Assembly: GCA_964393525.1 (NCBI GenBank) | Contig: CAYMTV010000001.1 | Span: 1,545 to 65,544, forward strand | From: an uncultured Gammaproteobacteria bacterium | Lineage (GTDB): Bacteria; Patescibacteriota; Microgenomatia; Daviesbacterales; UBA10151 | Direction of reading: 5' to 3' | Length of the DNA: 64,000 nucleotides | Shown: positions 1 to 64,000 of the stretch, one piece after another | Position numbering within the stretch: position 1 is the stretch's first letter | Layout of the letters: each line of letters begins with the position of its first letter | Notes under the pieces: model-generated | The model's input: the letters and a program-made list of their open reading frames with translations, nothing else | Databases searched by the model: none | Told to the model about the DNA's origin: nothing | Made by a program: the position numbers and the translations under genes

Positions 1-598
1 GGATTATTTAGACCAACTGGATGAGACTGCGGGTAAAATTGGGGCGGTCAACTCGGTTTTAAATAAAAATGGAATTTTAAAAGGATTTAATACCGACTGG
101 ATTGGTGCGGTAACTGCTCTAAAACATAAAACCGAAATTTCGGGGAAAAAAGTTGCCTTGCTTGGGGCAGGTGGTGCAGCTAAAGCTATTGCTTATGGAG
201 TTACTAAGGAGGGTGGAAAGCTAATAATTTTTAACAGAACCTTGGAAAAAGCCAAAAGTTTAGCAGAACAATTTAATGCAGAATTTTCAAGTAATTATGA
301 TGATCTTAAAGACATGGATATAATTATTAACTCAACTTCGGTTGGGATGAATGATCCTGATGTCAGCCCCGTATCGAAAGGTTTGATTCATAAGGGACAG
401 GTTGTATTTGATATTGTGTACAAACAGCATGAGACAAAACTTTTACAGGATGCTAAGGAAAAGGGAGCTAAAATTGTGTATGGTATAGATATGCTTTTAT
501 TTCAGGGAGTTGCCCAGTTTGAATTATATACTGGTGTGGATGCTCCGATAGAAGAGATGCGGCGGGCACTTGAAAATGAGGTCGGCAATGGAGAGTAA
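1..598 (+). CDS. aroE: Shikimate dehydrogenase, 5'-partial (frame open from nt 2)
   Basis: Frame translates without stops from nt 2. It contains AVNSV and GFNTDWIG substrate motifs and the GAGGAAKAI NADP Rossmann motif, and ends with the stop at 598. Confidence 0.85.
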   Translation, partial: DYLDQLDETAGKIGAVNSVLNKNGILKGFNTDWIGAVTALKHKTEISGKKVALLGAGGAAKAIAYGVTKEGGKLIIFNRTLEKAKSLAEQFNAEFSSNYDDLKDMDIIINSTSVGMNDPDVSPVSKGLIHKGQVVFDIVYKQHETKLLQDAKEKGAKIVYGIDMLLFQGVAQFELYTGVDAPIEEMRRALENEVGNGE

Positions 599-1271
599 TT
601 ATTGTTTGCCTATTATTGCCGGGACAAAAGAGACAGTGATTCAAAAGATCAGTGATCATTTTTCGGACTACTCATATTTTGAAATATGGTTGGACTATAT
701 TTCTGATTTGGATACGGATTTTATTGATTACCTAATTTCCAACTATGAAGAAAGGATTATATTTCTATTTCGCAGACAAAATCTGGAAGATATTAAAATG
801 AGTCTGGATCAAAGAGAAAAAATTATGTGGCAGGTTGCCAACTCAAAAGCTTTTTTAGATCTGGATTTCCTAACCCAAAAAGATGAACTAAGTTACTTAA
901 AAGAGAAAAACCTTAAACTAAATTTGATTTTGTCATTTCATGATTATGAAAAGACCCCTGGTTTTCCACAAATGATTGATATAGTGAGGGAAATGGAGGA
1001 TTACCATCCAAGCATATACAAATTTTCTTGCTTTTGTAATGATGATAAAGATGGTTTAAAATTACTTAATTTGTTAATGACTCTTAAAGAGGATGGAAAA
1101 AAATATATTGTTTTAGGGATGGGGCAAAGAGGAACTTTAACAAGGGTTGCGGGAGCACTTTGGGGCAATCAAATGAATTTTGTGCCAATTAGAAAAGATG
1201 AAGTATCTGCACCAGGACAATTAACAAAAGAAGAATTGGAGGAGGTTTTAAAAATTTTAGGTGGCAGGTAA
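570..1271 (+). CDS. aroD: 3-dehydroquinate dehydratase, type I
   Basis: SFHDYEKTP-type motif and ~230 aa length typical of type I DHQase. The gene sits between aroE and aroC. The true start may be the ATG at 588, which overlaps the aroE stop. Confidence 0.7.
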
Positions 1272-2343
1272 CTCTTTTGGTGAAATTTTTAGAATAACAA
1301 CTTTTGGGGAATCCCATGGAGGGTGTGTGGGAGTAGTGGTTGATGGATGTCCTCCGGGGATAGAAATTTCGGAAGGTGAAATCCAAAAAGAGCTGGATAG
1401 AAGAAGACCCGGACAGTCTCGCATCACAACTCCCAGGAAAGAGGAAGATGAGGTTAAAATCATGTCTGGGTATTTTGAAGGAAAAACTACAGGGACTCCA
1501 ATTTTACTTTTGGCATATAACAAAGATATAAGGCCGGAGGATTATCAGGAAATGAAAAATTTATTCAGACCGGGGCATGCCGATTACACTTACATTAAAA
1601 AATATGGATTCAGGGATTGGCATGGGTCCGGTAGAGCCTCTGCTAGGGAAACCTTGGCTCGTGTTGCAGCAGGTGCTATTGCTAAAAAATATTTAAAAGA
1701 GAAATTAGGGATAGAATTTGTTAGTTATGTTGAACAAGTCGGAGATATAAAAACCGAGGTTGATTTTAATGATGTAACTTCCGAACAAGTAGAATCAAAT
1801 ATTGTTAGGTGTCCGGACATGCCAATTGCGGCCAAAATGATTGAATTAATTGAAAAAGTTAAATCAGATGGAGACTCAATTGGGGGGGTAATAAGAGGGC
1901 TAATTAAAAATGTCCCTGCAGGATTAGGTGAGCCGGTTTTTGATAAACTTCCTGCAGATTTGGGAAAAGCCATGCTTTCTATAAATGCTGTTAAGGGTTT
2001 TGAGATTGGTTCTGGATTTGAGGGAGTCAAGATGAGGGGATCAGAACATAATGATGTATTTGAAAATGTGAACGGCAAAATAAAAACCAAAACCAATTAT
2101 GCCGGAGGGACTTTAGGAGGAATTTCTAATGGAGAAACAATTCACTTTAGGGTAGCTTTTAAACCTGTTTCAACAATTTCCAAAATGCAAAATACGCTAG
2201 ATTTAGAGGGAAATGAAACAACTCTAGAAGCAGCCGGCAGACATGATCCTTGCGTTTTACCGCGGGCAGTCCCGATTGTTGAAGCCATGGCCGCTCTCGT
2301 AATAATGGATCACTACCTCCGCCACAAAGCCCAAAATTTATAA
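1261..2343 (+). CDS. aroC: Chorismate synthase
   Basis: N-terminal [31 protein letters not shown] and the GRHDPCV motif, 360 aa. GTG start. Confidence 0.9.
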
Positions 2344-3122
2344 TGGATGAAAAAGTATTTGACATCCCATTCGGCAACCTTCAACTAAAAATCTCAGCAT
2401 TTATAAAAGACAATCCGGGTGAATGGATTTTGTTTTTGCATGGAATTCAATCAAATAAAAAGCTTTTCAATGAATTAATTGGGCAAGATTTTCTACAAAA
2501 ATATTCTATTCTTATAATTGATTTTGTTGGTTTTGGTAATTCCTCTAAACCAGAAGATTTTTCATATGATATTGCAGATCAGACTAAAGTTTGTAAAAAA
2601 ATTATTGAGCAGTTAGGAATTAAAAAGTTACATCTTATTGGACATAGCCTGGGAGGAATAGTAGGAACATTACTTTTAGAGTTATTAAAAGATAAGGTGA
2701 TTTCTTTTATCAATTTAGAGGGCAATCTAGTTTATGAGGATGCTGGTTTGAGTAGAGAAGTAGCAGAATACAGTTTTGAGGAATTTAATAATAAATATGA
2801 ACAAATAAAAAATGATATTAGAAATTCTAGTCAATCAAGTGCAGAGAAAAGAGGTGAATGGTTACAACAAATTCCTGATTATGTTTTTTATAAGACTTGT
2901 AGATCCATAATTGAATGGTCAAAGAAAGAGATTTTGTTCAAAACTTTTGTAGAATCAAAGGTAAAAAAACTTTTTGTCTATGGAGATCAAAATAAAGAAA
3001 AAGCAGATAAGTTACCTGATTCGATAGAAAAAGCCGAAATCCCAAATTCAGGCCATTTTATGCTACTAGATAACCCAACTATTTGCTCTCAACTTATAAG
3101 GAAATTTTTATCAAATCAATAA
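2343..3122 (+). CDS. Alpha/beta-fold hydrolase
   Basis: GHSLGG nucleophile elbow, a C-terminal GHF motif, ~260 aa. Confidence 0.7.
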   Translation: MDEKVFDIPFGNLQLKISAFIKDNPGEWILFLHGIQSNKKLFNELIGQDFLQKYSILIIDFVGFGNSSKPEDFSYDIADQTKVCKKIIEQLGIKKLHLIGHSLGGIVGTLLLELLKDKVISFINLEGNLVYEDAGLSREVAEYSFEEFNNKYEQIKNDIRNSSQSSAEKRGEWLQQIPDYVFYKTCRSIIEWSKKEILFKTFVESKVKKLFVYGDQNKEKADKLPDSIEKAEIPNSGHFMLLDNPTICSQLIRKFLSNQ

Positions 3123-3359
3123 ATCTTTGTACCAAAAATACGCAATAGCGTAAAAATGGTATAAATTTCAATAAATATCACACCTCGGAGGTGTGATAAA
3201 ATCCCAACTTGTCAACCTACTTCCAACTCGGAGTTGTCAAGCTAAAGAGGCTAAAAACTTTGGTACCAAAAGTTCACAGGTGTGAATAAATGGTACCAGT
3301 TTATTCTAATAGCTTTGTTATTGTATGCTTAGCTTCAGTTTGGTATCATCAACTCCATT

Positions 3360-4724
3360 ATGCAAAGAACTTTGGTTTTGGAATGTATCAACAAAATAGG
3401 GGAGACAGTAACTATTGCGGGATTTGTGCAAGTTAGAAGAGACCATGGGAAAATTGGCTTCATTGATGTTTCCGATAGGAGTGGGGTAGTGCAAGTCGTG
3501 GTTAACAGTGAGACTAAAGTAGAAGGTGTCAAGCTAAACCACCCGGAGGGTGTACTAGATTTGCATCCTCAGGATGTTGTTAGAGTTACTGGAAAAGTTT
3601 CAAAAAGACCTGAGAAGTTAGTAAATCCAAATTTAGAAACCGGAAAAATTGAACTTCAAGCGGAAAAGATAGAAATTTTATCCAAAGCGCAAGAACTTCC
3701 TTTTGATATGGGAGGGAAAGAGTTGGACTTACAACTGCCTACCCTGTTAGATTATAGAAGCCTTACTTTAAGACACCCAAAAGTCAAAGCAATTTTTAAG
3801 GTGCAAGCTGCAATTTTGAAAGGCTTCAGAAAAGCTGCAAAAGAGTTAGATTGTACAGAAATAGTTGTTCCGGAAATTGCAGCATCCTCAACCGAAGGCG
3901 GAGCAGAGGTTTTCAAGGTTGATTATTATGGCCATCAAGCTTTTATGACCCAGTCACCCCAACTTTATAAACAGATGCTGGTGCCGGTATTTGAACGGGT
4001 GTTTACTATTGCTCATGCATACCGGGCAGAGCCATCAGTTACAACCAGACACTTATCAGTTGCTACTCAACTTGATTGTGAATTGGGGTTTGTAGATTTT
4101 GAAGAACTTCTAAATCTTTTAGAGCAGGTAGCTGTGGAAACTTTAAAACATGTCCAGGATACTTGTTCGGATATTTTTAAAGAATGGAACTTAAGAGAAA
4201 TTGCCTTTGGTAAGATTCCCCGACTGACCTTAAGAGAAGCTCAGGAAATTATTTTTAAAGAATTTGGTAGGGACAATAGGAAGGAAAAAGACTTAACACC
4301 CCAGGATGAAATAGATATTTGCAAATGGGCGCAGGAAAAACATCAAAGTGATTTTGTAACAATTACTAAATTTCCTATGGCAGCTAAACCCTTTTATACC
4401 ATGCCCGATCCAGAGAATTCTGAATATAGCTTAAGTTATGATTTATTATTCCGTGGTTTAGAAATTTTAAGCGGCAGTCAAAGACAACATGATTATCAAA
4501 AATTAGTCGATGCAATAAAAGCCAAAGGGATGGATCCTAAAAGTTTTGAGATGTATTTGCAGGCTTTTAAATATGGTATGCCCCCTGAGGGAGGTTTTTC
4601 GTTTGGTTTAGAAAGAATGACTATGCATGTTTTGGAGCTAAAGAATGTTAGGGAAGGAAGCCTTTTCCCCAGGGATATGGAAAGGGTAGATGTTAGACTT
4701 TCCAAATTAGAAGAAGATTCGTAA
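3360..4724 (+). CDS. aspS: Aspartyl-tRNA synthetase, archaeal/eukaryal-type class IIb (possibly non-discriminating)
   Basis: N-terminal OB fold, QSPQLYKQ motif 2 region, and C-terminal GLERMTM motif 3. Its ~450 aa length fits the archaeal-type AspRS/AsnRS family. Confidence 0.75.
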   Translation: MQRTLVLECINKIGETVTIAGFVQVRRDHGKIGFIDVSDRSGVVQVVVNSETKVEGVKLNHPEGVLDLHPQDVVRVTGKVSKRPEKLVNPNLETGKIELQAEKIEILSKAQELPFDMGGKELDLQLPTLLDYRSLTLRHPKVKAIFKVQAAILKGFRKAAKELDCTEIVVPEIAASSTEGGAEVFKVDYYGHQAFMTQSPQLYKQMLVPVFERVFTIAHAYRAEPSVTTRHLSVATQLDCELGFVDFEELLNLLEQVAVETLKHVQDTCSDIFKEWNLREIAFGKIPRLTLREAQEIIFKEFGRDNRKEKDLTPQDEIDICKWAQEKHQSDFVTITKFPMAAKPFYTMPDPENSEYSLSYDLLFRGLEILSGSQRQHDYQKLVDAIKAKGMDPKSFEMYLQAFKYGMPPEGGFSFGLERMTMHVLELKNVREGSLFPRDMERVDVRLSKLEEDS

Positions 4725-4743
4725 CCACTCTAATCTGTCCAGT

Positions 4744-5712
4744 ATGAAAATCAAAAAGGAAAAATTTCAAAAACTAATTCTTATAGTCTATCTTTTGAGC
4801 GCTTTTTTGCTTTCGACAGGCTTTTTAATTGCAACTTCTAAAGCCTCAAATATCATTGAAGGAAAAATTACTTTTTTAGGAAACCAAAAGCAGGATAAAG
4901 TCAAACCTATTATTTCAAATGTTGCAGGTGCTGAAAACGAAGAGGTGGTCAACATTGTAGATAAAAAATTACCACACCCCAAGATTAGTGCGAGAGCGGC
5001 TTTAGTTGAAGATTTTGAAAGCGGGACAATACTTTATCAAAAGAATATTTTTGACCCGCTCCCTCCTGCTTCAACAACAAAAATAATGACAGCGCTTATT
5101 GCCAGTGAACACTTTAAACCCGGGGATGTATTAACTGTTCCGTCGGAGGCATTGGTTGGCGGTTCCTCAATGGGTGCTGTGGCAGGGGAAAGGTTATCTT
5201 TTAGAAGTTTACTTTACGGAATGATGTTAAACTCGGGTAATGATGCGGCTTATACTATTGCTTGGAATTTCCCTGGTGGTGTCGGGGCATTCATAGATAG
5301 AATGAATCAAAAAGCATCCGAATTGGGACTTAAAAACACCCATTTTGAAAACCCGGCAGGTTTTGATAGTTCAAATCATTTTTCTTCAGCTTCCGATTTG
5401 GCCAAGCTTGCAAAAATTGTTGCAGAAGACTATCAGATGGCAAAAGTTGTTTCTACCAAGGAAACATCGGTTGCTTCATGGGATAAAACAAACCAGCATA
5501 TATTAAAAAATTTAAACAAACTCCTGGAAGAAGATGGGGTAGTGGGAATAAAAACCGGCTATACTGAAAACGCCAAGGAAAACTTAGTTGGTCTTATTGA
5601 GAGGGATGGACATAAAATACTGACAGTTATCTTAAACAGCGATGACAGATTTGGGGAAACCAAAACTTTGATTGACTGGGTTGAGCAAAATTACAGCTGG
5701 GTAAAAAATTAA
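4744..5712 (+). CDS. D-alanyl-D-alanine carboxypeptidase (S11, PBP5/6 family), membrane-anchored
   Basis: SASTTK (SxxK), LNSGND (SxN) and KTG motifs, with an N-terminal TM helix. Confidence 0.8.
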   Translation: MKIKKEKFQKLILIVYLLSAFLLSTGFLIATSKASNIIEGKITFLGNQKQDKVKPIISNVAGAENEEVVNIVDKKLPHPKISARAALVEDFESGTILYQKNIFDPLPPASTTKIMTALIASEHFKPGDVLTVPSEALVGGSSMGAVAGERLSFRSLLYGMMLNSGNDAAYTIAWNFPGGVGAFIDRMNQKASELGLKNTHFENPAGFDSSNHFSSASDLAKLAKIVAEDYQMAKVVSTKETSVASWDKTNQHILKNLNKLLEEDGVVGIKTGYTENAKENLVGLIERDGHKILTVILNSDDRFGETKTLIDWVEQNYSWVKN

Positions 5713-6758
5713 TTTGTGGCCTCTTCTTTGGCAAAATACTCATCCTGGATTGCAGGAACTAAAGCCACAAACCCGTCTCCCTCAAAAACATAAATAGGTT
5801 GCAGATATTTAGTGTATTTATCTGAGAGCAAGTAAGCCAGATAGATAGAAGACAGGTCAATTTTTCTGCCGGGCGGACTCACTACAACTACCCCTTTGCC
5901 TTCTTGCAGCTCATTAAACGCAGTTTCGGCATTTTTAATAGGGTAGGTAGCAAGATTCGTTTGATCAATTGACCAATAGGTGTAATTTAATTTTAAATAC
6001 TTGTTCCTTTCTTCAGTATATTTTGTCACTGTTGCTTTAATTAACCCTTGGGTAAATTCTTTAGTAATTATCGGGTAGCGGATTTCGTCGTCAACTAAAT
6101 CACTTTGCCAAAGGGTTACTTCTGCCTGATCACTTTCCTGTTGGGTTGCTCCATTATAGAAAACCTTGGACCCCCCTCCTCTAAGATCTTCCGGAAGTAA
6201 GCCCAGAGTGCCTAAGAAAGATTTAAATTCACTAACAATCTTTCCCTGATCGCCCACAATTTCATCCTGGAAGGTTGCACTTTCGGTAGAGATTGTTCTG
6301 GTAAACTCAAAGTTACCGGTATCCAAATCTACCCTCATCTCTCCGCCCAAATTATCAGTAAATCTGTAAAGAGTTGGGTTGATAATTTCGGGAACAGAGT
6401 CAAACTCCAGCTTTTGTGCCAAACCTTTTGCCCTATCTGATGAAAGAAGCGTAGTTCCAAGCTTTGATATAAAATAAACCTTCATCAGTGTTGGAGTATT
6501 TGACGGGAGGTTGCCGGTTTCAGTAACAAGCTCATATGTATAATCCGATGATGGAGATTGTCCCTGACCCAAATCAGGTCTTGGCAGGAGGTTGAATTTT
6601 GTATCGGCTTTTTCCTGAGGCGGTGGTATTTTAGAGCGCTGATAATTAATGTACCAGTTGAGTCCTATCCAGGCAGAACCCAGCAGCACAATTACAATTA
6701 AGCCAATAACGAACCCTTTTTTGGTAAGGGCGGCAGTTTGAGTTAGAGTTAGCGCCAT
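5709..6758 (-). CDS. Hypothetical membrane-anchored protein
   Basis: 349-aa ORF with one N-terminal TM helix and no recognisable motifs. Convergent with the dac gene. Confidence 0.5.
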   Translation of the reverse strand: MALTLTQTAALTKKGFVIGLIVIVLLGSAWIGLNWYINYQRSKIPPPQEKADTKFNLLPRPDLGQGQSPSSDYTYELVTETGNLPSNTPTLMKVYFISKLGTTLLSSDRAKGLAQKLEFDSVPEIINPTLYRFTDNLGGEMRVDLDTGNFEFTRTISTESATFQDEIVGDQGKIVSEFKSFLGTLGLLPEDLRGGGSKVFYNGATQQESDQAEVTLWQSDLVDDEIRYPIITKEFTQGLIKATVTKYTEERNKYLKLNYTYWSIDQTNLATYPIKNAETAFNELQEGKGVVVVSPPGRKIDLSSIYLAYLLSDKYTKYLQPIYVFEGDGFVALVPAIQDEYFAKEEATN

Positions 6759-6804
6759 AAAGAATCTTTCTGTGTTCTGAAAGTAATTATCTCAGTATAA
6801 TAGC

Positions 6805-8277
6805 TTGAGTATGAGTGTTCGGACAAGAATGGCACCATCACCAACCGGTAATCTTCATTTGGGAACTGCTTATGCAACATTGTGGCCATATATATTTGCC
6901 CGCAAAAATGAGCGAAGCTCTTCTTCGAATAATGGGGCATTTATCTTAAGAATTGAAGACACAGACAGAGAAAGATCAACCAAGGAATTTGAAGCAAATA
7001 TTATTGAGGGTCTAGGTTGGTTGGGTTTTTCTTGGGATGAGGGACCATTCCATCAGATGGATAGGTTAGACCTGTACAAAAAGCATGTTGATGAGCTGAT
7101 AGCTTCCAATCAGGCTTACTTTTGCTTTTGCACTAAAGAAGAGTTAGAGGAGGAAAAAAAGAAACAAGCAGAAGCGCACCTGCCGCAGACTTACTCTGGA
7201 AAGTGCCGAAGATTAACAAAAGCAGAAGTTGATCAAAAGAAAAAAGATGGAGTGCCGTATGTGATCCGTTTTAAACTTGCCGAAGAAAGGGGAGTAATAG
7301 AATATCAAGATTTAATCCATGGGAAAATCTCATTTGATTCAAAACTGATTGGTGATACCGTGATCATGCGTCAAAACGGGATTCCTTTATATAACTTCGC
7401 AGTAGTAGTTGATGATATTGATATGGGGATCACCCATGTTATCCGCGGCGATGATCATATCTCAAATACACCAAAACAGATTTTACTCTGGGAAGCATTT
7501 AAAAAGGAACTTCCAAAGTTTGGTCACTATCCGGTGCTACTCAATCAGGATAGATCAGGAAAACTTTCCAAAAGGACCGGATCAGTTTCACTGGATTGGT
7601 ATAAGCATGAAGGATATTTACCGGAAGCGGTTATAAATTATCTGGCCCTTTTAGGATGGACTCCGCCAAATAATAAAGAAATTTTGAACCTAGATCAGAT
7701 AATCGAGCTTTTTGATATTTCGGATATGAACAAAGCAGCAGCTGCCTGGAATGAGCAAAAACTTGATTGGATTAATGGGGAATATATTAGAAAGATGAGC
7801 GATGAAGAGTTAACAAAAAGATTACAAGAGTATTTGGTAGACCATCCGGCTCAAGAAAAAATAGCAATGGTTGTGCCGCTTATTAAAGAACGGATCAAGA
7901 AGCTTTCGGATTTTGTACCCTTGGCAAACTTTTTATTTCAGAAACCCGAATATGACAAACAAGTTTTTGATAAGGTTAAGATTGAAAGCGTGAAAAATGT
8001 CTTAAATAGGGTAGTGGAGGAGCTTCAGAAGATGGAAAAACCTTGGACCTCGGAGAATTTTGAGAATACATTTAAGAAACTGGCAGAAGAATTAAAAATT
8101 TCAAATTTGGATATGTTTCAATTAATCCGTTTAGCTGTCTCTGGACAACTTGTCAGCCCTCCCCTATTTGAATCTATCCAGATTTTGGGTGAAGAGGAAA
8201 CTTTAGAGAGAATTAAATATGTCATAGAAACTTATCCTAATTTCCCCTATCAAAAACCAGTAGCTGATCGATTTTAG
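6805..8277 (+). CDS. gltX: Glutamyl-tRNA synthetase (possibly non-discriminating)
   Basis: HLGT (HIGH) motif, KLSKR (KMSKS) motif, and a CxC...C zinc-binding segment. 490 aa, followed directly by tRNA-Gln. Confidence 0.9.
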   Translation: MSMSVRTRMAPSPTGNLHLGTAYATLWPYIFARKNERSSSSNNGAFILRIEDTDRERSTKEFEANIIEGLGWLGFSWDEGPFHQMDRLDLYKKHVDELIASNQAYFCFCTKEELEEEKKKQAEAHLPQTYSGKCRRLTKAEVDQKKKDGVPYVIRFKLAEERGVIEYQDLIHGKISFDSKLIGDTVIMRQNGIPLYNFAVVVDDIDMGITHVIRGDDHISNTPKQILLWEAFKKELPKFGHYPVLLNQDRSGKLSKRTGSVSLDWYKHEGYLPEAVINYLALLGWTPPNNKEILNLDQIIELFDISDMNKAAAAWNEQKLDWINGEYIRKMSDEELTKRLQEYLVDHPAQEKIAMVVPLIKERIKKLSDFVPLANFLFQKPEYDKQVFDKVKIESVKNVLNRVVEELQKMEKPWTSENFENTFKKLAEELKISNLDMFQLIRLAVSGQLVSPPLFESIQILGEEETLERIKYVIETYPNFPYQKPVADRF

Positions 8278-8596
8278 CAGCCATGATGAAATCATTTTCG
8301 TGAAGTCCTTTGATAAAGTGAGTGGCCAAAGTAATAGTAACTTTGTTATAAACAATTGTGATATTTGGATGGTGGCCTTCTTCTTCTGCAAGATCAGCAA
8401 CTTTATTTACAAAATCAATAGCCGCTCTAAAAGTTTTGAATTCAAATTTTTTCTTTATTTTTAAATTATCCTCTGTAACCCACCCCCCTACTTGTTTTAA
8501 CATTTTCTGTACTCCCCCCGGTTCCATAGGAGGAACCCATGTCTCACAAGGGATACATTTTTTAGAAGCAAGGTCAGACATAGTCTGATTATACAC
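8237..8596 (-). CDS. Pterin-4a-carbinolamine dehydratase (PCD/DCoH family)
   Basis: EEGHHP motif and ~100-aa core. Overlaps the gltX 3' end on the opposite strand. The true start is probably the internal MSDLASKK. Confidence 0.65.
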   Translation of the reverse strand: MYNQTMSDLASKKCIPCETWVPPMEPGGVQKMLKQVGGWVTEDNLKIKKKFEFKTFRAAIDFVNKVADLAEEEGHHPNITIVYNKVTITLATHFIKGLHENDFIMAAKIDQLLVFDRGN

Positions 8597-8625
8597 TTAT
8601 CTTGTGGTAAAATTTACAAGTTCAA

Positions 8626-8697
8626 TGCGGGATCGTCTAACGGCAGGACGATAGCCTCTGGAGCTATCTATCTTGGTTCGAATCCAAGTCCCGCAGC
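8626..8697 (+). tRNA. tRNA-Gln (anticodon CUG)
   Basis: Hand-folded cloverleaf. Acceptor TGCGGGA/TCCCGCA with U1-A72, D stem GTCT/GGAC, anticodon stem ATAGC/GCTAT, loop CUCUGGA, T arm CTTGG-TTCGAAT-CCAAG, discriminator G. No encoded CCA. Confidence 0.6.
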
Positions 8698-8708
8698 TTT
8701 GAAAATAA

Positions 8709-8725
8709 ACCACCTATAAAGGGTG
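8709..8725 (+). terminator. Hairpin CCACC-N6-GGGTGG downstream of tRNA-Gln
   Basis: Perfect 5-6 bp inverted repeat followed by an A/T-rich tract. Confidence 0.3.
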
Positions 8726-8814
8726 GTCAATTTTCAAATACGGGATATTTGGATTCTAACCCGCGATTTGCAAAAAAAGTTAGGATAGTTAAATTTCTAT
8801 TTTTACAACTAAAG

Positions 8815-8945
8815 CTTAAGTTTTACTGAAGGAAGCGGGTTCGGCCCTGAGCGAACCTGTGGTGAGCGTAGTCGTACTTCGAGTTCCCTCAGTATGACCC
8901 TGAGTGTTAATCGAATGGGTCGAACCAGTCGAAGGGGGTGTGTTA
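8815..8945. repeat. Structured repeat element, copy A (inverted homolog at 44470-44525)
   Basis: Contains the GGTTCG...CGAACC hairpin, a duplicated CCCTGAG motif, and TCGAATGGGTCGAACC. About 70% identical to the reverse complement of the lon-upstream segment. Confidence 0.5.
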
Positions 8946-8961
8946 TCCAAGTCCCGCAGTT
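8945..8961 (+). repeat. Direct repeat of the tRNA-Gln 3' end (att-like scar)
   Basis: ATCCAAGTCCCGCAG is identical to the last 15 nt of tRNA-Gln and lies 248 bp downstream of it. No T arm or acceptor partner precedes it. Confidence 0.5.
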
Positions 8962-9138
8962 AATTTGTAATATTTCAGCTACAAGCTTGTGTTAATGGCC
9001 CAAAGCTGGTAAAATTAGTTTACTTATTAATGCTAAGAATTTAAGATATAAAAAGCTAAAGCCTTCTGCTTTACTTCTTTTTCTTCCTAAAGTACTTTCA
9101 TTAAAGAATTTAAAAAAGAAAGGCGGTGAAAACTAAAA

Positions 9139-9495
9139 ATGACCAAATTATTTGTTGGGGGTATACCCTATTCACTAACAAATCAAAAGTTGGAAGAAAT
9201 GTTTGCAAAGTTTGGAACGGTAAGTTCAGCGCAGATCATAATGGATAAGTTTACTAACCAAAGCAAAGGGTTCGCTTTTGTAGAAATGCAAAATGACGAT
9301 GAAGCCCAAGCAGCTATCAAAGAACTTGATGGTTACGGTTTGGAAGGGCGCAAAATTGGCGTATCCGTTGCCAGACCCAGAGAAGATCATCAAGGCAATA
9401 GGCAAGGCTTTTCTTCGAATAATAGAAACAACTTTCGGCGTGATAACTTTAGAAAAGGAGGCAGTAGCTTCCTTAGAGGTAGTCACAGAAGATAA
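9139..9495 (+). CDS. RNA-binding protein, single RRM with Gly/Arg-rich tail
   Basis: RNP-2 LFVGGI and RNP-1 KGFAFVEM motifs, with a C-terminal RGG-like tail. Confidence 0.8.
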   Translation: MTKLFVGGIPYSLTNQKLEEMFAKFGTVSSAQIIMDKFTNQSKGFAFVEMQNDDEAQAAIKELDGYGLEGRKIGVSVARPREDHQGNRQGFSSNNRNNFRRDNFRKGGSSFLRGSHRR

Positions 9496-9512
9496 ACCAA
9501 GAAAGATAATTT

Positions 9513-9800
9513 TTGAAAATACCAATAAGATCTATTCGTCCTAATATTAGGTTGGCCAATCAAGAAAAAACCGAAGAGCGGGAAATTTGGCATAAACTTG
9601 TTGTAAAAATAATAAGCTGGAAGAGCGGTTTACTTGAAGGCGGCCTGATTAAGGCAACAGATAAAATTACCCCAAAAGAATGGAATACCTACCATAAAGG
9701 TAGAGTAAAAATTAGCTCTGATTTCGGCAAGGACAAGGTGAGGTCCAGTTTAAAAGAGATTAAGGCTTTTATTAAAAAACAGGGCGGGTTTGCGGAGTAA
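9513..9800 (+). CDS. Hypothetical small protein
   Basis: 95-aa basic ORF with no motif. Confidence 0.3.
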   Translation: MKIPIRSIRPNIRLANQEKTEEREIWHKLVVKIISWKSGLLEGGLIKATDKITPKEWNTYHKGRVKISSDFGKDKVRSSLKEIKAFIKKQGGFAE

Positions 9801-10614
9801 TTTTTGGACGGCTTACTTGAAATGGTTTGATATTATAGTAGGGATGGATTTAGAGCCATTTCATAGAAGCGTCTATCAGCTGATACTGACTATTGTTGCA
9901 GCAGTCAGCACAACTTTCACTTCTCCATCGGATCTACAAATCAACCTGCAAAATCCCGGGGTAATTACAGCATATAATATTCTAGAAGAAAGTCTCAATA
10001 TTGATGAATCAGAAAGCATTCAGCTGGACACTGAAGATAAGATTAATCAGGATACGAGTAAGGTAGAAAAGATAAAATTAGTGATTAAAGAGTCTGATTC
10101 GACACCCACTCCAACACCAAGCCCTATTCCATCACCGGTAAAAAAAGCTACTCCAATTCCTAAAGAAACCACCGAACCTAAACAAACGAATGATATTGCC
10201 CTAAATTCAGAAGCAAATAAAGAAACAAAAACTGGTATAGAGCTGGTTAATCAAAATTTATCCGGTTCTGAACTGCTTTTCCAAATGGCCAATCAACACC
10301 GTGCAAAACTTGGTTTAGGAGTTTTTGAAAAAGATGAGAAGATTTGTCAAATTGCCCAACAAAGAGCTCCTCAAGTCTATGGAGAGGTTTTTACGGCTGG
10401 CCCAATGCATAAAGGGTTTTATGCACTTAATTTACCTTATTGGGCAGCAGAAAATATTGCCTCTTATCAGACAATAGAAGAAAATTTTAATTTTTGGATT
10501 GCCGATTATATCCACAGGAAGGCAATAGAAGGGGATTATAAATACAGCTGCGTTGCCTGCTTTGGGAATTCCTGCTCCCAAATATTTACAAGTTACATAC
10601 CAAAGAAGAATTGA
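9790..10614 (+). CDS. Secreted protein with PT-rich linker and possible CAP/SCP-like C-terminal domain
   Basis: N-terminal hydrophobic segment, a TPTPTPSPIPSP linker, and C-terminal NQHRAKLG / AAENIA / CVAC segments that resemble CAP motifs. Confidence 0.35.
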   Translation: MRSNFWTAYLKWFDIIVGMDLEPFHRSVYQLILTIVAAVSTTFTSPSDLQINLQNPGVITAYNILEESLNIDESESIQLDTEDKINQDTSKVEKIKLVIKESDSTPTPTPSPIPSPVKKATPIPKETTEPKQTNDIALNSEANKETKTGIELVNQNLSGSELLFQMANQHRAKLGLGVFEKDEKICQIAQQRAPQVYGEVFTAGPMHKGFYALNLPYWAAENIASYQTIEENFNFWIADYIHRKAIEGDYKYSCVACFGNSCSQIFTSYIPKKN

Positions 10615-10647
10615 TCTTTAGAAATATATACATGCTATCATTAATAT

Positions 10648-11922
10648 TTGAAACATATGTTTAAATTTCTAATACTGATTGGCTTAGTCTTAATTTTAGT
10701 TTTTTCGGCTTTAAATCAAGAAAGTGATACAATAATTAAAAACACTACCCTAAAAGATTTAAATATATCTAAAACTGCCGTAGATTATTCGGAAGATTTT
10801 AAGACGCTTGGTTTTAGTGGACAAAAAAAGTTGGTAGAAGATTCTCAGGGCAATGTTTATATTGCCTACAGAAAAAAAGTAAATAGTTACTATGAAATTT
10901 TTGTCTCCAAACTTAGCAAAAATGCCGACAATAATTTTCAAACAATCTATTCTGAAAATGTTTCCAGGTTTAGTAATAAAGTAAACCAAAGGGTACCCTC
11001 AATCTCAATTGATTCCAAAGACAATATTTATCTAGTCTGGTATGGAACAGATTCGGCAAAAGAGGAGAATAATAGACAAATCAAATATTCTAGCTCTCAA
11101 GATGGAGGAAAAACCTGGTCTAAGCTTGTCAATGTTTCCTTTGTTGAGGGATTTAAAAAACAAAACCTTTGGCAGGAACACCCGGACATTTTAGTAGGAA
11201 AAAATGATAAACTTTTTGTCGTGTGGGAAGGAAAGGATAAAGAAAATAATAATCAACAAATCAAATTTGCAAAGTCTAAAGATGGCTCAAGTTGGACAAA
11301 TTGGAAGAATATTCAGCCGGGAGCAGGCTCCCAATCCAGACCTACTATCCTGCAAGATAAAGACGGATTAATCTATGTTTTTATGTATTCAAGAAAGGGC
11401 CAAAAAGAGCATCAAATTTGGTACTCAACCTCCAATGACGAAGGCGAAACTTGGAGCAAATGGGAAAATATTTCAAAGTCAAATAATGATTCAAGGCATT
11501 TAGCGGCAGTAGTTGATAATCAAAATGTAATTCATATTGTCTGGAGGGAGTATAACCCGGAAAATAAGAGGACCCAAATCAGATATTCACAACTAAACGG
11601 TAGACAGTGGTCAAGTTCCAAAATTATTTCCAAATCGGGTACTTATCAGTATTTTCCTCAAATAGGGTTAGATAAGAACAATAAGGTTTATGTAGTCTGG
11701 TGGGAAACATCAAAGAGATACGAATATCCGGAAGAAGACCCACAAGAAGGTAACCTCTACTTGAGCATATTGCAAGATCAAAATTTTTCACCAACGCAAC
11801 TTATTTCCACCAAAGCCTATTTTCCTAATATTATCCAGAAATCGGCTATCGATGGAAGCTATATAATTTACTCCACCAAGGGTAAAAACTTCTCTATAAA
11901 TTTTACAGAAATCAAACTTTAA
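10648..11922 (+). CDS. Secreted BNR/Asp-box repeat protein (sialidase-like beta-propeller)
   Basis: Signal peptide and repeated SxDxGxTW motifs (SSQDGGKTWS, SKDGSSWT, STSNDEGETWS). Confidence 0.7.
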   Translation: MKHMFKFLILIGLVLILVFSALNQESDTIIKNTTLKDLNISKTAVDYSEDFKTLGFSGQKKLVEDSQGNVYIAYRKKVNSYYEIFVSKLSKNADNNFQTIYSENVSRFSNKVNQRVPSISIDSKDNIYLVWYGTDSAKEENNRQIKYSSSQDGGKTWSKLVNVSFVEGFKKQNLWQEHPDILVGKNDKLFVVWEGKDKENNNQQIKFAKSKDGSSWTNWKNIQPGAGSQSRPTILQDKDGLIYVFMYSRKGQKEHQIWYSTSNDEGETWSKWENISKSNNDSRHLAAVVDNQNVIHIVWREYNPENKRTQIRYSQLNGRQWSSSKIISKSGTYQYFPQIGLDKNNKVYVVWWETSKRYEYPEEDPQEGNLYLSILQDQNFSPTQLISTKAYFPNIIQKSAIDGSYIIYSTKGKNFSINFTEIKL

Positions 11923-11930
11923 GCCCTCTG

Positions 11931-11959
11931 TTGACATTTTAAGTGTAACGTTGTAGAAT
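11931..11959 (+). promoter_or_regulatory. Sigma70-like promoter TTGACA-N17-TAGAAT
   Basis: Canonical -35/-10 hexamers with 17-bp spacing upstream of the EPS genes. A second TTGACA...TATAAT (12017-12034) ends 8 nt before the ATG. Confidence 0.45.
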
Positions 11960-12042
11960 ATCCTGTAATAATTACTACTAGCTATAAATCAGCTTTGTAG
12001 TAATATTTTTTTTGAGTTGACAATTACCTATAATAAAAATAT

Positions 12043-12960
12043 ATGGGGAAAAGTAAAATAAAATTATCAATCATCGGTTCCGGTATAGTAGGTCAGGCAA
12101 CGGGCAAGGGTTTTATCGAAAAAGGGTTTGATGTAACCTTTATTGATGTTAATCCAAGCATTATTGAAAAATTAAACAGCCAAGGTTGCAGGGCTTATCT
12201 CGCAAGCGATAGGGAAAATATTCCCTATACCGACATTTCCATATTCACAGTTCCTACCCCCACTATTGGTGACGAAATCGAGCTAAAGTTTCTAAAAGCA
12301 GCTGCTAAAGATCTGGGAAAAAGAATCGGGAAGATGAAAAGAGATCACTTAGGAGTAGTCAGAAGTACTGTTGGCCCCGGAAGCACAGAGATTATGCTTA
12401 AAATTTTAGAAAAATACTCAGGTAAGAAAGCCGGCAAAGACTTTGGGGTTTGTATGAATCCAGAGTATCTAAGAGAAGTATCAGCCTTGGAAGATTTTGC
12501 TAATCCCTGGATTGTAGTAATAGGAGAATTTGATAAAAGATCAGGAGATTTATTAGAAAAAGTTTATAAAAGATTTAAAGCTCCGATCCACAGAGTTTCT
12601 TTGAAAGAAGCTGAAATGCAAAAATATGTTCACAATTTATACAACGCCTATAAAATCACTTTCTTTAATGAAATGAGAAGGATTGCTCAGGCTTTAAAAA
12701 TTGATGCCGAGAATATGTTTGAGATGACTGTCAAAAGCTGCGAGGGGATCTGGAATCACAGTTATGGGACCCGTAACTTTGGACCATTCTCCGGAAGCTG
12801 TCTGCCAAAAGATACTCAGGCATTTCTAGCTTGGGCACAGAAAAAAGGTTATGAAGCGGACTTGCTTGAAACTACGATTGAGGTTAATAAAACTTTTATT
12901 TCAAGAAAAGTAGATACAACCAGAATCCTCCCAACACGCTACTCAGAATTACCACTTTAG
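12043..12960 (+). CDS. UDP-glucose/GDP-mannose 6-dehydrogenase family protein, C-terminally short
   Basis: GSGIVGQATG NAD-binding motif, NPEYLREVSALEDF segment, and catalytic Cys in SCLPKD. It is 305 aa against the usual ~400-440, so the C-terminal nucleotide-sugar domain appears absent. Confidence 0.7.
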   Translation: MGKSKIKLSIIGSGIVGQATGKGFIEKGFDVTFIDVNPSIIEKLNSQGCRAYLASDRENIPYTDISIFTVPTPTIGDEIELKFLKAAAKDLGKRIGKMKRDHLGVVRSTVGPGSTEIMLKILEKYSGKKAGKDFGVCMNPEYLREVSALEDFANPWIVVIGEFDKRSGDLLEKVYKRFKAPIHRVSLKEAEMQKYVHNLYNAYKITFFNEMRRIAQALKIDAENMFEMTVKSCEGIWNHSYGTRNFGPFSGSCLPKDTQAFLAWAQKKGYEADLLETTIEVNKTFISRKVDTTRILPTRYSELPL

Positions 12961-12963
12961 GTT

Positions 12964-15885
12964 TTGGTAATAAATATTATGGATAATTTACTAGCCCAAA
13001 CACAAAATTACCTATCAATCATTGCTTTTTATCTTCCAATTGGAATCATTGGAGTTTGGCGTTGGCTGGTATGGCTTTTTAAAAAAGCTGTTGGATTGTA
13101 CTACAAGCCAAAAAGGAATAACTATAAAGCATCTGTTTCTATAATTACTCCAGTTTATAATGAAGATCCAGCTATTTTAAAAAAAGCACTTTTTTCCTGG
13201 AAGGAAAATGATCCTTTTGAAATCATTGCAGTCATAGATTATACCGATAAACAATCGATTGGAATTTTTAAAAAATTCAGCAAAACTTTTTCTCGGGCAA
13301 AACTGATTATTACTAAAAAGCCTGGAAAAAGATCAGCTCTGGCTGATGGTATAAAAAAGGCAAAAGGAGAAATTGTTGCATTAGTTGATTCGGATACTTT
13401 ATGGACAGAAACAGTTATTATAAACTGTCTCCCGCCCTTTAAAGACCCTAAAGTTGCCGGAGCAACAACCAGGCAAAATGTTTTAAATACTAACTCTTTA
13501 GCCCAGAAATTATTTGATATCCAATTGGATCTTAGGTATTTTGACGAATTTCCGTTTTTAGCAGCAGCTGGTGATGCACTGGTCTGTTTGTCTGGTAGAA
13601 CCGCTTTTTATCGCAGAAAAGTAGTACTTCCTATGTGTGAAGATTTAGTCAATGAGACATTTTTGGGTAAACCTGTCATCTCAGGTGATGATAAAAGACT
13701 TACCTACCTTGTTTTGGCAGCCGGATGGAAAGTAGCTTATCAAAAAAATGCCAGAGTGTTTACGCCGGGAATGGTTGATCTAAAAAGCTACTTAAAACAA
13801 CGCTTAAGATGGACTAGAAATAGCTTAAGGGCTGATATAAAAGCGATAATTCAAGGTTGGCCCTTTAGACACCCAGGCTTAGTATTTTTCCAAATAGATA
13901 AGATTGTCCAATCATTTGCCATAGTCTTAAGTCCAATCTATTTTTTTGTATCACTATATTTAGGGCTTTACTTAGGCGCATTCTTAATCTTTGCTTGGTG
14001 GTTTATCTCAAGGGCAATTAAAATCTATCCTCATATAAAAAGAAGGCCACAAGATATATCCCTTTTGCCATTTTATGTTCTATACACCTTTATCTCAGCC
14101 GTTTTAAAGATCTACGCCCTATTTACCTTAAACACCCAGAGCTGGATCACCAGATGGGATCAAAGCAGGCTTCCTCAATTTAAATTTATCCAATATCTTC
14201 CAGCCTATGCCATGACAGTCATTTTACTTGCTTTTTTGACTTTTGGAGTTTATTCCCAAAAACAGGGAATTATGCTTTTAGAACCAGTGGAATTAAAACA
14301 AACTCCAGTTCAGGTAGAGAACTTAATATTAAAACCAGATGTGGAAGTGGCCCAAGCTAAGGAAGATCTCGATTCAACATATGTTAACGAAAAAGGTACA
14401 TTGGTTCAAAAATATGTAGTGAAGCCAGGCGATACACTCTCGCAAATTGCCTATAACTTTAACACTGACACCGAGGATGTTTTAGAGGCTAATATAAATA
14501 TTTTACCTAACTGGAATGTAATTGAACCGGGGACAATTTTAAGCATCCCGTATCAAAATTTCAGTCTTGAATCTCCTCGCACTAAATCTTTTACAATTAA
14601 GAATTTGCCAAAACTGGATATAACTTATGATAAGGAAGATAATACAATTCATCTCTTTGGAAGAGGTAACCCAATCACTCTTAAGACCTTACAAGAAAAG
14701 CTCGGTAATGATCGGATTGAAGAGATTGCTCCTAAGCAATGGCTATTAAAATCTAATCTCAAACTCGAAAATGGTGTTTCCTTAACTTTAAATAAAAATG
14801 AGGTTGAATGGCTTAAATTAAAAAGCGAACCAGGTAGTTTTGTTACTTTAAGAACTTGGGGTGGAAATATTCATATTGATGGTGTAAAGGTCTCTTCTTG
14901 GGATACAACCAAAAATGATTATGATAAAAACGAGAAAGATGGTAGAAGCTTTATCATGGTCAAATATAACTCAAGGATGGATATAATAAACTCAGATTTG
15001 GGTTACCTGGGCTTTTATCCCCGTTCTGCATCTGATGGCTCATCTTATGGAGTTTCCTGGAAGTTGCCCGATGGGACATATAGGAAATACTTCGTTACAG
15101 GTGAGGTTTTAAACTCAAAGTTTCATCATAACTATTTTGGCGCTTATACTTATGGTGCAACCGGGATGGTCTGGAGAGGAAATGATTTTTATAACAACAT
15201 TCAATATGGATTAGATCCTCATGATGATTCAAATGGATTTTTGGTTGAGAATAATACATCACATGATAATGGAAACCATGGGATAATTTTTTCTAAAAGA
15301 TGTGTTAATAACATCATCAGAAACAATATCTCCTATAATAATAGATTGCATGGGATAATGTTGGATAGAAATTCTGATAATAATATCGTGGAGAATAACT
15401 CTGTTTTTGGAAATAAAGACGGTATTGCCCTTTATGATTCAAGTAATAATATCGTTAGAAATAATAAGATTGAGAGGAATAAAAGAGGTCTGAGGGCGAA
15501 TACTAAGTCTCAAAATAATACTGTTTTAAATAACAACTTTAACAGTAATTCTCAGTATGGAGTATACCTTTATGGTCAGGCCAACAGCACTATAATCTCT
15601 AAAAATAGCTTTAATCAAAACAATGTGGCACTGTATGTTAAGACAAATACCAATCAAATAAATGATAATAATATTACCAATAATAAAACTGGTGTTTATT
15701 TTGTGGATAGGGCATCTGATAATAAGGTTACTAAAAACGTTATTACAGATAATAAAAAATATGGTATTTTTACCAAGACCTTTAAGGGAACTAAAAATAT
15801 TGTAGGAGATAATGTGCTTTCTAATAATGGCCAAGATATCTTTACAGCCTCTTTAAAAGATCCAGCACTTTCCCAAGCAAGATGA
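12964..15885 (+). CDS. Processive GT2 polysaccharide synthase fused to LysM and a C-terminal parallel beta-helix (PbH1) domain
   Basis: GT2 motifs VDSDT, GDD and QRLRWTRN (QxxRW), followed by multiple TM helices. A LysM domain (YVVKPGDTLSQIAYNF) lies near residue 485. At least 10 NNxIxxN beta-helix repeats make up the last ~280 aa. Confidence 0.8.
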   Translation: MVINIMDNLLAQTQNYLSIIAFYLPIGIIGVWRWLVWLFKKAVGLYYKPKRNNYKASVSIITPVYNEDPAILKKALFSWKENDPFEIIAVIDYTDKQSIGIFKKFSKTFSRAKLIITKKPGKRSALADGIKKAKGEIVALVDSDTLWTETVIINCLPPFKDPKVAGATTRQNVLNTNSLAQKLFDIQLDLRYFDEFPFLAAAGDALVCLSGRTAFYRRKVVLPMCEDLVNETFLGKPVISGDDKRLTYLVLAAGWKVAYQKNARVFTPGMVDLKSYLKQRLRWTRNSLRADIKAIIQGWPFRHPGLVFFQIDKIVQSFAIVLSPIYFFVSLYLGLYLGAFLIFAWWFISRAIKIYPHIKRRPQDISLLPFYVLYTFISAVLKIYALFTLNTQSWITRWDQSRLPQFKFIQYLPAYAMTVILLAFLTFGVYSQKQGIMLLEPVELKQTPVQVENLILKPDVEVAQAKEDLDSTYVNEKGTLVQKYVVKPGDTLSQIAYNFNTDTEDVLEANINILPNWNVIEPGTILSIPYQNFSLESPRTKSFTIKNLPKLDITYDKEDNTIHLFGRGNPITLKTLQEKLGNDRIEEIAPKQWLLKSNLKLENGVSLTLNKNEVEWLKLKSEPGSFVTLRTWGGNIHIDGVKVSSWDTTKNDYDKNEKDGRSFIMVKYNSRMDIINSDLGYLGFYPRSASDGSSYGVSWKLPDGTYRKYFVTGEVLNSKFHHNYFGAYTYGATGMVWRGNDFYNNIQYGLDPHDDSNGFLVENNTSHDNGNHGIIFSKRCVNNIIRNNISYNNRLHGIMLDRNSDNNIVENNSVFGNKDGIALYDSSNNIVRNNKIERNKRGLRANTKSQNNTVLNNNFNSNSQYGVYLYGQANSTIISKNSFNQNNVALYVKTNTNQINDNNITNNKTGVYFVDRASDNKVTKNVITDNKKYGIFTKTFKGTKNIVGDNVLSNNGQDIFTASLKDPALSQAR

Positions 15886-15911
15886 AGCAAGCTTGCTTCT
15901 TTACCTTTCAA

Positions 15912-17093
15912 TCAATCTTTCATTTTTTTTAATGGTAACTCAACCGTAAAAGTTGAGCCCTGTCCCTCTTTACTGTCAACGGAAATTTTTCCGCCATGGG
16001 CTTTGATAACCTGATTTGTAATGTAAAGACCAACACCCAGCCCTTTATAGTGATTATCGTGGACTGCTCTTTCAAAAAGTTCAAAGATCTTAGCTTTTTC
16101 CCTGGAAGGTATTCCAATGCCATGATCCTTTACTATAATCTTTCCCGTTGCATTTTGTTTAAAGACCCTCACCTCGATAGGTTTTCCTTGCCCATACTTT
16201 AGTGCATTGGAGATTAAGTTCATCAAAACCTGCTCGATTCTTAAGGGATCAAACTTCCCCTTAACCACGCCGTTAGTATCGATCCTAATCTCGATATTTT
16301 CCTTTTCCGACTTTTCGGCAAAGCGCTTAATTACGTCTTTTGTTAACTGGCTTAAATCTGATTCCTCAAGATCCAGACTCATTCTGCCTGTTGTGATTAA
16401 TGAAACATTTAAAAGGTCGTTGATCATTCTAGAAAGACGTTGGGTTTGTTGTTCAGCACTCTCCAGCATATCCAATAGGTTTTGAACGGAAAAGGAGGCT
16501 AATGAAACATTTCTGATATTATGCAAAGCAGTTTGAAGTTTAAGTAGAGTAGTGGTAAGAGGAGTTTTTAGCTCATGAGAGGCAATTGATAAGAATTCAT
16601 CCCTGACCTTAATTTCTTTTTTGGCTTTCAAGTTCTCTCCCTCCAGGTTTTTTATGCGATTTTGGGATGCTTTCTCAAGTTTATTAAACTCCGATAGTAA
16701 ACTCAGTTGTTTTAACCTGGCTGTAATGTAGCTTATGGTAACCCCCAGTAAAATAAAAATACTTATTTCTAAAACTGAAAAAAGATTTAATGGAAACTTA
16801 AGGGGATAAAATAGAAATATTATTGAAACAGTGCCGAAAATAATAGTAATTAGGGATGTTTTTAAATCACCGGTCAAAGCAGTTAAAAAAATTGCTAAGG
16901 AAAAGAGTAAATATGAGACTGTTTTTCCGTTACTTGGGTCTAAAGTCAGGCTTATTTGAAGTGATAATAAGCAGAAAAGAACCACAGCCCCATACCTGAA
17001 TGTATAGCTTTGCAGGTTTTCTTTAGGAAACTTTGATTGCCTTATCAAGTCCCGATACAAACCTTTTACTAATGCAAATTTCATAGTTTGCAA
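15912..17093 (-). CDS. Sensor histidine kinase (multi-TM sensor, HisKA + HATPase)
   Basis: H-box ASHELKTPLT, N-box LISNALKYG, G-boxes DHGIGIP and GLGVGLYI, and about 5 N-terminal TM helices. Confidence 0.85.
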   Translation of the reverse strand: MQTMKFALVKGLYRDLIRQSKFPKENLQSYTFRYGAVVLFCLLSLQISLTLDPSNGKTVSYLLFSLAIFLTALTGDLKTSLITIIFGTVSIIFLFYPLKFPLNLFSVLEISIFILLGVTISYITARLKQLSLLSEFNKLEKASQNRIKNLEGENLKAKKEIKVRDEFLSIASHELKTPLTTTLLKLQTALHNIRNVSLASFSVQNLLDMLESAEQQTQRLSRMINDLLNVSLITTGRMSLDLEESDLSQLTKDVIKRFAEKSEKENIEIRIDTNGVVKGKFDPLRIEQVLMNLISNALKYGQGKPIEVRVFKQNATGKIIVKDHGIGIPSREKAKIFELFERAVHDNHYKGLGVGLYITNQVIKAHGGKISVDSKEGQGSTFTVELPLKKMKD

Positions 17094-17155
17094 AGTATAT
17101 TAATAATTTACTCTAAGATCAAATCAGGTTAATGCAGTAAAAGTGGATGGAAGTA

Positions 17156-17716
17156 TTAATCTTGTTTTCCGTGGATTAGTGCATCAATAACATCGTGAGG
17201 CAAAGTTGCTGCATTAAGTAAGGCTTTTCTGACAATATTTCCGGCTTCGGAACCAATCTCATCGGCTGCTCTCAAAGATCCAATGACCGCATCTTTTGCA
17301 AGTTCCGCGGCATCTCCTCCAATATCATTGGCGGCCTTAATCGCTCCTTCTACCGCGGAAACCGCTGCTCCACCAAGGTCCTGACCTACTGAGTTTGCTC
17401 CCTTTATCGCTCCAGAGGCAGAATCAACAGTTGCAGTGCCGATATCCTGACCGACGTCTTTGGCCCCTTCAATTGCACCACTAACAAGCCCCACGATTGC
17501 ATCTGTGACCGATACTCCGGTTTCCGAAGCTGCCTTGACCCCGTCTGAAGCAACGCCTGTAACAAAATCCAAAGAAGTGGTAGCGACATTCCCCCCTGCT
17601 TGAATTGTATTTACAACATTATCTTTAACTACATCCCTGGTGGTATTTACAACATCTCCGGCTCCGGAAACGATTGAAGAAAGGGAGTTTTTCAGATCAT
17701 CTACGATATTACCCAT
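17156..17716 (-). CDS. Repetitive Ala/Gly/Val-rich protein with 11-residue periodicity
   Basis: Tandem 11-mers such as VSGAIEGAKDV / GQDIGTATVDS / ASGAIKGANSV / GQDLGGAAVSA, similar in composition to LEA or synuclein-type amphipathic repeats. Confidence 0.5.
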   Translation of the reverse strand: MGNIVDDLKNSLSSIVSGAGDVVNTTRDVVKDNVVNTIQAGGNVATTSLDFVTGVASDGVKAASETGVSVTDAIVGLVSGAIEGAKDVGQDIGTATVDSASGAIKGANSVGQDLGGAAVSAVEGAIKAANDIGGDAAELAKDAVIGSLRAADEIGSEAGNIVRKALLNAATLPHDVIDALIHGKQD

Positions 17717-17808
17717 TGGTTAAATAAAAACATATTTTTTAGTATCTGTCAACCTCCTCAATTTTCATGGTTTACTTTTCTAATTAAAAATATGATACTT
17801 CTTTCGCA

Positions 17809-19017
17809 ATGATCAGCGTTTCAAAAAGATTAACCGATCTTCCGGTATCATCCGTCCGTAAGCTCTCTCCTTATGCCGCTGAGGCTAAAAATAAAGGTGT
17901 GAAAATTTACCACTTAAACATCGGTGATCCGGATATTAAAACCCCTAAAGTTATGATCGATGTTTTGCGAAACTGGAGTATTAATCCTATCCGCTATGCT
18001 AATTCATCCGGAGAGTCCGAGTTTATTCAGGCCCTAAGAAGCTACTACAACGGTCTAGGTTTTACTCAAATTAAAGAATCCGATATTTTGGCAACCGTTG
18101 GAGGTTCAGAGGCGGTAGTGATGGCAATGTATGCAACCTGCGGACCTGGGGATGAAATCTTAGTTTTTGAGCCTTTTTATTCAAATTATGCCACCTGTGC
18201 TAAATTCTGCGATATTAAGCTTGTTCCGGTTGAAACTACAATAAAAAACGGTTTTCACCTGCCCGACAGAAAAGTAATTGAAGAAAAAATTACCAGGAAA
18301 GCGAAGGCTATTTTAGTCTGTTCGCCAAATAATCCAACTGGCGCTATTTATACGAGGAAAGAATATAAAATACTTGTAGAAATTGCCAAGGAAAAAAATC
18401 TGTTTCTAATATCCGATGAAGTTTACAGAGAATATATCTTTGGAAATATTAAGCACACCTCGGTTCTGGAATTTTTAAATGAAATTCCGGAGCAGATAAT
18501 TCTTTTGGACAGCCTTTCCAAAAGGTACAGTTTATGCGGGGCGAGGCTTGGAATTTTAATGAGTTTAAATCAGGAAGTAATAAAGGGTACACTTAAGCTT
18601 GCCCAGGGCAGGTTATCTGGCGGGATTATCGACCAGATGGTTGGCGCTAAACTGACCCGCGTCCCCAAAAGTTATATTGAGAAAGTAAGACAAGAATATG
18701 AGAAAAGACGGGATGTCTTATATGAAGGTTTGTCAAAAATTAAAGGAGTTTTTCTTACAAAACCGGAAGGAGCTTTTTATACTATGGTAAGCCTACCGGT
18801 TGAGAATGCGGAGGATTTTTCAATATATCTTTTAAAAGATTTTAGAGATAAAAATGAAACAGTCATGCTTGCGCCGGGGGAGGGATTTTACGGCACAAAA
18901 AATCAGGGCTTAAATCAGGTCAGAATTGCCTATGTATTAAACACTCGTGATTTAAAAAGGTGCATTGAAATAATTGATAAAGCACTGCAAAAATACAATA
19001 TTGAAAAGTTCCCTTAA
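17809..19017 (+). CDS. Class I/II PLP-dependent aminotransferase (aspartate/aromatic type)
   Basis: SLSKRYSLCGARLG (PLP lysine), 402 aa, fold type I. Confidence 0.85.
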   Translation: MISVSKRLTDLPVSSVRKLSPYAAEAKNKGVKIYHLNIGDPDIKTPKVMIDVLRNWSINPIRYANSSGESEFIQALRSYYNGLGFTQIKESDILATVGGSEAVVMAMYATCGPGDEILVFEPFYSNYATCAKFCDIKLVPVETTIKNGFHLPDRKVIEEKITRKAKAILVCSPNNPTGAIYTRKEYKILVEIAKEKNLFLISDEVYREYIFGNIKHTSVLEFLNEIPEQIILLDSLSKRYSLCGARLGILMSLNQEVIKGTLKLAQGRLSGGIIDQMVGAKLTRVPKSYIEKVRQEYEKRRDVLYEGLSKIKGVFLTKPEGAFYTMVSLPVENAEDFSIYLLKDFRDKNETVMLAPGEGFYGTKNQGLNQVRIAYVLNTRDLKRCIEIIDKALQKYNIEKFP

Positions 19018-19183
19018 AACACTGGATAGTTTGAGTTTGAAAGATAGGAACTTTTCAATCAGCTTTGCTGTAGATCGTAAGTATTGAACAAATATTGCTC
19101 TCTGATGCATTTCTTACCCAATTTTTCACCCACTCTTAAACCCATTGCTTAACATAATAGATTCTTCAAATTGAAGACAGGAG

Positions 19184-19447
19184 GTGAGCTTCCTAATGAA
19201 TATATTAGCTTGGATTGTATTTGGGCTTGTTGCCGGAAGTATCGCGAATCTCTTGGATCCTAATCCGTCATCCGGCGGGTTTTTGGGATCGATAGTTTTA
19301 GGGATACTAGGAGCATTGGCTGGAGGATTTTTGGCAAACTTATTATTCGGGCTTGAGCTTACAGGTTTTAACTTTACGTCTTTTGTAATCGCGGTACTTG
19401 GGTCATTATTACTCTTATTCTTAGGCAGAGCTGCAAGACGAGCTTGA
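19184..19447 (+). CDS. GlsB/YeaQ/YmgE family small membrane protein
   Basis: 87 aa with two Gly-rich TM helices. Strong SD AGGAGGTGA 8 nt upstream. Confidence 0.7.
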   Translation: MSFLMNILAWIVFGLVAGSIANLLDPNPSSGGFLGSIVLGILGALAGGFLANLLFGLELTGFNFTSFVIAVLGSLLLLFLGRAARRA

Positions 19448-19486
19448 TAAGATTTCTATATTTCTGGTAGTATCAAACCTCTGTCT

Positions 19487-20935
19487 ATGCTACCTAAAAA
19501 AATTGCCTTTGTTGATGTGGAAACAACCGGTGCAAGATGGTCTGACAGAATAATTGAAATTGGTATTGTCAGAGTTGAAGAGAATAAGGTGGTTCGGACA
19601 TATGAAACACTTATAAATCCAGGTTGTTATGTTCCAGAAGAAATACTGACCTTAACCGGCATTAACCCTGCTGAACTGGAGAATTCCCCAAGCTTCGGGC
19701 AAATAAAGCGAGAGATATTAGAGATTTTAGATGACAGCGTTTTTGTAGCTCACAACGTTCGTTTTGATTATTCTTTTATCAGGAATGAGTTTAAAAGAGA
19801 AGAAATCACCTTTAAACATAAGCATTTCTGCACGGTAAAACTCTCCCGGGCGCTTTTCCCAGAGCTTCCTCGTCACAATTTGGATAGCATAATTGAGTGT
19901 TTTGGATTCAAATGCCAAAGACGCCATCGGGCTTTAGATGATGCCAAAGTTTTGTACCAGTTTTGGGAGCATATTCAAAAGAAATTTTCTCAGGAGGAAA
20001 TTTTACTAAGCTTAAACAAAGCCCTCAAAAGACCCGCAATTCCAATAAAAATCTCCCAGGATGATTTGGACAACTTACCGGAAGCCCCCGGTGTATATAT
20101 CTTTTACGGAGAAAACGGGATGCCTTTATACGTCGGTAAATCTGTCAATATCAGGGATCGCATACTATCCCATTTTTCATCAGACCATCTTTCTTCAACC
20201 GAAATGAGAATCAGCCAGCAGATTCAAAGCATAGAGACAATTATTACGGCAGGGGAACTGGGAGCTTTGATCAAAGAAGCCAGTTTAATCAAACAAATGC
20301 AACCTTTATATAACAGAAAGCTTAGGCATTCAAGGCTAATGACAGTATTGAAAAGTAAGCAGACTGAAGATGGTTATCTAACGATTGAGATGGATACAGC
20401 AGGCAACATAGATATTAATCAACTGGATAGTGTTTTGGGAGTCTTCAGGAATAAAAAAAGTTGCAAAGATTTTTTAGTAAGCATAGCCAAAGAGTACGAG
20501 CTTTGCGAGCGGCTTTTAGGGGTGGATACGACTTTAAAATCCTGTTTTGGATATAGGTTAGGCAGATGCAAAGGAGCCTGTTTAGGAAAAGAGAAGTTCC
20601 CTAAATATAATATTAGGTTTATTGAAGCTTTCTCAAAAACTAAAATAGTCCCCTGGCCATTTGACGGACCGGCTGTGATTATGGAAAAAAATTCTGATGC
20701 TGATTTGCAAGAAGGGTTTGTTATAGATAAGTGGTGCTACTTGGGAAGCATTAAAGGTGCAGCTAGTGACAGCCTGGAAAAACTGGAAAAGGACTTGTGC
20801 TTTGACCTTGATACCTACAAGATATTACTTCAATATTTAGCATCGGGTAAAACTTTGAAAAACGTAAAATTGTTAAAGTCCGGTAGTTTTTACCCACGAA
20901 AAACCCCGCACGTAGCGGGGATTCTCGAGAACTAA
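19487..20935 (+). CDS. DnaQ-like 3'-5' exonuclease fused to GIY-YIG nuclease domain (Cho-like)
   Basis: DEDDh motifs FVDVETTG, HNVRFDYSF and HRALDDA, then a GIY-YIG segment GVYIFYGENGMPLYVGKS...R...H. Confidence 0.75.
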   Translation: MLPKKIAFVDVETTGARWSDRIIEIGIVRVEENKVVRTYETLINPGCYVPEEILTLTGINPAELENSPSFGQIKREILEILDDSVFVAHNVRFDYSFIRNEFKREEITFKHKHFCTVKLSRALFPELPRHNLDSIIECFGFKCQRRHRALDDAKVLYQFWEHIQKKFSQEEILLSLNKALKRPAIPIKISQDDLDNLPEAPGVYIFYGENGMPLYVGKSVNIRDRILSHFSSDHLSSTEMRISQQIQSIETIITAGELGALIKEASLIKQMQPLYNRKLRHSRLMTVLKSKQTEDGYLTIEMDTAGNIDINQLDSVLGVFRNKKSCKDFLVSIAKEYELCERLLGVDTTLKSCFGYRLGRCKGACLGKEKFPKYNIRFIEAFSKTKIVPWPFDGPAVIMEKNSDADLQEGFVIDKWCYLGSIKGAASDSLEKLEKDLCFDLDTYKILLQYLASGKTLKNVKLLKSGSFYPRKTPHVAGILEN

Positions 20936-21044
20936 CAAGGTTGTTAGCTTTGTATTTATAGCAAAATTACCCTTTTTCCGTCAACTGGAACAAAGTATAA
21001 CAAAGGGTACAGAGAAAAGCGTTCAGCGTACAGTTGATTTTTTC

Positions 21045-21070
21045 AACTATACGCTATACGCTATACGCTG
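21045..21070 (+). promoter_or_regulatory. Conserved upstream motif TTTTTCAACTATACGCTATACGCTA (copy 1), tandem TATACGC x3
   Basis: 25 nt identical to 31441-31465, immediately upstream of the rpiB ATG. Confidence 0.45.
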
Positions 21071-21580
21071 ATGAGAATCTACTTAGCCACTGACCACGCA
21101 GGATTTGAATTTAAAGAAAAAATTAAAGATTTTCTGAAAAAGGAAGGTTTTGAGCTAGAAGATTGCGGAGCTTATGAATATGATAAAGATGATGATTATC
21201 CGGACTTTATCTCCAAGGCGGCAGAAGCTGTCTCAAAAGACCCAGAAAATAGTATGGCAATAGTTTTAGGAGGATCCGGCCAGGGTGAGGCGATTGTCGC
21301 AAATAAGTTCAAAAATGTGAGATGTTCTATTTTTTATGGCCCATTGGTACCAGCTGAAGCCTCAGATATAAGCGGCAGAATCAGTGAGGATCCATTCGAA
21401 ATACTCAGACTTACAAGAGCACATAATAATTCAAACGCTTTATCTTTGGGTGCCAGATTTTTAACTGAAGACCAAGCACTAAAGGCTGTAAAATTTTTTT
21501 TGGAAACGCCATATACCGGTGAAGAAAGACACAAAAGAAGAATAAATAAGGTTAAAGAGATTGAAAAGAATATTTTATGA
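21071..21580 (+). CDS. rpiB: Ribose-5-phosphate isomerase B
   Basis: RpiB/LacAB family. MRIYLATDHAGFEFK, GGSGQGEAIVANK, 169 aa. Confidence 0.85.
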   Translation: MRIYLATDHAGFEFKEKIKDFLKKEGFELEDCGAYEYDKDDDYPDFISKAAEAVSKDPENSMAIVLGGSGQGEAIVANKFKNVRCSIFYGPLVPAEASDISGRISEDPFEILRLTRAHNNSNALSLGARFLTEDQALKAVKFFLETPYTGEERHKRRINKVKEIEKNIL

Positions 21581-22236
21581 TTCCGATCATTCCAGCTATT
21601 CTTTCGACTAGAGAAGAAGATTACTCAAGAGATATCAATCGTTATCAAAGTAATAACGTATTCAATAAAGGTTGGGTACATATTGATTTCATGGACAATA
21701 AATTTGTTCCAAATCAAAGTATTGAACCGAAAGTTATTGGAAAATATCCAATAAGTATGAAAAAAGAGGCCCATTTAATGGTGAAAGATTTTGATAGTTG
21801 GATACAGGAATTAGAAAAGGTTAATTTTGAAAGAATAATTATTCACTTTGAGGCTAGTGATGAGAGTCGGATTCGGGATGGGATACTATATTTGAAGAAT
21901 CATGGAATTGAATCCGGTTTAGCTTTTAACCCATCAACCGGTATCGAAAAAGTGACACCATTTTTAAGTGATTTGGATCTGGTTTTAATTATGGGGGTTG
22001 AACCAGGATTTCAAGGAAGCCCGTTTGTTGAAAATACTTATGATCGAGTGAAAAAAATGATTAAGCTTAAAAAAGGTAATACTTTACCAAAAATTGTTGT
22101 TGATGGTGGAGTTAGAGATTCTAATGCTAAACAATTAGTAGCGTCTGGTGTAGACTATTTAATAGTAGGCTCTTTTTTGCTAAAAGGAAATATAGATGAA
22201 AATTTTGAAAAACTTAAGAAAACGATTGACGGTTAA
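21577..22236 (+). CDS. rpe: Ribulose-phosphate 3-epimerase
   Basis: HIDFMDNKFVPN (HxDxMDG-type) and MGVEPGFQGS motifs, 219 aa. Confidence 0.85.
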   Translation: MIPIIPAILSTREEDYSRDINRYQSNNVFNKGWVHIDFMDNKFVPNQSIEPKVIGKYPISMKKEAHLMVKDFDSWIQELEKVNFERIIIHFEASDESRIRDGILYLKNHGIESGLAFNPSTGIEKVTPFLSDLDLVLIMGVEPGFQGSPFVENTYDRVKKMIKLKKGNTLPKIVVDGGVRDSNAKQLVASGVDYLIVGSFLLKGNIDENFEKLKKTIDG

Positions 22237-22888
22237 ACCACCTTTCTTCAAAGAAAAAGGTAAACCCCACAAAGCCCAAACCATCCAGGACATTGCAATT
22301 TTTGGCTATGCGGACACAGATGAAAATGATAGGCTTTATCAAAGTGTCTATAAAGTGGCAAAGGAGCTAGCGAAGGCCGGTTATACAGTCGTTAATGGTG
22401 GAGGCCCGGGAGTCATGCTAGCTGCAACTTTAGGGGCCAAAGCAGGAGGTGGAAAAGTGATCGGGGTAACGCTTTACCCAAAAGATATGAAAGAATTTGA
22501 AGGTAAAGACCCGGAAAATATGCTGGATGTGGAGATAAAAACCAACAGTTATATTGAAAGAACGTTAACTTTAATGAAGGAAGGGCAGGTATATGTTGTA
22601 TTTAAGGGAGGGACAGGAACGATCTCTGAGTTTGGCATGGCCTGGGGACTGGCAAGACTCTATTTTGGTCACCACAAACCCTTAATTTTATACGGGAAAT
22701 TCTGGAAAAAAATCATTGCAGCTTTTAAAGAAAATATGGCTTTGAGGCCGGAGGAACTCAAAGTATTTAAAATTGTTGATGAGCCTGAAGAAGTTTTGGA
22801 AGCAATTGAGGAGTTTGAGAAAGAAATTGAGAGAGGCGAGCATAACCACCGTATACGTGCTTCCAAAGGCGGAGATTTTAGTCTCTAA
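22196..22888 (+). CDS. LOG family protein (cytokinin riboside 5'-monophosphate phosphoribohydrolase-like)
   Basis: GGGPGVM and GGTGTISE (PGGxGTxxE) motifs. The 5' end overlaps rpe, so the start is uncertain. Confidence 0.7.
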   Translation: MKILKNLRKRLTVKPPFFKEKGKPHKAQTIQDIAIFGYADTDENDRLYQSVYKVAKELAKAGYTVVNGGGPGVMLAATLGAKAGGGKVIGVTLYPKDMKEFEGKDPENMLDVEIKTNSYIERTLTLMKEGQVYVVFKGGTGTISEFGMAWGLARLYFGHHKPLILYGKFWKKIIAAFKENMALRPEELKVFKIVDEPEEVLEAIEEFEKEIERGEHNHRIRASKGGDFSL

Positions 22889-22894
22889 CATAAA

Positions 22895-23752
22895 ATGTTA
22901 CTGTCCGACGAAAAAATCCAACAGCTTGAGTTAAAGGCAAATCAAATCCGTCAGGATATCATTAAGATGTTACTTGAGGCAGGTTCAGGGCATTCCGCAG
23001 GGCCATTGGGAATGGCGGATATCTTCACTGCTTTATACTTTCATATTTTAAATCATGACCCCAAAAACCCTAAATGGGAAGAACGGGATAGGCTGGTTTT
23101 ATCAAATGGCCATATCTGTCCGGTTTTATATGCTACTTTAGCCCACGCCCACTACTTTACTATTCACGAGCTTAAAACTTTAAGGATGCTTGGAACCAGG
23201 TTGCAGGGTCATCCTCATAGAGTTGCTCTACCCGGTTTGGAAACTACCTCAGGGCCTTTGGGTTCCGGACTGTCACAAGCTGCAGGGATGGCCTATGTTG
23301 CCAAAATGGATGATTTACCCTGGAGGGTTTATTGCATAACTTCTGATGGGGAACATGATGAAGGAAATACTTGGGAAGGGATCATGTTTGCCGGCAAATA
23401 TAAATTAAATAAATTAACTGTAATTTTGGATAGAAATAATATCCAAATAGATGGATTCACAGAAGATGTTATGCCCTTGGAGAACTTGCGGGCAAAGTAT
23501 GAAGCTTTTAACTGGCATGTTACAGAAATAGACGGGCATAATACTAGGGAAATTATTGATGCCTGCGAAGAAGCCAAAGCGATTTATGAAAAACCTACTT
23601 TAATTATTGCACATACTATTCCTGGCAAGGGTGTGGATTTTATGGAGAATGATTTTACCTGGCACGGCAAACCGCCTGATAAAGAGCAGGCAAAGAAAGC
23701 ATTAAAAGAATTAAGAACTTTACAGGGAAAGATAAGGAGTGAGCATGAGTAA
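22895..23752 (+). CDS. tkt: Transketolase, N-terminal subunit (split tkt)
   Basis: TPP-binding HSAGPLGMADIF and GDG...N motifs, 285 aa. Confidence 0.85.
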   Translation: MLLSDEKIQQLELKANQIRQDIIKMLLEAGSGHSAGPLGMADIFTALYFHILNHDPKNPKWEERDRLVLSNGHICPVLYATLAHAHYFTIHELKTLRMLGTRLQGHPHRVALPGLETTSGPLGSGLSQAAGMAYVAKMDDLPWRVYCITSDGEHDEGNTWEGIMFAGKYKLNKLTVILDRNNIQIDGFTEDVMPLENLRAKYEAFNWHVTEIDGHNTREIIDACEEAKAIYEKPTLIIAHTIPGKGVDFMENDFTWHGKPPDKEQAKKALKELRTLQGKIRSEHE

Positions 23753-23960
23753 TCGAAATATAATAGGTGCTGTTTTCGTAGTGGCTGGGACACTTTCTTT
23801 AAAAGATTACTTTAAAGGGGGAGGTATTAATTTCAAAAGAAAAGGTTTTGATGCGCTTAATGCTTTTTACGGGGACGAAGTTAAAAGGAGTGATAGGATC
23901 AGGTTATTATCACTCGGACTTTTTAGTTTAATTTCAGGTTTAGTTTTGATTTTCCTTTAG
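23739..23960 (+). CDS. Small 2-TM membrane protein between the transketolase halves
   Basis: 73-aa ORF that exactly fills the gap. Its start overlaps the tktN stop (ATGA), with two hydrophobic helices. Confidence 0.35.
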   Translation: MSMSNRNIIGAVFVVAGTLSLKDYFKGGGINFKRKGFDALNAFYGDEVKRSDRIRLLSLGLFSLISGLVLIFL

Positions 23961-23968
23961 AGTTAAAA

Positions 23969-25003
23969 ATGATTCACCAAAAAGCCTATCTAAATCCAAA
24001 ACTGTTTGATAAAGATATAGAACAAATTCCTTCCAGGAAAGGGTTTGGGGAAGGGTTGGTTTTAGCAGGGGAAGAGAATAAAAATGTTGTAGGGCTTTGT
24101 GCGGATTTAACGGAAAGCACAAAGATGGATAAGTTTAAGGAAAAATTTCCTGATCGCTTTATCGAAGTTGGGGTAGCTGAGCAAAATTTGGTAACAGTTG
24201 CCTCAGGCATGGCAGCAGCCGGAAAAATTCCTTTTGTTTCCTCCTATGCAACTTTTTCTCCGGGAAGAAACTGGGAACAAATAAGAACTACTATTTGTTA
24301 CAATGACCGGCCTGTCAAGATAGTGGGTTCCCATGCAGGAATATCGGTTGGTCCAGATGGAGCAACCCATCAGGCCTTAGAGGATATTGCGTTAATGCGG
24401 GTACTGCCAAATATGGTGGTGATAGTCCCAGCAGATGCAATTGAAGCTAGAAAAGCCACAGTGGCTATGGCCCATGACCCAAAACCTAATTATTTAAGAT
24501 TATCCCGGGCTGATGTTTCTGTTATCACCACAGAACAAACTCCTTTTGAAATTGGTAAAGCCGAAGTTTTCCATGAAGGTAATCCTTCGACTCCCTCTGG
24601 TCGCTCAGGACGCTTCGCGCATGTAACAGTAATCGCTTGTGGGCAGATGGTTTATCAAGCTTTGCTGGCTGCACATGAATTACAAAAGGCTGAAAGAGGT
24701 AAAATTAGTGTTCGAGTAATAAATTGCCACACAATCAAACCTTTGGATAAAAAAACAATCCTAAAAGCTGCCGAAGAAACCGGTGCAATTGTTACGGCAG
24801 AAGAACATCAAGTTCATGGAGGATTTGGATCTGCTATTGCTGAACTTGTTTCACAACACTACCCGATCCCCATAAAAATGGTAGGAATAGAGGACCACTT
24901 TGGCGAGTCAGGCGAGCCACATGAATTATTAGAAAAGTTTGGACTTTTAAAAAAGGATATTATTAAAGCTATAACTCAAGTATTAAGACTAAAGAACAAA
25001 TGA
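23969..25003 (+). CDS. tkt: Transketolase, C-terminal subunit (split tkt)
   Basis: Pyrimidine-binding and C-terminal domains (FIEVGVAEQN, GSHAGISVGPDGATHQ), 344 aa. Confidence 0.85.
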   Translation: MIHQKAYLNPKLFDKDIEQIPSRKGFGEGLVLAGEENKNVVGLCADLTESTKMDKFKEKFPDRFIEVGVAEQNLVTVASGMAAAGKIPFVSSYATFSPGRNWEQIRTTICYNDRPVKIVGSHAGISVGPDGATHQALEDIALMRVLPNMVVIVPADAIEARKATVAMAHDPKPNYLRLSRADVSVITTEQTPFEIGKAEVFHEGNPSTPSGRSGRFAHVTVIACGQMVYQALLAAHELQKAERGKISVRVINCHTIKPLDKKTILKAAEETGAIVTAEEHQVHGGFGSAIAELVSQHYPIPIKMVGIEDHFGESGEPHELLEKFGLLKKDIIKAITQVLRLKNK

Positions 25004-25087
25004 ACTATCGCGGACAATACACCCAATTTGCTTTGCAAATTGCAAAAGTCCGCGGTATCCTCAAGAAAGTTCTTTTCAGCGGCTTCA

Positions 25088-25114
25088 TCCGGGTTCTGAG
25101 AGAACCCGGTTTTC
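25088..25114 (+). terminator. Rho-independent terminator after tkt
   Basis: CCGGGTTCT-GAG-AGAACCCGG 9-bp stem followed by TTTTCG. Confidence 0.5.
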
Positions 25115-25224
25115 GCACGCTGAAAATACATTCTTAGGTGTCTAGCCATCCCACACCGGGCGTGTGTATGTGAGTTTATTATTAGAGCTGGTTATGAATT
25201 ATTAAAGTTTGATAAGATGGAACT

Positions 25225-25386
25225 ATGGAGTGTGCAGTTTGTAATGGAATAACCGCAGCGGTTCAAGTAATATTTTTATCTATTTTTTACCTTTTTGTAA
25301 TGATTGTAAACTTAGGTATAGCTATAATCGATTGGGTTATTCATACCCTTACTAAAGAGTCTTCTCCAAAAAATTCCGGCACTTGA
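25225..25386 (+). CDS. Possible small membrane protein with N-terminal CxxC
   Basis: 53-aa ORF MECAVCNG plus one TM helix. Below the ORF-track length cutoff. It lies in the leader of the copper island and has no homology support. Confidence 0.2.
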   Translation: MECAVCNGITAAVQVIFLSIFYLFVMIVNLGIAIIDWVIHTLTKESSPKNSGT

Positions 25387-25409
25387 TTTAAAAGATTTTT
25401 AGTTTTATT

Positions 25410-25430
25410 ATATCCCCAGAGGGGGGATAT
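25410..25430 (+). promoter_or_regulatory. CsoR-type operator palindrome ATATCCCC-N-GGGGATAT
   Basis: GC-core inverted repeat abutting the csoR start codon, resembling known CsoR boxes. Confidence 0.45.
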
Positions 25431-25431
25431 T

Positions 25432-25704
25432 ATGACTTTTAAACCAAGAGATATCCATGAGCGCATTTTACATAGGTTAAAAATCACCAAAGGTCATCTA
25501 AATAAGGTGATTAAAATGAATGAGGATGGGGAGTATTGCATTAATGTTCTTCACCAATCTCAGGCAGTTCAAAAAGCCCTAAAAGAAATTGATAACTTAA
25601 TTTTAGAAAACCATCTGAAAACTTGTGCTGCCCATGCAATAAAACAAGGCAATAGTGAAGAAGCAATCTCTGAGGTGATGAGTGTTTTCAGAAAAAAGAC
25701 TTAA
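25432..25704 (+). CDS. csoR: CsoR/RcnR family metal-sensing repressor
   Basis: 90-aa all-helical protein with the C...H...C signature (YCINVLHQ, HLKTCAAH). Confidence 0.75.
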   Translation: MTFKPRDIHERILHRLKITKGHLNKVIKMNEDGEYCINVLHQSQAVQKALKEIDNLILENHLKTCAAHAIKQGNSEEAISEVMSVFRKKT

Positions 25705-25733
25705 CCCAAAATATTGAACGATCGTTTAAGTTT

Positions 25734-26105
25734 TTGGAAAAAAATATGAAAATAGATCAGATTTTAGTTATTATTTTTGGGATTTTAGGGATTGGATTTG
25801 TTTACTGGTTTTTCCTGATGAGGAAAGAAAAGACAGTTGAGGCTTCGGATTCAATCGATATTACCGTTGAAGGAGGCTATAAGCCGGAAGTAATTAAAGT
25901 CCAAAATAACATAACTACAAAATTAAATTTTATTCGCAAAGACCCTTCAACCTGCCTAGAAGAGGTTGTACTGAGTGATTTTAAAATCAAAAAATACCTG
26001 CCGTTAAATCAAAAAACCACCATAGAAATTACTCCAAAAAAAGTAGGCGAGTTCCCTTTTTCCTGCGGGATGAATATGTTCCATGGGAAGCTAATTGTTG
26101 AGTGA
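25734..26105 (+). CDS. Membrane-anchored cupredoxin-like copper-binding protein
   Basis: N-terminal TM helix. The C-terminal KLNFIRKD...[14 protein letters not shown] is paralogous to the C-terminus of the 29209 ORF, with conserved Cys/Met/His. Confidence 0.45.
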
Positions 26106-28336
26106 GTATGAAAAGAACATTCCCAATCAAAGGCATGCACTGTGCTAGCTGTGTTCGGGTAACTGAAAAGGCTTTATCAAAAATCCCCGGAATAGCTTTA
26201 GCAAACGTTAATCTGGCAACAGAGAAAGCCACTATAGAATATGATTCGGCCTCGGTAGATGATGAAAAGATCAAATCAGCTATTTCAAGCGTGGGGTATG
26301 AAGCAATGCTTAATGAGGAAGTTGAAACAGAAGACAAGAATAAAATAGAGAAACAAAAAGAATTAGACAGGCTTAAGCTACAGGTTTTTGTAAGTTTATC
26401 GATTGGAGTGTTAATAGTTCTTGAATTGCTTCCATTTGCCAAGCCCCTACATCACCTGCTTTTTCCCAATGAGTTTATTACTCTTTTGGCAGCATCATTA
26501 GTGCAATTTTGGCCTGGACTTCAGTTTTACAGGGCAGCGATACCTGCGCTAAAAAACCGGCTGGCCAACATGGATACTCTGGTAATGATCGGTACGAGCG
26601 CAGCTTATCTTTATTCGGCAACTGCTGTTTTATTCCCTCAAATCTTTGAACTAGCCGGAATAGAACCCGAGCCTTATTTTGATGTTGCGGTTATTATAAT
26701 TGGATTGATTCTTTTGGGAAGGTATTTTGAGGCAAGGGCAAAAATGGGTACTTCTGAGGCAATTAAAAAATTAATCGGGTTACAGGCTAAAACCGCCAGA
26801 GTTTTGAGACTAGGGAAGGAAGTCGACATTCCAATTACCGAGGTAGTAAAAGGAGATATCATCCGGGTACGACCTGGAGAGAAAATTCCGGTTGACGGTG
26901 TAATTACCGAAGGTCAGTCAAGTGTTGATGAATCAATGGTGACAGGTGAGAGTATTCCGGTCGATAAAGCTAAGGGAGATACAGTAATTGGTGCAACAAT
27001 TAATAAATCCGGAACTTTTACTTTTAAAGCGACCAAGGTTGGAAAAGATACTATGCTTGCCCAGATTATTAAATTGGTTGAAGAAGCCCAAGGCAGTAAG
27101 GCTCCTATTCAACGGATTGCCGATTTAATTTCTTCTTATTTCGTACCAATTGTGATCATGCTTGCTGTAGCCACTTTTGTTGTCTGGTATATTTTTGGTC
27201 CACAACCTGCTTTTTTGTATGCGGTATTAAACACAGTGGCTGTATTAATAATTGCCTGTCCTTGTGCAATGGGATTGGCTACTCCGACCGCGATAATGGT
27301 GGGAACCGGCAAAGGGGCGGAACACGGCATATTAATTAAGGACGCCGAAAGCCTGGAGATTGCCCATAAAGTAAGTACCATAATCTTTGACAAAACCGGG
27401 ACCTTAACCAAGGGCCAACCTGAGGTTACAGACATTGTAGTAAATAACAAGATACAAGCGACGAGAGATAAGTTATTACAGATTGCAGCATCAATTGAAA
27501 AGGGATCCGAACATTCACTGGCCGAGGCAATAGTTAAAAAAGCTGAAGAAGAAAAACTTAATTTAAGCAAAGTTGAAAGATTTAAAGCCATTGCCGGGCA
27601 AGGGGTTGAGGGCTATATCAATAATCGAAAAGTTGCATTAGGTAACAGAAAATTAATGGACAGTGAGAAAATTAATTACTCAAAATTAATTGATGAAGTA
27701 GAAAAATTGGAAAATCAGGGCAAGACAGTAATGTTTCTTGCTCAAAATGGTAGTCTCGCCGGACTTATTGCAGTAGCAGATACATTAAAAGACACTGCGA
27801 AAGAGGCGGTAAGTGCTTTAGAAAAGCAAGGCATTGAAACCATAATGATTACCGGAGATAACCAAAGAACAGCCCAGGCAATTGCTAAACAAACCGGTGT
27901 TAAAAGGTTTATTGCCGAAGTTTTGCCAGACCAAAAGGAAACCGAAGTGAGAAAAATCCAGAAGGAAGGTAAGGTTGTGGCAATGGTGGGGGATGGAATT
28001 AATGATGCTCCGGCTTTGGCTCAAGCCGATATCGGGATTGCCATGGGTACTGGGACAGATGTAGCAATGGAGTCGGCAGATATAACCTTAATAAATAAAG
28101 ACTTAAGGTCGATCGTTTCTACAATCAAGCTTTCCAAGCAAACCATGCGGGTCATAAAGCTGAATCTTTTCTGGGCTTTTGGCTATAACGTTATTTTGAT
28201 TCCTGTGGCAATGGGACTTTTATATCCTTTCTTTGGGATTTTACTAAACCCGATTCTAGCATCAGCTGCAATGGCTATGTCTTCAATTTCGGTTGTTGGC
28301 AACTCCTTACTTTTGAAAAAAGCTAATTTGACATAA
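26102..28336 (+). CDS. copA: Copper-translocating P1B-type ATPase
   Basis: HMA domain GMHCASC, CPC motif, [15 protein letters not shown], 744 aa. Confidence 0.9.
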
Positions 28337-28358
28337 CTTAACCATTAATATTAAACTG

Positions 28359-29135
28359 ATGGTCAAATTCAACATGGAAAAAGGATCAACATTTCTTTCG
28401 GTTCCCACCTCAATCCTGATTGGATCGGTCATAATTGCCGTAGCCATTTTAATAAGCGGCGGGGTAATCAAGTTTAAAGGTGCAATCCAAAAAATCGCTG
28501 ATAATACCGGAATAGTTCAAGCAACTCCAGTGCCTGAGCCGCAGGAGGAAGATACAGGGCCGGTTAAGGTATCTTTAGATGATGATCCTGTTTTAGGTAA
28601 TAAGAACGCTCCTGTGACTATAGTCGAATTCTCTGATTATGAGTGCCCATTTTGTAAAAGATATTTTGACCAGACACTGCCACAAATTAAAAAAGATTAT
28701 ATAGATACCGGTAAGGTAAAAGTTGTATACAGAGATTTACCGCTTTCGTTTCATGACCCAATGGCTACAACCGAAGCAATTGCTGCAAATTGCGCCAGAG
28801 AACAGGGTGGGGATGAAACATATTTCAAATTCCATGATGAGATGTTTAAAAGAACAACCTCAAACGGAAATGGTTTATCAAAAGATGATTTGACCCAGAT
28901 TGCCCAGGATTTGGGTTTAAACTCGGCTAATTTAAAAGCATGCGTAGATACCGAGAAATATAAGGTTGAAGTCTCCAAAGACTTAGCCGATGCGGAAGGC
29001 TATGGTGCATCCGGGACGCCTACCTTCTTCATTGGAAAATCGGAATCGGGTAAAGAAATAGCAGGTACAATGTTAGTCGGAGCCCAACCATATAATGCTT
29101 TCAAGACTTTGATTGACCAAGAACTTACGAGATAA
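28359..29135 (+). CDS. DsbA-like thiol:disulfide oxidoreductase, membrane-anchored
   Basis: CPFC active site within a thioredoxin fold, with an N-terminal TM helix. Confidence 0.75.
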   Translation: MVKFNMEKGSTFLSVPTSILIGSVIIAVAILISGGVIKFKGAIQKIADNTGIVQATPVPEPQEEDTGPVKVSLDDDPVLGNKNAPVTIVEFSDYECPFCKRYFDQTLPQIKKDYIDTGKVKVVYRDLPLSFHDPMATTEAIAANCAREQGGDETYFKFHDEMFKRTTSNGNGLSKDDLTQIAQDLGLNSANLKACVDTEKYKVEVSKDLADAEGYGASGTPTFFIGKSESGKEIAGTMLVGAQPYNAFKTLIDQELTR

Positions 29136-29208
29136 AAAAAACATTTTTAAAAGATAGAAGTTTTTGCTGGACTTTTCGGCACTTCTGACTATTTGATCAA
29201 TTTTAAGG

Positions 29209-30276
29209 TTGTCCGAAAATGTCCAAATTAATATGGATTTATGGCTGATTTTTATTACCGGTTTAACAGTAGGAGGTTTAACTTGTTTAGTAGTTCAAGG
29301 CGGACTGCTGGCTTCGGTCATAGCTTCCCGGGAAAAGGATGATTTAGAGGTTAAAAAAGATAACCATCATCCGATCTGGGAAGTTACCTCGTTTGTTATT
29401 GCAAAATTCATAGCCTACACTTTGTTAGGGTTTTTCTTGGGAATTTTTGGCCAGTCAATTGCACTTTCGGATTCAACCCGGGCAACGATCCAAATTTTTG
29501 CCGGAATCTATATGATTTTAGTTGCGTTTAACCTCTTTAATTTGCACCCAATTTTTAGATATGTTATCCCCCAGCCGCCAAAATTTATCTACCTACTAAT
29601 AAGAAATAAGTCCAAAAGTGAAGACCTTTTTGCTCCGGCCCTTTTGGGGGTTTTTACCATTTTTATACCATGCGGTACAACTTTGGCAATGGAGGCTTTG
29701 GCAATCAGCAGCGCAAATCCTCTTACCGGTGCAATGATCATGGGGGTATTTACCTTGGCAACTACACCATTTTTCCTGGGACTTGGGATTTTAACCCAGA
29801 AAATGGGTGAAGTTTTTAAGGTCAGGTTTTTAAAGTTGGCAGCCATTGTAGTAACTTATTTAGGGTTATCCTCGGTAAATGGGGGGTTAATAATTTTAAA
29901 TTCCCCGGTAACTTTACAAAGTATTGCCGCCGCGTCTCCTGTCCAGATCGATTTCTCCGGAGGGGAGGAATCGACCCAAGGCAATAATTTAAGCGGTGGG
30001 TTGATAGATGGAGTGAGGTCGGTAGATATCAACATTAAGTCGGGAGGTTATTCACCTTCCTATATCAGGGTACAAAAAGATGAGCCGGTTAAGTTAAATC
30101 TGATTAGTCAGGGAGCATTCAGCTGTGCGTTGGCATTTAGGATACCGGCCTTAGGTATAGCCAAGAATTTAAAACCAACGGGTAGGGATTCAGTGGAATT
30201 TACCCCTACTCGAAGCGGCAGAATAACTTATGCTTGTTCAATGGGTATGTATACAGGCACGATAGAAGTGATTTAA
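29209..30276 (+). CDS. CcdA/DsbD_2-like membrane protein fused to C-terminal cupredoxin-like domain
   Basis: About 6 TM helices with Cys in TM1 (LTCLV) and TM4 (IPCGT). The C-terminal KLNLI...FSCALAF...YACSMGMYTGTIEV is homologous to the 25734 ORF. Confidence 0.45.
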   Translation: MSENVQINMDLWLIFITGLTVGGLTCLVVQGGLLASVIASREKDDLEVKKDNHHPIWEVTSFVIAKFIAYTLLGFFLGIFGQSIALSDSTRATIQIFAGIYMILVAFNLFNLHPIFRYVIPQPPKFIYLLIRNKSKSEDLFAPALLGVFTIFIPCGTTLAMEALAISSANPLTGAMIMGVFTLATTPFFLGLGILTQKMGEVFKVRFLKLAAIVVTYLGLSSVNGGLIILNSPVTLQSIAAASPVQIDFSGGEESTQGNNLSGGLIDGVRSVDINIKSGGYSPSYIRVQKDEPVKLNLISQGAFSCALAFRIPALGIAKNLKPTGRDSVEFTPTRSGRITYACSMGMYTGTIEVI

Positions 30277-30280
30277 AAAT

Positions 30281-30493
30281 ATGGCAAAAAAGAAGTTCAA
30301 AATTGATGGGATGCATTGCAACTCATGCGCCATGTCAATAGACATGGATCTGGAGGATTTGGATGGAGTTAAGCAATCTAACACAAGCTATGCAAAATCG
30401 GAAACAGAAGTTGAATTCGACCAGTCAACAGTTGATGAAAAGCAAATTTTGGACTCTATTAAAAAAACCGGATATGAGGCTAAAATTATCTAA
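30281..30493 (+). CDS. copZ: Copper chaperone (HMA domain)
   Basis: GMHCNSC metal-binding motif, 70 aa. Confidence 0.8.
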   Translation: MAKKKFKIDGMHCNSCAMSIDMDLEDLDGVKQSNTSYAKSETEVEFDQSTVDEKQILDSIKKTGYEAKII

Positions 30494-31432
30494 GTGACTT
30501 CCATAAATTTTGATCCAGATAAAGAATTTTCCATCTTCCGGGCCGTTTTGGAGAAGCGCCCGGAGATAAACCCCAAGCAACTTAAAAAAGATTTAGAAAT
30601 TTATTATCTTCCTTACTTAAACAAGTTAATCGATTTAAAAAAACAAAAAGATGATCCCCGGGAGGGTCTAATTATTGGTGTTTCTGCGATTCAAGGAACA
30701 GGCAAAACCACCCAGGGGGAGATTTTAGAGATATTGCTTAAGCATTTAGGTTTTTCCTCGGTTAGCCTGTCAATTGACGATCATTACCTGACCCATGAGC
30801 AATTAAATGAGCTTAGAGAGTTTGATCCCAGATATATCAGAAGAGGAGTAACTCACGATATCTATCTGGCAATGGAAAATCTGAAAGCACTTAAAGAAAT
30901 GAAAGATGGTGAAGAAGTAAAGGTTCCAATTTACGATAAGGGTGCAGAAGGGGGTGATGGTGACTGGGTTGGTTGGAAGACGGTTACGAAAAAACCTGAT
31001 TTTATCTTTTATGACGGCTGGATGCTTGGAGCAAGAAGAGTTGAAGATGAATCCATTTTTGCAAGTGGCTTGCCTGGACTGGATAGCCCTGAACATATTC
31101 AGTTTGCCAAAGATATAAATAAAAAGCTGGATGAGTATTTGCCACTTTGGGATTTAATTGAATTTATGAATGTGTTATATGTCCCAAATTATGAGTGGAG
31201 TTTAAAATGGAGGGATCAGGCAGAGGATGTTTTAAGAGCCCAGGGAAAAGGCATGTCTCATGAGGAAATTAGGGAATTTATCTATTATTTTTGGCGCTCT
31301 GTCCATCCCGGAATTCAGATTAAAAATCTGGCTCAAGACAAAGAACATACAGATCAGGTGGTAATAATAAATGAGGATCATTCAACCAAAGAAGTATTAA
31401 CCCCAGAAGAAGTAAAAATTAAGTATCCTTAA
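30494..31432 (+). CDS. P-loop kinase of the PRK/uridine kinase/glycerate kinase-like family
   Basis: Walker A GVSAIQGTGKTT near the N-terminus and a 312-aa kinase-like fold. The substrate is unclear. Confidence 0.5.
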   Translation: MTSINFDPDKEFSIFRAVLEKRPEINPKQLKKDLEIYYLPYLNKLIDLKKQKDDPREGLIIGVSAIQGTGKTTQGEILEILLKHLGFSSVSLSIDDHYLTHEQLNELREFDPRYIRRGVTHDIYLAMENLKALKEMKDGEEVKVPIYDKGAEGGDGDWVGWKTVTKKPDFIFYDGWMLGARRVEDESIFASGLPGLDSPEHIQFAKDINKKLDEYLPLWDLIEFMNVLYVPNYEWSLKWRDQAEDVLRAQGKGMSHEEIREFIYYFWRSVHPGIQIKNLAQDKEHTDQVVIINEDHSTKEVLTPEEVKIKYP

Positions 31433-31440
31433 TTGTTTTT

Positions 31441-31465
31441 TTCAACTATACGCTATACGCTATTA
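31441..31465 (+). promoter_or_regulatory. Conserved upstream motif TTTTTCAACTATACGCTATACGCTA (copy 2)
   Basis: Identical 25-mer to 21045-21069, about 15 nt upstream of the PfkB kinase ATG. Confidence 0.45.
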
Positions 31466-31480
31466 TCTATACACTAATCT

Positions 31481-32461
31481 ATGTTTGACCTAATTTCCAT
31501 TGGTGATGTGGTAATTGATACTTTTGTCCACCTGACAGAGGCGGAAATTATTAGTAAGGATGGGGAAAATTTACTTGCCCTGCCTTTTGGCAGGAAAATT
31601 CCGATTAAACCTGAAAGCCAGTCATTGGTTGGAGGCAATGCAGCCAATAACGCGGTTGGGGCTTCAAGGCTTGGGTTAAAAACCGCCATTTATACCAATG
31701 TTGGCAGTAAAGACGATGATTTTGCAGATGATAGGATTATCGCAAAACTTAAAAAAGAAGGAGTAGATATAAGATATGTTGTTGAAAATCACGATCTCCC
31801 TTCAAATCACAATATAATTTTAGAGTTTGAGGAAGAACGGACGATCCTTATTAACCATCAACCCTGGAAATTTAACCTTCCGGACTTAGATCGCGCAAAG
31901 TGGGTTTATTTAACCTCACTTGGGCCAACATTTATTGAGTCAAACTTTACTGAGCAAGTAATAAACTATATTCAAAGATCAGGCGCGAAATTAGCTTATC
32001 AACCTGGTACTCATCAGATTAAATTAGGGGTTAAAAAGAATGCCAAGCTTTTGTCCTTGGCAGATTTCTTTATAGTTAACCTGGACGAAGCAAAGCATAT
32101 CTTGGGACACGCTAATGGATCAGTAAAAAAGCTTTTGAAGGGTTTAGCAGATTTAGGGCCAAGAAAAGTAGTAATTACAGACGGCAGAAGCGGTTCGTAT
32201 GGGTTCGATGGAGAAAGATATTACCAGTTGGATTGTTTTCCAGCCAAACTTCTTCAGATGACAGGGGCAGGAGATGCATATGCCTCAGGTACTGTTGCCG
32301 GGCTTATTCATGGAGAAACCTTAGCGAAGGCAATGCGTTGGGGTGCTGCCAATAGCGCCTCAGTAGTTGAACAAATGGGTCCACAAAATGGATTACTAAC
32401 TTATCACAAAATGCAGGAGAAGATAAAAGAAAATTCAAAAATCGTTGCTAAGGAAATCTAA
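31481..32461 (+). CDS. PfkB-family carbohydrate kinase (ribokinase-like)
   Basis: TGAGDAYASG (PfkB signature 2) and an N-terminal GG motif, 326 aa. Confidence 0.8.
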   Translation: MFDLISIGDVVIDTFVHLTEAEIISKDGENLLALPFGRKIPIKPESQSLVGGNAANNAVGASRLGLKTAIYTNVGSKDDDFADDRIIAKLKKEGVDIRYVVENHDLPSNHNIILEFEEERTILINHQPWKFNLPDLDRAKWVYLTSLGPTFIESNFTEQVINYIQRSGAKLAYQPGTHQIKLGVKKNAKLLSLADFFIVNLDEAKHILGHANGSVKKLLKGLADLGPRKVVITDGRSGSYGFDGERYYQLDCFPAKLLQMTGAGDAYASGTVAGLIHGETLAKAMRWGAANSASVVEQMGPQNGLLTYHKMQEKIKENSKIVAKEI

Positions 32462-33225
32462 GGTGAAGAAGAGGGCGTAGGGGATGGAGCTGGCGATGAA
32501 GAAGGGGAAGGTGTGGGAGCTGGTGGAGTCGAAGTCTCTGTAACACTCACTTTTCCGGTACAAACCCCGGATTCTATACCGGAAACGTTAGCTTTAAGTT
32601 GCATCCTGACTGTGTATTCCCCTGTTTGATTATAAGTATGACTTACATGTTGGCTTGAAGTGTCATAAGGCGTGTCCCAAACATTATTTCCGTCAAAATC
32701 CCATTGGATTTCTTTTACATAAATGTCCATCCCCGCAGAATTGTAAAAACTGGCGGCATAAACAAATTCAATATTTAAAGGAGCCGGGCCGCTATTTTTA
32801 TTGTCTTTGTAGGAAACTTCACATTCGACCCTCGGTCCAGAACTTGCTTGGGTTGATGGTGAAGCGGTGGGATTTGAGGTAGGGGTTGGTGTGCTTTGAG
32901 GGGTAGAGGTTGCAGTGGGCGTTGGCAAAGTTACTACTGAAGCCTTAACAACTTTTTTAAATGGTTTTTCTGTAGGTTTTGAGGTTGGAGTAGGTGATGG
33001 AGTGGTGGTTGGAGATGGAGTTGGGCTTGGGGTAGGAGTTATCTCGATTGTTACAGATTTTACCTCGCCTTTTCTCAAGCCTTGAATGTAAAATCCACCG
33101 CTGGTTAAAGTTGCAGCTGAAATTACTACTAATACTAGTGCTAATGGGTTAGGGATTAGCTTGTCCAAAATCTCTTTCATTTTCGCAAGAAAAGAAGCCG
33201 ACTCATAAATGTCAGGAAACCTCAT
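32458..33225 (-). CDS. Surface protein with PT-rich linker and PKD domain
   Basis: N-terminal TM helix, a TPTPSPTPSPTTTPSP linker, and a PKD core with WDFDGNN...HTY...GEYTV. Confidence 0.6.
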   Translation of the reverse strand: MRFPDIYESASFLAKMKEILDKLIPNPLALVLVVISAATLTSGGFYIQGLRKGEVKSVTIEITPTPSPTPSPTTTPSPTPTSKPTEKPFKKVVKASVVTLPTPTATSTPQSTPTPTSNPTASPSTQASSGPRVECEVSYKDNKNSGPAPLNIEFVYAASFYNSAGMDIYVKEIQWDFDGNNVWDTPYDTSSQHVSHTYNQTGEYTVRMQLKANVSGIESGVCTGKVSVTETSTPPAPTPSPSSSPAPSPTPSSSP

Positions 33226-33290
33226 TCTTCCGTGGATGAGGAGGCTTCATTTTTGGATATTAGTTTTTAAAAATGTGAATGTCAATATTT

Positions 33291-33309
33291 TTAGGCTTGA
33301 CAAAAAGCC
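33291..33309 (+). promoter_or_regulatory. Palindrome GACAAAAAG-C-CTTTTTGTC overlapping a TTGACA -35 box
   Basis: Perfect 9-bp arms in the divergent promoter region between the PKD and protease genes. Confidence 0.3.
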
Positions 33310-33332
33310 TTTTTGTCTTGTAGTCTTACGCT

Positions 33333-34397
33333 ATGGCAAGGGGCAGGAAAAGAAAAAATCAAAAAGAGCAAAGTGATTTTAACCAGGACGAATTTGAAGA
33401 AATAACTCTTCCAACAGAAGTTCCCTCAACCGATGAAACCGATATAGATCTTTTTGCTGCCAAAGAGAAATTGGAGCAGCAACTAATCCTAAATGTTACC
33501 GAGCAGGCTCTATCTGCCCAAAGCGGAACAGAAGCTTATGGTTTTGAAAATATCGTTGGGGTTGGCATCTCGGAAAAAATAACCGGACGAAGGTACACCG
33601 GCGAAAAATGTATCGCAGTTTATGTTGTCTCAAAAGAACCCGAAGATGAGATAGATCAGGCAGCCTTAGTCCCCAAAGAAATAGATGGTGTACCAACCGA
33701 TGTTGTAGAAACAGGCGAGCTTCAGGCTTTTCCTCACCGTGGCAGATACAGACCTGCCCCGGGCGGTGTGTCCATTGGACATTTTAAGATTACAGCCGGA
33801 ACTTTAGGCTGTCTGGTTAAAAGAGGAAATCAGTTGTTCATTTTGAGTAATAATCATGTTCTGGCAAATTCCAATCAGGCTAAGATTGGGGATCTGATAA
33901 TGCAGCCCGGCCCATTTGATGGAGGGGTTTCCGCGGGAAACATTATAGGCAGGCTGTCGGAATTTGTTCCGATCAATTTTTCCGGAGGAGTAAACTTGGT
34001 TGATGCAGCTATTGCCCAGACAAACTCAAACTTAGTAGTCCCGGAAAGTAAATGCTTCGGCAAAATCAGCTCCAATGTACAAAACTGCCAGATGTGGATG
34101 GTTGTTAAAAAATGCGGCCGTACGACCCAAACTACCCGAGGCATAATTATAGATTGCAATGCTACGTTGAGGGTAGGTTACGGCACGCAAGGCACGGCAA
34201 TATTTCAAAACCAGATTATCGTTGTCGGAGTTCCCGGAATTGCCCCGTTCAGCCAACCTGGAGATTCCGGTTCCCTGGTTATCTCCCAGTTTGGCAACAG
34301 ACCGGTGGGGCTTCTTTTTGCCGGCAGCTCAATTGTTACAATTGCCAGTCCAATTCAAGCTGTGCTGTCTTCATTTAATATAAGTATAGTAAGTTAA
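33333..34397 (+). CDS. S1 (chymotrypsin-fold) serine peptidase with N-terminal propeptide
   Basis: Catalytic triad in canonical order: SNNHVLA (His), LVDAAIA (Asp), GDSGS (Ser). An N-terminal region of about 130 aa is acidic and propeptide-like. Confidence 0.7.
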   Translation: MARGRKRKNQKEQSDFNQDEFEEITLPTEVPSTDETDIDLFAAKEKLEQQLILNVTEQALSAQSGTEAYGFENIVGVGISEKITGRRYTGEKCIAVYVVSKEPEDEIDQAALVPKEIDGVPTDVVETGELQAFPHRGRYRPAPGGVSIGHFKITAGTLGCLVKRGNQLFILSNNHVLANSNQAKIGDLIMQPGPFDGGVSAGNIIGRLSEFVPINFSGGVNLVDAAIAQTNSNLVVPESKCFGKISSNVQNCQMWMVVKKCGRTTQTTRGIIIDCNATLRVGYGTQGTAIFQNQIIVVGVPGIAPFSQPGDSGSLVISQFGNRPVGLLFAGSSIVTIASPIQAVLSSFNISIVS

Positions 34398-34457
34398 GCT
34401 TTCAATCTGTTAGGAATATTTATTTAAGAAAGCCAATCTAACGCAACTTGTATGCAC

Positions 34458-34490
34458 ATGCATATAGTTTGCTCAATTAAACAATTATGT
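34458..34490 (+). promoter_or_regulatory. Palindromic motif GCAACT-TGTATGCACATGCATATA-GTTTGCTCAAT (copy 1)
   Basis: Near-identical element at 55996-56029. The core ATGCACRTGCAT is palindromic. Confidence 0.4.
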
Positions 34491-34521
34491 ATAGACTTGA
34501 GTCTTTTAGTAAAATTTATCT

Positions 34522-34734
34522 ATGAATAAGATCCAGCAGATAAAGGAAAAATATGAAATGGAGTGGATGAAAATTCCAGGGGTGGAAGGAGTAGGAATCA
34601 CACGGGAGAATAATGAACATGTCATTATTGTTTACTCTTCCAAGGACCTCAAAAAAATAAAAAACCAAATCCCCTCTGAAGTTGAAGGCCATAAGATAAT
34701 CTTCAAACAAACCGGTGAATTTCAGGCATTTTGA
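34522..34734 (+). CDS. Small protein paralogous to the protease propeptide
   Basis: 70-aa sequence that aligns to protease residues ~75-133 (GVxGVGI..VY..SK...IP.E.G). It ends with TGEFQAF, against TGELQAF at the protease pro/mature junction. Confidence 0.5.
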   Translation: MNKIQQIKEKYEMEWMKIPGVEGVGITRENNEHVIIVYSSKDLKKIKNQIPSEVEGHKIIFKQTGEFQAF

Positions 34735-34750
34735 GTGTTAAGATTAATTA

Positions 34751-35578
34751 ATGGATCTTTCCCAATTTACCAGAAACGGTAAATTTTTGATGCTGGCACT
34801 GGATCATAGAGGAAGTTTTAAGAAATTAATAAGCCCCAGTGATCCGGATTCAGTGCTTGATGAAGAGGTGATTAACCTAAAATCCAAAATTATAAATTCA
34901 GTTGAAAGCGAGTTAAGTGGTATTTTAATAGATGAAGTGTTTGGACTCAAGGCTTACCCGCAAAGATCAAAGCCTTTTTTACTGCCGGTTGAAGAAACAG
35001 GTTACACCGAAGAAAAAGGCGAGAGGCTGACAAAGCTTGAATATACAATCGATCAGCTAAAGGAATGCGGTGCATCAGGTGCAAAACTGCTTTTATACTT
35101 TAACCCTTTTTTAGAAAGTAAGGAAAAGCAACTGGAAACTGCCAAAAAAGTGATAGATGAGTGCAGGCAAAAAGATTATCCGGTTTTTTTGGAAATTGTG
35201 ACCTACGAGCCGGATCATGATGTAACTGGAGAGGAAAGGGAAAGATTGGTTATTGAGTCATTAAAGCTTTTTAAATCAAGGAATATTCTGCCGGATGTAT
35301 TTAAAATTGAGTATCCGGGAAGCTCTGTTGCCTGTTTTACGGTAACAGCAATCCTAGAAGATCTTCCGTGGATTCTGCTTACCCGAGGTGTAAATTTTGA
35401 GGAATTTAAGTTTCAGCTTGAAGAAGCATCTGTTCGGGGAGTAAAGGGGTTTTTAGCAGGAAGAGCTCTTTGGCAGGAAGTTTGTACCATACAAAGTGAA
35501 GATAAGGACAAATTTTTAAAAGAAACTTTGCCAAACCGTTTTAAAATAATTTCTGATATTTGTACTAAAAATGAATAA
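34751..35578 (+). CDS. Class I aldolase of the LacD/DhnA family (tagatose- or fructose-bisphosphate aldolase-like)
   Basis: N-terminal FLMLALDHRGSFKK resembles the LacD ALAFDQRGAL motif. TIM-barrel length of 275 aa. Confidence 0.55.
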   Translation: MDLSQFTRNGKFLMLALDHRGSFKKLISPSDPDSVLDEEVINLKSKIINSVESELSGILIDEVFGLKAYPQRSKPFLLPVEETGYTEEKGERLTKLEYTIDQLKECGASGAKLLLYFNPFLESKEKQLETAKKVIDECRQKDYPVFLEIVTYEPDHDVTGEERERLVIESLKLFKSRNILPDVFKIEYPGSSVACFTVTAILEDLPWILLTRGVNFEEFKFQLEEASVRGVKGFLAGRALWQEVCTIQSEDKDKFLKETLPNRFKIISDICTKNE

Positions 35579-35629
35579 GAAATTAAGAAATCTTCTAGGT
35601 TGGTATGGGGTTGCAGCGATTCTTTGAGC

Positions 35630-36184
35630 CTATTTTTTTATAGGTGCCGAAGGTGGAGGCTGCTTCGCACGTTGTTCCCTCAGGGATTGGTTTTTGCCTA
35701 AGCGCATTATTCTTTGAAATTTGCGATTTACAGTTCTATCATTAGGTTTTCGGGGATCTTCAACTACACTGAGACCATTTATAGGTACAGCTATGCGAGG
35801 ATCTGCCGTATAACCCGCATCTCTTACAGCATCTATATTTTCCTGAGATGCAAATCCTCCTACAATGCTTCCTTCAGGAGTAATATAAACTAAACCACCA
35901 CTATTAGAGTAGTATTTTCCTTTTAGATCGGGTTGTCTCAATCTCCCGCCTGGTCTATAAGGTGCCGTATCATTTATATCTCCAATTTCCCCAAAAGCAG
36001 ATTGTCTATGTGAATGTTCTGGAGGTAGGTGCTTGACTCGATCATAAGATTCTTTATCTAAATAAACCCTTAAGCCATCTAGAGTCATGAAATAGCCTCG
36101 TTGGACTGGTTTAATTTCTCTCTGCGGAGGTCCCATCACTTCTGCTAGAGATGGTCCTGAGTCCATTCGGGGTTCTTGGCTCAT
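35630..36184 (-). CDS. Hypothetical protein
   Basis: 184 aa, basic and Pro-rich, no motif. Local composition looks GC-richer than its neighbours, by eye. Confidence 0.4.
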   Translation of the reverse strand: MSQEPRMDSGPSLAEVMGPPQREIKPVQRGYFMTLDGLRVYLDKESYDRVKHLPPEHSHRQSAFGEIGDINDTAPYRPGGRLRQPDLKGKYYSNSGGLVYITPEGSIVGGFASQENIDAVRDAGYTADPRIAVPINGLSVVEDPRKPNDRTVNRKFQRIMRLGKNQSLREQRAKQPPPSAPIKK

Positions 36185-36266
36185 GGATTAAATATATATT
36201 GAAAGCTAACAAAAGTCAAAGTTAACTGGAGTTAGGATGAATTTAGAACTTAAACGGATTGAAACT

Positions 36267-37007
36267 TTAATGAACGAAGACTTTAGTTCCAGGGTTTTCG
36301 GCAGTTGCTCGGATAGCATTTGTCCCCTCTGAGACAACAGGTCCTGCCCAGTTAAAAATCTCGGCGGCATTGGCTAAAGGCTCATTAACACAGCCATGGC
36401 TCATTGGCTGGCCAAAGTTATTGTGCCAGTAAGCACCGTGCAGCGCGTAGCCCTTGTGAAAAAACATATTATGCGGAACATTAGGAAGATAATAATAAGT
36501 TCCCAATTCTTTTGATCCGCCTGACATTAACTGACTTCTGGTTTTATACCAGATATAAAAAGTCCCTGTTGGGGTTGGAGCCCATTTGCCTGAAGAAACG
36601 GGAAATTCCATCACAATTTTTTCTCCCTCCCAGGCTCTGACTTTTTGCTCCTCAAGCGATACCTCAACCCACTTTTCTTCGCCCTTTTCATTTACGGTTC
36701 CTAAAACATTCTTATCTTGGGTACTTGGGGCAATGTTATTATAAGCCAAAGAAGTTTTTGGGTAATCAATTACCTGATTATTAAATATAGCCACACTTGC
36801 CGCTTCATCAAACTCTCCGCTAGACTTTAGGATTTCTTTTTCATCACAACAGGATGTTGTTTGGTCCCCGGACACCCCCAGTTTATAAACGATTTCCCTT
36901 CTTAAAGGCGTATAAAAAAACGCACTAATTAAAAATACCACCAAAATTAACAGGGGCAGCAGGCGGTACATATTTATATTGTGGAGTGTGCTAAGATAAT
37001 AAGTCAA
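36267..37007 (-). CDS. L,D-transpeptidase (YkuD domain), membrane-anchored
   Basis: Catalytic HGxxW...SHGCVN motif (YALHGAYWHNNFGQPMSHGCVNEP) and an N-terminal TM helix. Confidence 0.75.
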   Translation of the reverse strand: MTYYLSTLHNINMYRLLPLLILVVFLISAFFYTPLRREIVYKLGVSGDQTTSCCDEKEILKSSGEFDEAASVAIFNNQVIDYPKTSLAYNNIAPSTQDKNVLGTVNEKGEEKWVEVSLEEQKVRAWEGEKIVMEFPVSSGKWAPTPTGTFYIWYKTRSQLMSGGSKELGTYYYLPNVPHNMFFHKGYALHGAYWHNNFGQPMSHGCVNEPLANAAEIFNWAGPVVSEGTNAIRATAENPGTKVFVH

Positions 37008-37018
37008 TAATTAACTTC

Positions 37019-38107
37019 ATGCATTGGTTTTTTAAGCTGGTCCTTTTTTTAATCCCGCCTTTATTTTTCTGGGTTGTTTTTGCGCTGGTATTACCGAAGG
37101 TGTTACCCACAGAATATCGTTCAAATACCGAAGTTTCAGGCTGGTTAATCAGAAACCAGGTATGGGAAGGAACAATCAGAATCAGCGGTGATTTGATTAC
37201 CTCGCAGGCAACAACTATAACCCTCAAACCCGGGACAATTGTTTTGGTTTCATCGGGCAATGATAATTTCAATTTTGATTTATTGCCATGGCACCTTAAA
37301 GAGGGTATCAATACCTCTATAGAAAACCATGGAGTAAAACCTGGAGAGCCTTTTTGGGATGAGGCAGACAAAGTTCAGCTTCATATCGGCCGGATAATAG
37401 CGCTTGGTACCAAAGAACAACCCATTATCATAAAATCCGACACTTCGATGGGGAGTCCCTACGACGTTAATGTTATAAATATAAAAAGTGGAATCCTGTC
37501 AAATGTTAACCTCTCAAACTATAGAAGGCTTGAAATCGGGGACAAAATTACAATAAGGGATTCAGGTTTTAGAGATATTGGAGAATGTGCGGTATGCATA
37601 AGTCGCGGATCACCGGTAATCTTGAATAATAAATTTGAAAAAATACTAAGGGAGGCAGTTTGGGTTCAGGGTGCGTCGCCTCAAATCAAAAATAATCTTT
37701 TTATTAATTTATCCGGAGCCGGCATCAGAGTTGATCCGCAAAGATTTGGGGATTTGGCTATATTAAACAATAGCTTTGAAATGCCCAACCAGGTTGCCTT
37801 AGATATTTTAGGTGGGGATGAAGAGGATCCCGGGACTATTGCCTTAAACCTCTTTTCCGGCAATAGTCTTATTAAGATGCCCTGCGACTCTAAGATTAGA
37901 TTTATTCAAAATAACATGGGAGGTTTGATTTCATTTTATAAAGGGGGTTGCAGCGGATCTTATATTTTTGGAGGGAATTACTGGGGGGGTGCTGACGCTA
38001 AAACAGTTTTGGCGGAGAAAATCATGAACAAAGAGAAGGGTTTTAGTATTACAATCCCATTTATATTGAGAGAGCCTGTTAAAAATGCCGGAAGGAAAGA
38101 TGACTGA
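37019..38107 (+). CDS. Secreted right-handed beta-helix (PbH1) repeat protein
   Basis: N-terminal TM/signal and repeated NNxF..N / ISRGSPVILNN-type beta-helix turns. Confidence 0.5.
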   Translation: MHWFFKLVLFLIPPLFFWVVFALVLPKVLPTEYRSNTEVSGWLIRNQVWEGTIRISGDLITSQATTITLKPGTIVLVSSGNDNFNFDLLPWHLKEGINTSIENHGVKPGEPFWDEADKVQLHIGRIIALGTKEQPIIIKSDTSMGSPYDVNVINIKSGILSNVNLSNYRRLEIGDKITIRDSGFRDIGECAVCISRGSPVILNNKFEKILREAVWVQGASPQIKNNLFINLSGAGIRVDPQRFGDLAILNNSFEMPNQVALDILGGDEEDPGTIALNLFSGNSLIKMPCDSKIRFIQNNMGGLISFYKGGCSGSYIFGGNYWGGADAKTVLAEKIMNKEKGFSITIPFILREPVKNAGRKDD

Positions 38108-39036
38108 TGAAGTACGGCAATTACTTTGGGGCATCTTTTGTGATTCTTGTTTTAGGTTGGGGATTTTATTTGTTCAATAATCAAAAAACCTTTTTAGTCT
38201 CCCCTGTTTTGGGTGAAAGCAAAATTGCCTTTTCCGACAATGTCTGGTTTCCGAAGGAGTCAACCGAGAGCGCAAAAGTAGAAGAAATAGACAGGAAGCT
38301 TACCGCCAAAGCGGCTTTTTTCGTTGAGACTCAAACCGGCCAGGTTTTGTATCAGAAAAATCCACAGGAGAGATTACCGATTGCTTCTTTAAATAAAATC
38401 ATGACCGCAATTATTAGCATGGAGAACAGACAGATGGAAGATAAAATTTCCATATCTCAAAAAGCAGCCGAAATGGAGCCTGACAAAATGTTTTTAATTG
38501 CAGGAGAAAAATTAACCGTCAGGGAGCTTCTCGAGGGAGTTTTTTTAATCTCGGCAAACGATGCTTCGGAAGCATTGGCGGAAGGAGTGACTGGCAGGAG
38601 AGAAGAATTCATCAATTTAATGAATTCCAAAGCTGCCCAATTAGGGATGTACAATACCCGTTTTGTTAATCCCTCGGGTTTGGAAGAAGAAGGCAGGCAG
38701 CAATACTCAACGGTTTATGAGGTTGCCATAATGAGCCGTTATGCAATTAAAAAATGGCCCCAGCTAATTGATATTTCTTCCAGTGAGCATATATTTATTC
38801 CGGTGACATCAACACATCAAGATTATGACCTTTACTCCGGTATCAATCTTCTGACTACTTACCCGGGGGTTGTCGGTTTTAAAACCGGCTTTACTCCCGA
38901 AGCCGGACTGACTCTGGTTACGGTAGCCAGAAGAGGTGGAAAGGAAGTATTGGGTGTCCTCTTAGGAGCAGTAAACAGGCGGGATGACGCCAAACTTTTA
39001 TTGGACTACTCTTTTAAAAAGCTGGGAGTAATCTAA
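38107..39036 (+). CDS. D-alanyl-D-alanine carboxypeptidase (S11), second paralog
   Basis: ASLNK (SxxK), SAND (SxN), KTG, and an N-terminal TM helix. Confidence 0.8.
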   Translation: MKYGNYFGASFVILVLGWGFYLFNNQKTFLVSPVLGESKIAFSDNVWFPKESTESAKVEEIDRKLTAKAAFFVETQTGQVLYQKNPQERLPIASLNKIMTAIISMENRQMEDKISISQKAAEMEPDKMFLIAGEKLTVRELLEGVFLISANDASEALAEGVTGRREEFINLMNSKAAQLGMYNTRFVNPSGLEEEGRQQYSTVYEVAIMSRYAIKKWPQLIDISSSEHIFIPVTSTHQDYDLYSGINLLTTYPGVVGFKTGFTPEAGLTLVTVARRGGKEVLGVLLGAVNRRDDAKLLLDYSFKKLGVI

Positions 39037-39597
39037 ATGGCGTTTTTGGCTCTTGCATTTTTATACATCCTGTTTTTTATTTTTGGTATTTTGTTACCAT
39101 TGTTCCTTGTTTCTTTTGTTATCTTTGGGATTTTCTCTGAAATTAAAGGCGCGCCTTTTGTCCCGACTTCAAATCAATATTTAAAAGATATTTTGGAAAA
39201 AGCCAAATTAAAAAAGGACCAGACCTTTATTGAGCTTGGTAGCGGGGATGGAAGGGTAACCCGGTTTGCAGTAAAAAATTTTGAAGTAAGAGGTGTGGGG
39301 ATTGATATACACCCGATTTTAGTTTGGTATTCAATCTTAATCTCAAAGCTGCAAAAGCTGAAAAACATTCAATTTTTAAAAAATGATTTTTTTAAGTATA
39401 ACCTGCAAAAAGCAGACATTTTATTTTTATTTCTTTTACCCAAAACTTTAAAAAAGCTCGCACCGAAGTTTTTGAAAGAATGCAAAAAAGGATCTTTAGT
39501 CATATCCCATGGATTTAAAATTCCGGGATTTGAGAATTATTTAACTGACTCTACGCCTAGAAAAGACTTCCCGACCTATTACTACAAAATCACTTGA
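39037..39597 (+). CDS. Class I SAM-dependent methyltransferase, membrane-anchored
   Basis: Motif I IELGSGDGRVT and an N-terminal TM helix. Confidence 0.65.
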   Translation: MAFLALAFLYILFFIFGILLPLFLVSFVIFGIFSEIKGAPFVPTSNQYLKDILEKAKLKKDQTFIELGSGDGRVTRFAVKNFEVRGVGIDIHPILVWYSILISKLQKLKNIQFLKNDFFKYNLQKADILFLFLLPKTLKKLAPKFLKECKKGSLVISHGFKIPGFENYLTDSTPRKDFPTYYYKIT

Positions 39598-39629
39598 CAG
39601 AGGCTATAGTTTTAAAGTATTAAGCATCT

Positions 39630-40334
39630 GTGGAAGAAACTTTAATAAGCAAAAAAGCTTTTTTAGTTTTGTTTGCAATATTGCTAGTTATTGGATTAGG
39701 GGTGGCATTGGTATCAAACTTTAATCAGACAAGTAAGCCTGTTCAGTCCCCCTCGCCCTCTCCTCAAGACCTATTATTTAATGATCAAAATCAAAGCCAA
39801 ACCAGACAAAACCAACAACAAGCTCAGAATCTCCGGCCTCCACAGGAGCCGCAAAAACAACCAAAACAATACCCAAAATTCCCAGGAGTTTTACCGGAGA
39901 CAGAATTGAATGACAAAAAAGCTGTGATAAAGACTAAAAAAGGTCTAATAGAGTTTGTAATAGATCCTTCCGCGCCTAAGGCAGCTTCAAATTTCATTTT
40001 TCTTACTAAAGAAGGTTTTTATGATGGGTTGACTTTTCATCGGGTTGTACCGGGGTTTGTAATTCAAGGTGGGGATCCTACAGGAACCGGCAGCGGAGGA
40101 CCGGGATACAGATTTGAAGATGAGAAGGTTTTGAAAAAATATCTAAAAGGAGTAGTAGCTATGGCTAATGCCGGACCGAATACCAATGGTTCGCAATTTT
40201 TCATAGTTCTGGAAGACCAAACGGATCTCCCCCCAAACTACACAATCTTTGGAGCTGTGATAGAAGGTATGGATGTTGTAGAGCAAATTAAAAAAGGTGA
40301 TGTAATGGAAAAGGTGACAATCGAAGAAATTTAA
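39630..40334 (+). CDS. ppiB: Cyclophilin-type peptidyl-prolyl isomerase, anchored, with Q-rich linker
   Basis: FHRVVPGFVIQGGDPTGTGSGGPGY cyclophilin signature, N-terminal TM, and a QNQQQAQN linker. Confidence 0.85.
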   Translation: MEETLISKKAFLVLFAILLVIGLGVALVSNFNQTSKPVQSPSPSPQDLLFNDQNQSQTRQNQQQAQNLRPPQEPQKQPKQYPKFPGVLPETELNDKKAVIKTKKGLIEFVIDPSAPKAASNFIFLTKEGFYDGLTFHRVVPGFVIQGGDPTGTGSGGPGYRFEDEKVLKKYLKGVVAMANAGPNTNGSQFFIVLEDQTDLPPNYTIFGAVIEGMDVVEQIKKGDVMEKVTIEEI

Positions 40335-40342
40335 CACCCATC

Positions 40343-40447
40343 TATCCAATATCTTGTGTATTGACAGCTCTTCTATTCAATATGCTAACTTAAATATACC
40401 AGCAAAGATGTTGAATACCTGGTAGGCGTAGGGTACAATATCTTGTA
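40343..40447 (+). promoter_or_regulatory. Candidate NrdR boxes upstream of nrdR
   Basis: CCAATATCTTGTGT and TACAATATCTTGTA resemble the NrdR box consensus (acaCwAtATaTwGtgt). Confidence 0.35.
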
Positions 40448-40893
40448 TGAGGTGTATATTTTGCGGTAGCGAACAAAGCTCGGTAATAGACAAAAGAGGA
40501 GTAAGATCCACCGGAGAAATCAGAAGACGCAGGGAATGTTTGAAATGCCATGAGCGTTTCACAACTTATGAGAGGGTAAGCGCTTTTGAGCTTAATGTTT
40601 TAAAGCGGGATGGCTCAAAAGAAGCTTTCGATAAAAATAAAATAAGATCAGGTTTGGCTAAAGCTTTGGAAAAACGCCCTCAGTTTGAAAATTTGGAAGA
40701 GATTGTTGAAAAAGTTATTGCCCGTTTGAAACTAAAGGGTAAAAAAGAGATAGAAAGCAAGGCAATAGGCAGGGCCGTTCTAAACGAGCTGAAAAAAAGA
40801 GACCAGGTGGCATATTTGCGCTTTGCTTCGGTCTATAGAGATTTTAAGCACCTGGAAGACTTTGAAAAAGAACTAAAAAGCCTTAACGTTTGA
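40447..40893 (+). CDS. nrdR: Transcriptional repressor NrdR
   Basis: N-terminal Zn ribbon CxxC...CxxC and an ATP-cone domain, 148 aa. Confidence 0.9.
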   Translation: MRCIFCGSEQSSVIDKRGVRSTGEIRRRRECLKCHERFTTYERVSAFELNVLKRDGSKEAFDKNKIRSGLAKALEKRPQFENLEEIVEKVIARLKLKGKKEIESKAIGRAVLNELKKRDQVAYLRFASVYRDFKHLEDFEKELKSLNV

Positions 40894-40894
40894 T

Positions 40895-40960
40895 ATACAA
40901 TATATTGTATAGAATTTGATATCTTGTCAAGTTATTACACAATATATATGATATTCTTTA
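40895..40960 (+). promoter_or_regulatory. NrdR boxes upstream of nrdJ
   Basis: Perfect palindrome TACAATATATTGTA, plus GATATCTTGTC and ACACAATATATATG repeats. Confidence 0.5.
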
Positions 40961-43549
40961 TTGATTAAACTAGCATTAAATGTTATGCAAAATCTAACCA
41001 AAAAACCTAGAAAAATTCAAGACCAAACAACCTCTTTGGAGGTCACTGTCCCCAAAACTTATGGTAAAGCCAAGAAAACAAACGGTCATGTCAAAACCAA
41101 TGGTCATGCAAATGGCTCGGCCAAAAAACAACTTGATCCGGCAGCGGTTGAAGCTGCAGCAAGAAGTTTAGTCCCAAACATTGATGCAAAAACTGAATTG
41201 GAGGGTATCAGGCAAAAAGTTTTTCTGGACAGGTATTCCCTAAAAGATATAGATGGTAAACCCGTAGAGGCTACAGTTGAACAGATGTGGCAAAGAGTCG
41301 CAGGAGGTATAGCCATGGAGGAGAAAACTCCTGCTTTGCAAAGGCAGTGGGCACAAAAGTTTTATCAGGCAATGACTGACTTTAAGTTTGTCCCGGCAGG
41401 ACGAATTTTATCCGGCGCAGGAACGGGTTATGAGGTAACTTTTTTTAACTGCTATGTCATCCCATCCCCGAAAGACTCAAGAGGGGGGATTATGGAGAAT
41501 ATTACCCATACTGTTGAGATCCAAGCTAGGGGCGGAGGTGTGGGGATTAACTTGGCATCTTTAAGGCCTTCTGGCGCAAGGGTTCGCAAGGTTAACGGTA
41601 CTTCTTCCGGCCCTGTTTCCTGGGCTAAACTGTATTCTGCAGCCAACCATGATGTTATTCAACAGGGTGGCTCAAGAAGAGGAGCTTTGATGTTGATGCT
41701 GCATGATTGGCATCCGGATATAGTGGAATTTATTCATGCCAAAGAGGACGGGCAGTCTATCCCCGGCGCTAATTTATCGGTTTGTATCTCGGATAAATTT
41801 ATGGAGGCTTTAGAAAATGATGGTGATTGGACAACTCGTTTTCCCGATACAACCGATCCTGAATATGACGCGTTTTGGGATGGGGATATTGAGAAATGGG
41901 AAGCTTTGGGCAAACCCGTAAAAATTTATGAAACCTACAAAGCCCGCGATATCTGGGATCAGATCTGCACCTCAGCCTGGGCTTCGGCTGAACCTGGGTT
42001 GCACTTTTTAGAAAGGTCCAATAAATGGAGCAATACATATTATTTTGAGAAACTTTTGAGTACAAATCCATGCGGGGAACAGCCCCTGGGTGAATGGGCA
42101 GTTTGTAATTTGGGAGCAATGAATCTGTCGGCATTTGTCAAAGAGGATGGAAGTTTTGATTATAAACTTTTGGATGAAACGGTCAGGATTGCCATGCGGT
42201 TTATGGATAATGTAGTTGATGCCAACCACTACTTTTTTGAGGAGAATGAGAAAAAAGCTAAAGAAATAAGAAGAACCGGAATTGGCACAATGGGCTTGGG
42301 AGATACCCTGATCAAACTGAAATTAAGGTACGGATCAGAGGAAGCAATGCCGATTATTGAAAAAATCTACAAAACTATCCGGGATGCAGCATATGAAACT
42401 TCGGCAGAGCTTGCCAAAGAAAAAGGTTCTTTTCCTAAATTTGATAAAGAGAAATATTTAGAGGGTCATTTTATTAAACAACTTCCCGATGATATTCAGA
42501 CAAAGATTGGCAGTGACGGAATCCGTAATGCGGTTATTTTAACCCAGGCTCCAACCGGGACAACCTCTCTTTTGGCAGGTGTATCCTCAGGGATTGAACC
42601 TGTTTTTGATTTTAAATTCATAAGACGGGATAGAATTGGTGAGCATGTTATATATCATCCGCTTTTCCAAAAGTGGCAGGCGGAAAACCCGGAAGTGGAG
42701 TATGAGAATAGACCTGAATATTTTGTGGGAGCAAATGACATGACTCCTCTAGACCACGTTAAAGTCCAGGCTTTAGTCCAAAAATACACCGATTCCTCGA
42801 TTTCAAAAACAGCTAATGCGCCGCACGAGTTTACAATAGATCAGGTAAAAGAGCTTTACATGCAAGCCTATAAACTTGGCTGCAAAGGAGTAACATTTTT
42901 CAGAGATGGTTCAAGAGGTGGGGTTTTATATCATGATGATGGTAAAAAAGAGGAAAAGATTGAGGAAGCAGTGGTTCCGGTACCGGAAGAAGAACCAAGA
43001 GAACACAGGCCGATGATTCTTCGGGGTCGGACTTATGAGGTTGTAACTCCGGTTGGAAAAGCCTTCATCACAGTTAACAGAGACGAGAAAGAACAGCCGT
43101 TTGAGGTATTTATCACAGTTGGTAAAGGTGGAATGCATACCCAGGCAGATGCGGAAGCAATTGGAAGGCTGACCTCAATTTCTCTTAGAATTGCCAAAGG
43201 CAACAGGCGCGAAATTGCCCAGAAAATAGTTTCCCAACTTTCAGGAATTGGTGGTTCAACCCATGTTGGGTTTGGTAAAAACCGGGTGATGTCTTTGGCA
43301 GACGCAGTCTCCAAGGTTTTAGCAGAGGATCTGGCATTATCTGAAACCGTTGAGGAACCAGCTGAACAGGTACCGCTAAGTATGCCTGCGGAAGCCGAAA
43401 GTAAAGCAGATGATGTCGCCCCTGCTGCAGGTCAACTTGATCTGGCGATCAACAAAGGTGCAGACCTTTGCCCGGAATGTGGAGAAGTAACCTTTGTTCG
43501 GGAAGACGGTTGTGAGAAATGCTACTCCTGCGGCTACTCTAAGTGCTGA
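40961..43549 (+). CDS. nrdJ: Ribonucleotide reductase, class II (adenosylcobalamin-dependent), with C-terminal Zn ribbon
   Basis: NPCGEQPL active-site motif and a C-terminal CPECGE...CEKCYSCGYSKC, 862 aa. Confidence 0.8.
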   Translation: MIKLALNVMQNLTKKPRKIQDQTTSLEVTVPKTYGKAKKTNGHVKTNGHANGSAKKQLDPAAVEAAARSLVPNIDAKTELEGIRQKVFLDRYSLKDIDGKPVEATVEQMWQRVAGGIAMEEKTPALQRQWAQKFYQAMTDFKFVPAGRILSGAGTGYEVTFFNCYVIPSPKDSRGGIMENITHTVEIQARGGGVGINLASLRPSGARVRKVNGTSSGPVSWAKLYSAANHDVIQQGGSRRGALMLMLHDWHPDIVEFIHAKEDGQSIPGANLSVCISDKFMEALENDGDWTTRFPDTTDPEYDAFWDGDIEKWEALGKPVKIYETYKARDIWDQICTSAWASAEPGLHFLERSNKWSNTYYFEKLLSTNPCGEQPLGEWAVCNLGAMNLSAFVKEDGSFDYKLLDETVRIAMRFMDNVVDANHYFFEENEKKAKEIRRTGIGTMGLGDTLIKLKLRYGSEEAMPIIEKIYKTIRDAAYETSAELAKEKGSFPKFDKEKYLEGHFIKQLPDDIQTKIGSDGIRNAVILTQAPTGTTSLLAGVSSGIEPVFDFKFIRRDRIGEHVIYHPLFQKWQAENPEVEYENRPEYFVGANDMTPLDHVKVQALVQKYTDSSISKTANAPHEFTIDQVKELYMQAYKLGCKGVTFFRDGSRGGVLYHDDGKKEEKIEEAVVPVPEEEPREHRPMILRGRTYEVVTPVGKAFITVNRDEKEQPFEVFITVGKGGMHTQADAEAIGRLTSISLRIAKGNRREIAQKIVSQLSGIGGSTHVGFGKNRVMSLADAVSKVLAEDLALSETVEEPAEQVPLSMPAEAESKADDVAPAAGQLDLAINKGADLCPECGEVTFVREDGCEKCYSCGYSKC

Positions 43550-43756
43550 CTAAGCTGCTTTATTAAAGACGATTTCGCCTCTTACAGGAACAGGAAATGC
43601 AGGAACATCCTTAAGAGGTTTTCTAGGAGCATTTCTTCTGTAAATTCTCATCGGCTTTCTTGGTAAAACTAGAGGTCTAAACCATCTTATATCTCTTTGA
43701 GGAGGGAAAGGAGCATGTTCAACTGGGCTAACCAATCTTAATTCCAGTCGATTCAT
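43550..43756 (-). CDS. Possible small Arg/Pro-rich basic protein
   Basis: 68-aa ORF that exactly fills the nrdJ-btuR gap, with AAGGA just upstream. No homology evidence, so it may be spurious. Confidence 0.2.
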   Translation of the reverse strand: MNRLELRLVSPVEHAPFPPQRDIRWFRPLVLPRKPMRIYRRNAPRKPLKDVPAFPVPVRGEIVFNKAA

Positions 43757-43814
43757 GTCCTTATGCTATTGAATTTGATGTGTTATCATCTGTAACTAAG
43801 ATTACAGAATTATT

Positions 43815-44366
43815 ATGGGCTCCAAAAAATTTAAGGAAACTAAAAATGGATTGGTGATTGTTTATACCGGAGAAGGTAAGGGGAAGACTACTGCAGCTTT
43901 GGGTTTGGTTTTAAGAGCTGTGGGGTATAAAAAAAAAGTTTTGATTGTCCAATTTTCCAAAGTTTGGTTTACGGGTGAGGTAGAAGCAGTTAAAAAATTA
44001 GCTCCCTACGTAAAATTGGTCCAGGGGGGTTTGGGGTTTGTCAAAATCCTGGATGATAATGCCAAGCTTTCAGAACATAAAAAAGCTGCCAGTAAGCTTT
44101 ATGAATATTTATATAAGGAAATTACATCGGGCAAATGGGATGTGGTGATAGCAGATGAGATAGTAGGGGCTGTTGCCGGGAATGTTTTAAAACAAACCCA
44201 AGTTAATAAGCTCATTAAAGACAAGCCGGAAAAGCTTGATTTAGTCTTAACAGGACATTACGCTAAGGAAAGCTTAATGAGAAAAGCAGATCTGGTTACA
44301 GAAATGGTCCCGGTCAAACATCCATTTGAAAAAGGCTTTTTAGCCAAAGAGGGCATTGATTATTAA
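43815..44366 (+). CDS. btuR: Cob(I)alamin adenosyltransferase (CobA/BtuR/CobO family)
   Basis: P-loop GEGKGKTTAALGLVLRAVGYKKKVLIVQFSK, 183 aa. Confidence 0.8.
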   Translation: MGSKKFKETKNGLVIVYTGEGKGKTTAALGLVLRAVGYKKKVLIVQFSKVWFTGEVEAVKKLAPYVKLVQGGLGFVKILDDNAKLSEHKKAASKLYEYLYKEITSGKWDVVIADEIVGAVAGNVLKQTQVNKLIKDKPEKLDLVLTGHYAKESLMRKADLVTEMVPVKHPFEKGFLAKEGIDY

Positions 44367-44469
44367 TTATCCTGTAACAATCTTCTTGATCTATTTTTAT
44401 CTAATTATTACAGCAAACTTCTAATATAAGGTATAATGTATTATGAATTACTTTCCAAAATATTAGTAG

Positions 44470-44525
44470 TTGACCCATTCGACTTCGCTCAGGGTTAATA
44501 CTGAGTGAAATTGAAGTATTGACAT
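44470..44525. repeat. Structured repeat element, copy B (inverted relative to 8815-8945)
   Basis: The reverse complement reads CAGTATTAACCCTGAGCGAAGTCGAATGGGTC, matching copy A blocks ACCCTGAG and TCGAATGGGTC. Confidence 0.5.
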
Positions 44526-44555
44526 GACTTAGCACTCATGTTAGGATACTGCTAA
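44519..44555 (+). promoter_or_regulatory. TTGACA-N17-TAGGAT promoter overlapped by CIRCE-like inverted repeat TTAGCACTC-N9-TACTGCTAA
   Basis: The left half matches the CIRCE consensus 9/9 and the right half 7/9. The element ends 5 nt before the lon ATG. Confidence 0.4.
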
Positions 44556-44560
44556 ATTAT

Positions 44561-46966
44561 ATGGCACTTGATCCACTGTCCCAACCATTAAAGTTAACCA
44601 AGACAATGCCGGTAGGCCCCTTAAGAGGCACAGTCATCTTTCCCGGAAATACTGTTCCTATAATTTCAGGCAGAGCCAAATCTAAAGCTGCATTGGATGC
44701 CGCCTGGGCAACCAACAGATTGATAGTTTTTGTCACCCAAAAAAATGAAAGAATTGATGACCCCGAGCCCAAAGATTTATACCAGGTAGGCACAGTCTGC
44801 TTAATCAAAAGAATCCTAAAAGTTGATGGTGAATACCAGATGTCCGCTGAAGGACTGGTTAGAGTTTTCCTCAAAAAATTTATCCAGACAACTCCATATT
44901 TTGAAGCTGAAATTGAAGAGATCCCTGAACTTTATGAAAAAACCGAAGAAACGGAAGCCTTAATTCGGACTGTTAAAGATCAGTTAAGAAGGTACCTTGA
45001 GCTTGGCGGCAATGCCTTATTTGACCCTTCTGGTCTCTCAAGCTGGTCATTTTTAACCCAAAATGAAGACCCAAACCATCTGGTAAATTCCATCTGCCAG
45101 ATGATCGAGTTTAAAACAATCGACAAGCAGCAGATTTTAGAGATGGTCTCCGCCTTAGATAAGCTCCAGCGGGTTTCCGAGCTTTTAGCAAAAGAAGTCA
45201 GGATCTTGGAAATTTCCCAAAAAATTTCAACTCATACCCAGGAAAGAGTCTCAAGAATGACCAAAGAAGCAATCCTTAGGGAGCAGATGAAAAGCATAGA
45301 GGAAGAGCTTGGGGAAACCGGCGAAAGTCAGGAGATTAGGGAGTTTGAACTAAAAATCAGGAAAGCCGGAATGCCCAAAGAAGTCCGGGAAAAAGCCAAT
45401 AAAGAGCTTTCAAGATTAGCTAAGATGTCTTCCTATAACCCCGAAGCTGCCTACATCAGAAACTACCTGGAGTGGCTGACTGACCTTCCCTGGAAAACAA
45501 CTTCAAGAATGAAGATAGATATGAAGAAAGCTCAGGAGATTTTGGATGCAGAACATTATGGTCTGAAGAAAGTCAAAGAGAGAGTTTTGGAATACCTGGC
45601 TGTCTTTAAGCTCGCTGGCAAACTAAATGGGCCTATTCTTTGTTTTGCAGGACCCCCGGGAACAGGTAAAACTTCAATTGGCAAGTCGATAGCCAAAGCC
45701 TTAGGTAGAAAATTTGTCAAAGTTTCTCTGGGAGGAATCAGAGATGAAGCTGAAATCAGGGGTCATAGAAGAACTTACGTTGGATCAATGCCCGGAAGAG
45801 TAATTCAGTCGATTAAACAAGCAGGAACCACCAACCCGGTATTTATGCTTGATGAAATTGACAAAATCGGGGCCGATTATAGGGGTGATCCTTCAGCAGC
45901 GCTTTTGGAGGCATTAGACCCTGAACAAAACCACGCATTTTCTGACCATTACTTGGAAGTATCTTATGACCTTTCAAACGTCATGTTTATTACAACTGCC
46001 AATGTTTTGGATACAATCCCCCCGGCTTTAAGAGACAGGTTGGAGGTTATTCCCTATCCCGGATATACTCAAGATGAAAAATTCCACATTGCCAAAAACT
46101 TTTTAGTCCCAAAAATTATGCAGTCTCATGGCATGAAAGGGAAAAAGATCGAATTTGAAGATGGTGCAATCAGGCAGGTTATTGAAGGTTACACCAGAGA
46201 AGCAGGAGTTAGGAGCCTGGAAAGGGAGTTATCGGCGATAGTTAGAAAAATCGCCAGGAAATTTGCCGAAGGTGAGAAAAAAGACACCTTTATGGTTTCC
46301 GCCGAAGAAGTAAGAAAGCTTTTAGGTCCGGTCAAATTCCTGCCTCAGCTGGCTGAGATGGAAGATATGATCGGTGCCTCAACAGGATTGGCTGTGACAG
46401 AAGCAGGAGGAGATGTACTGTTTATTGAGGTGACTTTAATGCCGGGCAAAGGATCTTTGCAGCTTACAGGACAATTAGGTGAGATTATGAAAGAATCCGG
46501 GCAGGCTGCAATGAGTTATGTTAGGTCTCACTGGGCCAAACTCGGGTTGCCGGAGAAATTCTTCCATAAAGTAGATGTCCATGTTCACGTACCAGAAGGT
46601 GCGGTTCCCAAAGACGGACCTTCTGCCGGAATTGCCCTAACAACTGCTATTGTCTCGGCATTTACTAAGATTCCTGTCAGAAAAGATGTGGCGATGACCG
46701 GAGAGGTAACGCTTCGGGGAAGGGTTTTGGAAATTGGCGGACTGAAAGAAAAAGTTTTGGCAGCTCACAGGGCTGGAATTAAAAAGCTAATTGCTCCAGA
46801 TCATAACAGAAAAGATCTAGAGGATATTCCTCAATATGTATTGGATGATATTGAGTTTCATTTTGTCAAACATATGGACGATGTCTTAAGAGTAGCTTTA
46901 ACTCGGGAACCGGGTGCAACATCTCACAAAAGACTCCCAATCTCCCCTCGGCCTGCCCTAGCCTAA
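44561..46966 (+). CDS. lon: ATP-dependent Lon protease
   Basis: LON N-domain, Walker [10 protein letters not shown], catalytic [10 protein letters not shown] (Ser) and K in the MTGE...GGLKEK region, 801 aa. Confidence 0.9.
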
Positions 46967-47008
46967 GTAAATATTGACTTTGAAAATATATCTTGTTAGA
47001 TTGATTTT

Positions 47009-47785
47009 GTGAATAAGGCGTTGGGTTTAATTATTATCCTTCTGCTGCTTGGAGTAGCAGGCTTTGTTTTGATCAATACCCAGTCTAAACCAGAGGTAGA
47101 AAAAGAAGAGGCAAAAACGGTTCCTAAACTGGAAACCTCGGCGCCAGATACAAGCTCTCAGTTTACCTTTCAGACCCCTAAAAAAAGCGCCCACTTTGAA
47201 AGCAATACCCCAGAGCATGGAGCAGTTTTTGCGGGAGTTCCCATTAATGTTGTGATTAACTTCAACTTTGATTTGGCAGAGCCCTCGGATATTTCGATCA
47301 CTGGTTCAGATAATAAGGAATATGGCGTAGGGGAAACGATTATTGATCAAAACAAACTAGTGCTGAGAAAGGTGATGGATCAAAGCTCTCCTGATGGTAA
47401 ATATAAGGTGACTTACAATGCCTGCTGGCCAGATAAAAACTGTCATGATGGGTATTTTGAGTTTGCTGTAGATAGATCTAAACAGAAAAGCTTTATCAAT
47501 TTAAAAAACCGAAAAGAATTAACCATTGATATGAAAGATATTAAATTTCAGCCCGAAAATATTTTAATAAGCCCGGGGACAAAAATAACCTGGATTAACA
47601 TCGATAATGTGGATCATTTTATAAATACCGAGTCACATCCTGCTCATACCTACTATCCCGAGCAAAACTCAAGAGCCTTAAAAAAAGGAGATAAATATAC
47701 GCTCACTTTTAATAAGCCCGGGATATATCTTTACCACTGCAGTGCCCACGAAGCCTATATGAAGGGCGCAGTAGTCGTAGATTAA
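47009..47785 (+). CDS. Membrane-anchored CopC-like domain fused to type-1 (blue) copper cupredoxin domain
   Basis: N-terminal TM. The middle domain GKYKVTYNACWPDKNCHDGYFEFAV resembles CopC. The C-terminal HCSAHEAYM has C-x2-H-x3-M ligand spacing, with an upstream His in VDHF. Confidence 0.55.
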   Translation: MNKALGLIIILLLLGVAGFVLINTQSKPEVEKEEAKTVPKLETSAPDTSSQFTFQTPKKSAHFESNTPEHGAVFAGVPINVVINFNFDLAEPSDISITGSDNKEYGVGETIIDQNKLVLRKVMDQSSPDGKYKVTYNACWPDKNCHDGYFEFAVDRSKQKSFINLKNRKELTIDMKDIKFQPENILISPGTKITWINIDNVDHFINTESHPAHTYYPEQNSRALKKGDKYTLTFNKPGIYLYHCSAHEAYMKGAVVVD

Positions 47786-47828
47786 AGCTTGACTAAATTA
47801 AACTCATAGTGTAAATTTGATCATAATG

Positions 47829-47850
47829 TCCCGCACGATGCGGGATTTTT
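47829..47850 (+). terminator. Rho-independent terminator
   Basis: TCCCGCA-CGA-TGCGGGA 7-bp stem plus TTTTT. Confidence 0.55.
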
Positions 47851-47895
47851 CAGACCTAGACAAAAACTGAGTCGGTTTGTTAGTGTATTAATACC

Positions 47896-49908
47896 ATGGA
47901 TTTCATACTCAACAATTTGGCAAATACTTTAATATGGGGTGGGGCGCTTGCCGCAACAATTTATGGTTTATTTTTAGGCGGGTGGATCCTAAAGCAGCCC
48001 AGGGGTGATGAAAAGATGAATGAAATTGCATCTGCCATTCAACAAGGGGCAGCAGCTTACCTTACAAGGCAATATACAGTTGTCGGCGTAGTGGCCTTAG
48101 TTTTAGCCGCATTGATATTTCAATTCTTCGGTTTAAACAGCGCTTTAGGGTTTATCGTAGGTAGCGTCTCTTCGGCATTTGCCGGATTGATCGGTATGCT
48201 GGTGGCTGTTCGGGCCAACGTCCGTTGTGCAGAAGCTGCCAAAAAAGGCTTGCCTCAGGCTTTTGAAGTAGCTTTTAAGGGCGGAACTGTTACCGGGTTT
48301 CTGGTTGTGGGACTTGCTTTGGCTGCAGTTTACGGATTTTATCAATACAGCCAGGATTTGCCTTCACTGATATCCTTGGGTTTTGGAGCTTCGCTTATTT
48401 CGGTTTTTGCCAGGCTTGGAGGAGGGATTTATACCAAGGGTGCTGATGTTGGAACGGATATGGTGGGAAAAGTCGAAGCCGGAATCCCCGAGGATGACCC
48501 AAGAAACCCGGGGGTAATTGCCGATCTGGTTGGAGATAATGTTGGAGATGATGCCGGAATGGCAGCAGATGTTTTTGAAACTTATGTTGTTACGGCAATT
48601 GCTGCCATACTTTTGGGTAACTTACTTTTTCCAAGCAGTGGAGTTCCGGTTTTGTCATCAATTGTAAATTATCCTTTGAGCTTAATGGCTGTGGCTATTT
48701 TTGCCTCAATCATAGGTAGTCTTTTTGTTCGTCTTCAGGGCAAAAAAATTATGGGCACCCTTTATCTCGGGTTAATTATTACCGTAGGGCTCTCGGCAGT
48801 TTTTTTCTTTCTTGTCACAAATTATTTTGCCGGAGGATTCATAGGTGTTGAGCCCATGAACTTGTTTATTTCCACTTTGATCGGATTGGCTGTTACCGGC
48901 GGTATGGTTTATATTACCGAGTACTATACCGGGACCCAATATAATCCGGTCAAGCACATCGCCGAAGCTTCCAAAACCGGCCACGGAGCTAATATAATAG
49001 TTGGTTTAGCTATATCGCTTAAGTCAACTTTTGCACCAATTGTTTTAATCTCAATGGCAATCCTGTTTGCTTTTTCTCTGGCCGGGTTATATGGTATCGC
49101 CCTGGCTGCAGTAGCGATGCTTTCTTTGGCAGGGATAGTTGTGGCAATTGATGCATTCGGCCCGATTACCGACAATGCGGGAGGGATTGCCGAAATGTCT
49201 TCTCTTCCCACAAAGGTAAGAAATGTAACCGATCCTTTGGATGCTGTCGGAAATACCACCAAGGCCGTGACCAAAGGATATGCTATTGCTTCAGCCGGGC
49301 TGGCAGCACTGGTTTTGTTTGCAGCGTACGCCCAGGAGCTTGGTGAGGGTGTAGAATTTTCCTTGTCCAATCCAAACGTTTTAATCGGACTTTTTATTGG
49401 TGGAGCGCTGCCGTACCTTTTTGCTTCCTTTGCAATGGAAGCTGTCGGAAAGGCCGGAGCTGCTGTGGTGGTTGAGGTAAGAAGACAGTTTAAGACCATT
49501 AAGGGGATTATGGAGGGGAAAGCCAAACCGGATTATGCAGCTTGTGTTTCAATAGTTACTGCCACCGCTCAAAGAGAAATGATTATACCAACCTTAATAC
49601 CAATAGTGATTCCTGTACTATTAGCTTTGCTTTTAGGTCCTGAAGCTTTAGGGGGATTACTTATGGGAGTAATTGTCACCGGGCTTTTTGTGGCACTGTC
49701 CATGACTACCGGTGGTGCAGCCTGGGATAATGCCAAAAAATATATTGAATCAGGCCATTTTGGAGGCAAAGGATCTTTTGCCCACCAGTCCGCAGTAACA
49801 GGGGATACAGTAGGGGATCCATACAAGGACACAGCAGGGCCTGCGATAAATCCCATGATTAAAGTTGCAAATATTGTTGCACTACTACTAGTACCCTTTT
49901 TAAGATAA
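47896..49908 (+). CDS. hppA: Membrane-bound proton/sodium-translocating pyrophosphatase
   Basis: [31 protein letters not shown] and [19 protein letters not shown] signatures, ~15 TM helices, 670 aa. Confidence 0.9.
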
Positions 49909-49909
49909 A

Positions 49910-50281
49910 TTAGGGGTTTTCCAGAAATTCCTCGATTCTATTTACTAAATCTTGAGGTGTTAACCTCTCCTTTAACAAGAAACCCTTGGCGCCCTGCTTT
50001 AAGACCTCAGTAATCAGTTTCTCCTGATCGCTTGATGCTAAAATAACCACCGGGATATTTTGAGTTTGGGGGTTTTGTTTCAATTGCTCTACAAGATTTG
50101 TGCTATTTGCTCGGATAGCCATAATATCTATTAGAATAATGCTGGGATTTGTTAGAGAAAACTGCAAAAGTTCCTCCTCATTTTTAGCAGTAACTACCTC
50201 AAAATTGGCATTGTTTAGAGCCTGCATATAAATTTCAAGCAAAAAAGGCGAGTCTTCAAATAGCAAAATTTTTCTTCGCAT
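49910..50281 (-). CDS. Single-domain response regulator (CheY-like receiver)
   Basis: Trimmed to the internal MRRKILLFEDS start. The ORF-track version overlaps the kinase by 266 nt. The receiver domain has an LIDIM phospho-Asp region. Confidence 0.7.
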   Translation of the reverse strand: MRRKILLFEDSPFLLEIYMQALNNANFEVVTAKNEEELLQFSLTNPSIILIDIMAIRANSTNLVEQLKQNPQTQNIPVVILASSDQEKLITEVLKQGAKGFLLKERLTPQDLVNRIEEFLENP

Positions 50282-50285
50282 ATTT

Positions 50286-51845
50286 TTAAGAGTGTAAATT
50301 AATTGCGTTTTGGTCAGATAATTGCCTGGTTTGGATTGCAACAGGTAGACTAAAGCTAAAGGTAGAGCCCCGCCCGAGTTCTGATTGGACCCAAATCCTG
50401 CCTTTATGAAGTTCAACAATTGCTTTAGAAATATAAAGCCCCAAGCCTGTTCCAACAACGTTTTGCTCCAGTTTTCCGGAGGCCCTAAAGAATTTAGTGA
50501 AAAGATGCGGGATTGCATCTTTGGCGATTCCCTGACCTGTGTCCGTGACATGAGTTATGACATCATTGCTAATGTGCTCAAGCCAGACCTGGATTTGTCC
50601 TCCTGAGGGAGTATAATTTATGGCATTGGCGATTAAGTTATTTACGACCTCGCTAATTCTCATCTGGTCGGCTTGAATGAAAGGAATAGGGGTGGCGGGT
50701 TTAATAAATGACAGGGTAATTCTTTTATCAGATGCCCGAATTATAAAGTCGTGGACTGTCTGGTCAACAAAAGCGACCCAATCCAAAGGCTGGGCTGAAA
50801 TTGTTATCGCTCCCCGTTCGATTCTGGAGACGTTTAGAAGATTTTCAACTAAAGCCGACAACTTCTGGGCGGAGATGCCGATTCTATCCAGAAGCATTTT
50901 TTGATCGGTATTAAATCCTTTACCGTATTCTTCAATAAAAACCTGAAGGTAGCCCTTAATAGAGGTTAATGGGGTTCTTAGTTCATGTGCCGCGACAGAT
51001 ACAAAGTCAACCTTCATCTTATCCAGCTGCTTATTTTCCGAAACATCATGCAAGTTTATGATATGACCGATATCATTCCCTCTGCTATCTTGCATAATAA
51101 AAGAGGCAAGATCGACAAATATCTCCTTTCTTTTTTCGCTGTTTTTTAAATCATCCAAGGTTGGGTAGTCCTGAAAGGGTTTTGTAGGTTTAACGTGTTC
51201 ATGAAGCAAGTCCCGGTCTAAAAGTTTAACCCCTTTTCTAAAAAAAGCGGTTTGATTTAAATTGGTTCCAGGGCAATATATTGAGGGGTCTATATCCAAA
51301 CTGTTTTCTATAAACCGGATCACTTCATTGATTGGCTTTCCGATAACTTCTCCGGTTGACCAACCGGTTAATTTTTCCGCAGCTTTATTAAAAACCATTA
51401 CTTGACGGTTTAGGTTAAGAGCGATGATCGGGTCTATCGCATAGTCCAAAGAGAAAGCCAGGATGTTCCTTTCCGAGAAGATCCGGTTTTGGTTTTGAGC
51501 AGTATTTTGTAGCTTTTTATTTACAGTATCAATTAAGTTATTGATGGAATTTGCCAAATCTTCCAGCTCGTCCTGGGTTTTAAGATTAATTTTGTAGTCA
51601 AAGTGGCCCTTTGATAATAGATCTGCGCCCTCAGCCAAATTTCTAATAGGACTTATGAAAATAGTTACCAGACCAACACCGGTAAGTAAAACAACTGTTA
51701 GAATTATCAATATATCCAAAGTAGCAATCCCGGTTAGGTTAAAATTTGCCAAAATCAGAGTAACTATTGAGATCAAAAGAAACAAAACCAAAAGTTTGAT
51801 CTTTAGGCTGAAAAAGTGTTTGGCTTTTTTGAGGTTTGGGTCCAC
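50286..51845 (-). CDS. Sensor histidine kinase (TM-HAMP-PAS-HisKA-HATPase)
   Basis: AAHELRTPLTSIKGY H-box, NLIANAINYT N-box, DTGQGI and GTGLGLYISK G-boxes, a PAS segment, and 2 N-terminal TM helices. Confidence 0.85.
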   Translation of the reverse strand: MDPNLKKAKHFFSLKIKLLVLFLLISIVTLILANFNLTGIATLDILIILTVVLLTGVGLVTIFISPIRNLAEGADLLSKGHFDYKINLKTQDELEDLANSINNLIDTVNKKLQNTAQNQNRIFSERNILAFSLDYAIDPIIALNLNRQVMVFNKAAEKLTGWSTGEVIGKPINEVIRFIENSLDIDPSIYCPGTNLNQTAFFRKGVKLLDRDLLHEHVKPTKPFQDYPTLDDLKNSEKRKEIFVDLASFIMQDSRGNDIGHIINLHDVSENKQLDKMKVDFVSVAAHELRTPLTSIKGYLQVFIEEYGKGFNTDQKMLLDRIGISAQKLSALVENLLNVSRIERGAITISAQPLDWVAFVDQTVHDFIIRASDKRITLSFIKPATPIPFIQADQMRISEVVNNLIANAINYTPSGGQIQVWLEHISNDVITHVTDTGQGIAKDAIPHLFTKFFRASGKLEQNVVGTGLGLYISKAIVELHKGRIWVQSELGRGSTFSFSLPVAIQTRQLSDQNAINLHS

Positions 51846-51893
51846 AATTTGATTTTAACAGGCATGAAATTTAACAACAAGACAGCGGAAGGA

Positions 51894-52376
51894 TCAAGTA
51901 GGTTGATTTTGAGGTTTTTGAGGCTCCAGGGCTTTTTTAACTTCTGCCAGGACCTGATCCGGGGTATACGCTGCTTTAATTAGGTAACCCTGGGCTCCAA
52001 GCTGAAACCCCTCTTTTATAACAGTATCCTGCCCTAAGTTTGTTAAAAGCAAGACAACCATAGAGGAATTCGGGTTTTTGACTTTCCATTGTCTTAGTAC
52101 CTCAAGCCCGTTTATACCAGGTAGCATGATATCCAAAAGCAGAAGGTCAAATTGTTCTTCGGAAAGAGTCTGCAGTCCGGCGGTTCCGTCGTTAACAGTT
52201 TTTACCAGATAACCTGCTTTGGTTAGTTGTCTGGCGTATAAATCAGCAATAAAAATCTCATCCTCAATTATTAGTATCTTCCTTTGAGCTTGGGGGGGTG
52301 GAACTGTTGGGGTTTGGGGCGGAGCATCAGGTGGCATAGTACTATTCAAGGTAGTAAGTTTTAGCCTATTTGTCAA
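51894..52376 (-). CDS. Single-domain response regulator with Pro/Thr-rich N-terminus
   Basis: ILIIEDE...LLLLDIMLPGINGLEV receiver motifs, with no output domain. Confidence 0.75.
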   Translation of the reverse strand: MTNRLKLTTLNSTMPPDAPPQTPTVPPPQAQRKILIIEDEIFIADLYARQLTKAGYLVKTVNDGTAGLQTLSEEQFDLLLLDIMLPGINGLEVLRQWKVKNPNSSMVVLLLTNLGQDTVIKEGFQLGAQGYLIKAAYTPDQVLAEVKKALEPQKPQNQPT

Positions 52377-52432
52377 CCCAAGGTTTTAATAGAATCCTAT
52401 AGTTTGAAGAATTATTTGTTTAGGTATATAAT

Positions 52433-52454
52433 TGTTCACAATTAATTGTGAACA
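52433..52454 (+). promoter_or_regulatory. Perfect 22-bp palindrome TGTTCACAATTAATTGTGAACA (operator candidate)
   Basis: 11-bp perfect arms. A TATAAT box 17 nt downstream ends 7 nt before the ATG at 52484. An extra half-site TTTCACAAT follows. Confidence 0.45.
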
Positions 52455-53140
52455 GATTTATTGTTTCACAATATAATTTGGATATGAGTATAGAGATAAA
52501 AATCAGACCGGGGATTACGGAAATTGCTGCTGGGGTAAAAGCCAAAGTAGGACTTCTTAGGCGAAAATTGAGAGATGCGAGCGAAACTGCTCTTCATGAA
52601 ACAGAACACCTCCTAACATTATTACTAAGAAGAAAGGGATTTAGAAGAGCTACAATTAATCCCGGGCCAGGATATCTTGGAATGGTTGAGCCATACGAGT
52701 ATGATGCGCCTTCCTTTGCAGCGCCTGCTGCAAGGTGCCGAGGTGGCGTAGGGCATGATTTGGCTGTTGTTGCAGCTATGGGAGATGATATTGGTATTGC
52801 AAAGTCAGTAGCCAACAGCACCTTAGCTGGAAACGAAAGAAAATTGCTTGTTGTCGCTTCCAGACTAGAGGAAGAAGGTGAAATTACCCAAACTGATGCA
52901 GAGAGAGCTATAGATGATGATGCAAACCCCTTTGCTCGAATTGAGATATTAGGACCTAATGTAAATAGGAAATTTGAACAAAAAACTTGGGAACAGGAAG
53001 GGCATTTAGTAAGTATTGAGTTAGCGGATTTTGAATTAGATAGCCATCCATTGGCAGAAAAAGTGAACGGAAATATATTAACCTTCAGACCGAGAACCGG
53101 TGTTCATCGTTGGCAAGAACCGGAACTGAAAGTTGGCTAG
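52448..53140 (+). CDS. Hypothetical protein with HExxH motif (possible metallopeptidase-like); likely true start ATG 52484
   Basis: ALHETEHLL contains HExxH. There is no other recognisable family signature. GC content looks higher than the neighbours by eye. Ends 1 nt from tRNA-Glu. Confidence 0.45.
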   Translation: MNRFIVSQYNLDMSIEIKIRPGITEIAAGVKAKVGLLRRKLRDASETALHETEHLLTLLLRRKGFRRATINPGPGYLGMVEPYEYDAPSFAAPAARCRGGVGHDLAVVAAMGDDIGIAKSVANSTLAGNERKLLVVASRLEEEGEITQTDAERAIDDDANPFARIEILGPNVNRKFEQKTWEQEGHLVSIELADFELDSHPLAEKVNGNILTFRPRTGVHRWQEPELKVG

Positions 53141-53214
53141 TACCGCGTACGGGAGTCGAACCCGTGATTTCATGGATGAGAACCATGTGTCCTAGGCCAC
53201 TAGACGAACGCGGC
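53141..53214 (-). tRNA. tRNA-Glu (anticodon CUC)
   Basis: Reverse complement GCCGCGTTCGTCTAGTGGCCTAGGACACATGGTTCTCATCCATGAAATCACGGGTTCGACTCCCGTACGCGGTA gives a canonical cloverleaf and is close to E. coli tRNA-Glu. Confidence 0.85.
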
Positions 53215-53270
53215 AAGTCAAACTTGCCAGCCGAGTTTGACTCGGCGGCGTAGAGTAAATTTTAACAAAT
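53213..53270 (-). repeat. ~60-bp hairpin-containing repeat upstream of tRNA-Glu (copy 1)
   Basis: GCAAGTCAAACTTGCCAGCCGAGTTTGACTCGGCGGC...AATTTTAACAAAT. The 36-nt core is identical to 54153-54190. Confidence 0.5.
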
Positions 53271-53293
53271 TTCTTGGTTTTATTCTAATAGAG

Positions 53294-54040
53294 TTAATAT
53301 TTTAAAGGTGGGGTTTTTGGAAATGGTCTTCTATTTTCTGGAAGGAGATCAGCGATACTTGTTTGAATTAATAAAGCAGGCTGGGATAATTGCTTTAAAT
53401 ATTCTTCTTCTGAAAGAGATCTTCTTTGTTTTCTTAAATCATGCCATGGACTTAAATCTAAGTTTGGTCCAGTTTTGACAATAATTTTTTCTGGTTTAGG
53501 TAATATAGCTCCTGGAGGTAAAGCTTCATATGTTCCAATTTGGACTAAGGGAAATGATGGTGTGCCTTGTCTGGAAGCTTCAATAGCGAGTAACACTAGA
53601 GTCTGATTCATGGAGCCTAATCTTCCGCTCCTGCTTCTAGTACCTTCGGGTGCTATACATATAGTTCTCCCGTGTCTTAATTCATCCAAGATCCTTCTCA
53701 CGGCGGCTAGATCCTGGCCATTTCTATTAACATAAATGGCACCCCATTGATTTAACATCCAGCCAACAACTGGAATTTTTCCCATAGATTCTTTTACAAC
53801 CATGGTTGTGGTGGGGTTGTGATAGGGATCAGCTACCATTGAGGCAATTGTATCAAGTAAGCTAAAATGAGAGGTAAGAGCAATAGCCGGGCCTTTCTTT
53901 GGTAAACTGGGATCAAAGTCAACTTCCAGTTTATGGTAAAAGCTCATATAAGCTCCCAAGACTCCTTTCATTATTTTTTGGGCTGGTTTGTCTAAATTTG
54001 GATTTGGTTGTTTGGAAGTTGGATTTAGTCTTTCACCCAT
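53294..54040 (-). CDS. plsC: 1-acyl-sn-glycerol-3-phosphate acyltransferase
   Basis: HFSLLD (HX4D) and IAPEGTRS motifs, 248 aa. Confidence 0.8.
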   Translation of the reverse strand: MGERLNPTSKQPNPNLDKPAQKIMKGVLGAYMSFYHKLEVDFDPSLPKKGPAIALTSHFSLLDTIASMVADPYHNPTTTMVVKESMGKIPVVGWMLNQWGAIYVNRNGQDLAAVRRILDELRHGRTICIAPEGTRSRSGRLGSMNQTLVLLAIEASRQGTPSFPLVQIGTYEALPPGAILPKPEKIIVKTGPNLDLSPWHDLRKQRRSLSEEEYLKQLSQPALLIQTSIADLLPENRRPFPKTPPLKY

Positions 54041-54074
54041 AATGACTTAAGGCAATTTTGAAATTGTAACATAG

Positions 54075-54152
54075 TATCTCCACCCTCGGGGTGAATTAGG
54101 TTCACACTCGGGATCCTCGATCCCGACTGTGTCGTGGATCGGGAACGAACCA
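54075..54152 (-). ncRNA. Highly structured 5' leader or small RNA between repeat copy 2 and plsC
   Basis: Three consecutive perfect hairpins (CACCC-TCG-GGGTG, GTGAA-N5-TTCAC, CGGGATC-CTC-GATCCCG). It does not fold as a tRNA. Confidence 0.25.
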
Positions 54153-54213
54153 GCAAGTCAAACTTGCCAGCCGAGTTTGACTCGGCGGCTTGAGAGAACA
54201 ATTTTAACAAATC
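54153..54213 (-). repeat. ~60-bp hairpin-containing repeat (copy 2)
   Basis: Same 36-nt core and AATTTTAACAAAT tail as 53213-53270. Confidence 0.5.
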
Positions 54214-54258
54214 TGAGCGTATCTTTCATCTTAGCTTCAAAAAATATATACTTTAGCA

Positions 54259-55995
54259 ATGTATTGGGCGGATAAAGTTGCACAGGAAATAATTAGTTCT
54301 GGAAAATACAAACCCTACTGGGTGGATGATATGAAAACCCCATCCGGGCAAATTCATGTGGGGTCTTTACGTGGAGTTTTAGTGCATGATTTTATATATA
54401 AGTCATTAATTCATGAGGGTATAGATGCAAAATTTACTTATGTTTTTGAGGACCATGACCCCCTAGATGAAATTTCACACAATTTGGACAGAAAAGAATG
54501 GGAGAAATATTTAGGACAACCTTTATTTACCGTCCCTTCTCCTGATGGAGATAAAGAAAAAAACTTTGCCCAGCATTTTTCTTTAGAATTTAAAGATGTC
54601 TTTAACTCCGCCGGAGCTAATCCTGAAATTATTTGGGTAAGTGATTTGTATAAGTCTGGCAGAATGAATGATGGGATAAAAAAATGTTTGGATAATGCTG
54701 ACATCATAAGGAGCATTTATGAAGAGCTTTACAAAAAACCATTACCCAAAAATTGGTACCCGTTTAAAATGGTTTGTCCTCAGTGCGGAAAAGAAGCAAC
54801 AACCGATGTAACAAATTGGGATGGTCAGGAAGTTACTTTTAGCTGTGAGATTGAAGGAATTTCCTGGACTAATGGATGTGGTTTTTCCGGTAAAGCCTCT
54901 CCTTTTTCAGGCGATGGAAAATATGTGGGAAAACTTCCCTGGAAAGTTGAATGGCCAGTTAAATGGCAGGTCATTGGTGTCACAATTGAGGGAGCTGGAA
55001 AAGATCATATGAGCGCAGGAGGGTCCCATGATGTTGCCAAACTGATTTGTGAAAGAGTTTTGGATTATTCTGTGCCCTTTCCGTTAGCTTACGAATTTTT
55101 CTTAATTGGTGGAAAAAAGATGTCTTCCTCTAAAGGGCTTGGAACTCCGGCAATTGAGATTGCAAAGATACTTCCAAATTACCTGGTGAGATTTTTATTT
55201 GCCAGAACCGATTACAGACAGGCAATAGAGTTTAATCCGCAAGGGACTATGGCAATTCCGGATCTATTTGATGAATACGACAGATGTTATAACCGCTTCA
55301 CCAAAACCCCGGACTTTAGTCTGGGCGATGCAGGCGAAGCAAAGGTTAAAGCTTCCGCGGCCAATAAGCTGCGAATCGGTTTAAGCTTAAATCATAAGAA
55401 TACCGCAGACTCTAAGCCCGCGGAAGCTTATAAAGCATATATAGATTCATCGGATGAAACTTTAGCCAGAACTTTTGAGATGTCACATATTGGGGAGTTT
55501 CCTCCCAAAGAAAAGACATTTTTACCGCGGTTTAGGGATGTTGTAAATTACTTGCAGCAGCCGACAATTGATTTGTATAAAAAATTTGAAGAGATAAAAG
55601 GTAGGTCCTTAAATGGGACAGAAGAAAAAATATTAAAAGACAGAGAAAAATATGGAAAAATTTGGCTGGAAAATTATGCCCCAATTGAATTTAAAATCCA
55701 ACTTTCAGATAAAATACCGGAGCAAGCTAAAGGTTTATCAGAAGGCCAGAAAAAATACTTAACTAAAGTTATAGATTTAATTGAGGATATTGGAGATGGA
55801 GATGAGCTTCAGCAGGCTTTATATAATCTTTCCAAAGAAATGGGTATTAATACAAAAGAAGCATTTTCGGCGATATATCTTGTAACAATCGGTAAAGAAT
55901 TTGGACCAAAAGCCGGGCATTTTTTACTTCAATACCCCAAAGAAAAAATTATTACAAGGTTTCAAGAAGCTACTGGAGACTTATTTAAGTCGTAG
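54259..55995 (+). CDS. lysS: Lysyl-tRNA synthetase, class I (archaeal-type LysRS-I)
   Basis: Class I fold with a HVGS (HIGH-like) motif and GGKKMSSSKG (KMSKS). Zn-binding Cys in the CPQCGK...C segment, 578 aa. Confidence 0.85.
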   Translation: MYWADKVAQEIISSGKYKPYWVDDMKTPSGQIHVGSLRGVLVHDFIYKSLIHEGIDAKFTYVFEDHDPLDEISHNLDRKEWEKYLGQPLFTVPSPDGDKEKNFAQHFSLEFKDVFNSAGANPEIIWVSDLYKSGRMNDGIKKCLDNADIIRSIYEELYKKPLPKNWYPFKMVCPQCGKEATTDVTNWDGQEVTFSCEIEGISWTNGCGFSGKASPFSGDGKYVGKLPWKVEWPVKWQVIGVTIEGAGKDHMSAGGSHDVAKLICERVLDYSVPFPLAYEFFLIGGKKMSSSKGLGTPAIEIAKILPNYLVRFLFARTDYRQAIEFNPQGTMAIPDLFDEYDRCYNRFTKTPDFSLGDAGEAKVKASAANKLRIGLSLNHKNTADSKPAEAYKAYIDSSDETLARTFEMSHIGEFPPKEKTFLPRFRDVVNYLQQPTIDLYKKFEEIKGRSLNGTEEKILKDREKYGKIWLENYAPIEFKIQLSDKIPEQAKGLSEGQKKYLTKVIDLIEDIGDGDELQQALYNLSKEMGINTKEAFSAIYLVTIGKEFGPKAGHFLLQYPKEKIITRFQEATGDLFKS

Positions 55996-56029
55996 CGCAA
56001 CTCTTATGCACGTGCATATTATTTGAGCA
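55996..56029 (+). promoter_or_regulatory. Palindromic motif GCAACTCTTATGCACGTGCATAT-TATTTGAGCAAT (copy 2)
   Basis: Matches 34458-34490. The perfect palindrome is ATGCACGTGCAT. Confidence 0.4.
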
Positions 56030-56643
56030 ATGAAGAAAATTATAAAAGGATTTTTAAGATGAAAAGAGAACAAGCGTACAAGTTACTTAAAGAGATGATT
56101 AAGTATCCTAATTTAATTAAACATGGTTTGGCTGTGGAGGCAATCATGAGAGAGCTATGTAATTATTTGAAACCCCAACATCCCGAACAACCCCAAAGTG
56201 AGTTTATAGAAGAAGAATGGGCAGTTGTTGGACTTTTGCATGATGCGGATTATGAACTGGTGGAAAAGGATCCGACAAAACACACCTTGGTGACCGAAGA
56301 AAAGTTAAAACCTATGGGTGTTTCGGATAGGATTATTAATGGGATAAAAGCTCATCATGATGGGATTAAAGATAGTAGGGATAATTTTTTAGAAAAAGCA
56401 GTATATGCGGCTGATGATATAACCGGGTTAATAACTGCTGTTACTCTGGTACGCCCCGATAAGAAACTTTCCTCTGTAACTGTAGATTCGGTAATGAAAA
56501 AATTTGACCAAAAAGCTTTTGCTGCAGGCGCAAAAAGGGAACAGATAAAAAAGGGGTGTGAGGAACTTGGAATTCCGTTGGAAGAATTTATAGGAATTTC
56601 CCTAAAAGCTATGCAGGGGATTGCAATAGAATTAGGATTGTAA
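56023..56643 (+). CDS. HD-domain phosphohydrolase (YqeK-like); likely start ATG ~56050
   Basis: H...VGLLHDADYE...HHDG metal-binding motifs. The track start is TTG, and a downstream ATG has an AAAGGA SD. Confidence 0.6.
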   Translation: MSNEENYKRIFKMKREQAYKLLKEMIKYPNLIKHGLAVEAIMRELCNYLKPQHPEQPQSEFIEEEWAVVGLLHDADYELVEKDPTKHTLVTEEKLKPMGVSDRIINGIKAHHDGIKDSRDNFLEKAVYAADDITGLITAVTLVRPDKKLSSVTVDSVMKKFDQKAFAAGAKREQIKKGCEELGIPLEEFIGISLKAMQGIAIELGL

Positions 56644-56657
56644 TAAATTCTTCAGAG

Positions 56658-57137
56658 ATGAAACCTTTTGAACTAATGGTTAGACCTATTAGAGCAATAA
56701 GAGACTTTCAAAGAGAAAGACGAGAGGGTCAAGCACAATTCAGGCGATTTGAAAGAGAATTCTATGACCTATATTGGCGAGATCCCAGTGACTATGCAAT
56801 TGTCGATAGATGTGTAAGCATTCTTATAAATGGAGAATATCCTCTAATAGATCGGGAAAGTATTGCATACAAAGCAATGAAGAGGCTTTATAATTTAAGA
56901 GAACATGCGGGATTGTCTTCTGATCAAATACTCGATAATTTAGCTCAAAAGAGAGGTGGACGTATCCCTCCAGTTGCAAGGTTTTTAACGGAAAGATTAG
57001 ATGAAGTATTAGAAATTCCTAGAATTCCTGGAGTTAATCCTTTACATTATGCTTTAGATATGGGATTTGGTTTTAGACTTGAAGCCTTTTTAGCCGGAAA
57101 ACCAGATCCAATACTATTACTAGATGTTGCCAGTTAA
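56658..57137 (+). CDS. Hypothetical protein
   Basis: 159 aa with no motif. The 3' end overlaps the rdgB start. Confidence 0.4.
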   Translation: MKPFELMVRPIRAIRDFQRERREGQAQFRRFEREFYDLYWRDPSDYAIVDRCVSILINGEYPLIDRESIAYKAMKRLYNLREHAGLSSDQILDNLAQKRGGRIPPVARFLTERLDEVLEIPRIPGVNPLHYALDMGFGFRLEAFLAGKPDPILLLDVAS

Positions 57138-57750
57138 AGTCACTAAACTTCTGATAGGTTCCACAAATCCCGCTAAAATTGAAGAGTGGACTAAGTTTTT
57201 TAAGGATACTTTTGAGATACTTCATTTAAAAAATTTTCCAAATATAGATGATTTAGAGGAAACTGGGGAGACTTTTGCGGAGAATGCCAGAAATAAAGCT
57301 TCTCATTATGCAAAATTAACCAATGAATATACCTTTGCAGAAGACGGCGGATTTGAAATAGATGCGTTAGGGGGGGCTCCCGGAGTTCACTCAAGAAGAA
57401 TATTTCCTGGGAAAAAAGAAGCGACTGATGAAGAAATTGTTGAATATGTCCTAAAAAAGCTGGAAGGTCTTCCTAAAGAAAAAAGAACTTCCAGACTTAA
57501 GGTTGCAGTAGCGATTTCCGATCCTAATGGAAAAATAATCTTTGAGGATTTTGGGTCAATTGGCGGATATGTTTTAGAAAAAAGAGATGATTCACCAATC
57601 ATCCCGGGTTATCCTTATAGAAACCTTTTGTATATTCCGGAGCTTAATAAAACTTATGCCCAGGCTTCCGATGAGGACCATAGGAGAATTAATCATAAAA
57701 AGATTATTGCTAACAAATTGAAACAATTTTTGCTAAACTACGAGGGATAG
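57124..57750 (+). CDS. rdgB: Non-canonical purine NTP pyrophosphatase (Ham1/RdgB)
   Basis: GSTNPAKIEE, FAEDGGFEIDALGGAPGVHSRR, 208 aa. Confidence 0.85.
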   Translation: MLPVKVTKLLIGSTNPAKIEEWTKFFKDTFEILHLKNFPNIDDLEETGETFAENARNKASHYAKLTNEYTFAEDGGFEIDALGGAPGVHSRRIFPGKKEATDEEIVEYVLKKLEGLPKEKRTSRLKVAVAISDPNGKIIFEDFGSIGGYVLEKRDDSPIIPGYPYRNLLYIPELNKTYAQASDEDHRRINHKKIIANKLKQFLLNYEG

Positions 57751-57751
57751 T

Positions 57752-59029
57752 ATGGTAGACATTAATTTTATCCGAGATAATTTAGATATTGTAAAAAAGG
57801 CCGCTCAAGATAAGGGTCTGGAGATAGATTTGGACAAATTATTGGAGCTTGATCAAAAGAGAAGGGATTTAATTGTTGAGGTTGAGAATCTTCGGCAAAA
57901 AAGAAACCAGACGGCAAAAGACAGGAATGTTGAAGAAGGTAAGAAAATAAAAGAACAGTTGGATGGGTTGGAGGCAAATTTAAGGACTGAGGAAGAACGC
58001 TTTAACCATATGATGCTTTTTGTGCCGGGTATTCCTTCATCTGATTCACCGGTTGGTCCTGATGCCACATATAATAAAGAAGTTACTAAATGGGGTGAGA
58101 TTCCAAAGTTTGATTTTGAAGCAAAAGACCATGTAGAAATTGGAAAAGCACTGGATATTATAGACTTTGAAGCCGGAACGAAAGTCTCGGGGTTTAGGGG
58201 GTACTTTTTAAAAAATGAAGGTGCGATTTTACATTGGGCAGTTTTAAGTTATGCTTTTAACAAAATAGTTGCCAAAGGATTTAAACCAATGGTTCCGCCC
58301 ACCCTAGTCCATGAGCCGGTTTTAGTAGGCAGCGGACATTTTCCTTTTGGTAAAGAAAATGTTTATCAGATTGCCAACCCGGGTAAACTTGCAACCGGCG
58401 AAGATATTAAAAACCCGCTTTTTTTGACAGGCACCTCCGAGCCGTCGCTTTTGGCTTATTTTATGGATGAAACCTTAAAAGAAGAAGATCTGCCAATTAA
58501 AATTTGTGCCCTTACTCACTGTTATAGATCGGAAGTAGGTGATTATGGAAAAGATACCAGAGGGCTTTTCAGACTGCATGAATTTGATAAAGTAGAGCAA
58601 GTTGTGATCTGTAAAAATAGTTTGGAAGAATCGGAAAACTTGTTTCTGGAAATGCAAAAATTCTCCGAAGAAATCCTTCAGGAGCTGGGAATTCCCTATC
58701 ATATAATTGCTACCTCTACTGGAGACATGGGTGCAGGCAAATACCGGATGAATGATATTGAGTGTTGGATGCCTGGACGGGATAAGTACGGGGAAACTCA
58801 CTCAAATTCCAATTTAACAGATTGGCAGGCCAGAAGATTAAATTTAAAATTTAAGGCCAAAGATGGGAAAAATTATTATTGTTATACCTTAAACAATACG
58901 GTTATAGCCTCACCCAGGATTCTAATTGCCATTTTGGAAAACTTTCAGCAAAAAGACGGTTCGGTAAAAATTCCTAAACCTTTACAAGAATATGCTGGTT
59001 TTTCGGAAATCACTCCTAAAAAGAAGTAA
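57752..59029 (+). CDS. serS: Seryl-tRNA synthetase
   Basis: N-terminal coiled coil and class II motifs (FRLHEFDKVEQ, GAGKYRMNDIE), 425 aa. Confidence 0.9.
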   Translation: MVDINFIRDNLDIVKKAAQDKGLEIDLDKLLELDQKRRDLIVEVENLRQKRNQTAKDRNVEEGKKIKEQLDGLEANLRTEEERFNHMMLFVPGIPSSDSPVGPDATYNKEVTKWGEIPKFDFEAKDHVEIGKALDIIDFEAGTKVSGFRGYFLKNEGAILHWAVLSYAFNKIVAKGFKPMVPPTLVHEPVLVGSGHFPFGKENVYQIANPGKLATGEDIKNPLFLTGTSEPSLLAYFMDETLKEEDLPIKICALTHCYRSEVGDYGKDTRGLFRLHEFDKVEQVVICKNSLEESENLFLEMQKFSEEILQELGIPYHIIATSTGDMGAGKYRMNDIECWMPGRDKYGETHSNSNLTDWQARRLNLKFKAKDGKNYYCYTLNNTVIASPRILIAILENFQQKDGSVKIPKPLQEYAGFSEITPKKK

Positions 59030-59038
59030 TACCGGTTT

Positions 59039-60256
59039 TTAATTTTCTCCGGTTTCCTGTCTTTGTCTTAGCCTTTCAATAGCAGATGTTGGTTCGCCTT
59101 CCGTGGTTGCTTCCGGGCTAGCACCTGCTAGCTGACCTAAAGTAGTTGGCTCGGTTTCTGCCGAAGAGGTTGCAACAGGTATTGGAGTAGGCTCGGCAGT
59201 TGCCACCACCTGCTGTGGAGGGTTAGTTAAAGGTTGTTGTTCGGCTTGAGGCGAAGGAGAGGGGGCTGATTTACCAATCCCTAAAAAGAAATAAGCCGAA
59301 GCTGCAGTTACCAAAAGTACAACAACTATTCCTCCGCCAATTAAAAGCATAGGCATTTTTGAGCCTTGTCCGGCAATTTTTACGGGTTCAGGACCAGCAG
59401 CAGTTGTCGGCGGGACGACTAAATTTTCCGGAGTAGCGACCGGCGGGTTATAGACATTTTCCGGGGGGGGTTGGTCAATGTTTCCGGTGAGTTGGGACAA
59501 ATCAGTTGGAGCCGGTTCTTGAGCATTTGGAGGTTGATAATTGTCCTGGTTAGACCCAGGGGTTTCTGCCCAGGAGGGTACACCTCCTGCTCCGTTTGTC
59601 TGAGTATCAGCAGTTGGTTGCTGCGGAGTGCCTTGGGGACCTGGACTGGGAGTTTGTGCCGGGGGTTGGATGCCAGCAGGAGAAGCATTTGTGTTTTCCG
59701 GCAAAGGAAAGGTTGGAACAGGGGTCTGGCTCAAATTGGAGTCCTGAGGAGTTCCAATATTAGATTGCACTGCCGGATCTTGCGGCATAGCCGGGATGGG
59801 GTTGTTGGTTGGGGGATTTGAGACAGAGGTTTGCAAGGGATTATTTGCAATAGGCGTCTCCGGAGATGGAGCCGCAGTAGTTGGGTCCGGGGGTAAAGAA
59901 GTTGAGTTAGCAAAAGGATTTGGTGGTGCCGAGAGATCATTACCCAAGGCTGCAGGAGGCGGCTGGTTTAGGCCTGCATCAAATGAGGAAGCTACCGGAG
60001 GAGGTTGAGGTGGGGCATAGCTGTTAGTATCCCACGGTGAAGGAGCTGGGTTTAGTGGAGGGGGCGCAGGAGTAGAAGTTGCTGTGGTATTAGGGTTCAT
60101 TGGATTGCTAAAAGATGCCGCAGGAGGAGTCTGATTAAGAGAATTGTCTTGGGGTGGACCGACTGAAAAACTAGGATTTGAGTCCTGCGGGTTTGGCGGA
60201 AAACCGGAAGGAGGGGTTGATCCTGGAGGGTTATTGTTAGGTATCTGGTTATCCAT
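59039..60256 (-). CDS. Proline-rich low-complexity protein with a C-terminal-proximal TM helix
   Basis: About 35% Pro/Thr/Ser/Asn/Gln composition and one TM helix (LLIGGGIVVVLLVTAASAYFFLGI). Confidence 0.45.
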   Translation of the reverse strand: MDNQIPNNNPPGSTPPSGFPPNPQDSNPSFSVGPPQDNSLNQTPPAASFSNPMNPNTTATSTPAPPPLNPAPSPWDTNSYAPPQPPPVASSFDAGLNQPPPAALGNDLSAPPNPFANSTSLPPDPTTAAPSPETPIANNPLQTSVSNPPTNNPIPAMPQDPAVQSNIGTPQDSNLSQTPVPTFPLPENTNASPAGIQPPAQTPSPGPQGTPQQPTADTQTNGAGGVPSWAETPGSNQDNYQPPNAQEPAPTDLSQLTGNIDQPPPENVYNPPVATPENLVVPPTTAAGPEPVKIAGQGSKMPMLLIGGGIVVVLLVTAASAYFFLGIGKSAPSPSPQAEQQPLTNPPQQVVATAEPTPIPVATSSAETEPTTLGQLAGASPEATTEGEPTSAIERLRQRQETGEN

Positions 60257-60481
60257 GGCAGTTTTTATTTGGACGTTTCTTAGCTTCGTTAAGCATAGTT
60301 CCTTTCAGTGGAACTATGAGCGGACGACCTACTGTTGTTCTATATAGTTTATACTACCGAAAAGTCCAGTACAAGCTGGTTCTACTTAATACCGATTTAA
60401 TTTTAAGATATTTTAATTTGCAATGTCCATACTTAATGAACTTGCTTGTTATAGTCTGAAGCGAATATAATATGCTGCAAT

Positions 60482-63418
60482 ATGTTTAACATTTTCTCCA
60501 AACTAATTGATGCTAATGCCCGGGAGATAAACCGGCTTTCTCAAATCGTCAAGACTGTTAATGAACAGGAAGCCAAGCTTAAAAGGGTTTCGGATAAGGG
60601 ATTAAGAGAACGGGCAGATGCTCTAAGGAAAAAATTCCAGAAAGAGGGAGATCTGGATGCATTACTCCCTGAGGCTTTCGCGCTGGTTCGGGAAGCCTCT
60701 TTAAGAACCAATAAACAAAGGCATTTTGATGTCCAGCTGATGGCAGCAGCAGCTTTGCATCAGGGTAAAATTGCTGAGCAAAAAACCGGAGAGGGAAAAA
60801 CTTTATCGGCCACTCCGGCCGTTTTTCTAAATTCGTTAACCGGCAAGGGTGTTCATCTGGTGACGGTAAACGATTATTTGGCAAGACGAGATGCCGGTTG
60901 GATGGGTCCTATTTATCATATGCTTGGAGCATCGGTTGCGGTAATAGTTCATGAAGCCGCATTCATCTATGATCCAAAATATTCCGATAAGCAGGCTAAA
61001 GATAAAAGGCTGAAGCATCTAAAGCCCATCACCCGCAAAGAGGCTTACGGGGCCGACGTAACCTATGGAACTAATAATGAGTTCGGGTTTGATTATTTGC
61101 GTAACAACATGGCCCTGTCTTTGGAAAATCAGGTCCAAAGAGGTCACTATTTTGCAATTGTTGATGAGGTCGACTCTATTTTGATTGATGAGGCAAGGAC
61201 TCCGCTTATTATCTCAGCACCTGCTCAGGAGCCCACCGAAAAATACATTAAGTTCTTCCAGATTGTCGAAAAACTCTCTAAAGATACAGATTTTGTGATC
61301 GACGAAAAGCTTAGGACTGTGCATCTGACTGAGCATGGTACTATTAAGGTAGAAAAAATTCTCGGGACTGATAATCTATATGAAAAAGATTTTTCTTCAC
61401 TTCATCACCTTGAAGAGGCTTTAAAAGCCAAAACCCTGTTTCATAAAGACAAGGATTATGTCGTAAAAGACGGGGAAGTTGTAATAGTTGATGAGTTTAC
61501 AGGTAGGCTAATGCCGGGCAGAAGATATTCGGAAGGATTGCATCAGGCAATTGAAGCCAAAGAAGGAGTGCCAATCCAGCAGGAATCTCAAACTTTAGCC
61601 ACCATCTCCTTTCAAAATTACTTCAGGATGTATGAGAAACTGGCCGGTATGACAGGTACAGCTGCAACAGAGGCTGAGGAATTTCATAAAATTTACAAAC
61701 TTGATGTAGTGGTTATCCCGACCAATAATCCAATGGTGAGACGTGACCTCTCTGATGCAATCTATAAAACCCAAACAGCCAAATATACCGCGGTTGCCAA
61801 TGCAGTTGAGGAGATCTACAAAAGCGGGAGGCCGGTATTAGTTGGAACTACCTCGATCGATAAAAATGAATTCTTATCCGAACTTCTCAAAAGAAAAGGT
61901 ATATCGCACGCGCTTTTAAATGCCAAAAACCACGAAAGGGAGGCAGAGATTATCGCCGAAGCCGGTCAAAAAGGGGCTGTAACAGTTGCTACAAACATGG
62001 CGGGAAGAGGAGTGGATATTACTTTAGGCAAAGGAGTCCAGGATCTGGGTGGGCTGTATGTTATTGGTACCGAGCGTCATGAATCAAGAAGAATTGATAA
62101 CCAGCTTAGGGGAAGATCCGGACGACAGGGAGACCCCGGAGAAACCAAGTTTTTTGTTTCGCTTGAGGATGATTTGATGAGGATTTTTGGAGGCGAGCAA
62201 GTTGCAAATGTCATGAATTTTTTAAAAATGCCTGAGGATGTACCGATAGAAAACGCGCTTGTTTCAAAAGCAATAGAGGGAGCACAAAAGAAAGTTGAGG
62301 GTCACAATTTTGATATTAGAAAACACACTGTTGAATATGACGATGTCATGAACCAGCAGCGCCAGATAATTTATGGTGTTAGAAAACAAGTACTCGAGGC
62401 TGCAGCGAGTAAAGAAAAAGCACTTGAGTTAAGAGAAGAGATTTTAGGAAAAGTTGAAGGGGAGATCGGAAATATTGTTTTGGTAAACAGTGAAGAGGTA
62501 ACTGATCTGCCCGACCGGCAGGCCCCGCTTGCGGGGCAGGCGGGTTTAGAAAAAATTGTCGGTGATTTCTCAACCATCATTCCATTTGATGAAGGAAGTA
62601 AAGATGGTTTGCTTGAGCAACTTAAACAGCTTGAGTCAACGGATCAGGTTAAGGATTTTTTGAGCAAGCTTGCCAGGGATTTGTATGAGATGAAAGAAAA
62701 ACAGGTCTCGCAAGACATCTCCCGCCAGATGGAAAGCTTTGTTTACTTAAATACAATTGATACCCTTTGGATTGAGCACTTGGATACAATGGATGATTTG
62801 CGGGCAGGTATTGGACTTCGCGGTTATGCCCAGAGAGACCCTTTAATTGAATATAAAAAGGAAGGGTTTAATTTATTTGAGAGACTTATAGCCAACGTTG
62901 ATTCAGAAGTGGTTCATCGTATATATAAGGTAGCTGTGGAGGGACAACAACCAATTACTGTAGAACCACCAGTTGATTTATCCAAAGCGGTTGAGGTCCA
63001 TCAGGAAGCTTTAGATGAGAAAGAATTATTAGAAGAAGTAGGTCAGTTAATGCCTTCTGTTCCAGAAGTCAGGCCGTCTAAAGATACAAGGGTTAGAGTA
63101 GATAGAGGTTTAGAAGTAAAAGACACTCCATTTGATGGAATTGATCATACAGCCGGCACTAAAGTGATCGTTGAAGGATCCAGCAATGATACGCTTTACT
63201 CTACACCTACAGTTTCGGAACCAGTCATTGAATCGCAGCCTCAAATTCAGAGTTATCAAGAGGGTGCCACAAAAGTAATGATCGAACGGGGCGGGGAAGT
63301 TGTCTCAACTCAAACTTATGATTCAGGCGGGGCCTTAAGAAGAAACAAAATTGGCAGAAACGACCCTTGCTGGTGTAGAAGTGGGAAAAAATGGAAGCGC
63401 TGCCACTATCCTAATTAA
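60482..63418 (+). CDS. secA: Preprotein translocase ATPase SecA
   Basis: DEAD-like motor motifs, preprotein cross-linking and wing domains, and a C-terminal Zn finger CWCRSGKKWKRCH. 978 aa. Confidence 0.95.
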   Translation: MFNIFSKLIDANAREINRLSQIVKTVNEQEAKLKRVSDKGLRERADALRKKFQKEGDLDALLPEAFALVREASLRTNKQRHFDVQLMAAAALHQGKIAEQKTGEGKTLSATPAVFLNSLTGKGVHLVTVNDYLARRDAGWMGPIYHMLGASVAVIVHEAAFIYDPKYSDKQAKDKRLKHLKPITRKEAYGADVTYGTNNEFGFDYLRNNMALSLENQVQRGHYFAIVDEVDSILIDEARTPLIISAPAQEPTEKYIKFFQIVEKLSKDTDFVIDEKLRTVHLTEHGTIKVEKILGTDNLYEKDFSSLHHLEEALKAKTLFHKDKDYVVKDGEVVIVDEFTGRLMPGRRYSEGLHQAIEAKEGVPIQQESQTLATISFQNYFRMYEKLAGMTGTAATEAEEFHKIYKLDVVVIPTNNPMVRRDLSDAIYKTQTAKYTAVANAVEEIYKSGRPVLVGTTSIDKNEFLSELLKRKGISHALLNAKNHEREAEIIAEAGQKGAVTVATNMAGRGVDITLGKGVQDLGGLYVIGTERHESRRIDNQLRGRSGRQGDPGETKFFVSLEDDLMRIFGGEQVANVMNFLKMPEDVPIENALVSKAIEGAQKKVEGHNFDIRKHTVEYDDVMNQQRQIIYGVRKQVLEAAASKEKALELREEILGKVEGEIGNIVLVNSEEVTDLPDRQAPLAGQAGLEKIVGDFSTIIPFDEGSKDGLLEQLKQLESTDQVKDFLSKLARDLYEMKEKQVSQDISRQMESFVYLNTIDTLWIEHLDTMDDLRAGIGLRGYAQRDPLIEYKKEGFNLFERLIANVDSEVVHRIYKVAVEGQQPITVEPPVDLSKAVEVHQEALDEKELLEEVGQLMPSVPEVRPSKDTRVRVDRGLEVKDTPFDGIDHTAGTKVIVEGSSNDTLYSTPTVSEPVIESQPQIQSYQEGATKVMIERGGEVVSTQTYDSGGALRRNKIGRNDPCWCRSGKKWKRCHYPN

Positions 63419-63427
63419 GTCTCTATT

Positions 63428-63525
63428 TATTTCCGAAGGAAAGAGGCCGAATGGACTCATTTCCAAAGGAAAGAACTTGTTCATTTCCGAAGGAAAGAGG
63501 CCGAATGGACTCATTTCCGAAGGAA
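63428..63525 (+). repeat. Tandem direct repeats (30-bp unit x2 plus degenerate copies; 4x ATTTCCRAAGGAAA core)
   Basis: ATTTCCGAAGGAAAGAGGCCGAATGGACTC occurs at 63428 and 63482. The core 13-mer recurs at 63458 and 63512. Confidence 0.55.
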
Positions 63526-63571
63526 AAAAGCTGTGCTTTATTTCTCGGGGATTTTTTATTATTGTTTGTTA

Positions 63572-64000
63572 ATGCGAAGCTTTTTTAGTAAATATTTAGC
63601 TGAGACTTGTTACTTATTAGTTATTATAACCACTCCTTTAAGCTGGAAGATTCTCAGTACCAATTTAGTTATTTTTATTCTTGCCGTTGCTGCAGGATTT
63701 ATTATATTAAGAAATTATCCTGCCAAATATCAACCTAGAAATTATCTAGTTTTAATTACAATAATCTTAACCCTTCTTTTTATCCAATTTAAGAATGTTA
63801 ACTTACAACATCAATACTCTTTAAATGATTATCAAAAACAAGTTATACAAAGAAGAGTAGCCCTTTACCCTAAGGGGTTTAAAAAACTTGGTAATATTTT
63901 TGAATCAAATAAAGAAATTAATGTTTTAAGAAAAATCAAATCCAATTTTTTTGAGATATTCGAGTTAAAGTTTCTATTCTGGGGAAATTTTTTAATTCTT
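63572..64000 (+). CDS. Hypothetical polytopic membrane protein, 3'-partial
   Basis: ATG at 63572 followed by a 143-codon open frame with at least 3 hydrophobic helices, running to the window end. Not in the ORF track because no stop codon falls inside the window. Confidence 0.35.
   Translation, partial: MRSFFSKYLAETCYLLVIITTPLSWKILSTNLVIFILAVAAGFIILRNYPAKYQPRNYLVLITIILTLLFIQFKNVNLQHQYSLNDYQKQVIQRRVALYPKGFKKLGNIFESNKEINVLRKIKSNFFEIFELKFLFWGNFLIL

Follow-up and report, generated by a model that had tools for sequence, protein, structure and literature searches.

Gene and promoter features of the locus

The window (the whole 64,000-nucleotide stretch of DNA that was analysed) carries at positions 52484 to 53140 an open reading frame which encodes a protein of 218 amino acids (about 219 in the first-pass annotation). 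The gene lies between a divergent two-component operon and a tRNA gene, and is preceded by a perfect palindrome. The protein was found to match at 100% an NCBI entry, hypothetical protein HYS97_03320 from Candidatus Daviesbacteria. The features of the locus are as follows:

51894 to 52337, minus strand: receiver-only response regulator, first gene of an RR-HK-RR operon (Pfam; start taken from the gene call of the related locus L015)
52376 to 52371 and 52353 to 52348, minus strand: response-regulator promoter TTGACA-N17-TACCTT, conserved in the related loci L056 to L058 without the palindrome
52404 to 52432, plus strand: second promoter-like site TTGAAG-17-TATAAT (10/12 match), with a predicted start inside the palindrome
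52433 to 52454, no strand: perfect 22-bp palindrome TGTTCACAATTAATTGTGAACA with 11-bp arms, a putative operator centred 40.5 bp upstream of the ATG
52436 to 52451, no strand: 16-bp core of the palindrome, TCACAATTAATTGTGA (box 1), compared position by position with the NrdR-box criteria of PMC13584703
52449 to 52454, plus strand: -35-like hexamer TGAACA, made by the right arm of the palindrome (promoter scan)
52465 to 52472, plus strand: third half-site TTCACAAT, adjoining the -10 box and part of a degenerate second box TCACAATATAATTTGG (52466 to 52481)
52472 to 52477, plus strand: -10 hexamer TATAAT of the proximal promoter (TGAACA-17-TATAAT, 10/12 match)
52484 to 53140, plus strand: coding sequence for a probable free-standing FtsH-like (M41-type) zinc metallopeptidase domain of 218 aa (open reading frame, profile and fold matches)
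53140 to 53214, minus strand: tRNA-Glu(CUC) (Rfam), convergent with the coding sequence and overlapping its stop codon by 1 nt

The gene does abut the tRNA, as had been noted, since tRNA-Glu(CUC) shares one base with the stop codon of the open reading frame; besides this tRNA, an Rfam scan of the locus gave no match. Both response regulators of the RR-HK-RR operon are receiver-only. We rejected the idea that the palindrome is part of this divergent operon, whose own conserved promoter is located about 70 bp away and whose relatives are without the palindrome; none was present upstream of related response-regulator operons.

The protein and its family

In single-sequence scans the protein matched no Pfam and no NCBIfam model, falling below every threshold including those of PF01434 and TIGR01241, and scans with PADLOC and PHROGs yielded nothing. 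A word-indexed homologue search recovered only 2, later 9 proteins, and exhaustive HMMER searches were required to assemble the family, which comprises 275 clusters at E ≤ 1e-3 and 155 at E ≤ 1e-10. Lengths range from 113 to 279 aa among the 150 members listed. The named sources are all genomes of the candidate phyla radiation (CPR; Daviesbacteria and Levybacteria), most members coming from metagenome contigs. In the alignment, the N-terminus of the window protein (MSIEIK) lines up with those of its homologues. The family is small, fast-evolving and unannotated.

The HETEH motif reported by the first-pass annotation is indeed there, at residues 38 to 42 and inside a predicted helix (residues 34 to 48), and HExxH was found in 144 of 151 family members. 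The codons of the relevant residues are located as follows:

52595 to 52609, plus strand: codons for H38-E39-T40-E41-H42, the HExxH zinc-binding and catalytic motif, read from the sequence and aligned to HEAGH of E. coli FtsH
52757 to 52759, plus strand: codon for D92 of a G-x-G-x-D motif, an invariant residue and candidate third zinc ligand
52787 to 52789, plus strand: codon for D102, which fits the FtsH pattern D-I-x-x-A-x-x-x-A-R

Conservation in the family is restricted to the catalytic residues: H38 (86/88), E39 (87/88) and H42 (87/88) are near-invariant, G88 and D92 are invariant in all 88 members aligned, and G66 is also (near-)invariant. D102 is an Asp in only 50 of the 88 members, though it fits the FtsH motif, whereas D92 is an Asp in every one of them; hence the counterpart by motif of the zinc-ligand Asp of FtsH is variable in this family while another Asp is invariant. 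The third zinc ligand is thus ambiguous, with D92 the likelier candidate; zinc would be bound by H38, H42 and an Asp, and E39 would serve as the general base. Because no unfoldase is attached, cleavage is expected to proceed without ATP, on peptides, on unfolded chains or at a specific exposed site.

Profile and structure comparisons both led to the same class of proteins. The family profile had 13 top matches in the PDB, all of them FtsH or YME1 (best E of 6e-6), and PF01434 was matched weakly, below threshold, by 25 of the 88 members (best E of 3.7e-5). Alignment of the family with the protease domain of E. coli FtsH by hhalign gave a probability of 94% across the HExxH and PRG-LG region, in a match confined to the N-terminal half of the domain which does not reach the region of the third ligand. 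An AF2 model of the window protein reached a pLDDT of 89.8, against 32 when only two sequences were supplied. With this model, the best 17 Foldseek matches in the PDB were YME1, FtsH, AFG3L2 or FtsHi, mostly with a probability of 1.0 and with moderate TM-scores to FtsH-type proteins of 0.38 to 0.48. The best 7 matches in BFVD were all FtsH/M41, one of them a 214-aa stand-alone phage protein. In the model, small additional three-stranded beta elements flank the core at either end, and the tail is disordered. The 218-aa protein contains no AAA domain, and no hydrophobic segment was seen by eye. Profiles and models thus suggest that the family consists of free-standing homologues of the FtsH/YME1 (M41) protease domain, without AAA+ module and without membrane anchor, and the earlier reading of HExxH as the mark of a zinc metallopeptidase is supported. 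Of the families that the first-pass annotation named for such a search, none (M78/ImmA, WLM, DUF45) is found in the 25 Pfam families that the 88 members match most often; the predicted fold is FtsH-type M41.

The same searches bear on the idea of a minimal zincin, of ImmA/IrrE type (M78) or another, whose target would be a cognate repressor. A small, soluble HExxH protein whose expression is apparently tightly controlled does resemble ImmA/IrrE, and toxin-antitoxin-type genes lie near some homologues. However, in addition to the absence of M78, WLM and DUF45 from those 25 most-matched families, profile and fold searches gave FtsH-type proteins only, with no sequence or fold match to ImmA/IrrE, and the window has no HTH repressor gene adjacent to the protease gene that could be its partner, which makes this reading exceedingly improbable.

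A further trait of the family concerns the C-terminus. Fifty-eight of 151 representatives end in -AA, often as ELALAA or ELPKAA, where 1.7 would be expected, and the background of such ends in neighbouring open reading frames is 4/151. The C-terminus of the window protein is ELKVG, without a terminal AA.

Promoter, palindrome and candidate regulators

The first-pass annotation had placed a TATAAT box just before the start codon. Counted from its last T, the A of the ATG at 52484 is indeed 7 positions downstream, with 6 nt in between; the region reads TATAAT-TTGGAT-ATG and has no Shine-Dalgarno sequence, and its -10 box falls in the 5-8 nt range that marks leaderless mRNAs. The same TATAAT-N6-ATG arrangement was present in the homologue loci L001, L008, L011 and L054, and further leaderless-type starts are present in the window. 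An intergenic stretch in L001 had no Rfam match. Because TATAAT-N6-ATG recurs in divergent homologues, the leaderless transcript that had been proposed is likely, with a predicted start at or beside the ATG, and this arrangement would have been inherited together with the gene.

Upstream of the -10 box the picture is different. Relatives have a TTGACA element upstream of the same -10 which is missing in this genome, where, and only here, the DNA would have been swapped for the palindrome and the third TTCACAAT half-site. This third copy is located exactly 30 bp from the identical 8-mer in the left arm (52435 to 52442). A second TATAAT (52427 to 52432) directly 5' of the palindrome belongs to the distal promoter TTGAAG-17-TATAAT, which is not conserved in homologues.

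The perfect 22-bp palindrome over the -35 region stood up to scrutiny: its 11-bp arms at 52433 to 52454 are non-random, and their position is one at which a bound repressor would block access to the promoter. No other spacer-less perfect palindrome of the 64-kb window is as long; arms of at least 11 bp would be expected 0.03 times per window according to first-order Markov simulations, and TGTTCACAATTAATTGTGAACA occurs a single time in the window even with 3 mismatches allowed (0.00 expected). It had been suggested that other copies might reveal further targets of the regulator, and this search came back empty, with no second copy in the window or in related loci. The palindrome was absent upstream of all homologues examined, related loci contained no look-alikes with up to 4-5 mismatches, and the 9-mer half-site was not enriched in the window. 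In viral contigs TTCACAATNNATTGTGAA had 29 matches, roughly the chance number and without a common context, and in 596 Gb of genomes, a collection evidently without the source genome, GTTCACAATNNATTGTGAAC had 8 matches, which is chance level, none of them in CPR. Full-text literature contained the operator sequence only in primers and lacO concatenations. Since there is no second copy in the window or related loci and only chance-level matches elsewhere, no regulon can be defined.

The palindrome, unique to this genome, has its centre at -40.5 and covers the -35 region, so that a repressor operator is its most likely role. A dimeric or tetrameric repressor bound to it would block RNA polymerase, and the gene may be under dedicated repression. 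The operators of LexA types, CRP/FNR, Rex, Fur/Zur/PerR (7-1-7), OhrR, CIRCE, CtsR and lacO were set aside, since their half-site orientation or spacing would not fit. Among known regulators, NrdR, encoded 12 kb upstream, is tentatively the best candidate. The relevant features are:

40447 to 40893, plus strand: nrdR, candidate regulator (Pfam Zn_ribbon_NrdR and ATP-cone)
40344 to 40359, 40433 to 40448, 40895 to 40910 and 40937 to 40952: NrdR-type boxes upstream of nrdR and of the RNR gene (site searches)

NrdR boxes are described as 16-bp partial palindromes, paired with a linker of 15-16 bp, upstream of RNR operons (PMC13584703). We took from that work the criteria of C4 and G13, separated by 8 bp, together with A6 and T11; there, a change of G13 abolished binding of E. 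coli NrdR (PMC13584703). The palindrome and the downstream half-box would, on this reading, form an NrdR operator through which a dATP/ATP-sensing repressor controls the protease gene alongside the ribonucleotide reductase genes. Box 1, TCACAATTAATTGTGA, has C4, A6, T11 and G13, with 8 bp of 100% AT between C and G, and box 2, TCACAATATAATTTGG (52466 to 52481), has C4, A6, A8 and T9 and overlaps the -10. The nrdR gene itself lies inside the window, whose second-longest palindrome is an NrdR-type box (40895 to 40910) sharing with the palindrome core the sequence ACAAT-NN-ATTGT. By eye, the nrdR promoter may likewise pair a good box (40344 to 40359) with a half-degenerate one after 15 bp (40375 to 40390). 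Several features depart from this pattern: the middle of box 1 is TA, instead of AT at positions 8 and 9, and such middles are natural but among the rarest, although mutagenesis found the middle AT dispensable for binding in vitro (PMC13584703); the linker is of 14 bp instead of 15-16, as is that of Thermotoga nrdJ (PMC13584703); and box 2, with A at 11 and T at 13, lacks T11 as well as the G13 whose change abolished binding, although these deviations fall precisely on the stretch shared with the TATAAT hexamer, a type of compromise described in the same work (PMC13584703). Also against NrdR, perfect symmetry runs 3 bp past either edge of the 16-bp box, as would fit a longer operator; the four-position criterion is unspecific in this AT-rich window (15 sites observed against 15.3 expected); no such box occurs upstream of any homologue; and the target would be a protease gene and not an RNR gene, the RNR and nrdR promoters being located at 40340 to 40960. 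We regard control by NrdR as possible, though doubtful.

Two other readings of the palindrome were weighed against repression. As a class II activator site, it would hold a dimer near -41 which recruits RNA polymerase where the -35 of the promoter is weak; the centre at -40.5 relative to the predicted start, the imperfect -35 hexamer TGAACA and the loss here of the TTGACA that relatives keep upstream of the same -10 would all fit. However, the third half-site touching the -10 box and the distal promoter start inside the palindrome are both placements typical of repression, and the half-site order TCACA-N6-TGTGA would be the reverse of a CRP-type site, so that an activator appears quite unlikely. 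The palindrome could also have no protein partner at all, being a chance feature or an RNA hairpin or terminator. Its RNA fold of -9.9 kcal/mol (z of -2.5) is followed by a T-rich run, and a scan flagged it as terminator-like on the plus strand. The stem is nevertheless weak and AU-rich, and plus-strand transcription would run toward the palindrome only from a promoter whose predicted start lies inside its left arm; with perfect 11-bp arms expected just 0.03 times per window and the half-site present a third time at exactly 30 bp, we consider this very unlikely.

Genomic context, significance and comparison with known systems

The first-pass annotation regarded the gene as horizontally acquired cargo of atypical, GC-rich composition. 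We computed GC and codon usage, and neither is unusual. The GC content of the gene is 0.431, compared to a mean of 0.395 (sd 0.039) for the genes of the window (z of +0.93, rank 9 of 51), its GC3 is 0.292 compared to 0.337 (sd 0.054; z of -0.84), and for codon-usage divergence it ranks 18 of 51 among all genes and 15 of 22 when set against genes of comparable length. No direct repeat of the tRNA 3' end (of at least 11 nt) was found near the locus, no integrase was present among the annotated neighbours (a two-component system, PlsC and LysRS), and phage or plasmid collections contained no homologues. A syntenic block that includes the tRNA-Glu, in the order Lon, H+-PPase, the gene, tRNA-Glu, LysRS and SerRS, is common to the window, L011 and L053, and in all three the gene occupies the same place, in the same orientation, with respect to H+-PPase and tRNA-Glu; it directly follows H+-PPase in L001 and L008 to L010 as well. 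The same tRNA-Glu is found between the slot and LysRS in L011, L053, L056 and L057.

The content of that slot does differ among the window, L011, L053, L056 and L057. Two close relatives, L056 and L057, lack the gene in this syntenic slot, and other contents in relatives include genes of APH(6), HAD, NTP_transf_2/Zeta-like and HicB-like type, or unrelated open reading frames. Between genomes in which H+-PPase is 85% and LysRS 80% identical, the protease gene is only 31% identical, and it evolves several-fold faster than its neighbours. A cargo gene silenced by a dedicated repressor at the palindrome would account for such a variable slot between H+-PPase (or the two-component operon) and tRNA-Glu, for the missing gene in L056 and L057, for the extreme divergence between otherwise close genomes and for a palindrome found only in this genome. 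Set against this are the typical GC, GC3 and codon usage, the lack of a tRNA-end repeat, of a neighbouring integrase and of a phage or plasmid homologue (PADLOC and PHROGs being equally empty), the position and orientation kept in the window, L011 and L053, and the H+-PPase directly before the gene in L001 and L008 to L010. Foreign cargo is therefore not demonstrable and seems unlikely. Judged by synteny, the gene looks resident in a conserved chromosomal block, in a variable slot beside tRNA-Glu. Because the slot is variable, and the gene is missing in two close relatives and very divergent elsewhere, it may be accessory in character.

Collectively, we favour, with a probability of roughly 0.6, a resident gene with a leaderless, operator-controlled transcript, which would encode a soluble zinc metallopeptidase whose core is distantly homologous to the FtsH/YME1 protease (M41) domain. 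The present practical value of this reading is a better annotation for about 275 clusters of 'hypothetical protein'. A free-standing, soluble M41 form also poses the question of how substrates are chosen without a motor and how the enzyme is kept harmless. CPR bacteria have tiny genomes and most are not known to be culturable on their own; a protease that is retained and tightly controlled there is a candidate for regulated proteolysis or for host/phage conflict. The locus further offers a natural experiment in promoter rewiring, in which the same leaderless core is combined with TTGACA in relatives and with a perfect operator here. If NrdR binds this operator, its role would reach past nucleotide metabolism.

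Degrons of the ssrA type (…LAA-COOH) are recognised at the C-terminus by ClpXP/FtsH, and the -AA ends of many family members resemble them, in contrast to the ELKVG end of the window protein. It is conceivable, if improbable, that these proteins form a 'split FtsH', a motor-less module which diversifies rapidly and has so far been seen in CPR bacteria only, which would work with a separate AAA+ unfoldase through its …LAA tail, used for docking or as a built-in signal for self-destruction, and which here would have been rewired to the dNTP-sensing NrdR, linking proteolysis with replication status.

As for the operator, known NrdR boxes resemble the palindrome in the four core positions with all AT in between, in a second box over the -10 and in the presence of nrdR in the window, and differ from it in the TA middle, the degenerate second box, the 14-bp linker, the symmetry beyond 16 bp and the non-RNR target. 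For the protein, the closest counterpart in size and motor-less architecture is a 'Peptidase M41 domain-containing protein' of an uncultured Caudovirales phage (UniProt A0A6J5RJ76, 214 aa). Its fold matches that of the window protein with a probability of 1.0 (TM of 0.44/0.45, rmsd of 3.6 over 161 columns), but the two are only 12% identical and the phage protein is itself uncharacterised; tblastn with the window protein found no match in 50,697 phage genomes. A literature search on stand-alone M41 proteins returned nothing relevant, and every M41 protease characterised so far is, to our knowledge, anchored in a membrane and has its protease domain fused to an AAA+ unfoldase. In contrast to FtsH, which exceeds 600 aa, the window protein has about 200 aa, with neither AAA+ module nor transmembrane segment, and carries the additional three-stranded beta elements at both ends and the disordered tail. 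The protease domain of FtsH/YME1/AFG3L2 (MEROPS M41, PF01434; Asp-zincins) nevertheless shares with it the HExxH helix followed by a P-x-G-x-x-L-G edge strand (PGPGYLG in the window family, PRGRALG in FtsH), the downstream G-x-G-x-D / D-x-x-x-A-x-x-x-A-R region and a C-terminal helical bundle, and FtsH-type proteins are the sole significant profile and fold matches of the family.

Fold and family of the HExxH protein

On sequence and model evidence, the HExxH gene beside tRNA-Glu would be better described as encoding a free-standing zinc protease domain of FtsH type (M41-like) that belongs to an unannotated CPR family; the gene would be resident and leaderless and, in this one genome, placed under a strong, putative palindromic operator. 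The first-pass annotation had made a real observation, and its HETEH motif was confirmed in a product of 218 residues (about 219 had been estimated); its composition claim fails, and its reading as horizontally acquired cargo is unsupported. The gene lies in the following block:

44561-46966, Lon gene, first in order and followed by a cupredoxin gene
47896-49908, H+-PPase gene, after the cupredoxin gene
49910-52337, minus strand, response regulator-histidine kinase-response regulator (RR-HK-RR) operon, between the H+-PPase and protease genes
52484 to TAG at 53138-53140, plus strand, ORF of 218 aa with H38-E-T-E-H42
53140/1-53214, minus strand, tRNA-Glu(CUC), by ARAGORN and Rfam

The window derives from a Candidatus Daviesbacteria genome, and the protein equals 'hypothetical protein HYS97_03320' at 100% identity; no model in Pfam or NCBIfam matched it. 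When a profile of two sequences was run against 1.84 billion representatives, 275 clusters passed E <= 1e-3 and 155 passed E <= 1e-10, with lengths of 113-279 aa among the 150 matches listed. The alignment of 88 members gave the consensus TAxHEAxHAV…ATIxPGPGYLGxT…DAxAAxAPHAxGxxGTGHD…GxDxxxAxxxAR…AVAxxLExxGT, in which G66, G88 and D92 were invariant and H38, E39, H42 and A110 nearly so. The 13 PDB matches of the family profile were FtsH/YME1 chains only (best E 6e-6), and hhalign against an E. coli FtsH protease-domain sequence, which agrees with the FtsH residues in those matches, gave 94% probability over HExxH and the PRG…LG segment; sub-threshold PF01434 matches were present in 25 of the 88 members. 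AlphaFold2 reached a pLDDT of 89.8 with the 88-sequence alignment (32 with two sequences); the model has an additional sheet of three strands at either end, and its tail is of low confidence. In Foldseek, the top 17 PDB matches were YME1, FtsH, AFG3L2 or FtsHi, mostly with probability 1.0 (for 2di4, an isolated protease domain, TM was 0.48 with an rmsd of 3.8 Å), and the top seven in a viral structure library were without exception FtsH/M41 proteins, including a stand-alone protein of 214 aa from a phage. None of the initially suggested M78/ImmA, WLM or DUF45 folds was returned by the profile and fold searches, which gave FtsH-type proteins, and minigluzincin-type folds were absent from the matches.

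An AAA+ module is absent from the protein, and inspection by eye shows no hydrophobic segment. Because the profile, hhalign, AlphaFold2 and Foldseek lines all point to FtsH, it is predicted to be soluble and motor-less, distantly homologous to the M41 protease domain and zincin-like in its action; it stands outside M41 as curated because it falls below threshold and has no AAA+ module. As third zinc ligand, D92 in GxGxD is favoured by its conservation over D102, which fits the FtsH pattern D-I-x-x-A-x-x-x-A-R and is Asp in 50 of the 88 members. Stand-alone M41-like proteins are already in databases, as uncharacterised entries.

Synteny, composition and the slot beside tRNA-Glu

The gene is indeed wedged against tRNA-Glu, which is convergent with it and has one base in common with its stop codon; downstream follow tRNA-Glu (-), a PlsC-type acyltransferase (-), class I LysRS, further genes and SerRS. 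In L011 and L053, related loci whose homologues are about 31-39% identical over aligned stretches, the order is Lon, PPase, H+-PPase, one or two small ORFs, protease gene, APH(6), HAD, tRNA-Glu (-) and LysRS, with SerRS after LysRS in L053. The homologue comes straight after H+-PPase in L001 and L008-L010. The close relatives L056 and L057 (H+-PPase 85% and 78% identical, RR 80-81%) have the two-component operon and tRNA-Glu; their slot, the site beside tRNA-Glu, holds unrelated ORFs and no protease homologue.

The 51 window genes have a mean GC of 0.395 (sd 0.039) and the protease gene 0.431 (z +0.93, rank 9); for GC3 the values were 0.337 (sd 0.054) and 0.292 (z -0.84). In codon-usage divergence the gene stands 18th of all 51 and 15th of the 22 genes close to it in length; its composition is typical. 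There was no repeat of the tRNA end near the locus, no homologue in phage and plasmid collections and no PHROGs match; PADLOC gave only two isolated single-member matches, which are not meaningful. A recent foreign origin is thus unsupported, and in our reading the gene has long resided in a conserved block that includes tRNA-Glu. The slot itself is plastic, and the neighbours that occupy it elsewhere are typical of accessory or conflict genes: HicB, NTP_transf_2/Zeta-like, Fic and APH. The protease gene may itself be of accessory character.

In two relatives (L011:5594-7890, L053:7339-8711), the genes that separate the protease gene from tRNA-Glu are those of a phosphotransferase of APH(6) type and a HAD hydrolase, joined in L011 by an NTP_transf_2/Zeta-like protein; the window has none of these cargo-like genes. 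In L001:830-1150, 320 bp without genes but with inverted repeats separate the homologue from argH and had no Rfam match at E <= 0.1. Directly upstream of the RR gene, L058:1-35 and L062:~470-545 carry a tRNA-Glu-like gene in the orientation opposite to the window's, which hints at rearrangements around tRNA-Glu. In the two-component operon (49910-52337, minus strand), receiver-only RRs flank a HAMP-PAS histidine kinase, with no DNA-binding output; the N-terminus of the first RR is rich in proline (MPPDAPPQTPTVPPP), and over 800 close homologues of this RR, at 65-86% identity, are known from Daviesbacteria and further Patescibacteria. The window also holds a copper-handling cluster (25432-28336: CsoR-type metal-sensing repressor, cupredoxin, heavy-metal P-type ATPase) and a second CopC-cupredoxin protein at 47009-47785.

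Promoter, palindrome and candidate regulators

The DNA upstream of the gene reads aattGTTCACAATTAATTGTGAACagatttattgTTTCACAATATAATttggatATG and contains:

52427-52432, second TATAAT, directly 5' of the palindrome, overlooked in the first-pass annotation
52433-52454, palindrome TGTTCACAATTAATTGTGAACA, perfect 11-bp arms without spacer, read from the sequence
52465-52472, third half-site copy TTCACAAT, abutting the -10 box, likewise overlooked
52472-52477, plus strand, -10 box TATAAT, 6 bases ahead of the ATG at 52484

The perfect 22-bp palindrome and the TATAAT close before the ATG were thus seen as described earlier, and the proposed leaderless transcript is likely: because TATAAT-N6-ATG is shared by the window, L001, L008, L011 and the distant homologue L054 (N9 in L053), the predicted leaderless start is probably an inherited property of the gene. 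Other window starts of leaderless type are at 8581(-), 12043 and 6811. Four relatives have TTGACA 8 nt upstream of TATAAT:

L001:143-179
L008:~3965-4003
L011:~4967-5003
L053:~5964-6003

This TTGACA is gone in the window, where the palindrome and third half-site stand in its place. The homologue promoter consensus is TTGACA-nnCAGgAc-TATAAT-TTAAGT-ATG, a spacing far below the canonical 17 bp; the window gene at 12043 (promoter region 12007-12045) has TTGACA-6-TATAAT-8-ATG.

The palindrome is the longest spacer-less perfect one in 64 kb (arms of at least 11 bp: 0.03 per window in 200 first-order Markov simulations), with no second copy in the window at <=3 mismatches (0.00 expected). Its centre lies 40.5 bp upstream of the ATG, its left arm holds the copy of the third half-site exactly 30 bp away, and its right arm supplies a -35-like TGAACA at 17-bp spacing to the -10. 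The divergent RR operon, both of whose RRs are receiver-only, has its own promoter about 70 bp from the palindrome (TTGACA-N17-TACCTT-N10-ATG), conserved in L056-L058 without the palindrome; 13 further metagenomic RR loci had neither palindrome nor protease gene. Because of this separate promoter, without palindrome in relatives, membership of the RR operon was rejected, and the palindrome appears to belong to the protease promoter, specific to this lineage. It covers the -35 and the point where transcription from the distal promoter is predicted to start, and it sits beside the -10; this placement looks like that of a repressor operator. An activator site centred near -41 is a weaker alternative, as is an RNA hairpin (predicted folding -9.9 kcal/mol, z -2.5). 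The search for other targets, proposed in the first-pass annotation, gave chance-level matches in the window, viral contigs, genomes and related loci, and a literature search for the operator sequence found nothing. L054 carries a perfect palindrome of its own, 14 bp long (ATTTACCGGTAAAT, ~5004-5017), ending 24 nt before its TATAAT-N6-ATG start; lineage-specific operators may be a recurrent theme in the family.

As binder of the putative operator, NrdR is a candidate encoded in the window:

40344-40359, NrdR-type box
40433-40448, NrdR-type box
40447-40893, nrdR
40895-40910, NrdR-type box
40937-40952, NrdR-type box
40961-43549, gene of the NrdR regulon region
43815-44366, gene of the NrdR regulon region

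These boxes precede nrdR and the class II (B12-type) ribonucleotide reductase (RNR) gene, which a corrinoid adenosyltransferase gene follows; the two ahead of the RNR gene are 26 bp apart, and a possible half-degenerate box (40375-40390) follows the first box at a distance of 15 bp. Among the window's palindromes, the second longest is TATACAATATATTGTATA, an NrdR-type box ahead of the RNR gene, and ACAAT-NN-ATTGT is common to it and the 16-bp operator core TCACAATTAATTGTGA. According to a recent mutational study, the critical positions are C4/G13, 8 bp apart, A6 and T11, with at least 63% AT required between C4 and G13; binding in vitro does not need the conserved AT in the middle (TA middles occur, rarely), and in E. 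coli a second box without G13 abolished binding (PMC13584703). The core has C4 and G13 8 bp apart, with 100% AT between them, and A6 and T11, but the second box, TCACAATATAATTTGG, which has C4, A6, A8 and T9, carries A at position 11 and T at 13, exactly where it overlaps TATAAT. Its linker is 14 bp against the canonical 15-16 bp, the symmetry runs 3 bp past the 16-bp box on each side, the four-position rule is at chance in this AT-rich window (15 sites vs 15.3 expected), and no homologue examined has such a box upstream. We consider binding by NrdR rather unlikely, and a helix-turn-helix-type repressor other than NrdR the likelier binder.

C-terminal tails, divergence and known systems

An -AA C-terminus (ELPKAA, ELALAA, KIRIAA) was found in 58 of 151 family representatives, where 1.7 were expected, and in 4 of 151 other ORFs of the same loci. 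Between L011 and L053, identity was 85% for H+-PPase, 80% for LysRS and 59% for APH, against 31% for the protease; from these sequences, the family appears to evolve very fast. In a subset that includes the window protein, the C-terminal region modelled with low confidence carries the tail motif HPLxEK[IL] (in the window protein aa 189-196 = 53048-53071). At L056:3160-3852 (-), the slot holds a weak alpha/beta-hydrolase match instead of the protease gene, ending RHLLAA: a different hydrolase with the same tail type in the same place. The ssrA-like tails and the extreme divergence are, with the possible NrdR link, the most interesting loose ends.

Compared with FtsH (M41), the window protein shares the predicted protease-domain fold but has no AAA+ module. 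The family's -AA ends resemble the ssrA/ClpX-type C-terminal degron; 58 of the 151 members have such tails, whereas the window copy ends ELKVG.
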